The notes under the pieces: model-generated
Told to the model about the DNA's origin: nothing
Seen by the model: the letters and a program-made list of their open reading frames with translations, nothing else
The model's database searches: none
Sequence record: MT349887.1
Reading direction: 5' to 3' (one strand)
Source of the DNA: Acinetobacter phage 5W
DNA length: 43,032 nt
Made by a program: the position numbers and the translations under genes
Shown: positions 1 through 43,032 of the stretch, one piece after another
Layout: every line of letters starts with the position of its first letter
How positions within the stretch are numbered: the stretch's first letter is position 1

Positions 1-1
1 T

Positions 2-358
2 AAGGCCAGACAAGAGCAACAGATGCGTGATTGGTTTGGTTTTGTACCTACTTATTTAATAACTGTCGACGCTTCTTTCTGTGAGCGTGCAAACGATACA
101 GAGTTCTGTTACTTACTTGAACATGAGCTTTACCACATTGGAGTGATGAGAGACGAGGACGGAGAAATTGTTTATAGCGATAGTTCTGGTCTTCCTAAGC
201 ACTATCTTGCTGGTCATGACGTTGAAGAGTTTATTGGCGTAGTTAAACGTTATGGACCAAGCAAAAATGTTAAGCGACTTATTGAAGTCGCAAAAAATCC
301 GCCGTTTGTTTCGAATCTTGATATTTCAAAATGCTGCGGCAACTGTGTAATCAATTGA
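2..358 (+). CDS. Phage zincin-like metallopeptidase-like protein, C-terminal part (ORF open to window start; 5' partial)
   Basis: Frame is open from nt 2; HExxH motif 'LLEHELYHIG'; sits directly upstream of terminase small subunit as in many phages. Confidence 0.45.
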   Translation, partial: KARQEQQMRDWFGFVPTYLITVDASFCERANDTEFCYLLEHELYHIGVMRDEDGEIVYSDSSGLPKHYLAGHDVEEFIGVVKRYGPSKNVKRLIEVAKNPPFVSNLDISKCCGNCVIN

Positions 359-378
359 GCCTAATGGCTCTTTTTTTT
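357..378 (+). terminator. Putative rho-independent terminator (gagcc-taat-ggctc + T8)
   Basis: Short GC stem with 4-nt loop followed by tttttttt immediately after the stop at 356-358. Confidence 0.45.
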
Positions 379-416
379 GGCTATTTAGGTTGACGTAGGT
401 TGACAGGATTGAGGAT

Positions 417-893
417 ATGGCGGCTCTAAAAAAAGAGGTAAAACTCTTTATAGTTCGCTCACTTGCCGTATTTAATACACCCACAGAAACTGCTGAACTC
501 GTCAACCAAGAATACGGGATAAAAGTTACTAAACAGCAGTGTGAGAAATACGACCCAACCAAACGGGCAGGCGAGAACCTGAGCGAAGAATTAAGAAAAG
601 ATTTTGAAAAGACTCGCGAAATGTTTTTGGGTAAACCGGAAGCAATCCCCATTGCAAATTTAGCGGTACGTTTACAGCGTTACGAAAGCCAATATCAAAA
701 GCACAGTAGAAACCGTGTAGCAGCTCTAAGCATTCTTAAGCAAGCTGCTGAGGACATAGGCGGCAAGTACACGAATAAGACTGAAATTACAGGCGCTGGT
801 GGTGGTCCATTACAAAGCGAAAATATTACCTATGTGACTGCTACCGATGAGCAGGTAAGGCAGGCGATAGATGAACTCGAGAACGAATATTGA
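417..893 (+). CDS. terS: Terminase small subunit (DUF2280-like)
   Basis: 158 aa; N-terminal 'KLFIVRSLAVFNTPTETAELVNQEYGIKVTKQQCEKYDP' resembles the DUF2280 terS family; directly precedes terL. Confidence 0.55.
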   Translation: MAALKKEVKLFIVRSLAVFNTPTETAELVNQEYGIKVTKQQCEKYDPTKRAGENLSEELRKDFEKTREMFLGKPEAIPIANLAVRLQRYESQYQKHSRNRVAALSILKQAAEDIGGKYTNKTEITGAGGGPLQSENITYVTATDEQVRQAIDELENEY

Positions 894-2397
894 TCCTGTT
901 AAAACCAAAGCTAAACGGATTAAGTGTGAGAAAGAACATTTATTTTTCACACGTGCTTTTTTCTTGCCACGTATGGGCTTTAAGTTTTCGGTAAATTGGC
1001 ATCATGAATATATTGCCGACAAGATTGACGAGGTAATTGCTGGAAAGGTTAAGAACTTAGTTATTAACGTTCCACCCGGAAGCGGTAAGACCGAGTTACT
1101 CACAAATCTTATTGCCCGTGGCATAGCACGTAACGCTCGTTCCCGCTTCTTGTATTTGTCTTTCTCGCAATCACTTGTAGAGGATGTATCAGCAACAGCA
1201 AGAAATATTGTTAAGTCGGAAGACTTTCAGAGTTTATGGCCTGTAAAGATTTCTACCAGTACAGATGCTAAGTCGAGCTGGAAAACAACAGTTGATGGAT
1301 ATGATGCTGGTCATGTTTATTCTGCCTCTATGGGCGGGCAGGTCACAGGTCGCCGTGCCGGTACATTAGCCAATGAAGGTTTTACCGGAGCAATTATTCT
1401 TGACGACCCATTAAAGCCTGAGGATGCATTTAGCCAGACAGCAAGACGCAAAGCTAACCGTAAGATTCTAAACACGGTCAACTCACGTAAAGCTAAATCT
1501 GATACCCCAATTATTCTGATCATGCAGCGTTTGCACGTTGAGGATCCAACTAACTTTGTGATGACGGGTAATGTACCTGGTAAATGGGAACAGATCAGTA
1601 TTCCCGCGCTTATCGATGATGAGTACATCAGTAAGTTACCTGAAAAAATACAAAGCAAAATTCCACGTGATGTTGAGCGAGATGCGAAAGGCCGTCAAAG
1701 CTATTGGCCATTAAAAGAATCATTGCAATCGCTTTTGCAACTCGAACAAGGCGGACAGGATAAAGACGGCGCCACAGTGTCACGCTACACCTTTGCAAGC
1801 CAATACCAACAGGCGCCTAAAAAGCTCGGTGGTGACCTTGTTAAGGCTGAATGGTTTGGCCGTTATGTTGAATTACCTGTTCTTAAATGGCGTGCGATTT
1901 GGGCAGATACGGCGCAAAAGACAAAAGAACATAACGACTTCTCAGTGTTCTTATGTGCTGGTCTTGGCTATGACAATAACCTTTACATCATTGACGTGAA
2001 GCGTGGCAAATGGGAAGCACCAGAGCTATTGAAGGAGGCTAAAGCCTTTATCAATAAGCATAAGGATAGCAACACAAAGATTGGCAAGCTTCGTTATATG
2101 GCCGTAGAAGATAAAGCGAGTGGTACCGGATTAATTCAGTCCATTTCTAAACAGACCACATTACCAATACGTGCGATTCAGCGAAGTACTGACAAGCTAT
2201 CAAGGACTATGGATGTCATTCTTTATGTTGAAGAGCGCCGTGTCTGGCTACCAGTTAATGCACCGTGGCTTTTGAACTACATTGAAGAAATTGAAGGCCT
2301 TACTGCTGATTGGTCACATGACCATGACGACCAGTGGGACCCGACCATTGATGCGATTAATGATTCATTAGCCAAAAAGCCAACTGTATTTGATTAG
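871..2397 (+). CDS. terL: Terminase large subunit
   Basis: 508 aa; Walker A 'VPPGSGKT', 'ILDDPLKPED' Walker B-like, C-terminal RNaseH-like nuclease region; synteny terS-terL-portal. Confidence 0.9.
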   Translation: MNSRTNIDPVKTKAKRIKCEKEHLFFTRAFFLPRMGFKFSVNWHHEYIADKIDEVIAGKVKNLVINVPPGSGKTELLTNLIARGIARNARSRFLYLSFSQSLVEDVSATARNIVKSEDFQSLWPVKISTSTDAKSSWKTTVDGYDAGHVYSASMGGQVTGRRAGTLANEGFTGAIILDDPLKPEDAFSQTARRKANRKILNTVNSRKAKSDTPIILIMQRLHVEDPTNFVMTGNVPGKWEQISIPALIDDEYISKLPEKIQSKIPRDVERDAKGRQSYWPLKESLQSLLQLEQGGQDKDGATVSRYTFASQYQQAPKKLGGDLVKAEWFGRYVELPVLKWRAIWADTAQKTKEHNDFSVFLCAGLGYDNNLYIIDVKRGKWEAPELLKEAKAFINKHKDSNTKIGKLRYMAVEDKASGTGLIQSISKQTTLPIRAIQRSTDKLSRTMDVILYVEERRVWLPVNAPWLLNYIEEIEGLTADWSHDHDDQWDPTIDAINDSLAKKPTVFD

Positions 2398-2405
2398 AGG
2401 AAATT

Positions 2406-3740
2406 ATGGCTGAAACTAAAAAGCCCGATGCAATTGGCGATGCAGGGGCATATACAAACTTTGTCTCAAATATTGGTACCGAACGTGACAAAGCCTCACA
2501 CGGTTCTTTCGTTAAGAAAGTAATTCCTGATGAACAATTAGAAGCTGTGTATCAACATTGGTTAGCTAAGCGAATCGTCAACCGCCCGGCAAGTGACATG
2601 CTCCGAGCTGGATGGTTTTTTGAAGGGATTCAAGATAACGATTTATTGAAGCTTAAAGAGGCATGTAAGGCATTTAACTTAGATGGGGTGCTCTTATCTA
2701 GTTTGGTCCTTTCTCGCTTATATGGCGTTTGTTATGTGCTTCTAGGGACTGTAGACGGCGGCAACCTAGATCAACCGTTCGATTTAAACAAGTTAGGCGT
2801 TGGTCGTTTAGAGTTTTTCACTGTGCTTAAGAAAAAGTACATTGAAGCTGATACCAGTAAATACTTATCGCCTAAGGAGGCAGGTGGACTTTTAAAGCAG
2901 CCTGAATTTTATAAGTTAAAGCTGGACGGGAAATCAACGCAAAAGATCCACCATACACGCTTATATAAGTTTGGCCATGCCGATGTGGTTAATGAAGAAC
3001 CTGTAAGTGTTTTGCAGGAAGTTTATGAAGATCTGCTTGATCATGCCGCCGTTAAGAAAGCCTCAGCTAGTCTCGTGCATGAATCAAAAATTGACGTGAT
3101 TAGAACACCTAACTTGGTCGATAAGATCAAAGAGGACATGAAATCCGTAGCAGAACGCTTTCTTAGTGTCGGATTGCTTAAGGGCTTGAATGGCATGATC
3201 GTCTTGGATAAAGAGGAGGAGTATGACTCTAAATCTTATAGCTTTGGCGGTCTGCCTGACCTTATGCGTGAATTCTCTATCCAAGCTGCTGGTGCTGCCG
3301 ATATGCCATATACGATTTTATTCGGGCAATCACCTGCAGGCATGAACGCAACTGGTGAGCACGACACACGGAACTATTATGACAGTATCGCAACTAAGCA
3401 AACATGGTCCTTAAAGCCATTCATGATGAAGCTTTTAAGAGTGATTGTTCAAACTACGTTTGGTCGTCAGATTCCAAGCTTAGACGTTGTATTTAACCCG
3501 TTATGGCAATTAGACGCTAAGGTGCGTTCTGAGGTTGAGAAAGCTAACGCTGAACGGGATTCCAAGTATTTAGAAATGGGCATCATTACCGAGCCACAGA
3601 TAGCAAAACAGCTTGTTATTGACGGTGTTTATTCAGTGATCGATGAAGCTCATATCAAAGAGCTTGAGACAATGGTGAAGCTTAATGACAACGATAATTC
3701 AGATCCTGAAACCACACCTCCAGCAGGCGAAGAAACGTAA
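2406..3740 (+). CDS. Portal protein
   Basis: 444 aa, RBS 'agaggaaattATG'; position between terL and MuF-like head morphogenesis gene; acidic C-terminus. Confidence 0.7.
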   Translation: MAETKKPDAIGDAGAYTNFVSNIGTERDKASHGSFVKKVIPDEQLEAVYQHWLAKRIVNRPASDMLRAGWFFEGIQDNDLLKLKEACKAFNLDGVLLSSLVLSRLYGVCYVLLGTVDGGNLDQPFDLNKLGVGRLEFFTVLKKKYIEADTSKYLSPKEAGGLLKQPEFYKLKLDGKSTQKIHHTRLYKFGHADVVNEEPVSVLQEVYEDLLDHAAVKKASASLVHESKIDVIRTPNLVDKIKEDMKSVAERFLSVGLLKGLNGMIVLDKEEEYDSKSYSFGGLPDLMREFSIQAAGAADMPYTILFGQSPAGMNATGEHDTRNYYDSIATKQTWSLKPFMMKLLRVIVQTTFGRQIPSLDVVFNPLWQLDAKVRSEVEKANAERDSKYLEMGIITEPQIAKQLVIDGVYSVIDEAHIKELETMVKLNDNDNSDPETTPPAGEET

Positions 3741-4497
3741 GAAAGGGCGTAGAGCATCTAAGCCGAGAGCCGTGCACGTAAATCGCCGTGTAGAGCTATA
3801 TTACACACGGCAATTACTGGCTATCTCAAAATATTGTCAGGAACAAACTAAGGATTTAGTTATTCCTACAGTAGGCCAGAACATCGGAGATGCATGGTTC
3901 TCTGACATGATGGCGGCGTTTAGGGAAAAGCTCACAAAGTATGTTGTTGAGGTTTCCCGTCCGTTGGCCACAAAGGTTGTGACTGACACCCAAAAGGAAG
4001 TGGACAAGCAAATTGCAGAGCACACCAAAACAATTATTGGTGTGGATCTTACGCCGTTTTATCGAGCTGCTGATATCCAAGACGAGGTAGATCTAAACAT
4101 TACGGCAAATGTCAGTTTGATTAAGTCTATTCCGCAGCAATATGCCGATAAGCTTGAGGTATTAATCACCAATGCTTTGCAGACTGGACAAACTAATGAA
4201 GAGTTGGCCAAAGCTATTAAGCAATTAGGATTATCTACTGATTATCGTGCACGTCTTATTGCTAGTGATCAGATGGGCAAGATTAACGGCCAAATTAACC
4301 AAGCCCGACAGCTTTCAATGGGTGTTGAGACATACACATGGCAAACGGCGAAAGATGAGCGTGTAAGGCCAGATCATCAACATAAGCAGGGCAAGACATT
4401 TAGATGGGATTCACCGCCAGAAGGGGGACATCCGGGCCAGCCTATCCGTTGTCGTTGTACAGCGTTGCCTAACTATGAGGATATTTTAATTGACTAA
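3685..4497 (+). CDS. Head morphogenesis protein (Mu F-like / SPP1 gp7 family)
   Basis: C-terminal 'RPDHQHKQGKTFRWDSPPEGGHPGQPIRCRCT' is typical of the MuF/gp7 family; follows portal. Confidence 0.75.
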   Translation: MTTIIQILKPHLQQAKKRKKGRRASKPRAVHVNRRVELYYTRQLLAISKYCQEQTKDLVIPTVGQNIGDAWFSDMMAAFREKLTKYVVEVSRPLATKVVTDTQKEVDKQIAEHTKTIIGVDLTPFYRAADIQDEVDLNITANVSLIKSIPQQYADKLEVLITNALQTGQTNEELAKAIKQLGLSTDYRARLIASDQMGKINGQINQARQLSMGVETYTWQTAKDERVRPDHQHKQGKTFRWDSPPEGGHPGQPIRCRCTALPNYEDILID

Positions 4498-5032
4498 AGA
4501 TATCGTTTTTTTGCTTTAGTTCTTCTATTCTTCTTAAATATCCATTGTGGGCATAATAAATTCTTCCTTTAGAAGTTGTTAAATGTTTTAGGTATCGCTC
4601 CAATTCCTCTAAAGAAGGATTTTGTTTTTCATCACTTAACCCTGTAATTAGTTCATTAATAACTTGCTCGGGTGTTGTTAATAGATCTAATTGTTTTTTA
4701 AAGTATTCGTGATAGTTGTAGTCGAAGCCATCCAGTTTATCTTCGAGAGTTAAATTTTGAGCTTGTAGCATTTTCGAAAATTCAGATTTAAGAGCGTTAT
4801 TCTTGTGTTTAATCTCATAAATTAAATCCTTACATTCATAAGCGGCACTTAGTATTGAAAGTTTTAACTCAAAAAGTCTTTGATCCTGAGAGAGCTTAAT
4901 TTGTTTTTTCGCATATAAAGCTGCAATAACTGCAAAAATTAAACCTATCACAGCAAGAAGTGTTTGTAATTGGCCTGAATTAGCTCCGATTAATGCCCAT
5001 AAATAATTAAGATGATTCATTTTATTAACCAA
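4469..5032 (-). CDS. Antisense moron: membrane-anchored coiled-coil protein of unknown function
   Basis: 187 aa on the opposite strand inside the late head operon; one N-terminal TM ('LLAVIGLIFAVIAALYA') then predicted coiled coil; visibly AT-richer than flanks. Confidence 0.5.
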   Translation of the reverse strand: MVNKMNHLNYLWALIGANSGQLQTLLAVIGLIFAVIAALYAKKQIKLSQDQRLFELKLSILSAAYECKDLIYEIKHKNNALKSEFSKMLQAQNLTLEDKLDGFDYNYHEYFKKQLDLLTTPEQVINELITGLSDEKQNPSLEELERYLKHLTTSKGRIYYAHNGYLRRIEELKQKNDIFSQLKYPHS

Positions 5033-5070
5033 ATTGTTTTTACCGTAGTTTAATTCTTACTCTTTTAAAG

Positions 5071-5098
5071 AACCACCTAAACAGGTGGTTTTTATTTG
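5071..5098 (+). terminator. Rho-independent terminator (aaccacc-taaaca-ggtggtt + T-run)
   Basis: Perfect 7-bp stem followed by tttttattt on + strand; lies upstream of the - strand moron start. Confidence 0.55.
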
Positions 5099-5099
5099 G

Positions 5100-5408
5100 A
5101 TGAAATTTATGAAACGTAAAAAGTTTAGTAAAAAACGGTTTTATCGCCGTTTACAAGCACAGAAATTTGCTAAAGGCGGGTTTGTAACTGGTGGCGACTT
5201 CACTCCACTGTGGTTAATGTCTTGCTGTGACGGGTTTCCTAACTTGGCTAAGGCGGCGGGTAAGGCTGCTGAAAAGTTTCAAGAGGTGGTGGAAAGTTTA
5301 AAAGGATTGCAGCCGCCGAATATCAAACCCATTAAAACTAATATTTTTATTGATGGTGTAGATTTCGGTTCTGCTAAAGACTTTTCTGTTACCTATTCAA
5401 GAACGTAA
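5100..5408 (+). CDS. Hypothetical basic protein (isolated between two terminators)
   Basis: ORF track gives 5085 (GTG); ATGs at 5100/5109; very basic N-terminus 'KRKKFSKKRFYRR'; bounded by terminators on both sides. Confidence 0.35.
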   Translation: MKFMKRKKFSKKRFYRRLQAQKFAKGGFVTGGDFTPLWLMSCCDGFPNLAKAAGKAAEKFQEVVESLKGLQPPNIKPIKTNIFIDGVDFGSAKDFSVTYSRT

Positions 5409-5423
5409 TTTTGAAAATTAATA

Positions 5424-5447
5424 AAGCCACCTTCGGGTGGTTTTTTT
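5424..5447 (+). terminator. Rho-independent terminator (aagccacc-ttcg-ggtggttt + T7)
   Basis: GC stem with ttcg tetraloop and T-run, directly after stop of 5100..5408. Confidence 0.8.
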
Positions 5448-5460
5448 GTGAGAAAAACTT

Positions 5461-5658
5461 ATGTCAGAAAAGATACGCCGTGACGTCAAAGTTGATTTTG
5501 TAAAGGGGACTAATTTACTTCAGTTGGTAGATGTTGAGACCGGCATCCCATTTAGTCGCCAGCAAAGAACTACCGTTGAGTCTTATGAAGATAAGGGACT
5601 TCGGTATACGAAAATTACAGTCGAGTTCTTAATACCTCAGAAGGTACCTAATGACTAA
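5461..5658 (+). CDS. Hypothetical small protein
   Basis: 65 aa ORF directly after terminator, overlaps start of next gene (ATGA-type coupling). Confidence 0.4.
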   Translation: MSEKIRRDVKVDFVKGTNLLQLVDVETGIPFSRQQRTTVESYEDKGLRYTKITVEFLIPQKVPND

Positions 5659-6853
5659 GCACATTTACCAACTCAAAATTGGTGACTTTGCGCCAAGCGA
5701 ATCGACACGCTCATTTACCAAAGAGGGGTATCTGAAATGCGTCAATGTTCGCTTAGCTAAAGCGCCTCAAGTACGTCAGTACTATGCGTATGAGTTTCCA
5801 TCACTGGAAGGTTATACCGCTGATCAAGTCATTAATGTCTACACGCCTGCAGAAGAGCTTTTCAAGCCTGAGGCTATTCAAAGCTTCAATGGTGTAGACG
5901 CTACAGACTATCACCCGCCTAAGAATGAAATTAACGCATCTAACTGGAAGGATTATCACATTGGCTATTGTGAGAACGTTCGACAGGAAGGCGATTATCT
6001 GGTGGGTGATTTGCTCATTAAAGACAAGATCAGCATTGATTTGATCCAAAGCAACGAACGGCTAGAAATGTCGCTTGGCTATGGAGCCTTATTAATCGTT
6101 GAGCAGGGTACTGCGCCAGATGGCACGCCGTATCAAGCCAGATTTATCAATTTTATTGGCAATCACGTAGCACTCGTTAAATATGGCCGTTGTGGTGGTG
6201 ATTGCCGCATCGGTGACAAACAGCAAACTCCACCAAAGGGGAATAAATCAATGGAAGTAATTGTAAACGGTATCCGTTTTAACATCGGCGATAACACGCC
6301 TCTGGCCGATGCATTAAAGCAGCAACAAGAGCAGCTTGAAAACATGAAGGCTGCAAAACTTAAAGTGGGTGATAAGCAATTTTCAATCGGTGATGAGCTT
6401 GGAGCAATTCAAGCAGTCGTAGATCAGTTACATGCTGAAAAAACAGCTCTGGAGCAAAAAGTAGGTGATCTGGAAAAGAACCAGATGACTCCTGAAAAGC
6501 TTGAGCAAGCTGCGGCTGAACGTGCTGCTGTGATTGCCGATGCTAAGGCATTAGTACCAACAGTTAAAACTGAAGGCTGTACATGTGAGCAAATCAAGCG
6601 TGATGTTATTGCTGCTAAAGCGGGTGATGCATTAGTAACAGCTTTGATGGGTAACGTGTCGGTAGGCGATGCAAAGCCTGAGCAGATCGATACAACTTTC
6701 CGTGCCCTCTGTGCTGTGAAGGGTACTCAACCTTCTAACCCTGTAGGTGATGCACTTCACCAGCAACAAAGTGTTAAAGCTGGCGATGGTGACCCAGCAG
6801 GCGGTGGGGATGAAAAGACCTACAGTAAAGAAAACGCATACAAAACAATCTAA
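5651..6853 (+). CDS. Prohead protease/scaffold-like protein (XkdF/DUF2213-like N-terminus + coiled-coil scaffold C-terminus)
   Basis: 400 aa; C-terminal half strongly coiled-coil ('QQQEQLENMKAAKLKVGDK...LHAEKTALEQKVGDLEK'), position immediately upstream of decoration and capsid genes. Confidence 0.5.
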   Translation: MTKHIYQLKIGDFAPSESTRSFTKEGYLKCVNVRLAKAPQVRQYYAYEFPSLEGYTADQVINVYTPAEELFKPEAIQSFNGVDATDYHPPKNEINASNWKDYHIGYCENVRQEGDYLVGDLLIKDKISIDLIQSNERLEMSLGYGALLIVEQGTAPDGTPYQARFINFIGNHVALVKYGRCGGDCRIGDKQQTPPKGNKSMEVIVNGIRFNIGDNTPLADALKQQQEQLENMKAAKLKVGDKQFSIGDELGAIQAVVDQLHAEKTALEQKVGDLEKNQMTPEKLEQAAAERAAVIADAKALVPTVKTEGCTCEQIKRDVIAAKAGDALVTALMGNVSVGDAKPEQIDTTFRALCAVKGTQPSNPVGDALHQQQSVKAGDGDPAGGGDEKTYSKENAYKTI

Positions 6854-6866
6854 GGGGAAGTAAATC

Positions 6867-7337
6867 ATGGTTAAGCAATACGATGCTGTACCCGGTATGA
6901 AGTTTCACCTCATCGGACCAGAGGATATTTTATCCCTGCCTATGGCTGGTACCGGTTTGGTGAACGATGGTGACGTGGTTGTACGTAGTACAGACGGAAA
7001 AACATTTTCTGCAGTAACCGGCGCAACTAATACCAAGTTTGGAATTATCGTACGTCACGGCGTAGGTAAGACAGGCAAAACGGCAGATGGCAAAGAAGCC
7101 TATAAGGCTACTGATGTAGCACCGGTTATGACGATAGGCTCGATTTACGTGAAGGTCACCGCACCAGTCACCGATATCAACGCAAAGGTTTATGTCAAAA
7201 CAGCTAACGGCACCACAGCAGCGCCGTTAGGTTCTTTATCCCCAACAGCAACAGACGGTACAGAGTTACCGAACGCATCTTGGGAAACAATTTCAAATGA
7301 GCAGGGCTTAGCTGCTGTTCGCTTACGTGGGGCATAA
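6867..7337 (+). CDS. Putative head decoration / capsid-associated protein
   Basis: 156 aa, G/T/V-rich beta-type composition, between scaffold and major capsid gene; RBS 'aaggggaag'. Confidence 0.35.
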   Translation: MVKQYDAVPGMKFHLIGPEDILSLPMAGTGLVNDGDVVVRSTDGKTFSAVTGATNTKFGIIVRHGVGKTGKTADGKEAYKATDVAPVMTIGSIYVKVTAPVTDINAKVYVKTANGTTAAPLGSLSPTATDGTELPNASWETISNEQGLAAVRLRGA

Positions 7338-7342
7338 TAATT

Positions 7343-8317
7343 ATGAGTAAATTGGCAGCAATGAAGCTACGTCTAACACCAGTAGCTCAAATGGTTCAGG
7401 CAAATATTGGGGATGCATTTAATATTGATGCATTAGCTCAGTTATTCGTTAAATTGGAAGAATTTAACGAAATGGGTCCTCAGCTTCAGCAAGTGATGGA
7501 TTACGCTAAATACATTCCTGTTAAACCTGTCAATGCCGTATATGGAGGAGGAGAGATCCTAAGCCGTAAGAAGGGTGTGGGTATGGGTAAAGATCATTCA
7601 GGAACTGGTAATGATATTCCCGTGGCTGAAGTTGAATATGATACTGTTCAATTGCCAGTGAAGGTCGGCACGATCAGTTATATGTATTCAGTGTTTGAGT
7701 TACAAGCAGCCCAAAAATTAAATTTAGCACTTGAAGCAGATAAAGTAGAGGCCGCTCGTCTAGCTGCAGAAAAACACTTAAGTAACATTGCTTGGTATGG
7801 CAATGCTCTTACCGGAGTTAAAGGCTTCTTAAATCAGACGGGTGTAACCATAGTTACAGCCCAACATAACTGGGCCACCGCAACCATTGAAGAAGTACTA
7901 AGTGACTTCAATGCAAGCTTGGCAGATGCTGAAGATCTTGTTGATGGGGATGTGTCCGTACAGCCAGATACTTATTTGATGGCATCAAATCAATACTTAC
8001 ACCTTTCTACTCGTGTAGTTGCTGATTCTGGCGGAAAGACATTCTTAAAATTCATTGAAGAAAATAACATCTTCGCATCACAAGGTAAGCCGTTAACCAT
8101 TCGTGGTTTAGGTCGTTCAAATGGTAAAGGTACGGCAGGTGCTGACCGTTCTATTATTTACCGCCGTGACCCGTCATGCATCCAAATGAAATGTGATGAC
8201 GTCACTTTCTTGGCAGCTCAACCAGTTGGTGTGGATATTAAAGTGCCTGGTCACTACAAATATCAGGGCGTATGGTTGAAGCGTGTTGATTCTCTCCGTT
8301 ACTTGGATCACGTGTAA
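7343..8317 (+). CDS. Major capsid protein
   Basis: 324 aa; position after scaffold/decoration genes; composition like XkdG/DUF2184-type capsid proteins. Confidence 0.7.
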   Translation: MSKLAAMKLRLTPVAQMVQANIGDAFNIDALAQLFVKLEEFNEMGPQLQQVMDYAKYIPVKPVNAVYGGGEILSRKKGVGMGKDHSGTGNDIPVAEVEYDTVQLPVKVGTISYMYSVFELQAAQKLNLALEADKVEAARLAAEKHLSNIAWYGNALTGVKGFLNQTGVTIVTAQHNWATATIEEVLSDFNASLADAEDLVDGDVSVQPDTYLMASNQYLHLSTRVVADSGGKTFLKFIEENNIFASQGKPLTIRGLGRSNGKGTAGADRSIIYRRDPSCIQMKCDDVTFLAAQPVGVDIKVPGHYKYQGVWLKRVDSLRYLDHV

Positions 8318-8330
8318 GGATTAAAACAGT

Positions 8331-8714
8331 ATGAAATATTCTTATATTTATAGCGGCTTACAGGCCGCTTTTGTTTTTTCTGGTATTGCTGTTTTACCTA
8401 CAGGTTCCCCAACTCTTGTGGATGAAGAAGCACACAAGAAGCTCAGTAAAAATAAGTTTGCTAAACATCTTATTGATATCGGTGAACTTGAAGTTCAGGA
8501 AATCCCAGATGATGAGCCAAAAACTACGGGTAAAACAGGTGGTCGTGGTGGTAAAGGCGGTAAACAAAACGATTCAGCAGGTGATGCGGCAAAAACTGCA
8601 GAAGAAGCTGCTTTGGCCGCCGTGAAAGCTGAATTAACAGCGCTTGAAGTAACGTTCAGTGATGATGAAACACTTGAGCAGTTACAAGCTAAGTTAGCTC
8701 AGGCTAAAGAATAA
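8331..8714 (+). CDS. Hypothetical head-associated protein (Gly/Lys-rich middle, coiled-coil C-term)
   Basis: 127 aa ORF after MCP; 'GKTGGRGGKGGK' low-complexity segment. Confidence 0.4.
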   Translation: MKYSYIYSGLQAAFVFSGIAVLPTGSPTLVDEEAHKKLSKNKFAKHLIDIGELEVQEIPDDEPKTTGKTGGRGGKGGKQNDSAGDAAKTAEEAALAAVKAELTALEVTFSDDETLEQLQAKLAQAKE

Positions 8715-8723
8715 GGTGAGTCT

Positions 8724-9107
8724 ATGGACGTACAAACGTTTCGTGAAAAGTTCTCGACTGATTCGAGTTTAATGTCTTTGCCAGATGCAAAAATTCAGGA
8801 TGCTTTAGAAGAAGCGGATCTGATTGTTTCTCAAATTGAGTTCGGGGCATTAAAGGAACGTGCTGTAGGTCTATATGCAGCACATATCCTTAAAGTAGGT
8901 ATCTCAAGCGGCAATGGTGCTGCTTTTGGTACTGCCTCAAGTATGACAATTGCGGGCCAAAGTGTGAGTTATTCACGATCAACGAAAGAAGCTTTCTATG
9001 ATCTCAGCATGTATGGCCAGCGCTATCTTGCGTTAAAAAATTCCATTCCAATCGATGATGAAGGCACAAACCCTAATCGTTTAGGCGTTGGTGCCTTTGT
9101 TGTATAG
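8724..9107 (+). CDS. Head-tail connector protein (DUF4054-like)
   Basis: 127 aa; N-terminal 'FREKFS...' pattern and position typical of DUF4054 connector proteins. Confidence 0.45.
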   Translation: MDVQTFREKFSTDSSLMSLPDAKIQDALEEADLIVSQIEFGALKERAVGLYAAHILKVGISSGNGAAFGTASSMTIAGQSVSYSRSTKEAFYDLSMYGQRYLALKNSIPIDDEGTNPNRLGVGAFVV

Positions 9108-9116
9108 GAGAATCCC

Positions 9117-9308
9117 ATGCCTTTTAAATATCAGGCACCAGAAGGTTATAAGCCAACAAAACTCGTTATTGCCGGGCAAAACCTAGATATCAAAAACGGC
9201 GTTTTAGAATCTGATAGTGACATTATCCATATTTTAAAGCCCTTAGGTTTTGAGCGTTACGTTGAAGTTGTTGAGCCAAAGAAATCGACAGCCTCTGCTA
9301 AAGAGTAA
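9117..9308 (+). CDS. Hypothetical small structural-module protein
   Basis: 63 aa ORF with RBS 'aggagaatcccATG'. Confidence 0.4.
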   Translation: MPFKYQAPEGYKPTKLVIAGQNLDIKNGVLESDSDIIHILKPLGFERYVEVVEPKKSTASAKE

Positions 9309-9315
9309 TTAAGCT

Positions 9316-9798
9316 ATGAGCGATTATCGTGTTGATGCTCAGGTCAATTTTGATGAGATGAATAATCGCGTTAGGTTTGAAATAAGACGCACGATTAACG
9401 CTCTTACTTTGCGCTTACAGCGGATTGTTCAGGAAGACATGTTAAGTGGCCAACGACTTAAAGTTCAGTCAGGCCGCTTGCGTGGATCCGTTTCATCAAA
9501 GGTGGATGAGGATAAGGATTCCATTGAGGGAACCGTGGGAGCTGGCGGTGCTTTGGTGCCTTATGCACCTGCACATGAGTTTGGTCTAAATGGTGCTTTG
9601 GGTGTTAAAGCACACCTAAGGACAATTAAACAGGCGTTTGGCCGACCTATTTCACCTGTTCAGGTCAATATTAAGGCCCATTCTAGGAATGTTCGGTTTA
9701 GAGAATTGCGGTTCATGCGTGATTCACTGGATATCGTGGCCAAGATTGTGCCGAAAAATATTGATGCAGCAATTGAGCGAGGTATAGCAGGTGGATAG
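9316..9798 (+). CDS. Head-tail joining protein (HK97 gp10-like)
   Basis: 160 aa; 'VPYAPAHEFG' matches the gp10-family signature; position between connector and tail tube. Confidence 0.55.
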   Translation: MSDYRVDAQVNFDEMNNRVRFEIRRTINALTLRLQRIVQEDMLSGQRLKVQSGRLRGSVSSKVDEDKDSIEGTVGAGGALVPYAPAHEFGLNGALGVKAHLRTIKQAFGRPISPVQVNIKAHSRNVRFRELRFMRDSLDIVAKIVPKNIDAAIERGIAGG

Positions 9799-10234
9799 CG
9801 AAGCAATCTATCAGGCGTTGTTTGAAAGGTTAAGCACAAGGGTAGAAGGATTGATTACGGTAAGTCGCCGTTTACGTCACTTTAACCATGTAACACCAGA
9901 ACAGCGCCCAGCCATGTTTATTACACAAGGCAATCAGCAAGAAGTCCCGGTACATGGTTTAGATTCAAAAGTTGAACTAGCTGCTGAGGTTTATCTCTAT
10001 ATTCATGAATCGGACACTACAAAGCCACCATCATCGCAGATGAATATATTCATCGATCGTGTACGTGAAGCTATTCAGCCAGACCATCCGGATTTCAGTG
10101 AATATCAAACCTTAGGTGGTTTGGTCGAGCATTGCTGGATCGAGGGCACAATCGAAGTATATGAAGCTGTAGAAAACATGCTGGATGATCAGGCGATTGC
10201 CATTATTCCTATCCGGATCCTCACAACCAACTAA
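9791..10234 (+). CDS. Putative tail completion/neck protein
   Basis: 147 aa ORF overlapping previous stop; last gene before terminator and tail tube gene. Confidence 0.4.
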   Translation: MDSEAIYQALFERLSTRVEGLITVSRRLRHFNHVTPEQRPAMFITQGNQQEVPVHGLDSKVELAAEVYLYIHESDTTKPPSSQMNIFIDRVREAIQPDHPDFSEYQTLGGLVEHCWIEGTIEVYEAVENMLDDQAIAIIPIRILTTN

Positions 10235-10242
10235 CAAAATAT

Positions 10243-10266
10243 TCATTTTATGACCGCCTCTATGGC
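10243..10266 (+). terminator. Rho-independent terminator (accgcc-tctat-ggcggt + T-rich)
   Basis: GC stem-loop followed by tttgtcatttt between neck genes and tail tube gene. Confidence 0.6.
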
Positions 10267-10296
10267 GGTTTTGTCATTTTAGAGAGGTCAAAATAA

Positions 10297-11064
10297 ATGG
10301 CTCAATATTTATTTGGTGCCGGCAAGATCTTTGCTACACCGATTCAAGATGTATACGGGCAACCGATTAGCAATCCCACACCAGTTGAAGTGGGAGTGAT
10401 GCAATCCGTTGGTGTAGATATTAGCTATGACTTAAAAGAGCTTTTTGGTCGTGGACAGTTCGCCGTAGATGCGGCGCGTGGTAAAGGTACCATTAAATGT
10501 AAAGCTTCTTTCGGGCGTATTAACGGAACTTTGTTAAATTCCATTTTCTTTGGTGGCGTTGTTGCTGAAGGTGGAATCGAAACAGTTTCCCAAACCATTA
10601 ATGGTGAAGTGATTCCGGCTGGTGGTTCAGTTACACCGGTTGTTCCTAACAGTGGGACATATGTAAAGGATCTTGGCGTAACAGATGCTAAAGCAATCCC
10701 ACTTAAACGTGTAGCTTCGGCACCAACAACCGGACAATACAGTGTAGCTGCAGCAACCGGTGCTTATACATTTGCTGCTGCCGATGCAGGTAAAACGGTA
10801 TTTATTAACTTCCGTTATTCAGCAATGGTAGCGGATGCTAAGTCAATCACCGTTTCAAACCTAGACATGGGCTATACGCCAGAGTTTGCCGTTGACCTGC
10901 AACGTGACTACAAAGGCAAGTTCATGCACATGAATTTCTTCCGTTGCACCAGTAACAAACTTGGATTCAGTTCAAAACAGGACGATTACGACATTCCTGA
11001 GTTTGAATTCCAGCCAATGGCTGACGATCTTAACCGTGTTTTCAAAATCGATTTATCGGAGTAA
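10297..11064 (+). CDS. Major tail (tube) protein
   Basis: 255 aa; strong RBS 'agagaggtcaaaataaATG'; first gene of tail operon followed by chaperone pair and tape measure. Confidence 0.6.
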   Translation: MAQYLFGAGKIFATPIQDVYGQPISNPTPVEVGVMQSVGVDISYDLKELFGRGQFAVDAARGKGTIKCKASFGRINGTLLNSIFFGGVVAEGGIETVSQTINGEVIPAGGSVTPVVPNSGTYVKDLGVTDAKAIPLKRVASAPTTGQYSVAAATGAYTFAAADAGKTVFINFRYSAMVADAKSITVSNLDMGYTPEFAVDLQRDYKGKFMHMNFFRCTSNKLGFSSKQDDYDIPEFEFQPMADDLNRVFKIDLSE

Positions 11065-11070
11065 TACCAA

Positions 11071-11385
11071 ATGCAATTTAAGCAAGTTGAAAACCCTCGC
11101 GGCTCTACAGTTGTTGTTGATGGTCAGCCATTTGTTTTTGCTCCATTGTCTCTTGGTGCAGTCGAGAAACTATTGCCGGCACTTCAATCATTCAAGCCAG
11201 ATGATGTTGGCACTGTGATTGATGTAGCACACAAATCTTTGAAGCGAAATTACCCCGACATTACTCGTGATGATGTGGCAGAGATGCTATTCATGGATCA
11301 GCTAACAGAAGTTATGGAAGCTGTAATGTCCGTGTCTGGTCTTAAAGGGAATGATGACAGCGCTGCAGGTGGCTCGGGGGAATAG
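11071..11385 (+). CDS. Tail assembly chaperone (G-like)
   Basis: 104 aa acidic protein between tail tube and tape measure; overlapped at 3' end by a -1 frame ORF (see next). Confidence 0.55.
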   Translation: MQFKQVENPRGSTVVVDGQPFVFAPLSLGAVEKLLPALQSFKPDDVGTVIDVAHKSLKRNYPDITRDDVAEMLFMDQLTEVMEAVMSVSGLKGNDDSAAGGSGE

Positions 11386-11645
11386 ATTGGGAGGAGCTGT
11401 ACACGCATTTAGTGCTCACCATGGGTAAAGATTACGACTATGTGCGTAATGAAATGGACCTGCCTAGATTAAGAGCATTAAGTGCGTATCAGCAAAACAA
11501 CCCTCCCGCGCATGTTGGGATACAACGGCTTTGCCGTATTTTGGAAGCGTTCATGGGAATCGAAGAAACCCCACAAGCTATCACCGTTTCAGATGATGAA
11601 GAAGATATGTTAGAAGTTTTGTCGAATTTCCCGCAGGGTGGTTAA
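11358..11645 (+). CDS. Candidate -1 frameshift extension of tail assembly chaperone (GT-like)
   Basis: -1 frame is open from 11358 (TGA at 11355-11357), overlapping the last 28 nt of the chaperone ORF; G5 run 'ggggg' at 11376-11380 precedes the chaperone stop. Track ORF 11412..11645 (GTG). Confidence 0.4.
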   Translation, partial: QRCRWLGGIDWEELYTHLVLTMGKDYDYVRNEMDLPRLRALSAYQQNNPPAHVGIQRLCRILEAFMGIEETPQAITVSDDEEDMLEVLSNFPQGG

Positions 11646-11709
11646 GGCTGCCCTATAGTATTCTTATCAATTAACATGGATAATATGAAAATGATAAGGA
11701 GACCTATCT

Positions 11710-12420
11710 GTGAAGTTTAATAAATTTTTTATATTAATATTTTTATCGATGTTTTTGTTATTATTAGCTAACTTTTTTAATCCTGATATATCAAGTTGGG
11801 TAAAAAATAAGCTTAATATTTCTACAAATTCAGAATTAAATCCATATTATAAAAAAATGGTAGTTGTTCATCAAAGAATGGATGGAAGCATTAGAGAAGG
11901 TTCCATATTCTTTTTAGGGGACAGTATAACTCAATCTTTAAACGTAAATTCAGTAACCAATCAGGGAATTAATTATGGGATCGGCGGGGATACAACTTTT
12001 GGTTTATTGAATCGCATAAAGTATTATAATTCACTTAATAAAGCTGATAAAATTTTAGTAGCTATAGGGATTAATGATTTTATTTTTAACAGAACCAGTA
12101 AAGAAATCATAGAAAATTATGAAAAAATATTTGAATTACTACCTAAAGACAAAAAAGTTTTTATAAACTCAGTGTTGCCAGTTACATACCAATATACAGA
12201 GAATTCCGATAAAATTACTATTAAACAAATTGTAGAATTGAATCATGAATTGAAAAAATTTTGTAGTCTAAAACCAAATTGTGAATTCATTAATTCTTAT
12301 GGATTATTTGCAGATTCGGCAGGATTTTTAAAAAAATCCTATGATACTGGAGATGGAATACATCTTAATACTGAGGGATATAATCTCTTGATTAAGATAT
12401 TGAAAGTTAAAATTAATTGA
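11710..12420 (+). CDS. Secreted SGNH/GDSL-family hydrolase (lipase/acyl-esterase-like) moron
   Basis: GTG start with RBS 'aaggaga'; N-terminal signal/TM 'FILIFLSMFLLLLANFF'; blocks 'FFLGDSITQ' (GDS), 'GIND', 'DGIHLN' (DxxH); very AT-rich versus flanking tail genes. Confidence 0.8.
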   Translation: MKFNKFFILIFLSMFLLLLANFFNPDISSWVKNKLNISTNSELNPYYKKMVVVHQRMDGSIREGSIFFLGDSITQSLNVNSVTNQGINYGIGGDTTFGLLNRIKYYNSLNKADKILVAIGINDFIFNRTSKEIIENYEKIFELLPKDKKVFINSVLPVTYQYTENSDKITIKQIVELNHELKKFCSLKPNCEFINSYGLFADSAGFLKKSYDTGDGIHLNTEGYNLLIKILKVKIN

Positions 12421-12445
12421 ATTTAAACAATTAAACCTTTTTTGA

Positions 12446-12469
12446 AACTGCCTCACGGCAGTTTTTTTG
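12446..12469 (+). terminator. Rho-independent terminator (aaactgcc-tcac-ggcagttt + T7)
   Basis: Perfect 8-bp stem and T-run directly after the GDSL gene. Confidence 0.8.
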
Positions 12470-12488
12470 TGCCTGTGAGATAGTAATT

Positions 12489-15400
12489 ATGAACAACAAT
12501 CGAGTGGAAGTACATGTCAGTGCAAAAACTTCTGAGCTCAAGGAAGGGATGCAAGATGCTGAAAAAATAGTTTCAGATGCTTCCAAGAAAATTGAAAGCA
12601 CTGGAAAGAGTATCGATTTTAAACTTGATCTTTCAAATCTAAAGTCAGAGTTAAATGGTTTTGCAACAAGCCTTTCGGATAAATTTAAGACCGTAGGCAA
12701 TGATATTAAGAGTTCGCTGACTAATGGCCTATCTTTAGTCAGGGGCGGTTTTTTTGTTGGTATTGGCCAAGAGATTGCTAGAAGTGCAGCGGAAGCGGTT
12801 GCAGCAATTCCTGATCTTGTATCTGCAGTGGGTAAGGCTTCAAAAGAGTTAGAGATTCAAGCCCGATTAGCAAACTCGAATACTTTAGAATTTCAAGAAT
12901 GGGCATTTGCTGCCAAAAAAGTAAACGTGGAGCAGGACAAGCTATCGGACATCATGAAAGATGTAAACGATAAGTTTGGTGACTTCATGCAAACTGGTGG
13001 TGGTGAGATGGCCGATTTCTTTGAGAAGATCGCGCCAAAAGTCGGTGTCACTGCCCAACAATTTAAAGGCTTATCTGGTCCGCAAATCCTAGAAAAGTAC
13101 TACCAGACTTTGCAAAAAGCCAATGTGTCACAGGCTGAAATGACTTTCTATATGGAAGCCATTGCGAACGATGCAACATTATTAGCTCCATTATTGGATA
13201 ACAACGGTCAAAAATTAAAAGAGTACGCTAAACAGGCTCATGATTTAGGCGTAATCATGAGTGAAGATGCCATAGCTGCTACCAAAGAATTTAATACGTC
13301 CCTTGAGACTGTCCAAACAACACTTCAAGGAGTATTAACCCGTATTGCAGCACAAGCAGCTCCATCCCTTACTGAATTAGCTAATCAATTTTTAACTTTT
13401 GCGGTTGATTCCAAGGATGCCATTGATGATTCAATTAAATCGATTATTGGCATTTTTGAAAGCTTGTTTAGTATTCTAAGTGAGCAGTTCACAACGATTG
13501 GAGCAATCTGGAGTGACTTGACTGGAAGCATTGGAGACGATGCAAATAAACAGATTGGCTTTATGGATGCTATATCTGTAGTACTACGAGCATTAGGTGT
13601 TGTAGTTACCGGCTTTCAGGTAGGCGTTCAATCTGCTTTTGCAATCATTCGTGCCGTTGTAGTCACGGTATGCCAAGCTTTAATCATTGCTTTTAATGGC
13701 CTTATGGCTGGCTTTGATATGGTACGAAGTACTATTCAGTATGGTCTGGATGTATTACAGGTAAAGTTTCAAACATTTGGTAGCGTTGTAAATAACATCC
13801 TCCATTTTAACTTCTCAGGTGCAAAATCGGCATGGGAGGGTGGTTTATCTCAGCTTGGTAGTATTACTGATCGTTATACAAACCAAATGAAAGGACGAAT
13901 GGCTGACCTGAAAAACTCTTGGAATGCAGGAGCCACTACAGCAGCCAATTCACTTGTCACGGCTGGTAAAAGAATTCTTGAAGTTACAACTGCTGGCAAT
14001 CAGAAGATTACCAACTATGTATTTAAGGATCCTACTAAACCTTTTGAGCCACCTAAACCACCTAAGCTAGGCCTAGGTACTGCACCACCAAATACTAAAC
14101 TTGGTATTGGTACTGGGGAGAAGGACGAAAAAGGCGGCTCTAAATCGTCTGCAAAATCTAAAGCAGAACAAGAGGCTAAGGAACGGCAGCGACAAGCTGA
14201 GCAGGCAGCTAAAGCACTTGCTGATATTCGGTATAAATATGCATCCGAAGAAAAGAAAGTGGCTCTAGATCTTCAAAAGGCGTTAGATGAGATTGAAAAA
14301 TCCAAGATGACTGCAGATGAAAAAGCTGCTGCGAAAGTCAAAGCCGAAAAGGATGCATCCGACAAGATCATTGCTATTCGTTTAAAAGAGTTTGAGGAAT
14401 ACAAAAAAGCTCGTGAAGAACAAATAGACAATTATCAACAGCAAGCACAGCGCCTTTATGAAATTGAAGCGGCACGGATCCAAGCTGAATTTGATGCCAA
14501 GAAAATTTCAAATGTCCGTAAAGTTCAGTTGGAAAAACAGCTTGAAGATCAATTACGTGAAATTAAACGGCAAGGTCTTTTAGAGCGTTTAGCTTTGGAA
14601 AATGAGCAGACCAACATTACAGGCAAACAAGGTAATCAAAACCAAATCACAAACAACATTTCTGATTTAGAGACAGACCAGAAAGTTGCTGACACTAAGT
14701 CTATGGGCTTAATCAGTGATGCGGAAATGAAAGACTTTGAGGCCAAGTTCGGTGGCTTTACTTCTCGACTTTCTAACCTTTGGGATCAGGGTATTCAGTC
14801 TCTTATGAATGGTACCCTCACTTGGAGTAACGCAACTAAAGCAGTGCTTGCTGACATGGGGCAATTTGCCTTGCAAACAGCTACTAAAGAGCTACAAGGC
14901 TGGTTAAGAATCCAAGCTATTAAATTGGCTCGTAAACTTGGATTTGTCGGTGCTGAAACAGCCGCTGAAGCTTCTGGCCAAGCTGCTCAAACAGGGGCAA
15001 CCATTGCAGGTGAAGCAACACGTACCAGTGTTACTGCAGCTGGTGGTTTAGCTCGTTTAGGCTTAAAAGCTGCTGAAGCTATCAAAGGCATCATGATGTC
15101 TGCATGGGAAGCAATGGCCGGAGCTTTTAAAGCGATGGTCGCAATTCCATATGTTGGTCCAATTCTTGCCGTTGGTGCAGGTGCGGCTGCTTTTGGTTTA
15201 GTGGCTGGACTTGCTGGAAAGATTAAATCTGCTCGTGGCGGTTACGACATTCCTGCCGGTGTAAACCCTATGACGCAATTGCACGAAGAAGAAATGGTAT
15301 TGCCGAAACAGCATGCCAATACCATTCGTGCCCTAGGTAAATCTATGGCCAATGGTGGTCTGGGAGGTGGTGGCGAGAACACTGCACAGCCCGTTATTTT

Positions 15401-15512
15401 CAGTCCTACCATTCAGGCTTGGGATTCAAAGGATGTTCGACGCTTCTTCAAGAAGCATGGTAGTGAATTAGCAGACAGTCTTAAGGGCTATAACCGTAAT
15501 TTTGGTAAATAA
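12489..15512 (+). CDS. Tail tape measure protein
   Basis: 1007 aa, long alpha-helical/coiled-coil with Ala/Gly-rich hydrophobic C-terminal region; position after chaperone pair. Confidence 0.85.
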   Translation: MNNNRVEVHVSAKTSELKEGMQDAEKIVSDASKKIESTGKSIDFKLDLSNLKSELNGFATSLSDKFKTVGNDIKSSLTNGLSLVRGGFFVGIGQEIARSAAEAVAAIPDLVSAVGKASKELEIQARLANSNTLEFQEWAFAAKKVNVEQDKLSDIMKDVNDKFGDFMQTGGGEMADFFEKIAPKVGVTAQQFKGLSGPQILEKYYQTLQKANVSQAEMTFYMEAIANDATLLAPLLDNNGQKLKEYAKQAHDLGVIMSEDAIAATKEFNTSLETVQTTLQGVLTRIAAQAAPSLTELANQFLTFAVDSKDAIDDSIKSIIGIFESLFSILSEQFTTIGAIWSDLTGSIGDDANKQIGFMDAISVVLRALGVVVTGFQVGVQSAFAIIRAVVVTVCQALIIAFNGLMAGFDMVRSTIQYGLDVLQVKFQTFGSVVNNILHFNFSGAKSAWEGGLSQLGSITDRYTNQMKGRMADLKNSWNAGATTAANSLVTAGKRILEVTTAGNQKITNYVFKDPTKPFEPPKPPKLGLGTAPPNTKLGIGTGEKDEKGGSKSSAKSKAEQEAKERQRQAEQAAKALADIRYKYASEEKKVALDLQKALDEIEKSKMTADEKAAAKVKAEKDASDKIIAIRLKEFEEYKKAREEQIDNYQQQAQRLYEIEAARIQAEFDAKKISNVRKVQLEKQLEDQLREIKRQGLLERLALENEQTNITGKQGNQNQITNNISDLETDQKVADTKSMGLISDAEMKDFEAKFGGFTSRLSNLWDQGIQSLMNGTLTWSNATKAVLADMGQFALQTATKELQGWLRIQAIKLARKLGFVGAETAAEASGQAAQTGATIAGEATRTSVTAAGGLARLGLKAAEAIKGIMMSAWEAMAGAFKAMVAIPYVGPILAVGAGAAAFGLVAGLAGKIKSARGGYDIPAGVNPMTQLHEEEMVLPKQHANTIRALGKSMANGGLGGGGENTAQPVIFSPTIQAWDSKDVRRFFKKHGSELADSLKGYNRNFGK

Positions 15513-15521
15513 GGAGGATTC

Positions 15522-16175
15522 ATGTCAGACGTATTGTTTCCAGAATTACCCGGTCTTGAATGGGATACATCTATTACTCCCATGTTTAACACCAAAATCA
15601 TGACCTCCATTAATGGCCGGGAGCTTCGAGCAAGCTTTCAGGCCTCACCTAAATATGAAATCTCGTTGTCTTACGCATTCTTGCGCGAAAATAAGGGGAG
15701 AAAGGAATTGCAGCAACTTCAAGGATTTTATTTAGAGCGCCGTGGGGCGTTTGATTCTTTTCTTTATAAGATGCCTGAGGATAATGAGTTTAATTGCACA
15801 TTTGTTGGTGATGGCTCTACTACTTCATTCCAACTTTACAAGGATATGTATACAAGCCAATTGCCTCTAGGTAATACAGAGGAACAGATTGTAGGTGAAG
15901 TAGATCCCAACATGTGGAATCAGGTTCCTGTAAAAACAATGTGGAATTCAGATCCAGAGAAATTGATGTGGAACACAGCTTCTGCTCAGATAACGAGTGA
16001 CGGAAAATATGTACTTTCACAGCCGATTGAGGAAGGCGTAGAGGTAACTGTAACGGGTACTTTTTACTATCGCTGCCGCTTTAAAGATGACACACAGCAA
16101 TATGTCAACTTTATGCATAAGCTTTGGAAAGCTGGAAAGGTTGAATTAATTGGTTCTTTGGGGAATAAGATATGA
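15522..16175 (+). CDS. Distal tail protein (DUF2460 / GTA g12-like)
   Basis: 217 aa directly after TMP; first of a GTA-like distal-tail gene set. Confidence 0.5.
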   Translation: MSDVLFPELPGLEWDTSITPMFNTKIMTSINGRELRASFQASPKYEISLSYAFLRENKGRKELQQLQGFYLERRGAFDSFLYKMPEDNEFNCTFVGDGSTTSFQLYKDMYTSQLPLGNTEEQIVGEVDPNMWNQVPVKTMWNSDPEKLMWNTASAQITSDGKYVLSQPIEEGVEVTVTGTFYYRCRFKDDTQQYVNFMHKLWKAGKVELIGSLGNKI

Positions 16176-17029
16176 GACAGGCCTCTCCAAAACTTATAGC
16201 CTTGTTAGATGCTGATCAGTTCATCATGGCCGATCTTTATACTATTACGACCATACAAGGTATTGAGTATCGCTATACCAACTATGACGTTCATTTGACG
16301 GTGCAAGGCAAAGAGTTTCGTGCTGATGGACCAATCATAAGTCGAGAAGGAATAAGCCTTTCCTTGGGTATTGAAGTTGATAATCTCTCTATCAAAATAG
16401 AAACCAATGAAAGTACTAAATTTGGTGACGTACCTGTAGCTCAGGCATTTCATAACGGCGTTTTAGATGGTGCTCGTTTCAAGCTTGAACGTATTTTTAT
16501 GGATATAAATACTCCTACTGATACGAGTGCCGGCACGTTAGTTTTATTTGAAGGTCGCATTGTTGAGCCGGAACTCGATCGTTATGAAATTAACGCTAGC
16601 GTGGTTTCAGAAGTGGATGACTTAAAACTTCAGATGCCAAGGAACTTATACACACCAGGTTGTTTAAATACTTTGTTTGATAGTGCGTGTGGACTATTTA
16701 GTGCTGATTTTGCCGTGAATACGACTATCGGGCCGAATAGTACACCTAGCCGCATCCTTTGTGACTTAAGTCAGCCGCAGGGGTGGTTTACACAGGGGGT
16801 TGTAGAATTCTTGGAAGGTGCAAACATTGGTATTAAGCGTACAGTCCGTTTGCATGAATCGGGCGCAATGCTTCTAACTCTACCACTTCTCGACATGCCA
16901 GCAATTGGTGAAGCTATTCGGGTTTATCCGGGTTGTGATAAACGTCTCGATACTTGTACTAACCGTTTTAACAACCGTGCTCGCTTTCGAGGCGCGCCGT
17001 TTGTTCCAGTTCCAGAAACTTCTATTTAA
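16172..17029 (+). CDS. Tail hub protein (DUF2163 + phage BR0599 domain; GTA g13-like)
   Basis: 285 aa; C-terminal '...CTNRFNNRARFRGAPFVPVP' is characteristic of the BR0599 domain. Confidence 0.6.
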   Translation: MRQASPKLIALLDADQFIMADLYTITTIQGIEYRYTNYDVHLTVQGKEFRADGPIISREGISLSLGIEVDNLSIKIETNESTKFGDVPVAQAFHNGVLDGARFKLERIFMDINTPTDTSAGTLVLFEGRIVEPELDRYEINASVVSEVDDLKLQMPRNLYTPGCLNTLFDSACGLFSADFAVNTTIGPNSTPSRILCDLSQPQGWFTQGVVEFLEGANIGIKRTVRLHESGAMLLTLPLLDMPAIGEAIRVYPGCDKRLDTCTNRFNNRARFRGAPFVPVPETSI

Positions 17030-17047
17030 CAACTTTATATTTAATCA

Positions 17048-17075
17048 AAGCCCTGCAAATCGCAGGGCTTTTTAT
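17048..17075 (+). terminator. Rho-independent terminator (aagccctgc-aaatc-gcagggctt + T-run)
   Basis: 9-bp perfect stem followed by tttttattt; lies inside the tail gene cluster just before the esterase tail gene. Confidence 0.8.
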
Positions 17076-17089
17076 TTGGGAAATATATT

Positions 17090-18916
17090 ATGGCAGTTCC
17101 TGATAAAGACGCCCTGATTGGGCCTACGGTCACAGAGGCACAATTTAAAACCAATCTTGGTGCAATTGTGGATTTCATTAAACCAATTGAATCTCAAAGC
17201 CCTAACTATGCAACCACTGCTTTGCTGACTGCTTCAAGACCCGTTAAAAACCAAAGTTATGCAAAAGCCCTAGATACAGGGAAGGTATGGTATTGGAATA
17301 AACCAGCAGGATCACCAGAAGGAAATTATTGGGTAGAGACTGAGCTAAGTGATCTTGATCAGGCAATAACCTATACAGATGGGCAATTTAATCTAGCAAT
17401 AAAAAGAGCAGTTTTTGAAACTTTATCACAGCTATTTGGACTGGCTAAATCAGACGATCCAACTAAAATTGGAGTTTTGTTGGACGGTGTTGGTCGTATC
17501 TTGTTGGGTTATGACCTAGAAAAAGATACAGGTATTTATGCGGGGATGCTTGAGCAAGTTGTTGAAATTATTCCGGGGCTTAAGCTTTATAACGATGGTC
17601 GATATTTAGGTTTGTTAGGTGATTCTAGTAGGCAGATATTGATCGGTTATGACATGCTTAATGACTTGCCCATCATTGCGGGCCTTGATGAGTTGATCAA
17701 TGGTGCGGGCGGCACAAATACAAAACCTGTTCCAGCCGAAAGAAACCATATAGTTGGATACGGACAGTCTTTAAAAACAGGTGCTACCGCAACAGTTATT
17801 CTAAGTATTCTTCAGCCTTATTTTAATGTGACATTCGGTACGGGTCCGCGTATGGACTCTGCTGCAACTTCGGTCATTCCATTGGTTGAGCAATTTAATA
17901 ATCCAAGTTCAGACGGCTACAGCAATCGCGGTGAGACTTGTTGTTCTGGTGCTGCAAATTATGCAAGCCGTGCAATGATGCTTGAAAACGGTATTGATCC
18001 GAAAGATCATGTGATTTTTGCAAGCACTGCTGCACATGGTGGGTATCGTATAGATCAGTTAAAAAAAGGGTCTGAATGGTATAGCTTTTTGATTAAGCAT
18101 ATAACTGAAGCAAAACGGTTGAGTGGAGATAAGACTTACAAAACGCAAGTTATTGATTGGGGACAGGGTGAAAATGACGCCATTTATACTGTTCGAACCC
18201 CCTATGCGGTTTATAAGTCTGAACTTGCACAGCTGCAGTTAGATGTAAGCAGTGATATTAAAGAAATCACCGGGCAATCTGAAACAGCACCATTTATTAC
18301 TTACCAGATGTCATATGCTGCCCGCACATGGCCTGATATTGCAAAAGCTCAATTAGATTTAGTTCGAGAAAGCCCGTATTTTATGCTTTCAACACCTATG
18401 TATCACATGCCATATGCAGAAGACAGCATTCATTTAACAAATGTTGGTTACAAGTGGCTTGGTGCTTATGTTGGTCGAGCTTATAAGCAATATATGATTG
18501 ATGGGCGAAAATCAGATTTCATCAACCCAAAAGTAGCTCAACTTGTAGGTGATGAAATACACATTCATTTTGATGTGCCGAAAGCGCCACTTGTGCTTGA
18601 TACGGCAACTTTGGCTGCTACTACAGACAACGGCTTTAAGGTTTTAGTAAATGATACTGCGGCAACGATTTCCGGCATTAGCGCAGAAAATGACAAAGTT
18701 ATTATCAAACTGTCTAGCCCACCTGCAACAGGTGCATCGGTAATTGTTAGATACGCCCTAGATTACCTAGGTGCTGGATTATCAATAGATGGCGGTGCTT
18801 CCGGCAATCTCCGTGATTCAACAACAGATTCAATTGAAATTGCAGGTGTAGAAAGACCGCTATATCACGTATGCCCGCATTTTGAATTAACTGCATTTAC
18901 AGATAAAGGAATTTAA
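17090..18916 (+). CDS. Tail fiber/spike-like protein with SASA/SGNH carbohydrate acetylesterase-like domain
   Basis: 608 aa; N-terminal tandem ~33-aa repeat; central 'HIVGYGQSLKTG' (GQS nucleophile block) and 'AEDSIHLTNVGYKWLGAYVGRAY' (DxxH block) resemble sialate-O-acetylesterase/SGNH; beta-rich C-terminal domain. Confidence 0.55.
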   Translation: MAVPDKDALIGPTVTEAQFKTNLGAIVDFIKPIESQSPNYATTALLTASRPVKNQSYAKALDTGKVWYWNKPAGSPEGNYWVETELSDLDQAITYTDGQFNLAIKRAVFETLSQLFGLAKSDDPTKIGVLLDGVGRILLGYDLEKDTGIYAGMLEQVVEIIPGLKLYNDGRYLGLLGDSSRQILIGYDMLNDLPIIAGLDELINGAGGTNTKPVPAERNHIVGYGQSLKTGATATVILSILQPYFNVTFGTGPRMDSAATSVIPLVEQFNNPSSDGYSNRGETCCSGAANYASRAMMLENGIDPKDHVIFASTAAHGGYRIDQLKKGSEWYSFLIKHITEAKRLSGDKTYKTQVIDWGQGENDAIYTVRTPYAVYKSELAQLQLDVSSDIKEITGQSETAPFITYQMSYAARTWPDIAKAQLDLVRESPYFMLSTPMYHMPYAEDSIHLTNVGYKWLGAYVGRAYKQYMIDGRKSDFINPKVAQLVGDEIHIHFDVPKAPLVLDTATLAATTDNGFKVLVNDTAATISGISAENDKVIIKLSSPPATGASVIVRYALDYLGAGLSIDGGASGNLRDSTTDSIEIAGVERPLYHVCPHFELTAFTDKGI

Positions 18917-18918
18917 AA

Positions 18919-19698
18919 ATGACTCAATTATTTTTTCAAGCGAAGAACTTTGTAAGTAAGAGATCTTTACCTAAATTATCAAATGTTGATGATTTGCTGC
19001 CAAATCTTGAGTATGAAGCGTATGGGCATTGGGTTTTTGAAAACACATCGGCTTCATTGACGGATAAAGTGAATAATAGACTTTTAGCATTGCAAAGTGG
19101 TGCTACAGTGCAACCCATTTACTCTGAATCGGGAGTAACAATCTCAACTGCCGTAGGTAATGCTCTTGTAAGTGATTTAATTGATACATCAGCACAAAGT
19201 GTAACGCTTACAGCAGTTGTGAAATGCAATAACACCCAATTAGCTATTTTATTAGGAAACTTAGTACCCAGCAATTCTACAACGAGTAGTGGTTTAGCGG
19301 GCTTTGCTTCGGCCGGGAAGGGATACTTGACAGTTAAGCCAACCGCTGCTGCTGGTTCGGGGGGAATTTCGTCATTAACACCAGCATCTGGGCATAATCA
19401 AACATCAAACTTTTTTATTGCTGTTAGCGTAGATAAAGCAACTAAAAAAGGAATTATTTACGTTCAACAAAATTCGGCAGAATTAACAAACGAAGCAGTT
19501 TATACAGCTCCTGTTTACGAAAGTGCACTGAATAAGTTTGCTTTTGGCAATAATGCATACACGGGATCAAATGCCCCGGCAAATACAGCAACTTTTGCAG
19601 AAGGGGTTATCTTTGATAAAGCTTTAACTTTAGATGAAATTAAAGCTGTTGCAACCCGATCAAAAAATCGGATGGCAAATCGCGGAATCATCTTTTAA
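18919..19698 (+). CDS. Concanavalin A/LamG-like jelly-roll domain tail protein
   Basis: 259 aa; C-terminal 'FAFGNNAYTGSNAPANTATFAEGVIFDKALTLDEIKAV' resembles LamG_3-type lectin domains. Confidence 0.45.
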   Translation: MTQLFFQAKNFVSKRSLPKLSNVDDLLPNLEYEAYGHWVFENTSASLTDKVNNRLLALQSGATVQPIYSESGVTISTAVGNALVSDLIDTSAQSVTLTAVVKCNNTQLAILLGNLVPSNSTTSSGLAGFASAGKGYLTVKPTAAAGSGGISSLTPASGHNQTSNFFIAVSVDKATKKGIIYVQQNSAELTNEAVYTAPVYESALNKFAFGNNAYTGSNAPANTATFAEGVIFDKALTLDEIKAVATRSKNRMANRGIIF

Positions 19699-19738
19699 TT
19701 AGCCCCTTAATTGGGACTTTTTTATTTCCGAGGGGAGT

Positions 19739-20161
19739 ATGAAAAATCTCGAAGCAGTTCAAGAAGCCTTAACTTGGCTCGGTACCCCATATCATCATCA
19801 AGGGCGTATTAAAGGTGTCGGTGTGGACTGCGGAACATTGATCTGTGAAGTCTACGAGAAAGTAGGGCTCATGGATCACCTAGATCCGCGACCATATCCA
19901 CCAGACTGGCACATGCACCAGATGGGACAACGCTATTTAGAGCTCATTTTAGGTGTATGTGATCCGATTGAAGGGCCACCACAACCCGGGGATATAGTTT
20001 TATACCACTTTGGCAAATGTATCAGTCATGGTGCAATTGTGATTGAGTGGCCACAGGTCATTCACAGTTATATCCATCAGGGAGTCATTATCCAAGATGG
20101 AACAAAAGGAAGTTTAGCCCGGCGAATTGCCGGGTTTTTTCGTATGAAGAGGCTTAAATAA
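19739..20161 (+). CDS. NlpC/P60-family cell-wall peptidase (GTA g14-like)
   Basis: 140 aa; catalytic Cys context 'GVGVDCGTLICEVY' and downstream His residues; canonical position in GTA-like tails. Confidence 0.75.
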   Translation: MKNLEAVQEALTWLGTPYHHQGRIKGVGVDCGTLICEVYEKVGLMDHLDPRPYPPDWHMHQMGQRYLELILGVCDPIEGPPQPGDIVLYHFGKCISHGAIVIEWPQVIHSYIHQGVIIQDGTKGSLARRIAGFFRMKRLK

Positions 20162-22651
20162 ATGGGTGGATTATTTGGTAGTACTACAATTAGTACAACG
20201 GATACCCGTATTAACTCTATGCGGATCCAGCAGTCAGCTTATGGGCTTTGCCAGCCATTGGTTTATGGTAAAACTCGTGTAGCGGCTAATATGTTTTGGT
20301 ATGGAGATTTTACAGCTACACCTCATACAACAGTTCAAAAGTCTGGTGGTAAGGGTGGGGGTACAAAAACCAGTAATACCACCTTTAGTTATAGCGCCTC
20401 TCTCATGCTCGGTTTATGTGAAAACCAGATTAAAAAGATTGGCCTGATTTGGGTAGACAAAGAGCAATATGTACCTAAACAAGAAGGATCTATTACCTTA
20501 GATCCCATCGACCAGTTAAAATTTGAATTATTCGATGGAAATAATAATCCGCCGTGGGGATGGTTAGTATCAAAGCATCCAGATCAAGCCATTAACTATC
20601 CTTATCTTGGGTATGTGGCCGCTGCCAATTACGAGATGGGTAATAGTGCCAGTCTTTCAAACCATAACTTTGAAGTGATTAGTACCATCACTTTGTCGGA
20701 TACCATTGATGATGCTAATCCTGCGGATGTAATTGAAGACTTCATTACGCATCCTCGCTATGGGGCTGCCCCAAATCTTAACATTGCAGATCTATCGGAA
20801 TTTCGTACTTATTGCCGAGCAGCCAACCTTCTTATTAGTCCAGCATTCACCGAACAACGTGCAGCTTATGAAACGATTAATGAAATTGTAGAAGCTGTAA
20901 ATTGTGCTGTGGTACCAAGCCCAGATGGCTTAAAGATCCGTTCTTTTGGGGACTCTGCAATAACGGGTACCGGAGTAACTTTTACTCCAGATCTCACACC
21001 TGTTTATCACTTAACAGATGATGATTTTATAGGTGATGATGAACCGGTAAGAGTACGCCGTAGCCGTGATACTGATGCTTATAATCATGTGCAGATTGAA
21101 TACATCAATCGATATAATCAGTACAACACCGAAACAGTAGAAGCCAAAGATCAGGCAAATATTGAAATGTACGGATTGCGTACGGAAGATCCGGTAGAGA
21201 ATCATTTCTTTTGTGAACCAAAAATAGCTCGTCATGCTGCACAGCTTCGCTTACAACGATTGCTTTATGTGCGTAATGAATATGAGTTTAACCTTGGTTG
21301 GAAGTACTGCCGTTTAGAGCCAATGGACATTCTTACGTTGACTGAATCGGGATTGGGGCTTGATAAATTCCCTGTTCGTATTACACGTATAGAGGAAGAT
21401 GAAAGCGGCATGTTAACCGTTACTGCAGAAGAATTATCTATCGGTTCAAGGTCTGCCATTGAGTATGACTCTCAAGTGTCAAATGGTTATCAGGGCGGAA
21501 ATGAAGAGCCGGGTAATGTGAATGCACCATCTATATTTGAGCCACCGCTGGATCTTACGGATGGCAAGAATCAAGTTTGGGTTGCTGTCTCGGGCGGGGC
21601 TAATTGGGGTGGATGTAATGTTTGGGTGAGCCTTGATAATACGACATATGAAATGATTGGCACAATTTATGGATCGGCACGTTATGGGCAGCTTGTTACA
21701 ACAGTTGATGCAGATGATACGACATTACAAGTTGAGCTAAATACAGCAAGCCAGATCTTCAGCGGAACATTAGAAGATGCTCAAGCTGACCAAACACTTT
21801 GTAAAGTGGGGGATGAGTATTTTAATTATCAGGTAGCCACCTTAAACGGATCTGGTCTTTATACCTTAAGTGATGTTTTACGTGGACGTTTTGATGATGC
21901 ACAAAGCCACAACGCTGGTGAGCCATTTGTTCGTTTGGATAAAGCTATATTCAAATATCCGTACAATGAGGGTCTAGTAGAAAAACAAATCTTTTTAAAG
22001 TTCACAAGCTTTAATGGTTTGGAACGTAAGGAGCAAACCTTAGATGAGGTTACGGCGTATAGCTATACTCTAAGTGGCGGCCGTCCAGCAGGTGTTAAAG
22101 GTCTTTCCCTCCAATCACCGTTTGTTGGTACCACTTTCAAGGTTCAATGGCAAAGCTCAACTGGTGCAGATGGCTATCGTGTTCAGGTCTGGTCTAATGG
22201 GACAATGATTCGTCAAGTTGATACAACTAATACGGATTATAGTTATTCGATCGAAGAAGCCAAACAAGACGGTTTAGGCCGAGCTTACACAATTCGAGTG
22301 GCCAGCAAAAATGGTGACCAAGTTAGTACCTTTGCTGAATTGAGTATTAGTAATCCGGTTCCGCCAGTACTTCTCAATGTGTACACAGCAGCAACTGTAG
22401 ATTCTATTACGGTGAATTGGGTGCCTAGTGAAGTACCGGATCTGAAAGACTATGCAGTGTGGCTAAGTCCAACACCTAATTTTGATCCAACACAAATGCC
22501 GCCTACGTGGACCGGCACAGATTTAACAACTACTTTTGGAGGCTTACAACCAACAACCCCATATTACATTCGTGTAGCTGTACGTGATGTATGGGAAAAC
22601 ACAGTCTGGAATTATACAAATCAGATTACTCAAAGTACTTCTGAAGGTTAA
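20162..22651 (+). CDS. Host specificity / baseplate protein (GTA g15-like) with C-terminal fibronectin type III repeats
   Basis: 829 aa; follows NlpC/P60 gene; C-terminal FN3-like repeats; last tail gene before lysis cassette. Confidence 0.75.
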   Translation: MGGLFGSTTISTTDTRINSMRIQQSAYGLCQPLVYGKTRVAANMFWYGDFTATPHTTVQKSGGKGGGTKTSNTTFSYSASLMLGLCENQIKKIGLIWVDKEQYVPKQEGSITLDPIDQLKFELFDGNNNPPWGWLVSKHPDQAINYPYLGYVAAANYEMGNSASLSNHNFEVISTITLSDTIDDANPADVIEDFITHPRYGAAPNLNIADLSEFRTYCRAANLLISPAFTEQRAAYETINEIVEAVNCAVVPSPDGLKIRSFGDSAITGTGVTFTPDLTPVYHLTDDDFIGDDEPVRVRRSRDTDAYNHVQIEYINRYNQYNTETVEAKDQANIEMYGLRTEDPVENHFFCEPKIARHAAQLRLQRLLYVRNEYEFNLGWKYCRLEPMDILTLTESGLGLDKFPVRITRIEEDESGMLTVTAEELSIGSRSAIEYDSQVSNGYQGGNEEPGNVNAPSIFEPPLDLTDGKNQVWVAVSGGANWGGCNVWVSLDNTTYEMIGTIYGSARYGQLVTTVDADDTTLQVELNTASQIFSGTLEDAQADQTLCKVGDEYFNYQVATLNGSGLYTLSDVLRGRFDDAQSHNAGEPFVRLDKAIFKYPYNEGLVEKQIFLKFTSFNGLERKEQTLDEVTAYSYTLSGGRPAGVKGLSLQSPFVGTTFKVQWQSSTGADGYRVQVWSNGTMIRQVDTTNTDYSYSIEEAKQDGLGRAYTIRVASKNGDQVSTFAELSISNPVPPVLLNVYTAATVDSITVNWVPSEVPDLKDYAVWLSPTPNFDPTQMPPTWTGTDLTTTFGGLQPTTPYYIRVAVRDVWENTVWNYTNQITQSTSEG

Positions 22652-22667
22652 TTTAAATTTTTACATA

Positions 22668-22691
22668 GCACCCAAATGGGTGCTTTTTTTT
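22668..22691 (+). terminator. Rho-independent terminator (gcaccc-aaat-gggtgc + T8)
   Basis: GC stem followed by tttttttt right after the host-specificity gene. Confidence 0.8.
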
Positions 22692-22713
22692 GCCTACTTC
22701 TGGAGTAAAAGGC

Positions 22714-23103
22714 ATGGAACCAGTTTCTACAAGCGGTTTAACAGCAATTTTAAAATTTTATGGTGCAGCAATTATGGTGACTCTAGCTGTCGCATTGGTT
22801 GCCGCCGTTGTATTGATGACACGTATGCCGCGCTCACCTCAAGAGTGGGCTGTAGGCTTGATCTGTACGGTTGTATCAAGTTTGGCTGGCGGCTCATTCA
22901 TTATTGTGAAGTGGGGGCTTCATGAATGGGTTACTGATGTATGGGGGATGATTGCTCTAGGTGGGTTCTTCTTTGTTTGTGGATTACCCGGTTGGGCTTT
23001 GGTCCGTTGGATTTTTAACTTCATAGATAAACAGGAAGGTAAAACGATTGTGGAAGTGATCAAAGAGTTTAAGAAAGCCAGAAAAGACATTGAAAACAGT
23101 TAA
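22714..23103 (+). CDS. Holin-like membrane protein (3 TM)
   Basis: Track ORF starts at TTG 22690; ATG 22714 has RBS 'ggagtaaaaggcATG'; three hydrophobic helices, charged C-terminus; immediately upstream of endolysin. Confidence 0.55.
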   Translation: MEPVSTSGLTAILKFYGAAIMVTLAVALVAAVVLMTRMPRSPQEWAVGLICTVVSSLAGGSFIIVKWGLHEWVTDVWGMIALGGFFFVCGLPGWALVRWIFNFIDKQEGKTIVEVIKEFKKARKDIENS

Positions 23104-23104
23104 T

Positions 23105-23126
23105 GCCGCCTTCGGGCGGTTTTTTA
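23105..23126 (+). terminator. Rho-independent terminator/attenuator (gccgcc-ttcg-ggcggt + T-run)
   Basis: GC stem with ttcg loop followed by ttttttatt between holin and endolysin genes. Confidence 0.7.
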
Positions 23127-23145
23127 TTACCTAAGGAAAAGTTAA

Positions 23146-23688
23146 ATGAACATTGAACAATATCTTGACGAACTCATTAAGCGTGAAGGCGGGTATGTAA
23201 ATAACCCAGCTGATCGAGGAGGGGCAACTAAGTATGGAATTACTGAAGCAGTTGCTCGAGCGAATGGATTCAAAGGTAATATGCGAGATTTACCTCTGGA
23301 TGTAGCCAAAGCAATTTACCGCAAAAACTATTGGACAGCTCCACGATTTGACCAAGTAAATGCAGTTTCTTCTGCAGTAGCTGAAGAGCTTCTAGACACT
23401 GGTGTGAATTGCGGTACCGGATTTGCAAAACCTCTTTTACAACGAGCTTTGAACTTGCTTAATAACCAAGGTAAAGCTGGATATGCAGATTTAGAGGTTG
23501 ATGGTGTTTATGGCTCAGCAACGCTAGGTGCCCTTAAAACATACTTGTCAAAACGTGGGAAAGAAGGTGAGAAGGTTCTGGTGCGAGTGCTCAATATTAT
23601 GCAAGGGCAACGCTACATTGAAATCTGTGAGCGTAATCCAAAGCAGGAACAGTTTTTCTATGGCTGGATTGCTAACCGGATCGGCTAG
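23146..23688 (+). CDS. Endolysin: GH108 lysozyme-like domain + PG_binding_3 peptidoglycan-binding domain
   Basis: N-terminus 'EGGYVNNPADRGGATKYGIT' is the GH108 signature; RBS 'aaggaaaagttaaATG'. Confidence 0.8.
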   Translation: MNIEQYLDELIKREGGYVNNPADRGGATKYGITEAVARANGFKGNMRDLPLDVAKAIYRKNYWTAPRFDQVNAVSSAVAEELLDTGVNCGTGFAKPLLQRALNLLNNQGKAGYADLEVDGVYGSATLGALKTYLSKRGKEGEKVLVRVLNIMQGQRYIEICERNPKQEQFFYGWIANRIG

Positions 23689-23689
23689 C

Positions 23690-23827
23690 ATGAAAATCTT
23701 TCACAGTAAGCGAACTAAGTTTGCTTCGATTATTACTGTGCTGTGTATTCTATTATCGGGCTGCACAGCCCATACGATCAAAAATAATATTAGAGTCAGC
23801 ATTTGCGTACAGTGTGTTGTTAATTGA
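23690..23827 (+). CDS. Small lipoprotein (o-spanin-like lysis accessory protein?)
   Basis: 45 aa; 'MKIFHSKRTKFASIITVLCILLSGC' is an SPII signal with lipobox LSGC; starts 1 nt after endolysin stop. No separate i-spanin seen. Confidence 0.4.
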   Translation: MKIFHSKRTKFASIITVLCILLSGCTAHTIKNNIRVSICVQCVVN

Positions 23828-24121
23828 CATTTTGTACCAACTACCTAAGGTTGGCCAAAGCAGCTGCAGTATTTGGCCAACTTCTCGATATTAATTTAAG
23901 TTATTGAAAAATAGTAACTAGAGAAAAAATAACATTTATGTTTGATTGGCATTTTGTATCAAAAAATAGAAGAGTAATTAAAATAGCCTTTTTCTTCTGA
24001 GAATAATTTTGCGCAAAAATATCAATATTAAGCAAATATGAGCATAAATTTGCGCAATACACTTAACTTACTTGAACGATGGATTGATGTATCATTATTA
24101 AAATTACTTTGAATTATTGTT

Positions 24122-24316
24122 ATGTCTTCACAGTTAATCAAAATTCATTATCATGCATATTCTCGCGTTGCAGATCTATTAGCAGATCTAGATAAGAAAG
24201 GAGAGGTCACTAAAATTTATGACCTCAATGGCAACGAATTAAAAATTAATTTCTTGCGTGACGAAGTTTATTATAAAAAAGTCTGGTGGCATTTTCAGAA
24301 GAAGCAAGGCGGTTAA
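24122..24316 (+). CDS. Hypothetical small ORF adjacent to integrase 3' end
   Basis: 64 aa ORF following an AT-rich intergenic region with TTGCGCAA palindromes; no recognisable domain. Confidence 0.25.
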   Translation: MSSQLIKIHYHAYSRVADLLADLDKKGEVTKIYDLNGNELKINFLRDEVYYKKVWWHFQKKQGG

Positions 24317-25509
24317 ACCGCCCAGCTATCCACAATATTAGCCCAGTCCTGTAGCATTTTTCGCCTGCTTTCTAAATATTTGGCATGGTTATATGTGGCC
24401 CTAGTTTTATTACCATCTGCATGCGCTAATTGTTTTTCAATCCATTTGTCATCGTAATCCTTTTCATTTAACAAGGTTGATGCAGTGGCACGAAAGTCAT
24501 GAGCAGTGACATCAGACAAGCCAATGTAATCGAGCATTTTATTCATTGTAGTAGCGGAGAGCATCCCATCTTGATAGATGGCTGGAAAAACATATTCACG
24601 ATTACCTACAATGTTGCGCTGTTCTTGAAGAATATTAAAAACTTGGTCAGACATAGGAACGATATGAATACGTTTCTTTTTCATCATCTCTTTTGGGAAT
24701 GTAATTGTTCTAGCTTCAAAATCAACATATTCCCATTTCATGCGGCGGATCTCGATAGTCCTGAGCATAGAGTAGAGCATTACAAGGCCAGCATTTTTAA
24801 CTGTAGTAGATCCACCATAGCTATTTAATTTATTTCTAAGTTGCACAGCCTCATATTTTTCCATGGGTCTGGCATGTTCTATTTCGGGACGTTCTACAAC
24901 GTTTTTAACGGCATAGGTTGGATCATAGTCGGCTCTAAGTGTGGCGATTGCATAACGCATTACGCCGCCAATAAAAGTACGATTTTGAATTGCTGACACT
25001 TCGCCAGTACCATGGTTTTTTTGACGCTTAACTCGTGCAATCGTCTTTTTCATGATAGTCAAAACGTCTGCTGAGGTGACTTCTTTAATATCCTTATCAC
25101 CAATAACTTTTAAAATATCTTTATCTAAGGCGCGTTGAAAAGCTTCTTGATACCTTTCTGAACGATTATTTAATTTTTCTGCTTTATATTCTGCAGCAAC
25201 ATGTTTAAAGAGAACCCTATTGTCATACTCATCAGATTTAGCCTTTTTTTGGTTTTCTTTTTCTTCAACTGGATTTATACCGCTTGCAACTAAAGATTTA
25301 GCTTCATCTCTTTTAGTACGGGCTTCAGCTAATCCCACAATAGGGTATTCACCTAAGCTCATCATTTGTGTTTTTTTGAGCCATTGAAAACGATAGCGCC
25401 AATACTTCTTGCCATTAGGTTTTATTTCAACACACAAACCATCGGAATCACCAAGCCTATAAAGCTTTTCTTTCGGTTTTGCACTTCTAATTTTTGAGTC
25501 ACTTAACAT
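24313..25509 (-). CDS. int: Tyrosine integrase (P4-type, DUF4102 arm-binding N-domain)
   Basis: 398 aa; N-terminal 'LSDSKIRSAKPKEKLYRLGDSDGLCVEIKPNGKKYWRYRF' is the DUF4102 arm-binding N-domain; C-terminal catalytic domain carries conserved R, H-x-x-R ('AHDFRATAST') and Tyr ('RATYNHAKY') positions. Confidence 0.9.
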   Translation of the reverse strand: MLSDSKIRSAKPKEKLYRLGDSDGLCVEIKPNGKKYWRYRFQWLKKTQMMSLGEYPIVGLAEARTKRDEAKSLVASGINPVEEKENQKKAKSDEYDNRVLFKHVAAEYKAEKLNNRSERYQEAFQRALDKDILKVIGDKDIKEVTSADVLTIMKKTIARVKRQKNHGTGEVSAIQNRTFIGGVMRYAIATLRADYDPTYAVKNVVERPEIEHARPMEKYEAVQLRNKLNSYGGSTTVKNAGLVMLYSMLRTIEIRRMKWEYVDFEARTITFPKEMMKKKRIHIVPMSDQVFNILQEQRNIVGNREYVFPAIYQDGMLSATTMNKMLDYIGLSDVTAHDFRATASTLLNEKDYDDKWIEKQLAHADGNKTRATYNHAKYLESRRKMLQDWANIVDSWAV

Positions 25510-25799
25510 GAAATCTTGAGTATCCGGTTATGATTTTTAGGGTCATACTCAAAATGATACTCAAGATTGGTGATTTTGCATAGTTTGCTTAGATTTGCCT
25601 AGATTTGTAATTTTAATAAATTTCAATAATTTGTGATTTTCAAAATTTTGCTAGATTTTTTTAGATTTGTTCAATACTTCTTTTCGATCATTAGAAGCAT
25701 TTTAGATTCAACTCACTAATATATAAAGGGATTTTATTTTGGGGTGATTTTGATACTCAATTTGGTACTCAATATTGAAAAAGTACCTATCTCATTGTA

Positions 25800-25827
25800 T
25801 AAAATAAAGCCACCTCAATAGGTGGCT
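25800..25827 (-). terminator. Rho-independent terminator for leftward early operon (agccacc-tcaata-ggtggct, T-run on - strand)
   Basis: Perfect 7-bp stem; A-run on + strand upstream (T-run for - strand transcript); overlaps the xis-like gene stop. Confidence 0.6.
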
Positions 25828-26084
25828 ACTTTACCAGATTCTTTTGTGTCTGTAACGACAGATTGCACGTAGGACAATAACCAAAAACTTTTTCGCCCAT
25901 CCTTGTATGGCCTTTGGTATCTGCCTTCACGAATCCGAGCGTCTAGAGTTTCAGGTTCGATATTGAGCATGTGTGCAAATTCTTCACGACCAACTCGGCG
26001 TTCTTCTTTTGACTGAGCAATACGTTCAGCTACAGCAACAATCTTTTCTAGAATGCTAGCCTCTATTTTAACTATTTGTCCCAT
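25815..26084 (-). CDS. Putative excisionase / small HTH DNA-binding protein
   Basis: 89 aa basic protein immediately upstream of int and co-oriented; composition consistent with Xis/AlpA-like proteins. Confidence 0.4.
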   Translation of the reverse strand: MGQIVKIEASILEKIVAVAERIAQSKEERRVGREEFAHMLNIEPETLDARIREGRYQRPYKDGRKSFWLLSYVQSVVTDTKESGKVATY

Positions 26085-26420
26085 TTACTCCTCCTTACTT
26101 TCCGCTTTAGGGTTTGCCCACCAAAGAACAGGGCCATTTTCTGAATCAAATGCTGCTATTAGAAATAAGCCTTCTTGTGGTGGCTGCGGCTTCCAGTTGG
26201 ACCAATCACTAAGATTATCTTCTGGAATCTCTTCAATATCCCAATAGTCAAGGTTTTCGATTTTTATAGAAACACCAAGGTTCTTTTGCAGTTGTGCCCA
26301 TTGTTCTTTTGTATAAAACTCAGCATGCTCTCCAATTGTGTCATGTAGCTCTATATCAGGATGGAACCAGCAGCTATTTAAATCATCCGGTACTTGTGTT
26401 GGTTGTATTTGATATTTCAT
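26085..26420 (-). CDS. Hypothetical early protein
   Basis: 111 aa ORF, tightly packed in leftward early operon. Confidence 0.45.
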   Translation of the reverse strand: MKYQIQPTQVPDDLNSCWFHPDIELHDTIGEHAEFYTKEQWAQLQKNLGVSIKIENLDYWDIEEIPEDNLSDWSNWKPQPPQEGLFLIAAFDSENGPVLWWANPKAESKEE

Positions 26421-26812
26421 TCCTCAGCTCCATATCCGTAAAATTGTTTTGCCTCATCAAAGCTTTTGGTTACAAGGGGAGCAGAACCTTTCTTGTAGCA
26501 AATTACAATTTCATCAAATTTAAAAACACGTTCAGCAGTCTTCAAATCAAAGCATTGATACATTGCTTGGTTGAACCAGCTTTCTACATAAAATAGTTTT
26601 TTAATATGATCCTTACGGGTGCCGTGCCATTTCTGGACTTTGATAACATCATCGAAAATTTCTAAGAAAAAGTTGTTGCCTTCCTTTTCATGCATTTTTC
26701 TATAACGATCAACAGCTCGCTCCGCTATCTCTTTTGAGGCTGCTGGGGTTTGTTTAAAAGGGCTATCGCCTTCAGGTCGCATTGCAACTGCCCATAAAGT
26801 TGATTCACTCAT
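26417..26812 (-). CDS. Hypothetical early protein
   Basis: 131 aa ORF with 4-nt overlaps to neighbours. Confidence 0.45.
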   Translation of the reverse strand: MSESTLWAVAMRPEGDSPFKQTPAASKEIAERAVDRYRKMHEKEGNNFFLEIFDDVIKVQKWHGTRKDHIKKLFYVESWFNQAMYQCFDLKTAERVFKFDEIVICYKKGSAPLVTKSFDEAKQFYGYGAEE

Positions 26813-27156
26813 CCTTCAGCTCCCGATTCGCTTGCTTCAACCATTGCCTTATATCCGTTTTTACTCAGCGTCGACATCGGCGCGACTGAATATCGTTCAT
26901 ATGCTTGGAACATCTTTTCAGTTGGTACTCTTGGTAAAAGAACATAACCCTCTGGCACCGCCTGAGCTTTGGCTTTTTCTAACAAGTCACGTTGCGCATA
27001 AACTTCACCAAGTTTCATTGCATATTCAATGAGAAGTTCAAGCTTTTCATCATCAAAATATTCATCTGCAATTTCAGCTTTTAAATTGTCAATTTGACGA
27101 TCTAAAACACCAGCCGAAAGTTCAAGTTCCATTCTTTCCTTATTCAAATCTGTCAT
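26809..27156 (-). CDS. Hypothetical early protein (coiled-coil)
   Basis: 115 aa ORF, overlapping gene boundaries typical of a phage operon. Confidence 0.45.
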   Translation of the reverse strand: MTDLNKERMELELSAGVLDRQIDNLKAEIADEYFDDEKLELLIEYAMKLGEVYAQRDLLEKAKAQAVPEGYVLLPRVPTEKMFQAYERYSVAPMSTLSKNGYKAMVEASESGAEG

Positions 27157-27160
27157 GTCA

Positions 27161-27529
27161 TCACCTAATTACTGTAAATTTGAAATTCTTTAAGTTAATA
27201 GCAGTCATCTTGTTGCAGTGCTGACACTTGGTTCGGGCTCTTTTCTTTAGCTCATCAAGGTCTTCACTAATCTGCTTTTTCTGCTCTGTAATCCTTGCTT
27301 GCTGTCGGGACCAATATTTCATAGTGTCTTTGATCCACATCACAGGATTTACTTTTGCTCCGCACTTCATGCATGTAAGTTCTAAAGCTTTAGTGTCAAT
27401 CTCTACTTGTGCATGCTGACACTTATGCAGATTTGTTCTTGGGAAGGGCACTACGTTTTCTTCAACATTCAAGACGATGTGATCTTGAAAAGGGTAGTTC
27501 ATATTCCCTCTGTATTCTTGATCTGTCAT
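27161..27529 (-). CDS. Zinc-ribbon protein of unknown function
   Basis: 122 aa; paired CxxC motifs ('CMKCGAK', 'CQHCNK'). Confidence 0.45.
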   Translation of the reverse strand: MTDQEYRGNMNYPFQDHIVLNVEENVVPFPRTNLHKCQHAQVEIDTKALELTCMKCGAKVNPVMWIKDTMKYWSRQQARITEQKKQISEDLDELKKRARTKCQHCNKMTAINLKNFKFTVIR

Positions 27530-27538
27530 GCTGCCACC

Positions 27539-28054
27539 TTACTTAAATGCCAATTTTTTAGTTCTAATGAACTCAATGCCTTTGATATCAGTGATAGATT
27601 CACGAGCATTGAGTAGGGCGCGCTTATCTACTTCGACTGTAGTTTTTTCTCGTTTAAATTGAGCCGGAATTTCTTCCTCGTTTTTTACAACTACAGACCA
27701 AGGACTTTCTTTTACCTTGATTGAAAGAACTGGATCTTCAATTTCACTGACACCAAACTCAAGCATTTGATCTAGTAAAAGATCGTGAAGATATCCATAT
27801 GTACTTTTAATACGTTTGGCTTTATCAGAAAGACGCTGTGCCTCAGTAGCTATCAGTTTTTCTTCCAACATCATTTGATGGACAAACTTTGCCACACGCT
27901 TTGACTTTTCTTTCCATTCGCCTTCTTTAGCAACCATGCCTTCCAGCAACAGTTGAACTTCTTCACTATCGGAACTTGCACCTTCAGCTAAAAGATCTTG
28001 AATTCGCTCAACCTGTTCAGCTAGGTCATATCCAATGTCATATAAAGTTGTCAT
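27539..28054 (-). CDS. Sipho_Gp157-like protein (recombination-module accessory)
   Basis: 171 aa acidic coiled-coil protein adjacent to SSB-like/Sak4-like genes, as in Gp157-Sak4 modules. Confidence 0.45.
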   Translation of the reverse strand: MTTLYDIGYDLAEQVERIQDLLAEGASSDSEEVQLLLEGMVAKEGEWKEKSKRVAKFVHQMMLEEKLIATEAQRLSDKAKRIKSTYGYLHDLLLDQMLEFGVSEIEDPVLSIKVKESPWSVVVKNEEEIPAQFKREKTTVEVDKRALLNARESITDIKGIEFIRTKKLAFK

Positions 28055-28108
28055 AATAATCCTCCCCAGGATTGAGGGCTTTCATTAGCCCTCGATTCTT
28101 GACAATAA

Positions 28109-28768
28109 TTAGAACGGTAGGTCGTCATCTAAATCAGAAGATTGATTACCTTGAGTTTGTGAATATTGACCATAGCCACCAGATTGTTGCGGTGCATTTT
28201 GCTGTGCACGTTGTGCATCACCCATAGCAATTAAACGATCAAGAGCTTTAGGCAGTAGCTCAGGTGAAGTTTTACGTTCAAGGATTTCTTTAGCCATCAA
28301 TTCGCTATCAGCATTAAATGAAGCGAAGAAATTCATTTGATGGCGTTGCTGACCACTTCCATTTAAGTAATTTTCGCGCTGTAGCAAAACACCAATACGC
28401 TTATTAGTCATCTCAGGCGCAACCACACATGTTTGTTGTACTTTTTGTTTAAGATCAAAATCATATTTCTCTAATTTTTGATCCGTAGGTGTGAGGCTCT
28501 TAACACTCGCACAAGCCATAATCGCATTGATTTTATGGACACCTGAAAGTGCAGTACCATCAGCTTTGACAGTCCATATAGTGAAGTTTGTAAACTCCTT
28601 TGAATCAGACTCAAAGTTGATTTCAAAACCTTGTGTACCTTGTTTAGAGGTTACAAACTCCATTGATTTAATTACACCAACGTATTTACCAGTAGTTTCA
28701 ATACGTCCACCTGCATCAGCTTGTTTTGCTGATTCAGTATTCAAATTAAATGCTTGATAGTTACCCAT
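28109..28768 (-). CDS. SSB-like ssDNA-binding protein (DUF669-like) with canonical SSB C-terminal tail
   Basis: 219 aa; Gln/Gly-rich linker and C-terminal 'DLDDDLPF' matching the SSB acidic tip (DDDIPF); next to AAA_24 ATPase. Confidence 0.5.
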   Translation of the reverse strand: MGNYQAFNLNTESAKQADAGGRIETTGKYVGVIKSMEFVTSKQGTQGFEINFESDSKEFTNFTIWTVKADGTALSGVHKINAIMACASVKSLTPTDQKLEKYDFDLKQKVQQTCVVAPEMTNKRIGVLLQRENYLNGSGQQRHQMNFFASFNADSELMAKEILERKTSPELLPKALDRLIAMGDAQRAQQNAPQQSGGYGQYSQTQGNQSSDLDDDLPF

Positions 28769-28780
28769 GATTATTACCTC

Positions 28781-29449
28781 TTATGCTGTTTCAGTAGTTG
28801 TTTGTGTTTCAGTTTTTGCTATTCCGTAGTAATCACAGATAGCTGTATCAACGGCCTCTAAATCGTTTTCAATATGGTCAGACTCAAATAAGCCGATAGG
28901 GGATTTAACAGTGTTTAACCCGCTGTTTTTGGTATGAAAAATATATTGTTCGTTGATAACACCTGTTTGAAGACAGATGGTTACCATTCCTTCTAATGTG
29001 ATTTTTTCGTCTAGCATTTTTCCAATAGTTTTAATCTTGGTTTTGCCAGATTCAGCCTCTTCTGTGTGGCTTAAAATGTAGACGCGCTTGTTGTCCGCAA
29101 GGTTTGAAGCTTCTGTGAATACATCCCAAGTTTTGCGCCCAATTTCAGTGAACTTGTTGAAGCCAGTCTCAGTACTTCTGCGCATATATTCATTTGCCAT
29201 AACATACTGATAATCATCAATAATGATGATTGGCTTTGAAGTTTGTTGCATACGCTTGATAATCACTTCTGGACTATCTGTTACATAAATAGAGCCACCA
29301 TCTTTTGAAAGGTATTTCCATTCAGCCGAACGGAAAGGTAGGGGCTTTTTAACTACCTGAATCAACAAAACATCATTTGGATTTAGGTTACGAAGACTTG
29401 TTGATTTGCCAGTGCCTGATTGGCCTAAAATTAATGTTGCAATACTCAT
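28781..29449 (-). CDS. Sak4-like RecA-fold recombination ATPase (AAA_24)
   Basis: 222 aa; N-terminal Walker A 'LILGQSGTGKST', Walker B-like 'IIIIDDYQ'. Confidence 0.6.
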   Translation of the reverse strand: MSIATLILGQSGTGKSTSLRNLNPNDVLLIQVVKKPLPFRSAEWKYLSKDGGSIYVTDSPEVIIKRMQQTSKPIIIIDDYQYVMANEYMRRSTETGFNKFTEIGRKTWDVFTEASNLADNKRVYILSHTEEAESGKTKIKTIGKMLDEKITLEGMVTICLQTGVINEQYIFHTKNSGLNTVKSPIGLFESDHIENDLEAVDTAICDYYGIAKTETQTTTETA

Positions 29450-29510
29450 TTTTCATTCCTCATTCGTCATTTGAGTTATGAATGGCCTATGGCGCATTCA
29501 TAATCTTCTC

Positions 29511-29720
29511 CTAATTCTTTGGTGGTTCTGGTAGTGGCATCCAGTGGGATGTGTATAGTGGTCTTAGATATTCATCGTCACTTTCAAAGAACCACCAATA
29601 TTCATCATCAATTTCTACAAGCTTTGCTGTGTGCATTGTTTCGAAAGTGAAAGGGTTAAAAATTAGAACTAGAACATCTAGTTCAGGCAGTTGCTCATCA
29701 ACACTAATCCACTCCATCAC
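29511..29720 (-). CDS. DUF551-like phage protein
   Basis: 69 aa; 'MMEWISVDEQLP...HWMPLPEPPK' matches the DUF551 pattern. Confidence 0.5.
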   Translation of the reverse strand: MMEWISVDEQLPELDVLVLIFNPFTFETMHTAKLVEIDDEYWWFFESDDEYLRPLYTSHWMPLPEPPKN

Positions 29721-30097
29721 CCACCTCTTAACTCTTCATCCGCCAATTCTTCGGCGTAGTATTTAAGCTGCTCGTTTAAGCTGCTTACTTGTGCGTCTGT
29801 AAGCTTGAAACGTAAACCTATAGGTGACTCTATGCCGTCTTTATCAGTCACTACAGCATGAGTTCTTGTGTCAACTACAAGCACTTCATACTCTTGATCA
29901 CGTGCAAAACCACTGAATTGATCAGTTACTTCACGAGTGTCGTAAGTCGTTTCAGCTTTAATCTGACAGTTAAGAACATTGCAGCCGTAAGTTAGATCGA
30001 AATAGACCGTTTCGCCTTCAACTTGAATGTCAGTAGACATATCTAAGTAAGGGAAAGAAGGGCATAGCAACTCAGGCTTGTTAACTAACATATTCAT
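29717..30097 (-). CDS. Hypothetical early protein
   Basis: 126 aa ORF overlapping neighbours by 4 nt/1 nt. Confidence 0.4.
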   Translation of the reverse strand: MNMLVNKPELLCPSFPYLDMSTDIQVEGETVYFDLTYGCNVLNCQIKAETTYDTREVTDQFSGFARDQEYEVLVVDTRTHAVVTDKDGIESPIGLRFKLTDAQVSSLNEQLKYYAEELADEELRGG

Positions 30098-30312
30098 TAG
30101 TTAGCTCCTTCCACTTGCACACGCACATACTCATCATGTTTCTGCACATCATCTGAAAGGTATTTGAAGTAACCAAAGGCACTGAAAGCCAAAAGGACAA
30201 ATACGCTTGCCATTACCAAGCCAGAGTTAGAATGTCTAATCGTCTGCTTGCGGTTCTGATTCTTGATCAGCTTTGCTATTAATGCTTTTTCTGTCATAAT
30301 CTTCTCACTCAT
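30097..30312 (-). CDS. Small membrane protein, first gene of leftward early operon
   Basis: Track ORF extends to 30402; internal ATG at 30312 ('MSEKIMTEK...') preceded by ggga; one TM 'LVMASVFVLLAFSAFGYF'. Confidence 0.4.
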   Translation of the reverse strand: MSEKIMTEKALIAKLIKNQNRKQTIRHSNSGLVMASVFVLLAFSAFGYFKYLSDDVQKHDEYVRVQVEGAN

Positions 30313-30354
30313 TGAGTAAAAGTCCCGTCGGTCAGATGTCTGGGACTTTTTTGT

Positions 30355-30465
30355 TATCTGGTGAGATTTATTAAACCAAAGGTATAAAATAAAAGCAAGC
30401 ATAAATTAAACCATAGGTGAAAATAATTTATGATTAGGTTTAAATATGCTTTAATAGACAAAAGA
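30355..30465 (-). promoter_or_regulatory. Putative left operator/promoter (OL) carrying duplicated operator segment
   Basis: 'aaccataggtgaaaataattt' (30409-30429) and 'attaggtttaaata' (30433-30446) are near-identical to segments in the cI/cro intergenic region; heptamer TTAAACC/GGTTTAA recurs. Confidence 0.45.
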
Positions 30466-30490
30466 AAACCCACACGGGGTGGTGGGTTCG
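30466..30490 (-). terminator. Putative terminator downstream of the RM gene (acccac/gtgggt stem, T-run on - strand)
   Basis: GC-rich hairpin with A-run on + strand upstream side (tttcttt on - strand RNA) 10-30 nt after the RM gene stop. Confidence 0.4.
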
Positions 30491-30499
30491 AAGGGGGGA

Positions 30500-32767
30500 T
30501 TAGTTGTAATTTTGAGGAAGTTCCCATAATGCTTCTGTCTTTAGACGCAATTTTTTTTGATTTTCCTTGAGACTATTCTCAATTTCCTTTATTAGTTTAT
30601 GTTGTTTTACTATTTGATCTTTAACCTCTTCAGGAGGATTCGGGATCTCAATATTCAAAAACATTTCATCAGGAATACTGCGTCGTCTCTCTACACTGCC
30701 TTGCATTTTACTTTTGTATATTTTTCTTAGAGAATTAGATCTCAAAATCAAATCCAAATATTCTACATTAACTTCTCGTTTTAATCTAAAGATTTTGTAT
30801 GCTGGGCTTACGGCAGCAGCATCGTAATATTTTTGAAATCCTAGAACACCTTCATCTATAGGGAACCCCATTACAAGTTCATTTTTAAAAACCTTTTTAT
30901 ACCCAGAAATATCAGAACTTGCGACTCGTTTTTTAAATTTCTCATGCTGATCAATTAAGCCATGTTCCATAGTGATACTCATAATAGGTATATTTGTATC
31001 CTCTCCCACTTTGACTTTGCCAGACAAGGATAGGAGTTCTTTTAGTTTTATAGTTGGGAATTTTGATTTTATATGTGAATTACTATAGTGAGCATAATTA
31101 TAAATATAATCATTGCTTCTGATTAATTCTGGATTAACTTTTAAGAAACCTAATTCATTATAATATTTATCAAAGTCGCTCTTATTTAAATCAGCAAAAT
31201 CTAAATTTTTTAAATCATTTTCGTCAATTTTTCTACGGAAAGAATCTAAACTTAGGCCATCATTTGTCACATTGTAGTAAAAAACGTCAGAATTTGTTCT
31301 ACCATTATGACAGTTGGTAAAGTAGAGTATATTGGTTTTAACTTTTGCATATGGCAGAAAAACTTCTTTTGGAAGTGAAACTACTGCTTTTAGTTGGGCG
31401 TTTTCAAATAAATACTTCCTTACTGGAGCTAAAGCGGCTTTAAAAAGAAAGCCTTCAGGTACTACTAATGCCATTCGCCCTCCTTTTTTTGTTGCTTTAA
31501 AGCAATGTAGAACACATACTCCATCACCATCGTTTTTAGCTAACTTATTCTCATATAAGTGAGAATAAGAAGTTTTTTGAGAAAATGGCATGTTGGTTAT
31601 AACCACATCATATTCAGATTCAATAGGGTTTTGAAGTGTGTCTATCTGGCAAATTCCACTATGCCCATCCCCATGCAGAATCATATTCATTTTTGCGAGT
31701 TTTGCATTTGAGGTAATTTCTCTTCCAAAAATAGTATTATGTTTAAGCTTGATTTCTTCACTACTATTGTTTGCAATTAAAGTGTTATCTTTTATATGAT
31801 CAAATGCCTCTGTTAAAAAACCACCTGTCCCACAAAAAGGGTCATAGATCTTTTCACCATATTTAGGGTTGACTAAGTTAACAATGGTTTTAGTTATGTG
31901 ACGTGGAGTAAAATATTCTCCTAAGTCATTATTAGTTGCTGTAGCTTGCTGTAAGAAATACTCAAAAGCATCTCCTTTAATATCGGTATCTATTGATGAG
32001 AGTTTTAACTTATCCAACTCTTTGATCATCTCTTTAACAGCAACAGGGTTGGTTAGCTGTAAATTTGTAAAAACAGAAGCACCATATTGTCTATCAATAT
32101 CTTGTAGTATGTTATTAGTTGTATTAATTAGCAAATCATTATCGAGACTTTTGAGAGAATTCCAAATACCTGTATTAGCATTCTCTGTATACAATTTTAA
32201 AAAAAGAATGTTTGCAAATTCTGAAAGCCTTTCTATACCAGCTCTTAAACCTTCACCTCTTAGTGAGTTATTTAACTTCTTGAAAACATTAATTAACTCT
32301 TTGCGAGAGACTAAAATTTCTTTAGGTGTAATATAAATACCATTTGTTTCCTGCAATATGAACTCTTTAGCTTCATTTACTCTTATTAATTCATTAACCT
32401 CATTTTCATCAATAAATAATGGTTTTTGGGTATACAAATGCCGTGTTTCGCAGAAACCATTATTCATTGCAAATATCAAAGGTGCATCAAGCATTTCAGC
32501 ATATTCGGTTGCCTGATCCAGTGCTTTTGTTAAGCTTTTTCCACCTGATTTCGTTTCAATTACACCGATTGGCCGCTTATTTTGTGAATCGAAAAGAACA
32601 TAATCGGGTCTTTTTTTACTTTTCTTGAGAAACTCATTATTAACAATTCTTAAGATATCTGATTCAAAAAAGACATTTTTGTTTGGATCTTGAATGTCCA
32701 AGATCCAGCCCTTGTTAATCAAATTATTGTTAACAATAAAACGTGTATCTTGCTCAATATTAGACAT
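30500..32767 (-). CDS. Single-chain restriction-modification enzyme: HsdR-N-type PD-(D/E)xK nuclease + HsdM-like N6-adenine MTase + HsdS-like target recognition domain (Type IIG/IIB-like)
   Basis: N-term 'RPDYVLFD...IGVIETK' (PD...ExK); 'LGEYFTPRHITKTIVNLV' + 'DPFCGTGGFL' (motif I) + 'TNMPFS' (motif IV); C-term '...IEIPNPPEEVKDQIVKQHKLIKEIENSL' resembles conserved HsdS region. Track start 32782 is TTG; ATG at 32767 has RBS. Very AT-rich. Confidence 0.8.
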   Translation of the reverse strand: MSNIEQDTRFIVNNNLINKGWILDIQDPNKNVFFESDILRIVNNEFLKKSKKRPDYVLFDSQNKRPIGVIETKSGGKSLTKALDQATEYAEMLDAPLIFAMNNGFCETRHLYTQKPLFIDENEVNELIRVNEAKEFILQETNGIYITPKEILVSRKELINVFKKLNNSLRGEGLRAGIERLSEFANILFLKLYTENANTGIWNSLKSLDNDLLINTTNNILQDIDRQYGASVFTNLQLTNPVAVKEMIKELDKLKLSSIDTDIKGDAFEYFLQQATATNNDLGEYFTPRHITKTIVNLVNPKYGEKIYDPFCGTGGFLTEAFDHIKDNTLIANNSSEEIKLKHNTIFGREITSNAKLAKMNMILHGDGHSGICQIDTLQNPIESEYDVVITNMPFSQKTSYSHLYENKLAKNDGDGVCVLHCFKATKKGGRMALVVPEGFLFKAALAPVRKYLFENAQLKAVVSLPKEVFLPYAKVKTNILYFTNCHNGRTNSDVFYYNVTNDGLSLDSFRRKIDENDLKNLDFADLNKSDFDKYYNELGFLKVNPELIRSNDYIYNYAHYSNSHIKSKFPTIKLKELLSLSGKVKVGEDTNIPIMSITMEHGLIDQHEKFKKRVASSDISGYKKVFKNELVMGFPIDEGVLGFQKYYDAAAVSPAYKIFRLKREVNVEYLDLILRSNSLRKIYKSKMQGSVERRRSIPDEMFLNIEIPNPPEEVKDQIVKQHKLIKEIENSLKENQKKLRLKTEALWELPQNYN

Positions 32768-32899
32768 ATTGCATAATCCCAATATCTACTATAAAAACTA
32801 TTGGCAATCTACACATTACACACTAAAACATCAATAAATATTACTATCTAATAAGTGATATACCCCACATTTAAAAGACTGTGTCGGGTTCACAGTTTA

Positions 32900-33121
32900 T
32901 TAATCTTTTGTGTTATTAATTTTCTGGCCTAGCTTTCCTTCTTTTACCAACTGCACGACCTGCTCATTAGTAAGCACAGGAATAAAGACTTTGTCGCCAA
33001 TATCTTTAGAAAGAATCTTTACTTCTTCGGCTGTTAGCACCAAAGCTTCACCATGTTTCGCAGCATCATTGATGCGAGCAATAATCTGATTGATTGGTAG
33101 TTTTGCGTTATCCAATTCCAT
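32900..33121 (-). CDS. Hypothetical 73-aa protein between repressor and RM gene
   Basis: Compact ORF co-oriented with cI and the RM gene; no recognisable motif. Confidence 0.45.
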   Translation of the reverse strand: MELDNAKLPINQIIARINDAAKHGEALVLTAEEVKILSKDIGDKVFIPVLTNEQVVQLVKEGKLGQKINNTKD

Positions 33122-33130
33122 TCTCCTTTT

Positions 33131-33877
33131 TTAACCTGCACGCCAAAATTGGCGACCCATAACTTTAAAATTCAATCCATTTTGCTCCGTGACTTCACGA
33201 TCTCTGTATTTAGGATTTAGGCTGTGCAGAATCAGTTTCCCGCCTTCTTCCTTGAAAATCTGCTTAATCATGCCTTCACCCTCAAAGTAAACAGCATAAA
33301 TTTGACCATCGATAATGTCGGTTTGGGATATATCAATGCCAACCAAATCCCCATCATCAATCTTGTCCGCCATGCTGTCGCCTTTAGCCTTGATGATGCG
33401 CATGCAATCAGGATGAACATTTTTTTGTTTAAAAAAACTAGGTGGGAATGGCTGTTTTCCATTGATCACATCAAAGTGAAACTCTATAGACTCTCCTGTG
33501 CCACAAGAAAAACTTGCCTCTACCACATCAATCCAGATAAATCCATCATCCCCACCATACTCAACTACTGACGGGCTTTGAATATCATTCACATCAAATG
33601 ATGATTCATCTTTCTTGGATAGACCGTGCTTATCCATAAATTCTTGCATGTTGAAGTTGGTTAAATTTTGTTTTTTCTTCCCGTTTAGAAGCCATCCGGC
33701 ATCAACTTCTAAAAGTTCGGCCAACTTATCCAAAGTCTCTTTGCCAATCTGTCCTTTTTTCCATTTAGAAGGCGCTTGAGGAGTCAGGCCAATCATTGTG
33801 GCAGCTTTAGACCATGATAATTTCTTTGCTTTCAGTGCTTCCTGAATGCGCTCAACCATTGTGCTCATAACTTTCAT
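33131..33877 (-). CDS. cI: CI-like prophage repressor (HTH + S24 LexA-type peptidase domain)
   Basis: N-terminal HTH ('LSWSKAATMIGLTPQAPSKWKKGQ'); C-terminal 'KAKGDSMADKI' (Ser) and 'GMIKQIF' (Lys) S24 dyad; track ORF extends to 33934 but the first 19 aa look like spurious extension. Confidence 0.8.
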   Translation of the reverse strand: MKVMSTMVERIQEALKAKKLSWSKAATMIGLTPQAPSKWKKGQIGKETLDKLAELLEVDAGWLLNGKKKQNLTNFNMQEFMDKHGLSKKDESSFDVNDIQSPSVVEYGGDDGFIWIDVVEASFSCGTGESIEFHFDVINGKQPFPPSFFKQKNVHPDCMRIIKAKGDSMADKIDDGDLVGIDISQTDIIDGQIYAVYFEGEGMIKQIFKEEGGKLILHSLNPKYRDREVTEQNGLNFKVMGRQFWRAG

Positions 33878-34001
33878 CGCGTGAAACCTTTGGTTAAATT
33901 TTCGTATAAAAAATATAAAATTGTAAGCAACCATAGGTTGAAAATAATTTTAACTCATGGTTTAATAAAAATATTAATTAGGTTTAAATAAGGTTTAAGA
34001 T
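33878..34001. promoter_or_regulatory. Divergent cI/cro promoter-operator region (OR)
   Basis: Intergenic between divergent repressor and cro-like genes; GGTTTAA heptamer x3 (33959, 33982, 33993) and 'aaccataggttgaaaataattt' (33929-33950) shared with OL. Confidence 0.5.
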
Positions 34002-34232
34002 ATGAATCCTATTCAACAAGCCATTGATGCTGTTGGTGGGCGAACCAATGCAGCGTCATTACTTGGGATATCCTACGTTGCTGTAAGAAAGATGGCAGAG
34101 AAAGGTGTATTGCCACGTACTGATTACACAGGTGAAACCAACTACGCACAGATTCTTGCTGAGCACAGTAACGGGAAAGTGACTCAAGAATGGCTACTCG
34201 ATAAAGCAAATCCAAAACATTTAGCGGCATAA
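34002..34232 (+). CDS. cro: Cro-like HTH regulator (YdaS/Cro family)
   Basis: 76 aa; 'AVGGRTNAASLLGISYVAVRKMAEKG' HTH; divergent from cI. Confidence 0.6.
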   Translation: MNPIQQAIDAVGGRTNAASLLGISYVAVRKMAEKGVLPRTDYTGETNYAQILAEHSNGKVTQEWLLDKANPKHLAA

Positions 34233-34242
34233 GGAAAGTTTT

Positions 34243-34509
34243 ATGAGCCTTGAAAAAAAATCTACGCATGTGCGTTTATCTCCCGAAATCCATGAACGAG
34301 CAAAAATACTTGCTCATGTTAAAGAAAAGGATCTCGCGGCCTATCTAGGTTTTCTTATTGAAAAAGAGATAGTTGGCGAGTGGCATGTATTCAATATACA
34401 AGCAAAATCTTTCGCGCGTTTGGGAATGTCGGCTTTAGTACGGGAGTTAAGTACAGAAGTCAGCTTTTCAGAGGGATCGGAAGGGATTAACGGGAATTTA
34501 GACAAATAA
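34243..34509 (+). CDS. Ribbon-helix-helix DNA-binding protein (cII-position regulator)
   Basis: 88 aa; 'THVRLSPEIHERAKILAHVKEKDLAAYLGFLIEKEI' fits the Arc/CopG RHH pattern. Confidence 0.5.
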   Translation: MSLEKKSTHVRLSPEIHERAKILAHVKEKDLAAYLGFLIEKEIVGEWHVFNIQAKSFARLGMSALVRELSTEVSFSEGSEGINGNLDK

Positions 34510-34535
34510 AAAGCCTGATCTCGTAAATCAGGCTT
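34505..34535 (-). terminator. Hairpin with T-run only on the - strand (possible terminator of an OOP-like antisense RNA)
   Basis: 'aataaaaa-agcctgat-ctcgtaa-atcaggctt': 9-bp stem; A-run upstream on + strand = U-run for a leftward transcript; no T-run on + side. Confidence 0.3.
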
Positions 34536-34605
34536 AGTGTTCAATCGGAGAAGGACCAAATGAACTATTCAATATTAGCAGAAACAGTAGAGAAGGGGAA
34601 CTAGA

Positions 34606-34771
34606 TGAGTAAAACCACTTTTAAATTTATTCAGTGGTACGAATCTAAGTACCCTGAGTTTGTAAATCGATATGGAGCTTTAAAACGCTTATATGACTCT
34701 GATTTAGATAGTTTCTTCATTGAAGAAATTGATGAGCTGTATAAGGAATTTAAGCAAGGTGGTGTTGTATG
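34606..34771 (+). CDS. Hypothetical 55-aa protein (below ORF-track cutoff)
   Basis: ATG with RBS 'gaaggggaactagATG'; stop overlaps start of replication initiator gene (ATGA). Confidence 0.3.
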
Positions 34772-35662
34772 AGCTTATACACCACAGGTCATCCGGTTGT
34801 AGACAAAATTGCCAGCCTCAATATTGAAGGCAATGTCATTCCTGCTAATTGGTTTAATACTTTCAAATTGGAAAATGGAAAGCCCGATACAAATGCGGTC
34901 ATTTTGCTTTCAGAAATTGTTTATTGGCATCGTCCGACTATTGTCCGTGATGAAGATTCTGGGCATATCGTTTCGGTAAAGAAAAAATTCAAAGCTGATT
35001 TATTGCAACGCTCATATCAGAGTCTAGCAGATCAATTTGGGTTCTCAAGGAAGCAAGTTAAAGAAGCATTAGATCGTCTTGAAAAGTTCGGCGTGATCAA
35101 GCGTCATTTCCGCTCTGTAGATGTAAATGGTCAAAAACTTAGCAATGTTTTGTTCATTGAATTAGTTACCCATGTTCTCTTTGAAGTGACCACCCTCCTA
35201 ACTTCTACGGTAGGACCCTCCTCACTTGAAAGTCATGACCTCCCACCCTACAGGGAAGACCCTCCCCACCTGGAGGGTGACACATATACAGAGAATACTA
35301 CAGAGATTACTACAGATAGTAAGTTAAGCACGGCTGAGCTTGAAAAAATCTTGAAAGGGAAGAAACCATGTGAAGCTCTTGTCGCTATCGGTTTAGATCT
35401 TGAGGTTGCTAAACGATTCAATGAATACCGTAAGACCCTTAAAAAACCATTAACTCTTGATGCTGTGATCAAGCATTACCACGAAAGCTGCAATGCAGGG
35501 ATTTCAACTAATGATGCAGCTCGTATTGTTTTGAGTGAATCGTGGATTGGGTTTGCTAGTCGTTACAACTGGAAGCCAGCATTTGAAACTTTGAATGGTT
35601 CTGCACAACAACAAACACCAGCAGATATGAAAAATGCTGATCTTAATTATGGAGATTGGTAA
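34769..35662 (+). CDS. Replication initiator (lambda O-like) with internal origin
   Basis: 297 aa; N-terminal winged-helix region; low-complexity linker encoded by the iteron array; followed immediately by DnaB helicase gene. Confidence 0.6.
   Translation: MSLYTTGHPVVDKIASLNIEGNVIPANWFNTFKLENGKPDTNAVILLSEIVYWHRPTIVRDEDSGHIVSVKKKFKADLLQRSYQSLADQFGFSRKQVKEALDRLEKFGVIKRHFRSVDVNGQKLSNVLFIELVTHVLFEVTTLLTSTVGPSSLESHDLPPYREDPPHLEGDTYTENTTEITTDSKLSTAELEKILKGKKPCEALVAIGLDLEVAKRFNEYRKTLKKPLTLDAVIKHYHESCNAGISTNDAARIVLSESWIGFASRYNWKPAFETLNGSAQQQTPADMKNADLNYGDW
35189..35330. repeat. Putative origin of replication: 4 direct iterons (GACCNCTCC(C)CAC), one inverted copy, then AT-rich TACTACAGA repeats
   Basis: Iterons at 35189, 35214, 35237, 35258 (spacing 21-25 nt), inverted 'ggagggtg' at 35272, then 'atactacagagattactacagatag'; GC-rich island within AT-rich gene. 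Confidence 0.5.

Positions 35663-43032: not shown

Follow-up and report, generated by a model that had tools for sequence, protein, structure and literature searches.

Acinetobacter phage 5W (MT349887.1) carries, between a probable pair of tail chaperone genes and the tape-measure gene, a real and intact gene for a 236-aa SGNH/GDSL hydrolase that is predicted to be membrane anchored and acetylesterase-like. Related prophages hold unrelated genes at the same site, and we favour, with a probability of roughly 55%, the explanation as a whole that the gene is accessory cargo and that its product is an anchored periplasmic esterase of acetylated glycans. The window, i.e., the entire stretch of 43,032 nt that was analysed, is a mosaic relative of vB_AbaSI_5, to which it is 97.7-99.9% identical over 8481-42781, about 90% identical in the head genes, and unrelated at 4492-5660. 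The cargo gene is already annotated in the GenBank record of vB_AbaSI_5 and is briefly mentioned in the paper describing that phage; the finding is sound but ordinary, as the gene has been annotated before, comes from a common enzyme family and occupies a well-known kind of genomic position. The slot is composed of the following features:

11071-11385, + strand: 104-aa gene downstream of that for the major tail protein, probable G-like tail assembly chaperone (PHROG 7947, labelled function unknown; gene order)
11358-11645 (annotated start 11412), + strand: 77-aa gene, probable T-like chaperone part, in the -1 frame relative to the 104-aa gene; left neighbour of the slot (PHROG 8018)
11635-11654, + strand: left-boundary hairpin T1, across the stop codon of the 77-aa gene (folding and comparison of 17 loci)
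11655-11709, + strand: upstream spacer with the RBS AAGGAG (conserved in the 91%-identical allele)
11710-12420, + strand: cargo gene, 236-aa predicted membrane-anchored SGNH/GDSL acetylesterase-like protein (Pfam, PHROG, AlphaFold2, Foldseek, dN/dS)
12444-12468, + strand: right-boundary intrinsic terminator T2, with a 9-bp stem, a TCAC loop and a 7-T run (folding, compensatory change, 18 of 20 loci)
12489-15512, + strand: tape-measure protein gene, flanking the slot on its right (PHROG 2854, tail length tape measure protein, 3e-232)

The first-pass annotation had described a very AT-rich gene with a GTG start and an RBS within 11646-12469, an interval that comprises the upstream spacer, the cargo gene and the terminator. 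Both points hold: the ORF begins with the GTG at 11710, AAGGAG (11696-11701) lies 8 nt ahead of it, and the GC content of 0.255 and the GC3 of 0.194 compare with values of 0.41-0.45 and 0.29-0.40, respectively, in the backbone (eight flanking structural genes), so that the composition of the gene is foreign. The ATG at 11749, used as the start in the record of vB_AbaSI_5, has no comparable RBS upstream, and the annotation of the gene in that record is truncated at its start.

Each edge of the slot is marked by a conserved hairpin. On the left, the 104-aa gene follows the gene for a 255-aa putative major tail protein (10297-11064) and precedes the tape-measure gene, an order that makes a chaperone role probable. 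The open frame of the 77-aa gene reaches back to 11358 and thereby into the end of the 104-aa ORF, where a GGGGGAA run is found, and each of the 17 related prophages from other species of Acinetobacter has a homologue of the 77-aa gene, at 54-67% identity. Hairpin T1, AGGGTGGT-TAAG-GCTGCCCT, folds with -10.4 kcal/mol in a 42-nt context, and an equivalent hairpin exists in 17 of 17 loci compared (-9 to -18.6 kcal/mol). The arms vary between loci while pairing is kept, e.g., GGGCGG/TCGCCC or GGGGTAAC/GTTGCCC, and homology among loci with different cargo stops just past T1.

On the right, the T2 hairpin GAAACTGCC-TCAC-GGCAGTTTT occupies 12444-12465 and is followed by a T-run to 12468, about 20 nt upstream of the tape-measure start. 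Folded alone (31 nt), it reaches -12 kcal/mol with z = -4.0; a 63-nt fold around it yields a competing structure with z = -1.9, so that the claim of stability rests on the 31-nt fold together with the comparison between loci. In the 91%-identical allele (L003), a compensatory T>C / A>G pair keeps the stem, and a hairpin with a T-run is found 21-32 nt ahead of the tape-measure start in 18 of 20 related loci, with any cargo and with differing stems. Downstream of the right-edge hairpin, the related loci share a motif that begins with ATGCCT[GA] and is followed by an RBS. A simple consensus terminator scan of 11000-13000 missed T2 and reported no terminator, a result that is overruled by direct folding, the compensatory change and the conservation in 18 of 20 loci. 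Because T2 is conserved whatever the cargo, it belongs to the slot, i.e., to the backbone, and not to the insert. Thus, the rho-independent terminator that had been ascribed to the end of the gene does exist as a hairpin with a T-run, but it is a backbone feature at the right edge of the slot and not the gene's own.

The slot of the window was compared with 19 related loci, that is, the 17 from other species plus L002 and L003. Among these 19, the esterase is shared only with L003, and the others carry unrelated cargo between the same conserved flanks; it is absent from all 17 prophages of other Acinetobacter species. In each of those 17, the 77-aa gene and the tape-measure gene enclose 640-3300 nt of cargo with a lower GC content, and in all loci compared the slot is poorer in GC than its flanks. 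The cargo of the other species consists mostly of lipoproteins, zinc-ribbon/TM proteins and signal-peptide proteins, with one HigBA toxin-antitoxin pair; in MD-2021a, homology extends no further than the 77-aa gene, and the slot is occupied by another exported protein, of 194 aa. Pfam returned nothing for most of the other slot cargo, and PADLOC gave no credible defence match for nine other slot proteins. Unrelated low-GC cargo at the same site in relatives indicates a real cargo (moron) hot spot, and the moron-type site in the tail operon that had been recognised from the window is therefore seen as a slot with variable cargo in 17 related prophages.

Lambdoid morons of the HK97/HK022 type were reportedly described by Juhala, Hendrix and colleagues in 2000 and are said to be defined by their own promoter. 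The cargo gene resembles them in being an extra gene between conserved late genes, with deviating composition, patchy presence and an intrinsic terminator after it; it differs in that its terminator belongs to the conserved backbone and that a promoter of its own was not detected. A promoter-tool scan found none on the + strand upstream of the gene, and the best sigma-70 consensus match in the 64-nt spacer, TTATCA-17-GAAAAT, scores 8/12, a value equalled by 110 of 500 shuffles (22%), in a consensus-based search that weak or non-canonical promoters could escape. A TTGNTT-N16-17-TATAAA-like element seen by eye in several other cargo cassettes was discarded, its scores not being significant. As no convincing promoter was found, expression of the gene in the lysogen, on which the lysogenic conversion proposed in the first-pass annotation depends, is only putative, and the gene may be read only from the late tail transcript.

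Comparison of the gene with the 91%-identical allele, from which it differs at 8% of nucleotides, gives a dN/dS of 0.13, the signature in sequence of a gene that is maintained under purifying selection. In 8 of 8 prophage contexts, the allele is found at this site, and in one context, L004, to which five further places are similar, the tape-measure gene is missing and the esterase is intact. The clusters of the esterase family contain 233, 49 and 29 member sequences, and P0002 is found in 82 blocks of the collection. Within the gene, the following elements (all + strand) can be assigned:

11722-11778: N-terminal hydrophobic helix (signal anchor or signal peptide), codons 5-23 (Kyte-Doolittle, AlphaFold2)
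11917-11931: Block I, GDSIT, residues 70-74, with Ser72 as the predicted nucleophile (G70 and S72 invariant in 40 homologues)
11977-11994: Block II, GIGGDT, residues 90-95, with the oxyanion-hole glycine (G90 invariant in the 40 homologues)
12067-12078: Block III, GIND, residues 120-123, with the oxyanion-hole asparagine (G120 and N122 invariant in the 40 homologues)
12352-12369: Block V, DGIHLN, residues 215-220, with Asp215 and His218 of the predicted triad (conservation in the 40 homologues)

Membership in the SGNH superfamily, which had been proposed from the motifs GDSIT, GIND and DGIHLN, is upheld in that all three are present and Pfam matches, PDB sequence, fold and profile all agree. 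The protein exceeds the gathering thresholds of PF13472 (6.4e-18, 66.3 bits versus a cut-off of 32.9) and PF00657 (1.1e-10, 42.4 bits versus 23.6), and it matches PHROG 14008, labelled function unknown, over its full length (4.5e-114). An NCBIfam search retrieved no family or equivalog, and the only match to PADLOC models was a marginal one (9e-4, 16.7 bits) to an unrelated CARF model. Block I aligns with the GNSIT of the sialate O-acetylesterase 6NJC/7PZG. In the 40 homologues, I91, G92, G93, D94 and T95 of Block II are each at least 90% conserved; in Block V, conservation is complete at H218 and N220 and at least 90% at D215.

The AlphaFold2 model (pLDDT 94.5) has a three-layer alpha/beta/alpha fold. 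Foldseek yielded 102 matches in the PDB at E ≤ 0.001, the best 50 of which are overwhelmingly SGNH/GDSL-family; ranks 1-19 all belong to the EstA / PAF-AH Ib-like acetylesterase branch, with target-normalised TM scores of 0.85 to 2HSJ and 0.83 to 7PZG (rmsd 2.3 Å). Matching PDB entries by sequence are 2HSJ (1e-13) and 6NJC/7PZG (4e-12), and the family profile scores 7PZG at 6e-45, 6NJC at 2e-44, 2HSJ at 9e-38, PAF-AH at about 1e-24, TesA at 4e-9 and OatA at 8e-6, the last as a partial match only. Judged by these alignments and the predicted fold, the protein is an SGNH hydrolase with intact predicted catalytic motifs, and its nearest branch is that of the gut Bacteroidetes sialate O-acetylesterase and PAF acetylhydrolase, far from TesA-type lipases and OatA-type transferases. 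Profile comparison with SGNH families thus leaves it inside the superfamily, nearest to EstA/PAF-AH and not to TesA. The PAF-acetylhydrolase-like affinity listed in the first-pass annotation is consistent with 2HSJ being the best match by single sequence and by fold, whereas the lipase reading offered there is disfavoured by the profile scores of the sialate O-acetylesterase and TesA.

EstA of Phocaeicola (Bacteroides) vulgatus (6NJC, 7PZG), the best profile match and a top fold match, is likewise a single-domain SGNH protein of about 200 residues with four blocks (GNSIT, GISGD, GIND and DGLHL); it is an exported enzyme that acts on an O-acetylated nonulosonic acid and serves nutrient foraging in gut Bacteroidetes (PMC5512079). 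However, the two are only about 25% identical, EstA is not phage cargo, and the cargo protein differs by its long, hydrophobic N-terminus and by a juxtamembrane helix that is conserved. 2HSJ is a "putative PAF acetylhydrolase" of Streptococcus pneumoniae, itself uncharacterised, and the PAF-AH Ib/2HSJ branch, to which the cargo protein is assigned by sequence comparison and modelling, consists of SGNH enzymes whose specificity is for short acyl (acetyl) groups. PAF-AH Ib differs in being cytosolic and eukaryotic and in acting on the acetyl group of a lipid, and neither it nor 2HSJ has the membrane anchor or phage context of the cargo protein.

The N-terminal signal or TM helix that had been noted is evident: MKFNK is followed by FFILIFLSMFLLLLANFF, a stretch of 18 hydrophobic residues, the 19-residue Kyte-Doolittle window peaks at 2.34 from residue 6 and stays at or below 0.84 everywhere past residue 40, and AlphaFold2 predicts a helix at residues 5-23. 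An equivalent basic-then-hydrophobic N-terminus is present in nearly all family members, and more distant homologues of E. coli and Enterobacter have cleavable classical signal peptides. A comparison of the N-termini of the cargo family revealed no small-x-small cleavage site conserved across homologues; the lone signal peptidase I candidate, LLA|N, lies inside the hydrophobic stretch, and P0004 reads LIL-N and most homologues LLKSDF at this position. An inner-membrane anchor with a periplasmic domain is therefore more likely than a secretion signal, as far as can be read from the sequences. The description of the product as secreted stands with respect to the N-terminal export signal, but release from the cell is likely too strong a claim, as there is no conserved cleavage site.

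The surroundings of the gene and of its homologues bear on the substrate. The phage has a second predicted esterase domain, in a tail fibre:

17090-18916, + strand: 608-aa tail fibre with a SASA-type carbohydrate acetylesterase domain (Pfam PF03629 SASA, PHROG 4201)

The SASA domain spans residues 303-466 of the fibre (5.8e-9), which also matches PHROG 4201, tail fiber protein (2.7e-212). Fibre homologues that are 38-68% identical occur in 8 of 8 GDSL-bearing prophages examined, a co-occurrence among closely related, phylogenetically non-independent prophages, the loci from other species ending before the fibre gene. Distant members of the esterase family are found in polysaccharide/EPS clusters, beside a hexapeptide acetyltransferase, on plasmids and in phages, and P0024 (32% identity) has an Acyl_transf_3 (AT3) gene 13 nt downstream. 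Homologues in E. coli lie in prophages beside tail-fibre genes, and in a P22-like E. coli phage a distant homologue lies between the integrase and the tailspike, the classical position of O-antigen conversion genes. The phage endolysin is a GH108 muramidase; as the endolysin region is 10 kb from the cargo gene, membership of the latter in the lysis cassette was rejected, and so was a virion structural protein, in view of the export helix and the absence of the gene from relatives.

Several other explanations of the gene have to be weighed. Its location among the tail genes, on the same strand, and the failure to find an upstream promoter would be expected of a lytic helper that is expressed late from the tail-operon transcript, i.e., a periplasmic esterase that de-acetylates peptidoglycan for the GH108 N-acetylmuramidase or destroys the receptor on the cell or on debris. 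Acinetobacter is among the genera for which O-acetylated peptidoglycan is produced or predicted (review, PMC6783866), and the esterase-type tail fibre of the virion implies an acetylated receptor. However, the slot of most relatives holds unrelated cargo, and the cargo function is thus dispensable for lysis and assembly; hairpin T1 intervenes between the chaperone gene and the cargo, and the prophage that lacks the tape-measure gene keeps the esterase intact. Moreover, the fold is nearest to EstA/PAF-AH, and the best 50 of 102 fold matches do not include 4K7J, a peptidoglycan esterase of the Ape1 type, so that we regard a late lytic role as unlikely. The foreign composition, the many unrelated genes taken up by the slot and the lack of a visible promoter would also suit a selfish passenger, a recent AT-rich acquisition in a permissive intergenic site with no role for phage or host. 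The low dN/dS between alleles that are 8% apart in nucleotides, the intact catalytic residues and the wide spread of the gene (the clusters and the 82 blocks described above) argue against such a passenger and leave it a small probability.

An N-terminal anchor followed by an extracytoplasmic SGNH domain is the layout of DltD and AlgJ, and the product could accordingly be imagined as one half of a transferase, i.e., an anchored SGNH domain that takes acetyl from a host AT3/MBOAT protein and adds it to a surface glycan, in the manner of PatB, AlgJ/AlgX, DltD and OafA/OatA. Cross-talk of unfused SGNH proteins with AT3/MBOAT proteins is documented, and PatB, AlgJ/AlgX, DltD and the SGNH domains of OatA and OafA/B are extracytoplasmic, in some cases tethered by one N-terminal helix, and act on envelope glycans (PMC9558356). 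The AT3 gene next to P0024 fits a transferase and an esterase role equally, but an acyltransferase partner is present in only 1 of 10 distant family contexts examined (32-46% identity), and no AT3/MBOAT gene was found among the 64 annotated genes of vB_AbaSI_5 or the window ORFs scanned, so that any partner might be encoded by the host. In addition, all four hydrolase blocks are canonical, and the profile is about 40 orders of magnitude nearer to true esterases than to the SGNH domain of OatA, which ranks only 42nd by fold; a transferase half is quite improbable. Even less probable is an enzyme of the TesA type, i.e., a periplasmic lipase, lysophospholipase or thioesterase with host membrane lipids as its substrates. 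In its favour are the wording of source annotations ("lysophospholipase L1-like esterase" or "GDSL lipase"), the periplasmic location of TesA, itself an SGNH enzyme, and the matches of the family profile to TesA chains. However, TesA is matched only at about 4e-9 as compared with 6e-45 for the sialate O-acetylesterase; TesA is not among the best 50 of 102 fold matches, and the contexts of the relatives are polysaccharide loci and not lipid metabolism.

For the accessory acetyl-glycan esterase, we infer topology, acetyl-glycan substrate, expression timing and biological benefit as follows. The slot, with a conserved hairpin at either end and with the tail-chaperone pair and the tape-measure gene as neighbours, would be a recombination hot spot in a lineage of temperate Acinetobacter siphophages, and the gene would be a moron residing there. 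Its N-terminal hydrophobic helix would direct the product into the Sec pathway and would most likely be retained as an inner-membrane anchor, and a short linker (residues 35-44) would hold the Ser72-Asp215-His218 SGNH domain in the periplasm. This domain, which falls into the branch of short-acyl (acetyl) esterases together with PAF acetylhydrolase Ib and the sialate O-acetylesterase EstA, would remove O-acetyl from envelope glycan passing through or sitting in the periplasm, and the predicted esterase thus probably strips acetyl groups from host surface sugars. Units of the capsule or of LOS are candidate glycans, with acetylated nonulosonic acids as a possibility. The surface would be altered as it is recognised by phages, including the phage itself with its esterase-bearing tail fibre, and the benefit might lie in superinfection exclusion or in a converted surface of the lysogen, possibly also in progeny that are spared re-adsorption to debris.

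Enzymes and genes with related tasks are known from Acinetobacter and its phages. Capsule deacetylase activity is known among Acinetobacter phage tailspikes (PMC11126041), and esterases of these phages include the capsule deacetylase gp41 of Aristophanes and the SASA fibres of DMU1, SH-Ab 15497 and fEg-Aba01 (PMC11126041, PMC11058221). These are phage SGNH-fold enzymes for O-acetyl groups of surface polysaccharides, as is the predicted fibre esterase of the window phage, but they are virion-borne, fused to trimeric receptor-binding proteins, and act outside at adsorption. The cargo protein, in contrast, is small and stand-alone, has an export signal, is encoded in a dispensable slot, and would act inside the producing cell. 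Prophages of A. baumannii carry the capsule O-acetyltransferases Atr29/Atr30 (PMC6586298), which, like Sf6 Oac and the P22 gtr-type loci, are accessory genes of temperate phages that alter capsule or O-antigen acetylation. The prophage O-acetyltransferases are multi-pass AT3 membrane proteins that add acetyl, whereas the SGNH hydrolase of the slot is predicted to remove it. A more specific version of the esterase reading, which is doubtful but conceivable, is that the prophage converts its host by erasing an acetyl mark: the enzyme would strip O-acetyl from capsule or LOS, perhaps from pseudaminic- or legionaminic-type sugars, the mark would be the one that the SASA fibre recognises, and the lysogen would become invisible to the phage itself and to other acetyl-dependent phages. 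Tentatively, such an esterase could be seen as a "receptor-destroying enzyme" that works inside the cell, the reverse counterpart of the O-acetyltransferases known from phages; a literature search retrieved no report of conversion by a prophage esterase.

Capsule chemistry of A. baumannii, including O-acetylation, decides the efficacy of therapeutic phages and depolymerases and how the immune system views the cell. If acetyl groups of capsule or LOS are indeed removed by the cargo protein, K-locus typing would mispredict the surface structure and phage susceptibility of lysogens, and phage-driven surface variation would have an esterase route besides the known one through acetyltransferases. 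The slot, for its part, has precise boundaries, is present in many Acinetobacter species and gathers exported proteins; it is worth mining for superinfection-exclusion and envelope-modifying genes, and it offers a natural insertion site for the engineering of these phages.

The first-pass annotation had described, at 11646-12469, an AT-rich gene with a GTG start and a ribosome-binding site of its own, which would encode a secreted SGNH hydrolase. The sequence features so described were borne out: the interval consists of a 64-nt spacer, a single ORF and a hairpin with a T-run, and the named motifs and the hydrophobic N-terminus are all present.

11710-12420 (+): predicted esterase ORF, GTG start, 236 aa

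The GC content is 25.5% (GC3 19.4%), and that of the eight surrounding structural genes is 41-45%. The GTG start is favoured because of a ribosome-binding site (AAGGAG, 11696-11701, with the GTG 8 nt further on), the full-length match to PHROG 14008 (residues 2-236 on profile positions 1-234), the NCBI models of a 91%-identical Acinetobacter allele, which also have 236 aa, and the family alignment. No AAGGAG-type site precedes the in-frame ATG at 11749. It is this internal ATG (position 12387 of PQ382036.1) that was chosen as the CDS start in GenBank for phage vB_AbaSI_5 ('GDSL-type esterase/lipase family protein', 223 aa), and the resulting model loses the basic N-terminus and one third of the hydrophobic helix.

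In the description of vB_AbaSI_5, an A. baumannii siphophage with a temperate lifestyle (PMC13187125), the esterase gene receives one sentence. Identity to the window is 99.9% at 10297-13500, 97.7-99.9% over 8481-42781 and about 90% in the head genes, and 4492-5660 is unrelated; whole-length comparison thus rejected the possibility that the window is the vB_AbaSI_5 genome and identified a mosaic relative. The unrelated stretch, which lies between a minor capsid gene and a DUF2213 gene, forms another variable slot of low GC (0.31-0.36), with two ORFs without a family match in the window (4469-5032, -, and 5085-5408, +), a HEPN-domain protein in vB_AbaSI_5 and two other small ORFs in the prophage-bearing contig MD-2021a.

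The SGNH blocks were found as claimed, GDSIT at residues 70-74, GIND at 120-123 and DGIHLN at 215-220, together with block II (GIGGDT, 90-95). Membership in the superfamily is upheld by profile searches, as both PF13472 and PF00657 exceed the Pfam thresholds, and G70, S72, G90, G120, N122 and H218 are invariant among 40 homologues, D215 being nearly so. NCBIfam contains no model covering the family, and PHROG 14008 is listed with function unknown. In single-sequence searches of the PDB the best match was a putative PAF acetylhydrolase of S. pneumoniae (2HSJ, 1e-13), with the Phocaeicola vulgatus sialate O-acetylesterase second (6NJC/7PZG, 4e-12); the family profile gave a sharper ranking.

Structural relatives of the esterase protein, with family-profile E-values
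7PZG: 6e-45
6NJC: 2e-44
2HSJ: 9e-38
PAF-AH Ib: about 1e-24
TesA thioesterase/lysophospholipase: 4e-9
OatA transferase domain: 8e-6, partial match

An AlphaFold2 model (40-sequence alignment, pLDDT 94.5) contains two N-terminal helices, one at 5-23 and a short one at 26-34, and a linker of lower confidence at about 35-44 before the SGNH domain. Foldseek against the PDB ranked 2HSJ first, the sialic acid esterase next (both with target-normalised TM 0.83-0.85) and PAF-AH after these, with OatA at rank 42 at best. On the basis of the two rankings, the protein is predicted to belong to the acetyl-specific esterase branch of the SGNH superfamily. Of the 'acyl-esterase or lipase' proposed earlier, the esterase half is therefore retained and a lipase appears less likely; of the families put forward for comparison, PAF-acetylhydrolases are close and TesA is distant.

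The N-terminal 23 residues comprise MKFNK and 18 hydrophobic residues, an arrangement that is nearly universal in the family (one or two basic residues, then about 20 hydrophobic ones) and is followed there by a conserved amphipathic segment with the consensus K-S-D-F-I-x-R-V. In distant homologues from E. coli and Enterobacter the N-terminus is a classical signal peptide with a cleavage site (...GWA|QE and ...CYA|DM). For the window protein an uncleaved signal anchor, which would tether the catalytic domain in the periplasm, is favoured because the sole candidate signal-peptidase site, LLA|N, lies within the hydrophobic stretch and is not kept even in a 50%-identical homologue. The predicted helix thus stands, but probably as an anchor and not as a secretion signal.

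The proposal that the gene occupies a moron site in the tail operon gained strong comparative support. Homology of MD-2021a to the window (92.6%) does not extend past the stop codon that closes the 77-aa gene on the left, and an unrelated 194-aa protein with an N-terminal hydrophobic helix precedes the tape-measure gene. When one genome per Acinetobacter species was scanned, the tail module turned up at 17 further loci, distributed over about 16 species. All 17 loci keep the 77-aa and tape-measure genes and have 640-3300 nt of lower-GC DNA between them; the esterase was found in none of the 17, and unrelated cargo occupies the site. The cargo consists mostly of exported proteins, that is, lipoproteins (with a lipobox in at least eight loci), signal-peptide proteins and zinc-ribbon/TM proteins, the latter in three loci (L021, L023, L024; PHROG 14275) and with weak similarity (1.6e-6) to a 'superinfection exclusion Sie-like' PHROG. 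The slot of an Acinetobacter populi prophage (L022:6349-6946, -) encodes, on the opposite strand, a HigB-like toxin (PF05015, 1.7e-17) and an HTH antitoxin-like (HigA-like) ORF; it alone among the slots approaches the backbone in GC (0.41), and a search ahead of its tape-measure gene gave no terminator-like hairpin.

Both borders of the slot are marked by hairpins. The left one (T1, 11635-11654) overlaps the stop codon of the 77-aa gene and recurs in 17/17 loci (-9 to -18.6 kcal/mol), with both arms varying and pairing preserved, and similarity between loci with different cargo is lost just past it. The right one (T2) has the form GAAACTGCC-TCAC-GGCAGTTTT at 12444-12465, followed by 7 T's to 12468, and folds at -12 kcal/mol (z = -4.0); a simple terminator scanner did not detect it, and longer sequence context permits a competing fold. 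In 18 of 20 loci, independent of cargo, a GC-rich hairpin with a T-run lies 21-32 nt ahead of the tape-measure start, with varying stems (AACCACC/GGTGGTT, AACCGCC/GGCGGTT, AGCTCGT/ACGAGCT, ACCCGC/GCGGGT and others) and, downstream of the T-run, a common motif ATGCCT[GA]... and a ribosome-binding site. Between the window and the 91%-identical A. baumannii allele (P0002) the T2 stem differs by two substitutions, T>C and A>G, that compensate each other. Hence the 'perfect rho-independent terminator' exists, but as a feature of the backbone and not of the esterase gene, and the slot can be described as a cassette site in the tail operon flanked by two conserved predicted RNA/DNA hairpins. From the position of T2, late transcription would have to pass it, by read-through or antitermination, to reach the tape-measure gene. 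A promoter of its own, as expected for a moron, was not seen, because the 64-nt spacer gave no convincing sigma-70-type promoter in either a tool scan or our own scan with shuffled controls; its best match (TTATCA-17-GAAAAT, 8/12) was equalled by 110 of 500 shuffles and would place the transcription start within the ribosome-binding site.

Left of the slot, the 77-aa frame (annotated start 11412) is open from 11358 in -1 relative to the 104-aa gene, and the overlap (11358-11385) has a GGGGGAA run and no canonical X_XXY_YYZ heptamer; the frame arrangement would suit programmed -1 frameshifting of the G/GT type, as in tail assembly chaperones. Elsewhere, a 760-aa protein (30500-32782, -), encoded beside the repressor within a low-GC part (0.30-0.33) of the early region, combines an N6_Mtase domain with an HSDR_N-like N-terminus and may be either a methylase acting alone or a restriction-modification fusion. 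A 216-aa ORF (41308-41958, +; GC 0.27-0.29) that matches PHROG 8083 (function unknown), at the early/late junction's right end, is a candidate for a further cargo gene.

Indirect evidence points to envelope glycans as the substrate. The contexts of ten distant homologues (32-46% identity; 31% in P0040) were as follows.

P0024: AT3 acyltransferase 13 nt downstream
P0012: cluster with polysaccharide deacetylase, glycosyltransferases, flippase
P0018: exosortase EPS locus
P0019: adjoins hexapeptide acetyltransferase
P0006: mobilisable plasmid
P0007: ParA/ANT element
P0025: phage-like contig
P0015: amid IS elements
P0027: context uninformative
P0040 (31% identity): E. coli prophages, adjoins tail-fibre assembly gene

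In Mu/P2-like E. coli prophages (L044-L046:6001-6690) an SGNH homologue is convergent with the tail-fibre assembly gene, and in the P22-like Lederbergvirus vB_EcoP-683R2 (L047:2127-2663) one lies between integrase and tailspike, the place taken by gtr in P22 and by oac in Sf6; these homologues have cleavable signal peptides and conversion-type positions. The window itself encodes a second esterase domain, in a tail fibre that is labelled 'hypothetical protein' in GenBank.

17090-18916 (+): tail fibre, 608 aa (PHROG 4201), SASA carbohydrate-acetylesterase domain at residues 303-466 and SWM repeat
23146-23688: GH108 muramidase
24313-25509: integrase

The fibre is probably a deacetylating receptor-binding protein; related SASA-type proteins of Acinetobacter siphophages have been described as probable capsule-deacetylating receptor-binding proteins (PMC11058221, PMC11126041). 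Fibre homologues occur in 8/8 GDSL-bearing prophages, and MD-2021a has a CotH protein at that position. Prophage acetyltransferases of A. baumannii are known to 4-O-acetylate pseudaminic and legionaminic acids of the K46/K5 capsules (PMC6586298).

The P0002 allele occupies the same slot in 8/8 A. baumannii prophage contexts shown, and at 8% nucleotide difference from the window dN/dS is 0.13, indicating purifying selection. A neutral passenger is disfavoured by this dN/dS and by the prevalence of the gene. One A. baumannii prophage variant (L004:6779-7810, and five similar places) lacks the tape-measure gene, the two genes behind it and the tail fibre's first half, and its esterase gene is intact; this defective prophage that retains its cargo mildly supports a value independent of virion production. 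A late-expressed helper, which would either deacetylate peptidoglycan so that the GH108 muramidase can cut it or rid debris of receptors, is consistent with the lack of a visible promoter and with the listing of Acinetobacter among genera that make, or are predicted to make, O-acetylated peptidoglycan (PMC6783866), but it is a poor fit for a dispensable slot and for the fold affinities. The P0024 neighbourhood with its AT3 gene suggests that the protein could serve as a transferase together with an AT3 or MBOAT protein of the host; however, no such partner gene is annotated in vB_AbaSI_5 or was found among the window ORFs scanned, and the family profile is strongly on the hydrolase side. A TesA-like lipase is disfavoured by the same profile (4e-9 versus 6e-45 for 7PZG).

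It should be noted that the gene has been annotated and briefly discussed in print, and that the enzyme family and the moron concept are familiar. The first-pass annotation was largely right, with the corrections that the helix is probably an anchor, the enzyme more likely an acetylesterase than a lipase, the terminator part of the backbone and a promoter not visible. New are the hairpin-bracketed, genus-wide cargo slot that collects exported proteins, and the co-occurrence in one phage of an internal esterase and a tail fibre that bears an esterase domain. Beyond an exported, SGNH acetylesterase-like cargo protein, all steps are what we infer: in view of the homologue contexts, the SASA fibre and the known prophage acetyltransferases, the facts would be joined best by a periplasmic acetylesterase that would modify the acetylation of capsule or LOS and might thereby alter phage recognition. 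The importance of the finding is modest, unless this receptor-erasing hypothesis holds.

Follow-up and report, generated by a model that had tools for sequence, protein, structure and literature searches.

A temperate phage of Acinetobacter baumannii encodes two unrelated, predicted SGNH acetylesterases that probably do different jobs, one as a receptor-binding enzyme of the tail and the other as a membrane-tethered, glycan-editing enzyme carried as cargo, rather than forming a matched pair. The window analyzed here, meaning the whole stretch of 43,032 nucleotides (Acinetobacter phage 5W, MT349887.1), is a complete temperate A. baumannii siphovirus. Its 9.2 kb tail region (11000-20200) is 99.6% identical to that of vB_AbaSI_5, and one further prophage locus matches the window in 10 proteins, all of them 100% identical. 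The same prophage is common across A. baumannii genomes, and 1,227 indexed blocks of the assembly collection contain the exact cargo esterase, with the contexts inspected being almost exclusively complete A. baumannii chromosomes. Neither a halo nor depolymerase activity is reported for vB_AbaSI_5 (PMC13187125), which is compatible with a deacetylase. Coordinates of the relevant features are collected in Table 1.

Table 1. Features of the tail region and cargo slot of the phage 5W window, with strand and basis of assignment.
Feature	Position	Strand	Basis
Two small genes (104 aa, 77 aa) where tail-assembly chaperones are expected; upstream border of cargo slot	11071..11645	+	PHROGs 7947, 8018
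Shine-Dalgarno AAGGAG, 8 nt upstream of the moron GTG start	11696..11701	+	read from sequence
Moron, predicted SGNH acetylesterase, 236 aa, low GC	11710..12420	+	Pfam, conserved motifs, model, GC
Moron N-terminal membrane anchor, residues 2-23	11713-11778	+	model and family conservation
Moron catalytic residues	S72, 11923-11925; D215/H218, 12352-12363	+	conserved motifs
Terminator-like hairpin AAACTGCC-TCAC-GGCAGTTT with T-run (T7), just before the conserved tape-measure ribosome-binding region	12445..12468	+	read from sequence
Tape measure protein, 1007 aa; downstream border of cargo slot	12489..15512	+	ORF; 'tail protein' in PQ382036
DUF2460 baseplate gene, RcGTA/phiJL001 type	15522-16175	+	Pfam E 4.6e-35
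Hub protein, Gp84_N and BR0599 domains, RcGTA/phiJL001 type	16172-17029	+	Pfam E 1e-32, 1.4e-25
Strong hairpin with T-run between hub gene and tail esterase gene	17047..17071	+	-17.4 kcal/mol, z = -4.0
Predicted tail receptor-binding esterase, 608 aa	17090..18916	+	Pfam, PHROG, motifs, model
Tail esterase domains	adaptor, residues ~1-110; SASA-type SGNH catalytic, ~215-475; C-terminal beta-sandwich, ~479-608
Tail esterase catalytic residues	S227, 17768-17770; H448, 18431-18433	+
Partner protein of tail esterase, 259 aa	18919..19698	+	PHROG 4390
NlpC/P60 peptidase; conserved downstream border of receptor-binding slot	19739-20161	+	Pfam
Phage-tail_3 'megatron'-type central tail protein; conserved downstream border of receptor-binding slot	20162-22651	+	Pfam
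GH108 muramidase endolysin	23146-23688

The preliminary description placed an SGNH-type esterase on the tail, and this assignment held up: the open reading frame of 608 amino acids is present, carries SASA motifs, matches Pfam SASA (PF03629; E 5.8e-9, 36.3 bits against a cut-off of 24.8), and occupies the receptor-binding slot of the tail module. The SASA family is defined by a GQS block and an (H)QGE block that replaces the classical Asn (PMC9487903). Across 25 homologs with 41-82% identity, Y224, G225, and S227 of Block I (Y224-G225-Q226-S227) are invariant, as are G360 of Block III (W-G-Q359-G360-E361-N362-D), where Q359 is nearly so, and H448 of D445-x-x-H448; the QGE and DxxH motifs were read off the translation. 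The structural model, of low confidence in the N-terminal 210 residues, best matches the cyanopodophage Pan3 tailspike 9vyh over its full length (E 1.2e-24, 621 aligned columns), followed by the carbohydrate acetylesterases 7kmm and 8f9o (CE20, SIAE), with 2apj and 1zmb also among the matches. The GQS and QGE motifs, the Pfam score, and the structural match all place the protein in the SASA / sialate O-acetylesterase family, and it also matches PHROG 4201 ('tail fiber').

The surroundings of this gene are those of a receptor-binding module. It is located between the baseplate hub gene and the NlpC/P60 gene, and in three relatives the NlpC/P60 gene directly follows the hub gene. The slot is hypervariable, with 43-100% identity for the tail esterase, while the flanking genes are about 90% conserved, and residues ~110-608 recur behind other N-termini in Acinetobacter siphoviruses, myoviruses, and podoviruses. 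The 259-aa partner is 40-100% identical among relatives and tracks the esterase allele, a co-variation of the whole cassette. Its counterpart in fLi-Aba02/03, the second tail-fiber protein gp22, has been assigned a ConA-like lectin/glucanase domain (PMC11058221), and the shared stretch that spans the 259-aa gene shows 97.8% DNA identity. The tail-module position, exchangeable adaptor, hypervariable distal part, and tailspike-like architecture are all features of tailspike esterases and, at the level of sequence, support a receptor-binding esterase of the published class.

Tail enzymes of this class have been shown experimentally to deacetylate O-acetylated capsule or O-antigen (PMC8471582, PMC10743462), which upholds the general premise of the preliminary description. 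Aristophanes gp41 removes the 4-O-acetyl group on 6-deoxytalose of the K26 capsule, the sole demonstrated substrate among the listed Acinetobacter tail esterases (PMC8471582, PMC12115436, PMC11058221), and pre-treating cells with gp41 blocks Aristophanes infection (PMC8471582). Like gp41 and the 'tailspike esterases' of A. baumannii prophages (PMC8471582, PMC12115436), the window protein combines an exchangeable N-terminal adaptor with an SGNH esterase domain; however, gp41 was modeled on an Ape-type SGNH domain (4K7J), and the window protein is SASA. The same architecture is found in the SGNH/SASA tail fibers of fLi-Aba02, fEg-Aba01, DMU1, SH-Ab 15497, and PD-6A3 (PMC11058221). Of these, fLi-Aba02 gp21 is 89% identical to the window tail esterase over residues 40-608, and the PDB neighbors 7KMM, 8F9O, 2APJ, and 1ZMB are common to the window tail esterase and the proteins of those papers. 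The tailspike gp63.1 of E. coli phage G7C is likewise of deacetylating type, and loss of host O-acetylation in wclK mutants confers complete resistance to G7C (PMC10743462); unlike the window phage, G7C is a virulent N4-like podovirus that targets O-antigen rather than capsule and encodes no second esterase. By analogy with gp41 and gp63.1, the substrate of the window tail esterase would be capsule.

The second esterase is encoded by a 236-aa open reading frame at 11710-12420, labeled 'GDSL lipase' or 'lysophospholipase L1-like' in the source databases. It matches Pfam Lipase_GDSL_2 (E 6.4e-18, 66 bits against a cut-off of 32.9) and was compared with the SGNH block definitions of PMC9487903. 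Among 24 family members, Block I (G70-D71-S72, with the nucleophilic Ser) is invariant, N88-x-G90 with G92/G93 and G120-x-N122-D123 are invariant or nearly so, and the DxxH of Block V (D215-G-I-H218) is kept. Its AlphaFold2 model (pLDDT 93.9) has an alpha/beta/alpha fold and matches SGNH structures in Foldseek with E-values of 5e-15 to 1e-10. The nearest solved structures are 2hsj, the Bacteroides sialate O-acetylesterase 6njc/7pzg, and PAF-AH Ib, all acetyl-specific (TM-score 0.82-0.85 on the target, 26-27% identity), and the C-terminal domain of OatA ranks only 42nd among the structural matches. Block I, the mid-blocks, Block V, and the fold thus agree on the SGNH superfamily and its classical GDSL_2 / PAF-AH-like branch. 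SGNH proteins may show acetyl-transferase activity besides esterase activity. Acyl_transf_3 (PF01757) has no match in this protein or in the other window ORFs scanned, and the protein is not of the AT3-type seroconverting O-acetyltransferase class. It shows no similarity to the tail esterase beyond the DxxH motif (BLASTP E 0.55). It derives from no tail esterase domain.

Calling this protein a secreted SGNH esterase moron, as the preliminary description did, is right as to the SGNH set and the Pfam match, whereas 'secreted' gives way to a conserved, signal-anchor-like N-terminus. A 20-residue helix without charge (residues 2-23 in the model) is present family-wide and reads as a signal anchor, not a clearly cleavable signal peptide. 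On this model, the catalytic domain is probably outside the cytoplasm and tethered to the inner membrane. The nearest structures suggest a hydrolase acting on an acetyl ester. Bacteroides/Phocaeicola vulgatus EstA (6NJC, 7PZG), S. pneumoniae 2HSJ, and mammalian PAF-AH Ib share its Ser-Gly-Asn-His set, but these proteins are soluble, lack a membrane anchor, and are not phage-borne, and an identity of 26% is too low for transfer of substrate.

The gene occupies a cargo hot spot bordered by the chaperone-position genes, whose chaperone role is assigned by synteny, and by the tape-measure gene. In related prophages at least 15 alternative low-GC cargoes fill this slot, among them membrane proteins of Zn-ribbon/TM2 type and, on a weak lipobox match, a possible lipoprotein. 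Cassette edges are sharp: homology with relatives carrying other cargo stops just past the stop codon at 11645, and the slot is empty in one relative. GC content is 25.5% in the cargo gene, compared with 39.8% in the window and 42-45% in the flanking genes. This deviant composition, together with presence or absence among close relatives, is typical of a moron and supports a horizontally acquired cargo gene encoding a predicted exported acetylesterase.

How the moron is expressed bears on what it could do in a lysogen. Every alternative cargo has its own hairpin and T-run at the position of 12445-12468. The hairpin of the moron is thermodynamically weak, as the minimum-energy fold prefers a competing hairpin (z = -2.1), and a consensus terminator scan did not pick it up. 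A consensus scan for a sigma-70-like promoter on the + strand found none in 11646-11709, and inspection by eye of the region upstream of the moron yielded only a -10-like GATAAT at 11679-11684. The gene lies inside the late operon on the same strand as the late structural genes, and may be expressed only together with them. Because no promoter was detected and the gene occupies this late-operon position, its expression in a lysogen is unproven.

Homologs of the moron elsewhere point toward polysaccharides. Two lie within capsule or exopolysaccharide loci, and one, with 32% identity, adjoins an AT3 acyltransferase gene, being placed 13 bp upstream of it in an operonic arrangement. In four loci of E. 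coli prophages, homologs are cargo beside tail-fiber or tailspike genes; in a P22-like E. coli phage, the slot between tailspike and integrase is filled by a homolog. Since these settings are polysaccharide-synthesis loci and conversion-type prophage positions, they support, at the level of gene context, a role for the moron in editing acetyl groups on surface glycans. The small exported SGNH genes near tailspike and tail-fiber genes of E. coli prophages hint that, should the moron indeed erase an O-acetyl determinant of its host, the strategy would be a general one.

The preliminary description combined the two esterases into an entry and exclusion system, a proposal that finds partial support: the two genes co-occur, but they do not co-vary. 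A deacetylase-type tail protein is present in all 28 moron-bearing contexts (27 SASA, one CE4), compared with 18 of 49 moron-less relatives, which are drawn from IMG/VR viral contigs and may differ in host range from the moron-bearing set. The linkage (Fisher p = 4e-9 by locus, 0.0012 by allele cluster) is confounded by lineage and sampling, with all moron-bearing loci belonging to a young sublineage in the A. baumannii complex with two alleles. The moron is absent from the 20 loci sampled from other Acinetobacter species, at one genome per species. The two alleles in the sampled prophages, each nearly invariant, are 91% identical to each other and reassort freely with at least eight SASA tail alleles (43, 52, 57, 72, 81, and 99-100% identity). 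In one case the partner is a CE4 deacetylase, unrelated to these, so that no co-variation is seen between two moron alleles and at least nine tail alleles, one of another enzyme fold. The 57% type of tail allele is found alongside either moron allele (A or B) and also where the moron is missing. Esterase-tailed relatives without a moron comprise 12 of GDSL_2 type and six of SASA type; SASA-tailed examples are four loci and the phages fLi-Aba02 and fEg-Aba01 (89% identity). ISAba1 insertion disrupts the moron in some lysogens, and the disrupted copies persist. Judged by these alleles, the moron and the tail esterase are linked statistically in the sampled prophages and are not a co-evolving, specificity-matched pair. 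A strict pair, in which a lysogen-expressed moron strips the very O-acetyl receptor needed by the phage's own tail esterase, is accordingly one of the rivals, and an unlikely one: the resistance of acetyl-less hosts to phages with esterase tailspikes (G7C and Aristophanes), the 28 of 28 co-occurrence, the low GC, own Shine-Dalgarno sequence, and hairpin with T-run of the moron, and the membrane proteins among other cargoes of the slot, typical of exclusion genes, are outweighed by the absent co-variation, the indifferent 57%-type allele, the 18 moron-less esterase-tailed relatives, the separate descent of the moron, its undetected promoter, and its persistence in disrupted form. Exclusion by deacetylation is in itself plausible from precedent. 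That the membrane-anchored moron erases O-acetyl groups from capsule units during their synthesis, making a lysogen or the debris of a dying cell invisible to acetyl-needing tail-esterase phages, including its own kin, is nevertheless considered doubtful.

Other rivals concern the moron alone. Its place inside the late structural operon, in the same orientation and with no detectable promoter of its own, would suit a function in lytic growth, either destruction of receptors on the dying cell and its debris or de-O-acetylation of peptidoglycan on behalf of the GH108 endolysin. Muramidases are blocked by peptidoglycan O-acetylation, the phage endolysin is a muramidase, and the catalytic domain of the moron is predicted to be periplasmic. 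The receptor-destroying version resembles T5 Llp or a viral receptor-destroying enzyme, by which progeny virions are not trapped. A lytic role is nonetheless quite improbable, as the nearest structures are not Ape-type peptidoglycan esterases, the homologs accompany capsule or exopolysaccharide loci rather than cell-wall genes, most phage relatives have no moron, and a literature search did not turn up clear evidence that A. baumannii O-acetylates its peptidoglycan. It is very improbable that the moron acts in the periplasm as the transferring half of a split O-acetyltransferase with a host AT3/MBOAT donor, producing seroconversion by acetylation: no AT3 or MBOAT gene was found in the window, the nearest structures are hydrolases with OatA far down the ranking, and added acetyl would be no barrier to a phage with an acetyl-using tail enzyme, even though in OafA/OafB, OatA, and PatB the transfer is carried out by SGNH domains (PMC9487903, PMC9558356), the membrane anchor would keep the moron beside a membrane partner, and one homolog directly precedes an AT3 gene. 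A lipase, virulence factor, or nutritional esterase for the lysogen, unrelated to phage receptors, is the remotest of these readings. The database labels would allow it, as would a gut-bacterial sialate O-acetylesterase as the nearest characterized structure and the prophage-encoded NanS-p sialate O-acetylesterases, a precedent (PMC10462455); the predicted tethering in the periplasm speaks against host mucins or external lipids, the structural neighbors are specific for acetyl rather than long acyl chains, and the homologs neighbor polysaccharide-synthesis and phage tail-fiber or tailspike genes. NanS-p of Stx prophages is, like the moron, a non-structural carbohydrate acetylesterase carried as prophage cargo, but it belongs to the SASA family, serves nutrient acquisition from mucin, and has no link to a tail esterase, whereas the moron is of GDSL_2 type and membrane-anchored.

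Under the favored reading of two enzymes with different jobs, the N-terminal adaptor of the tail esterase would dock onto the RcGTA-like baseplate, and its catalytic domain would bind and de-O-acetylate a surface polysaccharide during adsorption, most likely capsule, probably assisted by the 259-aa neighbor. The moron would be a recent cargo acquisition, tethered at the periplasmic face of the inner membrane, where it may remove acetyl from a glycan crossing the periplasm, for example undecaprenyl-linked capsule units or polymer. As a lysogenic-conversion function, it could shift the susceptibility of the host to phages that depend on acetyl groups. Shigella Sf6 Oac, Salmonella BTP1 OafB/GtrC family II, and Pseudomonas D3 offer parallels, being prophage cargo that changes surface-polysaccharide acetylation at the periplasmic face of the inner membrane and with it phage susceptibility; those genes, however, encode AT3 transferases that add acetyl, and the moron is a stand-alone SGNH protein with predicted removal.

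A literature search found no deacetylase-based conversion or exclusion gene, and work on Klebsiella names acetyl removal in phage competition as a possibility only (PMC13123978). If true, exclusion or lysogenic conversion by the moron would be the first such mechanism to remove rather than add a surface modification, and phages would compete with one another through acetyl removal as well as through acetyl addition. If the moron alters capsule O-acetylation, the surface chemistry predicted from K-locus typing would be wrong, which would touch phage-therapy host-range prediction, capsule-based vaccines, and serology. Regardless of pairing, the two well-defined exchange slots of this prophage lineage, one for tail receptor-binding proteins and one for cargo, amount to a natural collection of receptor-binding enzymes and of cargo genes directed at the envelope.

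Bases 11000-20200 of the window share 99.6% identity with Acinetobacter phage vB_AbaSI_5 (PQ382036), a temperate siphovirus of 43.7 kb that encodes an integrase and a repressor, and ten proteins of the window are matched at 100% identity by a prophage of A. baumannii CP084724 (L108). The tail module is organised on the RcGTA/phiJL001 plan, and its hub-peptidase interval carries two additional inserted genes, encoding a 608-aa tail esterase and a 259-aa partner. Strong terminator-like hairpins occur inside the co-directional late structural operon, which suggests antitermination-dependent or segmented expression during late transcription.

Coordinates of the features discussed, in the window
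Feature	Position	Strand	Remarks
Second cargo slot	4469-5650		between Mu_F-like minor capsid gene and DUF2213/Pa193_gp24 gene; minus-strand 187-aa ORF and 107-aa ORF
Hairpin	10252-10270		strong, terminator-like; before major tail gene
Cargo slot	11646-12488		after chaperone-position genes (104 aa, 77 aa)
Small esterase gene	11710-12420	+	236 aa
Hairpin	12445-12468		3′ side of small esterase gene; weak, competing fold slightly more stable
Tape-measure gene	12489-15512		
DUF2460 gene	15522-16175		
Hub protein gene	16172-17029		Gp84_N and BR0599 domains
Receptor-binding slot	17030-19738		
Hairpin	17047-17071		strong, terminator-like; before tail esterase gene
Tail esterase gene	17090-18916	+	608 aa
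Partner gene	18919-19698		259 aa
NlpC/P60 peptidase gene	19739-20161		
Hairpin	20116-20136		strong, terminator-like; within 3′ end of NlpC/P60 gene
Phage-tail_3 gene	20162-22651		
Low-GC patch	30500-32782		760-aa N6 DNA methylase, HSDR_N-like N-terminus; GC about 0.31-0.35
Low-GC patch	41000-42000		216-aa ORF (41308-41958), GC 0.28

The preliminary description had placed an SGNH-type esterase on the tail, and the 608-aa protein bears this out. It scores above the gathering threshold for SASA, corresponds to PHROG 4201 ('tail fiber'), is encoded between the hub and NlpC/P60 genes, and has the features that define the SASA family (PMC9487903), namely a Gln beside the catalytic Ser (G225-Q226-S227), the Block III QGE (Q359-G-E), and the DxxH motif (D445...H448). 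Among 25 homologues of 41-82% identity, S227, G360, and H448 never vary and Q359 hardly does. The structural model comprises a confident catalytic domain (residues ~215-475) and a C-terminal beta-sandwich, with lower confidence in the N-terminal ~210 residues; its best full-length match is a solved phage tailspike from cyanopodophage Pan3 (9vyh, E 1e-24), followed by XAC1771 (7kmm), mammalian SIAE (8f9o), 1zmb, and 2apj. Residues ~110-608 are joined to unrelated N-termini in siphoviruses of Acinetobacter, in the myovirus Phab24, and in the podoviruses SWH-Ab-1 and PD-6A3, a pattern that marks a mobile receptor-binding module. The sequence of the 259-aa partner returned only spurious antibody matches from the PDB. 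In the favoured reading, the two proteins together make up the receptor-binding cassette, which would deacetylate a surface polysaccharide during adsorption.

Tail enzymes of this kind have been described previously. A catalogue of Acinetobacter phage SGNH/SASA tail proteins exists, and gp21 of fLi-Aba02 is 89% identical to the tail esterase studied here (PMC11058221), while the 'tailspike esterases' of A. baumannii prophages reported in 2025 have the same PDB neighbours (PMC12115436). NMR showed that Aristophanes gp41 takes one O-acetyl group off the K26 capsule, and treating cells with gp41 beforehand blocked infection (PMC8471582); mutants without O-unit acetylation are completely resistant to E. 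coli phage G7C (PMC10743462). The tail enzyme is thus of a known type; the new element is the proposed pairing with the small esterase.

The receptor-binding slot is an extraordinarily diverse cassette site across relatives (loci L027-L116 and L124-L143), with contents that include SASA esterases, esterases with a C-terminal Lipase_GDSL_2 domain, CotH-kinase-like proteins accompanied by DUF285 partners, BNR/sialidase-like proteins, a CE4 polysaccharide deacetylase next to a DUF1833 partner, a protein of 1098 aa carrying a Peptidase_S11 (D-Ala-D-Ala carboxypeptidase) domain, and numerous unclassified proteins; it is empty in three loci (L126, L127, L130). Relatives lacking the small esterase gene and having a readable slot numbered 49, all IMG/VR viral contigs, and their slots held SASA-type esterases (6), C-terminal Lipase_GDSL_2 esterases (12), CotH-like proteins (13, of which 8 were followed by a DUF285-type second ORF), BNR/sialidase-like proteins (3), Peptidase_S11 proteins (3), and, in the remainder, unclassified proteins. 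When the 'unknown' tail proteins of these relatives were searched with profiles for hidden esterases, one locus alone (L046) moved to the SASA type.

The second gene of interest had been described as a secreted SGNH esterase moron, and it does encode a catalytically competent esterase carried as cargo, with 'secreted' better read as exported and probably membrane-tethered. The 236-aa protein matches Lipase_GDSL_2 (6.4e-18), and all SGNH blocks (G70-D71-S72, N88/G90, G120-x-N122, and D215-x-x-H218) are conserved in an alignment of 24 homologues at 24-91% identity. Its AlphaFold2 model is confident (pLDDT 93.9), and the closest solved structures, S. pneumoniae 2hsj, the Bacteroides/Phocaeicola sialate O-acetylesterase 6njc/7pzg, and mammalian PAF-AH Ib (TM-scores on target of 0.82-0.85), are all acetyl-specific esterases, so 'acetylesterase' is a better label than 'lipase'. 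Translation starts at a GTG (11710) with a strong AAGGAG 8 nt upstream, and gene calls in hundreds of genomes likewise use this longer form. In GenBank, the vB_AbaSI_5 esterase begins at an internal ATG (window 11749; 223 aa) that trims the hydrophobic N-terminus, and the GTG gives back K2 and K5, the basic n-region of the putative membrane anchor. The N-terminus, MKFNKFFILIFLSMFLLLLANFF, has an uncharged helix of 20 residues with charged residues on both flanks, and such a segment, of 19-21 residues, is retained by nearly all family members; in the E. coli and Enterobacter homologues an ordinary cleavable signal peptide takes the place of the anchor. Owing to the conserved helix and its charged flanks, this region resembles a type II signal anchor, and the enzyme is predicted to be exported and probably anchored to the inner membrane on its periplasmic side.

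By composition and by presence/absence, the gene qualifies as a moron, and it may be transcribed independently. Its GC content is 25.5%, compared with 42-45% in neighbouring genes, and in 80 relatives collected via the upstream 104-aa gene, the interval from the 77-aa gene to the tape-measure gene always had a GC content below that of the phage. The same site is a hot spot throughout these relatives (L027-L106), with at least 15 alternative low-GC cargoes on the + strand and only L106 empty. Alternative cargoes include Zn-ribbon+TM2 membrane proteins (101-114 aa), Zn-ribbon/DUF2393-like proteins, Zn-ribbon proteins of 166-180 aa, a possible 195-aa lipoprotein (weak lipobox match, E 0.0098), and a 395-aa T5orf172 protein. 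One relative (L027) has flanking genes identical to those of the window and a different cargo, with homology lost directly after the upstream stop codon and regained at the tape-measure ribosome-binding region. Each cargo carries its own hairpin plus T-run at the tape-measure-side junction, and a consensus scan found no promoter upstream of the moron, with overall counts equal to the shuffled expectation. Acquisition is recent and narrow, as only three clusters exist at ≥90% identity, all from Acinetobacter, and the next relative is 50% identical. In one locus (L009:10412-11591), an ISAba1 that is 99.9% identical to annotated copies splits the moron at about codon 137 (window ~12118-12126) with a 9-bp target duplication, GAAAATTAT, and the same break lies at contig ends of four related A. 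baumannii assemblies (L006, L007, L008, L010), making this a natural knock-out in several related assemblies.

Cargo is also found elsewhere in the genome. The equivalent of the second slot encodes a 457-aa HEPN protein in vB_AbaSI_5 and DUF6602, DUF1643, 8xMP, or IS elements in other relatives. The low-GC patches at 30500-32782 and 41000-42000 are probably further cargo; Pfam gave no match for the 216-aa ORF of the latter.

Homologues of the moron are found in company that points to surface-glycan acetyl chemistry rather than lipids, as judged from gene neighbourhoods. Two are in polysaccharide loci, one with a Wzx-type flippase, glycosyltransferases, and a CE4 deacetylase (L118) and one with exosortase genes and glycosyltransferases (L119); another lies 13 bp 5′ of an AT3 acyltransferase gene (L022), and two are cargo of mobile elements (L117, L120). 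In E. coli prophages with Mu-like baseplates (L024-L026, 8001-8690), the homologue lies downstream of the tail-fibre chaperone at the prophage end, and in the P22-like Escherichia phage vB_EcoP-683R2 (L144:1863-2663) it occupies the tailspike-integrase interval. In P22, this position holds O-antigen conversion genes. The GenBank start of the vB_EcoP-683R2 homologue is apparently too short, with an in-frame signal-peptide-like stretch upstream (...LFIFMFLLSIPFFSFASD...). In the paper on vB_AbaSI_5, the sole mention of the GDSL gene is as a 'unique gene', possibly modifying surface polysaccharides (PMC13187125).

The two esterases had been proposed to act as an entry/exclusion pair, an idea that co-occurrence favours and co-variation does not. 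The index of the assembly collection lists the exact moron protein in 1,227 blocks, and the moron-bearing set was drawn from the diverse contexts returned for two moron alleles (A and B), requiring a readable receptor-binding slot. Every such locus has a deacetylase-type tail protein, 27 of SASA type and one CE4 Polysacc_deac_1 (L110, representing 7 similar places), and the association is significant by Fisher's test (p = 4e-9 by locus; 0.0012 by allele cluster). This is real support for pairing, though confounded because moron-bearing loci represent a young A. baumannii-complex sublineage and were compared with IMG/VR contigs, whose host range may differ. A look-up of the exact major tail protein, meant as an unbiased A. 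baumannii sample, returned only near-identical moron-bearing prophages, which makes it uninformative. A hub-protein scan with one genome per species picked up 20 loci, all in other Acinetobacter species, and none of these prophages had the moron or a full-length SASA608-type tail protein, so the moron is narrowly distributed, with no bearing on the association within A. baumannii. The co-variation test failed: allele A (100%) was found alongside tail alleles at 99-100, 81, 72, and 57% identity as well as the CE4 protein, allele B (91%) alongside those at 57, 52, and 43-44%, and the 57% tail allele occurs with A, with B, and without a moron. Common ancestry of the two enzymes was rejected since direct BLASTP aligned the DxxH motif alone, as was derivation of the moron from a tail esterase domain (best E 0.66 against C-terminal Lipase_GDSL_2 domains of related tail proteins).

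A strict pair is therefore rather unlikely: the moron alleles reassort with divergent tail alleles, ISAba1-split copies mark the moron as dispensable, and SASA-tailed phages without it are common (L042, L046, L050, L105, fLi-Aba02, fEg-Aba01), although no co-variation with the tail enzyme would be required of an acetylesterase with broad specificity. It is quite improbable that the moron serves the lytic cycle, by destroying receptors on debris or by aiding the GH108 endolysin; a literature search gave no clear evidence of peptidoglycan O-acetylation in A. baumannii. Still harder to credit is the addition of acetyl groups with a host AT3 or MBOAT partner, as the AT3 neighbour of one homologue might suggest, since the structural neighbours of the moron favour hydrolysis, that is, acetyl removal. 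A receptor-unrelated benefit of the NanS-p type is the least likely.

The favoured reading is that the moron would be a cargo enzyme of the lysogenic-conversion type, editing glycan acetylation in the periplasm, and the evidence for such a role is circumstantial. Prophage surface modification is so far known to act by addition of acetyl or glucosyl groups. If the proposed role is true, an exported, non-structural esterase used for conversion or exclusion would be a new variation on prophage surface modification.

What the first reader, a model, noticed from the sequence alone, without database searches (positions are those of the whole stretch)
30500..32782. Single-polypeptide R-M-S restriction enzyme occupying the rex-like slot of the immunity region
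Domain order in this 760-aa protein, N to C: an HsdR-N-type PD-(D/E)xK nuclease motif (PDYVLFD...VIETK), a complete gamma-class N6-adenine MTase (TPRHI..., DPFCGTGGFL, NMPF), and one HsdS-like TRD with the conserved HsdS C-terminal helix (IEIPNPPEEVKDQIV...). It lies between the cI-like repressor and the duplicated OL operator, co-oriented with cI. This is the position where lambda carries rexAB, so it is probably expressed in the lysogen as a prophage-borne defence. It is strongly AT-rich and has its own terminator. A single-TRD fused enzyme this small is unusual among Type IIB/IIG relatives such as AloI/TstI/MmeI, and its recognition site and cut mode are unknown.
Basis: partly seen in the sequence, partly recalled or inferred. 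Interest (0 to 1): 0.7.

Follow-up and report, generated by a model that had tools for sequence, protein, structure and literature searches.

The report
Prophage-borne single-chain restriction-modification enzyme
A common Acinetobacter baumannii temperate phage carries, next to its repressor gene, one intact gene predicted to both cut and methylate DNA; this is an untested member of a well-known, very widespread enzyme class and is not an unusual design.

Summary
The ORF is real and intact. It is probably 755 aa from ATG 32767, not 760 aa from TTG 32782. The N-to-C domain order is confirmed:
- a PD-x15-ExK nuclease;
- a gamma-class N6-adenine methyltransferase;
- one HsdS-type TRD ending in a heptad-repeat helix.

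The nuclease and methyltransferase catalytic residues are invariant in 64 relatives.

The window is an A. baumannii Vieuvirus-like temperate phage, 100% identical to PhabP_R1. The gene lies between cI plus a 73-aa ORF and the O_L operators. It is the most AT-rich stretch of the window.

Related phages have this slot empty or filled with unrelated cargo, so it is a rex-like cargo slot. The terminator belongs to the slot frame, not to the gene.

The claim of unusualness fails:
- HaeIV already has the R~M~one-TRD design.
- Relatives occur in at least 577 species genomes.
- The identical protein is on at least 1000 contigs and in 33 phage records.

Best model: a solitary HaeIV-like homodimeric Type IIG/IIB enzyme that recognises an interrupted palindrome, is expressed from the prophage and restricts unmodified incoming DNA. 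Activity, recognition site and expression are untested. I rate it a new member of a known kind, of modest interest.

The parts
30500..32767 (-). R-M-S gene, 755 aa from the ATG. The TTG-extended ORF runs to 32782.
   Evidence: ORF list. GenBank CDS in PQ382036. It is intact, as a single piece at 99.9% identity, in 33 phage records.
32333..32767 (-). N-terminal PD-(D/E)xK nuclease domain (aa 1-145). P54-D55 lie at 32603-32608, E71 at 32555-32557 and K73 at 32549-32551.
   Evidence: Pfam HSDR_N. It aligns to the HsdR nuclease of 3h1t across the D...ExK motif. P54, D55, E71 and K73 are invariant in 64 relatives.
31913..32332 (-). Helical HsdM-type N-terminal domain (aa 146-285).
   Evidence: AF2 model helices 149-277. 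It aligns with StySJI and EcoKI M subunits from about residue 161-170.
31088..31912 (-). Gamma-class N6-adenine MTase core (aa 286-560). Motif I DPFCGTGG lies at 31820-31843 and motif IV NMPF at 31583-31594.
   Evidence: Pfam N6_Mtase, E 5e-54. PDB HsdM hits, E 1e-34. Both motifs are invariant.
30653..31072 (-). Single HsdS-type target recognition domain (aa 566-705).
   Evidence: PADLOC Specificity_I, E 8e-27. The top PDB matches of the TRD-only AF2 model are all HsdS halves plus the BsaXI S subunit.
30530..30631 (-). C-terminal long helix (aa 713-746) with a hydrophobic heptad: I719, I726, L733, L740, L747.
   Evidence: AF2 helix 713-746 at pLDDT above 90. The heptad is read from the sequence. 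HsdS conserved-region helices and their role in dimerisation are described in PMC3874165.
32768..32873 (-). Leader that travels with the gene. The best sigma-70-like match is only 8/12: TTGATG at 32829-32834 and TAGATT at 32806-32811.
   Evidence: Sequence. No consensus-grade promoter on this strand in the scan.
32878..32896 (-). Weak hairpin after the 73-aa ORF. It forms the right edge of the cargo slot and is conserved in phages with other cargo.
   Evidence: Terminator-like on both strands. Window 32874-33114 matches TCUAN1 and Ab105-2phi at 95-97% identity.
30466..30489 (-). Intrinsic terminator of the immunity operon, forming the left edge of the cargo slot.
   Evidence: Eight-pair stem followed by a T-run. 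It is homologous to the hairpin that follows the small ORF in the empty-site phage qsb1. It is conserved in TCUAN1, Attikon1 and Ab105-2phi.
30372..30421 (.). O_L: two operator-like palindromes (TAAACC-N3-GGTTTA type) at 30372-30386 and 30407-30421.
   Evidence: Direct repeat D13 and inverted repeats I1/I3 pairing with O_R. They carry 1 and 2 mismatches. Only two other sites with 2 or fewer mismatches lie outside O_L and O_R in the window.
33883..33964 (.). O_R: three operator-like palindromes at 33883, 33927 and 33950, between cI and cro.
32900..33121 (-). Conserved 73-aa ORF of unknown function, 9 nt after cI.
   Evidence: PHROG 2719, E 7e-49, function unknown. No Pfam or PADLOC hit. It is present after the repressor in all relatives examined.
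33131..33934 (-). cI-like repressor, shown as the maximal ORF. The true start probably lies further downstream (lower coordinate), e.g. ATG 33877.
   Evidence: HTH_3 + Peptidase_S24. PHROG 4 transcriptional repressor.
34002..34232 (+). Cro-like regulator, divergent from cI.
   Evidence: Weak P22_Cro and YdaS hits. PHROG 35.

Best explanation
The gene encodes a solitary, self-sufficient Type IIG restriction-modification enzyme of the HaeIV kind (Type IIB behaviour). One chain carries a PD-x15-ExK nuclease, a gamma-class m6A methyltransferase and half of a Type I S subunit (one TRD plus one coiled-coil helix).

Inferred mechanism:
1. Two chains pair through the C-terminal helices, as truncated HsdS proteins do. 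The dimer therefore reads an interrupted palindrome.
2. With AdoMet it methylates one adenine in each half-site, so both strands of host and prophage DNA are protected without a companion methylase.
3. [quoted passage not shown]

The gene is cargo in a repressor-proximal slot of an A. baumannii temperate phage. It is probably transcribed in the lysogen by read-through from the cI operon. It would then protect lysogen and prophage against other phages and foreign DNA.

Shown here: the domains, the conserved catalytic residues, intactness, solitariness, and the position and variability of the slot.
Inferred: dimerisation, site symmetry, cut mode, expression and defence.

My confidence by part: about 0.8 that it is an active single-chain R-M enzyme, about 0.55 that it acts in the homodimer/palindrome mode, and about 0.65 that it is expressed in the lysogen as a defence.
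For: Domains:
-. AF2 model at pLDDT 85.6.
- The TRD-only model (pLDDT 88.6) matches HsdS halves (1yf2, PacII S, EcoKI S, 3okg) and the BsaXI S subunit at E 4e-6 to 3e-4. The TRDs of monomeric enzymes (CamA, BseCI, BpuSI) score only E 0.05-0.2.

A working enzyme:
- P54, D55, E71, K73, motif I and motif IV are invariant in 64 relatives. Nuclease-domain identity in those relatives falls as low as 31%.
- The ORF is intact in 33 phage records.

Specificity module:
- TRDs are shuffled among relatives. Some have a core at 55-70% identity with a TRD at 13-25%; others have a core at 33-49% with a TRD at 57-65%.
- Relatives of about 950 aa carry two PF01420 stretches.

Solitary gene:
- No second methylase motif IV in a plausible ORF of the window.
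- No hsd genes next to the Yersinia or Spirosoma homologues.

Published basis (PMC3874165):
- Single-TRD S subunits homodimerise and read palindromes.
- HaeIV is 2 x R~gammaM~[GAY].
- Monomeric Type IIG enzymes other than the MmeI type have companion MTases.

Slot.
Precedent: a prophage single-subunit restriction system in the lysogen-expressed variable region of mycobacteriophage Panchino (PMC7542560).
Against: - No activity, methylation motif or transcript data were found for this gene in the literature searched.
- Dimerisation could not be modelled.
- The leader has no consensus-grade promoter, and a weak hairpin lies between the 73-aa ORF and the gene. Expression in the lysogen is therefore uncertain.
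- The full-length model also aligns over its whole length with monomeric BpuSI, and the nuclease spacing PD-x15-ExK equals that of BpuSI (abstract of PMC3185434).
- Pfam PF01420 does not hit the query.
- No bipartite palindrome is significantly avoided in the phage genome.
Confidence: 0.6

Rival explanations
1. It is a monomeric Type IIG enzyme of the MmeI, Eco57I or BpuSI kind. It would read a short continuous asymmetric site, methylate one strand only and cut on one side.
For: - It is a single chain with one TRD.
- Foldseek aligns the whole model with BpuSI 3s1s over 884 columns.
- The PD-x15-ExK spacing is the same as in BpuSI.
- There is a weak MmeI_Mtase hit.
- MmeI-type enzymes also have C-terminal helices and are solitary (PMC3874165).
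Against: - The TRD plus helix matches HsdS halves far better than the TRDs of monomeric enzymes.
- The MmeI_Mtase score is 16.4 bits against a cut-off of 27.
- Eco57I- and BpuSI-type enzymes need companion MTases, and none is present.
- Two-TRD forms occur in the same family.
Confidence: 0.2
2. It is effectively a methyltransferase only, as most records annotate it (N-6 DNA methylase, Type I M subunit, DarB-like). It would protect phage DNA against host restriction or act epigenetically, with an inactive or non-restricting N-terminal domain.
For: - Depositors' names.
- Phages often carry orphan methylases.
- A weak PHROG DarB-like hit, E 2e-5.
Against: - The nuclease catalytic residues are invariant across 64 relatives.
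- The DarB hit covers only about 100 residues of the MTase core, and the best PHROG is a family of unknown function.
- The gene sits in the lysogenic operon upstream of O_L/P_L, not in a lytic operon.
- The TRD shuffling is typical of restriction systems.
Confidence: 0.1
3. It is one component of a multi-gene system, such as Type I with a separate HsdR, MADS or BREX, and is inactive alone.
For: - PADLOC mad2 profile, E 1e-47 over residues 50-525.
- NCBIfam MAD2 and PglX partial hits.
- The HsdM and HsdS similarity.
Against: - The NCBIfam MAD2 score is 119 bits against a cut-off of 720, and PglX scores 35 against 500.
- There is no helicase or ATPase domain in the protein and no partner genes in the slot or beside the homologues.
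- The cargo unit exchanged between phages is this gene alone.
Confidence: 0.05
4. Its main role is addiction. Post-segregational killing would stabilise the prophage, rather than the enzyme serving as anti-phage defence.
For: From established knowledge, R-M systems can behave as selfish stabilising elements. The cassette is 99.4-100% identical across otherwise mosaic phages, which suggests recent spread.
Against: This is not exclusive of defence. A single fused chain loses both activities together on loss of the gene, which weakens the classical toxin/antitoxin asymmetry (inference). No data were found.
Confidence: 0.05

Closest known systems
HaeIV (Haemophilus aegyptius), a single-chain Type IIB/IIG enzyme
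   Same: The organisation is listed as 2 x R~gammaM~[one TRD]. It is a solitary gene, thought to act as a homodimer on a symmetric bipartite site (GAY N5 RTC) and to cut on both sides (PMC3874165 and PMC4027205).
   Different: Sequence relatedness to HaeIV could not be tested, because its sequence was not retrievable here. The recognition site, cut positions and oligomeric state of the phage enzyme are unknown. HaeIV was not described as prophage cargo in the texts read.
AloI, TstI, PpiI and CjeI, single-chain Type IIB enzymes
   Same: The R-M-S order in one chain, and Type I-like TRDs that can be swapped. Relatives of the phage enzyme with two PF01420 stretches exist.
   Different: Those enzymes have two TRDs, are about 1250 aa long and read asymmetric bipartite sites. 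The phage enzyme has one TRD and 755 aa.
BcgI and BsaXI, two-subunit Type IIB enzymes
   Same: An RM subunit that combines a PD-ExK nuclease with a gamma-MTase, and an HsdS-like specificity module. BsaXI RM (8w0p_A) and BsaXI S (8w0p_C) are both structural matches.
   Different: Their S module is a separate protein with two TRDs. Here half an S subunit is fused to the RM chain.
BpuSI and MmeI, monomeric or bimodal Type IIG enzymes
   Same: [quoted passage not shown]
   Different: Their TRDs are not HsdS-like by sequence. BpuSI has companion MTases. The MmeI_Mtase profile is not matched above its cut-off.
Type I R-M (HsdR, HsdM, HsdS)
   Same: The nuclease domain is of the HsdR N-terminal type, the MTase is HsdM-like including the N-terminal helical domain, and the TRD plus helix is half an HsdS.
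   Different: There is no ATP-dependent translocase and there are no separate subunits. Cutting would therefore be at fixed positions, not distant ones.
Lambda rexAB and the single-subunit restriction system of mycobacteriophage Panchino
   Same: Position and logic. Accessory defence cargo lies next to the repressor, is co-oriented with it, and lies upstream of the early-left control region or in the lysogen-expressed variable region.
   Different: There is no sequence or mechanistic similarity to RexA or RexB. Lysogen expression is shown for Panchino (as cited in PMC7542560) but not here.

Membership tests
Type IIG (IIC) combined restriction-methylation enzymes | N-terminal PD-(D/E)xK cleavage domain | tested here: met
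   Pfam HSDR_N, E 9e-8. Alignment to the HsdR nuclease of 3h1t. P54, D55, E71 and K73 invariant.
Type IIG (IIC) combined restriction-methylation enzymes | Gamma-class N6-adenine MTase in the same chain, with motif I before motif IV | tested here: met
   N6_Mtase, E 5e-54. DPFCGTGG at residues 309-316 precedes NMPF at 392-395, and both are invariant.
Type IIG (IIC) combined restriction-methylation enzymes | No ATP-dependent translocase domain | tested here: met
   No helicase or ATPase family appears in the Pfam, NCBIfam or PADLOC hits. The 755 aa are fully accounted for by the R, M and TRD domains.
Type IIG (IIC) combined restriction-methylation enzymes | Cleavage at a fixed distance from the site, and AdoMet-dependent methylation | not testable with these tools
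   This needs biochemistry or a methylome.
HaeIV-like single-TRD homodimeric Type IIB | Exactly one HsdS-type TRD followed by one coiled-coil helix, fused to the RM chain | tested here: met
   PADLOC Specificity_I hits cover residues 577-745 only. The TRD-only model covers half of each HsdS target (TMt about 0.3 on targets about twice its length). One helix at 713-746 with the heptad I719, I726, L733, L740, L747.
HaeIV-like single-TRD homodimeric Type IIB | Solitary gene: no companion MTase and no separate S subunit | tested here: met
   Window motif scan. Slot content. Yersinia and Spirosoma contexts.
HaeIV-like single-TRD homodimeric Type IIB | Homodimer, symmetric bipartite site, double-strand cuts on both sides | not testable with these tools
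No methylome was found.
HaeIV-like single-TRD homodimeric Type IIB | Sequence homology to HaeIV itself | not tested
No Haemophilus locus is among the 80 loci kept.
Type I R-M | Separate HsdR with an SF2 motor, and a 2R+2M+S complex | tested here: not met
   There is no motor domain and no hsdR neighbour. The EcoAI-family R equivalog scores 45.5 bits against a cut-off of 550.
MADS (MAD2 methyltransferase) | Equivalog-level match and the accompanying mad genes | tested here: not met
   NCBIfam MAD2 scores 119 bits against a cut-off of 720. No mad genes are nearby.
MmeI family | MmeI-type MTase and TRD domains | tested here: not met
   PF20473 scores 16.4 bits against a cut-off of 27.
Lambda RexAB-type exclusion | Homology to RexA or RexB | tested here: not met
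   No Rex family appears in the Pfam hits or among the PADLOC hits listed (best 25 of 81). Only the map position is analogous.

The most novel reading that the evidence does not exclude
The stretch between the repressor + 73-aa-ORF pair and O_L, framed by two conserved hairpins (32878-32896 and 30466-30489), may be a dedicated exchange slot for lysogen-expressed defence cargo in Acinetobacter Vieuvirus-like phages. The uncharacterised alternatives found there would then be new defence systems. These alternatives are the Ab105-2phi ORF15 (333 aa) + ORF14 (130-aa membrane protein) pair, the TCUAN1 315-aa protein and the Attikon1 169-aa protein; none has a Pfam or PADLOC match. The R-M-S enzyme would be one interchangeable option among them. 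A related possibility is that the compact 755-aa clade, whose TRD is better conserved than its catalytic core, has a cut mode not yet described.
Probability: 0.3. Interest if true: 0.55.

Novelty: new member of a known kind. Interest (0 to 1): 0.3.

Why it matters
If it is active, it is a common, mobile, prophage-delivered barrier to phage infection, transformation and plasmid uptake in a priority pathogen. That matters for the choice of therapeutic phages, which may need propagation on a modifying host, and for genetic tractability.

Database names for it are inconsistent or misleading: N-6 DNA methylase, Type I M subunit, DarB-like, hypothetical protein. A correct label as a single-chain Type IIG/IIB R-M enzyme would improve defence-system surveys.

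The slot analysis also points to uncharacterised cargo genes at the same position. These are cheap candidates for defence screens.

Tried and rejected
The TRD was established from PADLOC profiles and from fold instead.
- phmmer of the TRD segment against PDB sequences found nothing relevant.
- No NCBIfam equivalog reached its cut-off. MADS, BREX PglX and MmeI membership were rejected on score and context.
- The literature searches found no paper that characterises this gene, its motif or its expression (readings). The methyltransferase ORF27 induced in Ab105-2phi is not this gene, because Ab105-2phi has other cargo in the slot.
- A scan for avoided bipartite palindromes in the window was not significant. 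The best case was GAT N8 ATC, 4 observed against 15 expected, p 9e-4 over 155 tests. It gives no lead to the recognition site.
- The promoter scan found no site of 9/12 or better on the gene's strand in the leader. The best hand-read match is 8/12.
- The genome scan kept no Haemophilus locus, so homology to HaeIV is untested.
- Homodimer modelling was not possible with the tools allowed.
Full report
**Observation**

The ORF at 30500..32782 on the minus strand exists and reads 760 aa from a TTG. The start is more likely the ATG at 32767, which gives 755 aa. Three things point to this:
- a GGGA lies 9 nt upstream of the ATG;
- GenBank record PQ382036 annotates that start;
- homologues align from it, and E5 is invariant.

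Residue numbers below use the ATG start unless a call is quoted.

**Domains**

- Nuclease. Pfam gives HSDR_N at 22-96 (E 9e-8). The N-terminal 157 aa align with the nuclease domain of the Vibrio HsdR structure 3h1t across the D...ExK motif.
- Methyltransferase. Pfam gives N6_Mtase at 266-569 (E 5e-54). PDB sequence hits are Type I M subunits (E down to 6e-35) and the BsaXI RM subunit.
- TRD. Pfam PF01420 does not hit this protein. However, four PADLOC Type I specificity-subunit profiles match residues about 570-745 (best E 8e-27).
- Full-length model. An AlphaFold2 model (pLDDT 85.6, pTM 0.81) shows five parts in order: an alpha/beta domain; a helical region; a Rossmann-type core; a beta-rich domain; a 34-residue terminal helix.
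- C-terminal model. A second model of the last 200 aa (pLDDT 88.6) finds, as its nine best PDB matches, Type I S subunits (1yf2, PacII S, EcoKI S, 3okg and others) and the BsaXI S subunit. Each match covers about half of the target. The TRDs of monomeric enzymes (CamA, BseCI, BpuSI) score only E 0.05-0.2.
- Terminal helix. It carries hydrophobic residues every seven positions: I719, I726, L733, L740 and L747 (read).

**Is it a working enzyme?**

- In an alignment of 64 relatives (43-69% overall identity), P54, D55, E71 and K73 are invariant. So are most of motif I (F311, G313, G315, G316; D309, P310, C312 and T314 in at least 90%) and N392, P394 and F395 of motif IV.
- This holds even where nuclease-domain identity falls to 31-40%.
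- The spacing PD-x15-ExK equals that reported for BpuSI (abstract of PMC3185434).
- The gene is intact, as a single alignment piece at 99.9% protein identity, in 33 Acinetobacter phage records.
- It is therefore not a pseudogene, and the nuclease is under selection.

**Source and surroundings**

- The window is 100% identical over 9 kb to Acinetobacter phage PhabP_R1 and nearly identical to vB_AbaSI_5. Relatives include B1251-type (Vieuvirus) temperate siphoviruses of A. baumannii.
- The right-hand neighbours are a 73-aa ORF (PHROG 2719, function unknown) and a cI-like repressor with HTH_3 and Peptidase_S24 domains. Both are co-oriented with the gene. A Cro-like gene lies divergent from cI.
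- Operator-like palindromes of the form TAAACC-N3-GGTTTA cluster at 30372 and 30407 (O_L) and at 33883, 33927 and 33950 (O_R). Only two other sites with 2 or fewer mismatches lie outside O_L and O_R in the 43-kb window.
- Gene GC is 0.316 (GC3 0.24) against 0.403 for the rest. No other window of the same length is lower.

**The slot**

- Phage qsb1 has the repressor and the small ORF, followed directly by a homologous terminator and O_L. It is an empty site.
- TCUAN1, Abau_Attikon1 and Ab105-2phi share both flanks but carry unrelated genes between them. The shared flanks are window 30445-30500 (including the hairpin at 30466-30489) and window 32874-33114 (including the hairpin at 32878-32896).
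- Those alternative genes have no PADLOC match and no Pfam match above the curated cut-off; only two weak, sub-threshold Pfam hits (KTSC, LapA).
- The exchanged unit here is therefore the gene plus a leader of about 100 nt (about 30500-32873). The terminator belongs to the immunity-operon frame, not to the gene.
- The leader has no consensus-grade promoter.
- The likeliest expression route is read-through from the cI operon past a weak hairpin, as with lambda cI-rexAB. This is inference.

**How common is the design?**

- The protein search returned more than 100 full-length relatives of 730-810 aa from many phyla. It also returned forms of about 950 aa with two PF01420 stretches and one form with three.
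Two candidate archaeal phyla are among them.
- The identical 755-aa protein is on at least 1000 contigs and is named 'MULTISPECIES: N-6 DNA methylase'.
- The Yersinia and Spirosoma homologues are solitary genes on mobile islands.
- TRDs are shuffled between relatives. Some share a core at 55-70% identity with a TRD at 13-25%. Others share a core at 33-49% with a TRD at 57-65%.

**Mechanism**

The review PMC3874165 states the following:
- Single-TRD S subunits (EcoR124I and EcoDXXI truncations, NgoAV) homodimerise through the coiled coil and read interrupted palindromes.
- HaeIV is the Type IIG equivalent, 2 x R~gammaM~[GAY], and cuts on both sides of GAY N5 RTC.
- Monomeric Type IIG enzymes such as Eco57I, BpuSI and BseRI come with companion MTases.

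In this case there is one HsdS-type TRD with a heptad helix. No companion methylase is present in the phage or beside the homologues. Two-TRD siblings exist in the same family.

The best-supported model is therefore a HaeIV-like homodimer that methylates both strands of a symmetric bipartite site and cuts unmodified DNA at fixed positions. An MmeI-like mode remains possible, at about 0.2.

**Comparison and novelty**

- The architecture is known from HaeIV.
- The family is large and already annotated, though inconsistently.
- Prophage-borne single-subunit restriction next to immunity genes has a precedent in mycobacteriophage Panchino (PMC7542560).
- No paper characterising this Acinetobacter gene was found.
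- It is a new, untested member of a known kind.

**Dead ends**

- No bipartite palindrome is significantly avoided in the window.
- AFDB50 was unavailable.
- The HaeIV sequence could not be obtained for a direct comparison.

Noticed in passing
L010:2080-3476 (Ab105-2phi); L008:1559-2936 (TCUAN1); L009:1754-2708 (Abau_Attikon1): The same repressor-proximal slot holds other cargo in these phages. Ab105-2phi has a 333-aa soluble protein followed by a 130-aa protein with several hydrophobic segments, a RexA/RexB-like layout. TCUAN1 has a 315-aa protein that shares one 48-aa stretch with it (E 2e-5). None has a PADLOC match or a Pfam match above cut-off.
   Followed up: partly
window 32900-33121 (-): A conserved 73-aa ORF (PHROG 2719, function unknown) always lies directly after the repressor gene. 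It accompanies both the 267-aa cI-like repressor and the LexA-like repressors of about 220 aa in related phages. Its role is unknown. It has no HTH, Pfam or PADLOC hit.
   Followed up: partly
window 41308-41958 (+): A 216-aa ORF lies in the most AT-rich kilobase of the window (GC 0.28), just downstream of a Q-like antiterminator at 40612-41112. It has no Pfam hit. It may be a second moron.
   Followed up: no
window 11710-12420 (+): A GDSL-type lipase/acylhydrolase ORF (Pfam E 6e-18) sits in an AT-rich patch of the virion module, just before the 1007-aa ORF at 12489-15512.
   Followed up: no
window 30653-31072 (TRD) compared with the relatives in alignment A1: In about half of the distant relatives the TRD is better conserved with the query (57-65%) than the nuclease and MTase core (33-49%). 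One specificity module therefore circulates among two divergent R-M backbones.
   Followed up: partly
window 30500-32767 (protein-level fold search): The best matches in the viral structure library are proteins of about 800-1000 aa from giant viruses of protists (Bodo saltans virus, CroV, Pyramimonas orientalis virus and others). They align over about 700 columns and are annotated as adenine methyltransferases or Type I M+S fusions.
   Followed up: no
window 30500-32767 (PADLOC mad2 profile): The PADLOC profile for the MADS methyltransferase MAD2 aligns from residue 50 to 525 (E 1e-47). That span includes part of the nuclease-like N-terminal domain, although the NCBIfam MAD2 equivalog is far below its cut-off.
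   Followed up: no
window 33877-33934: The maximal cI ORF starts at ATG 33934, which falls inside an operator-like site (33927-33941) of the O_R cluster. In-frame ATGs at 33877, 33868 and 33859 lie downstream of the three O_R sites and are more plausible starts. The GenBank record uses yet another start.
   Followed up: no
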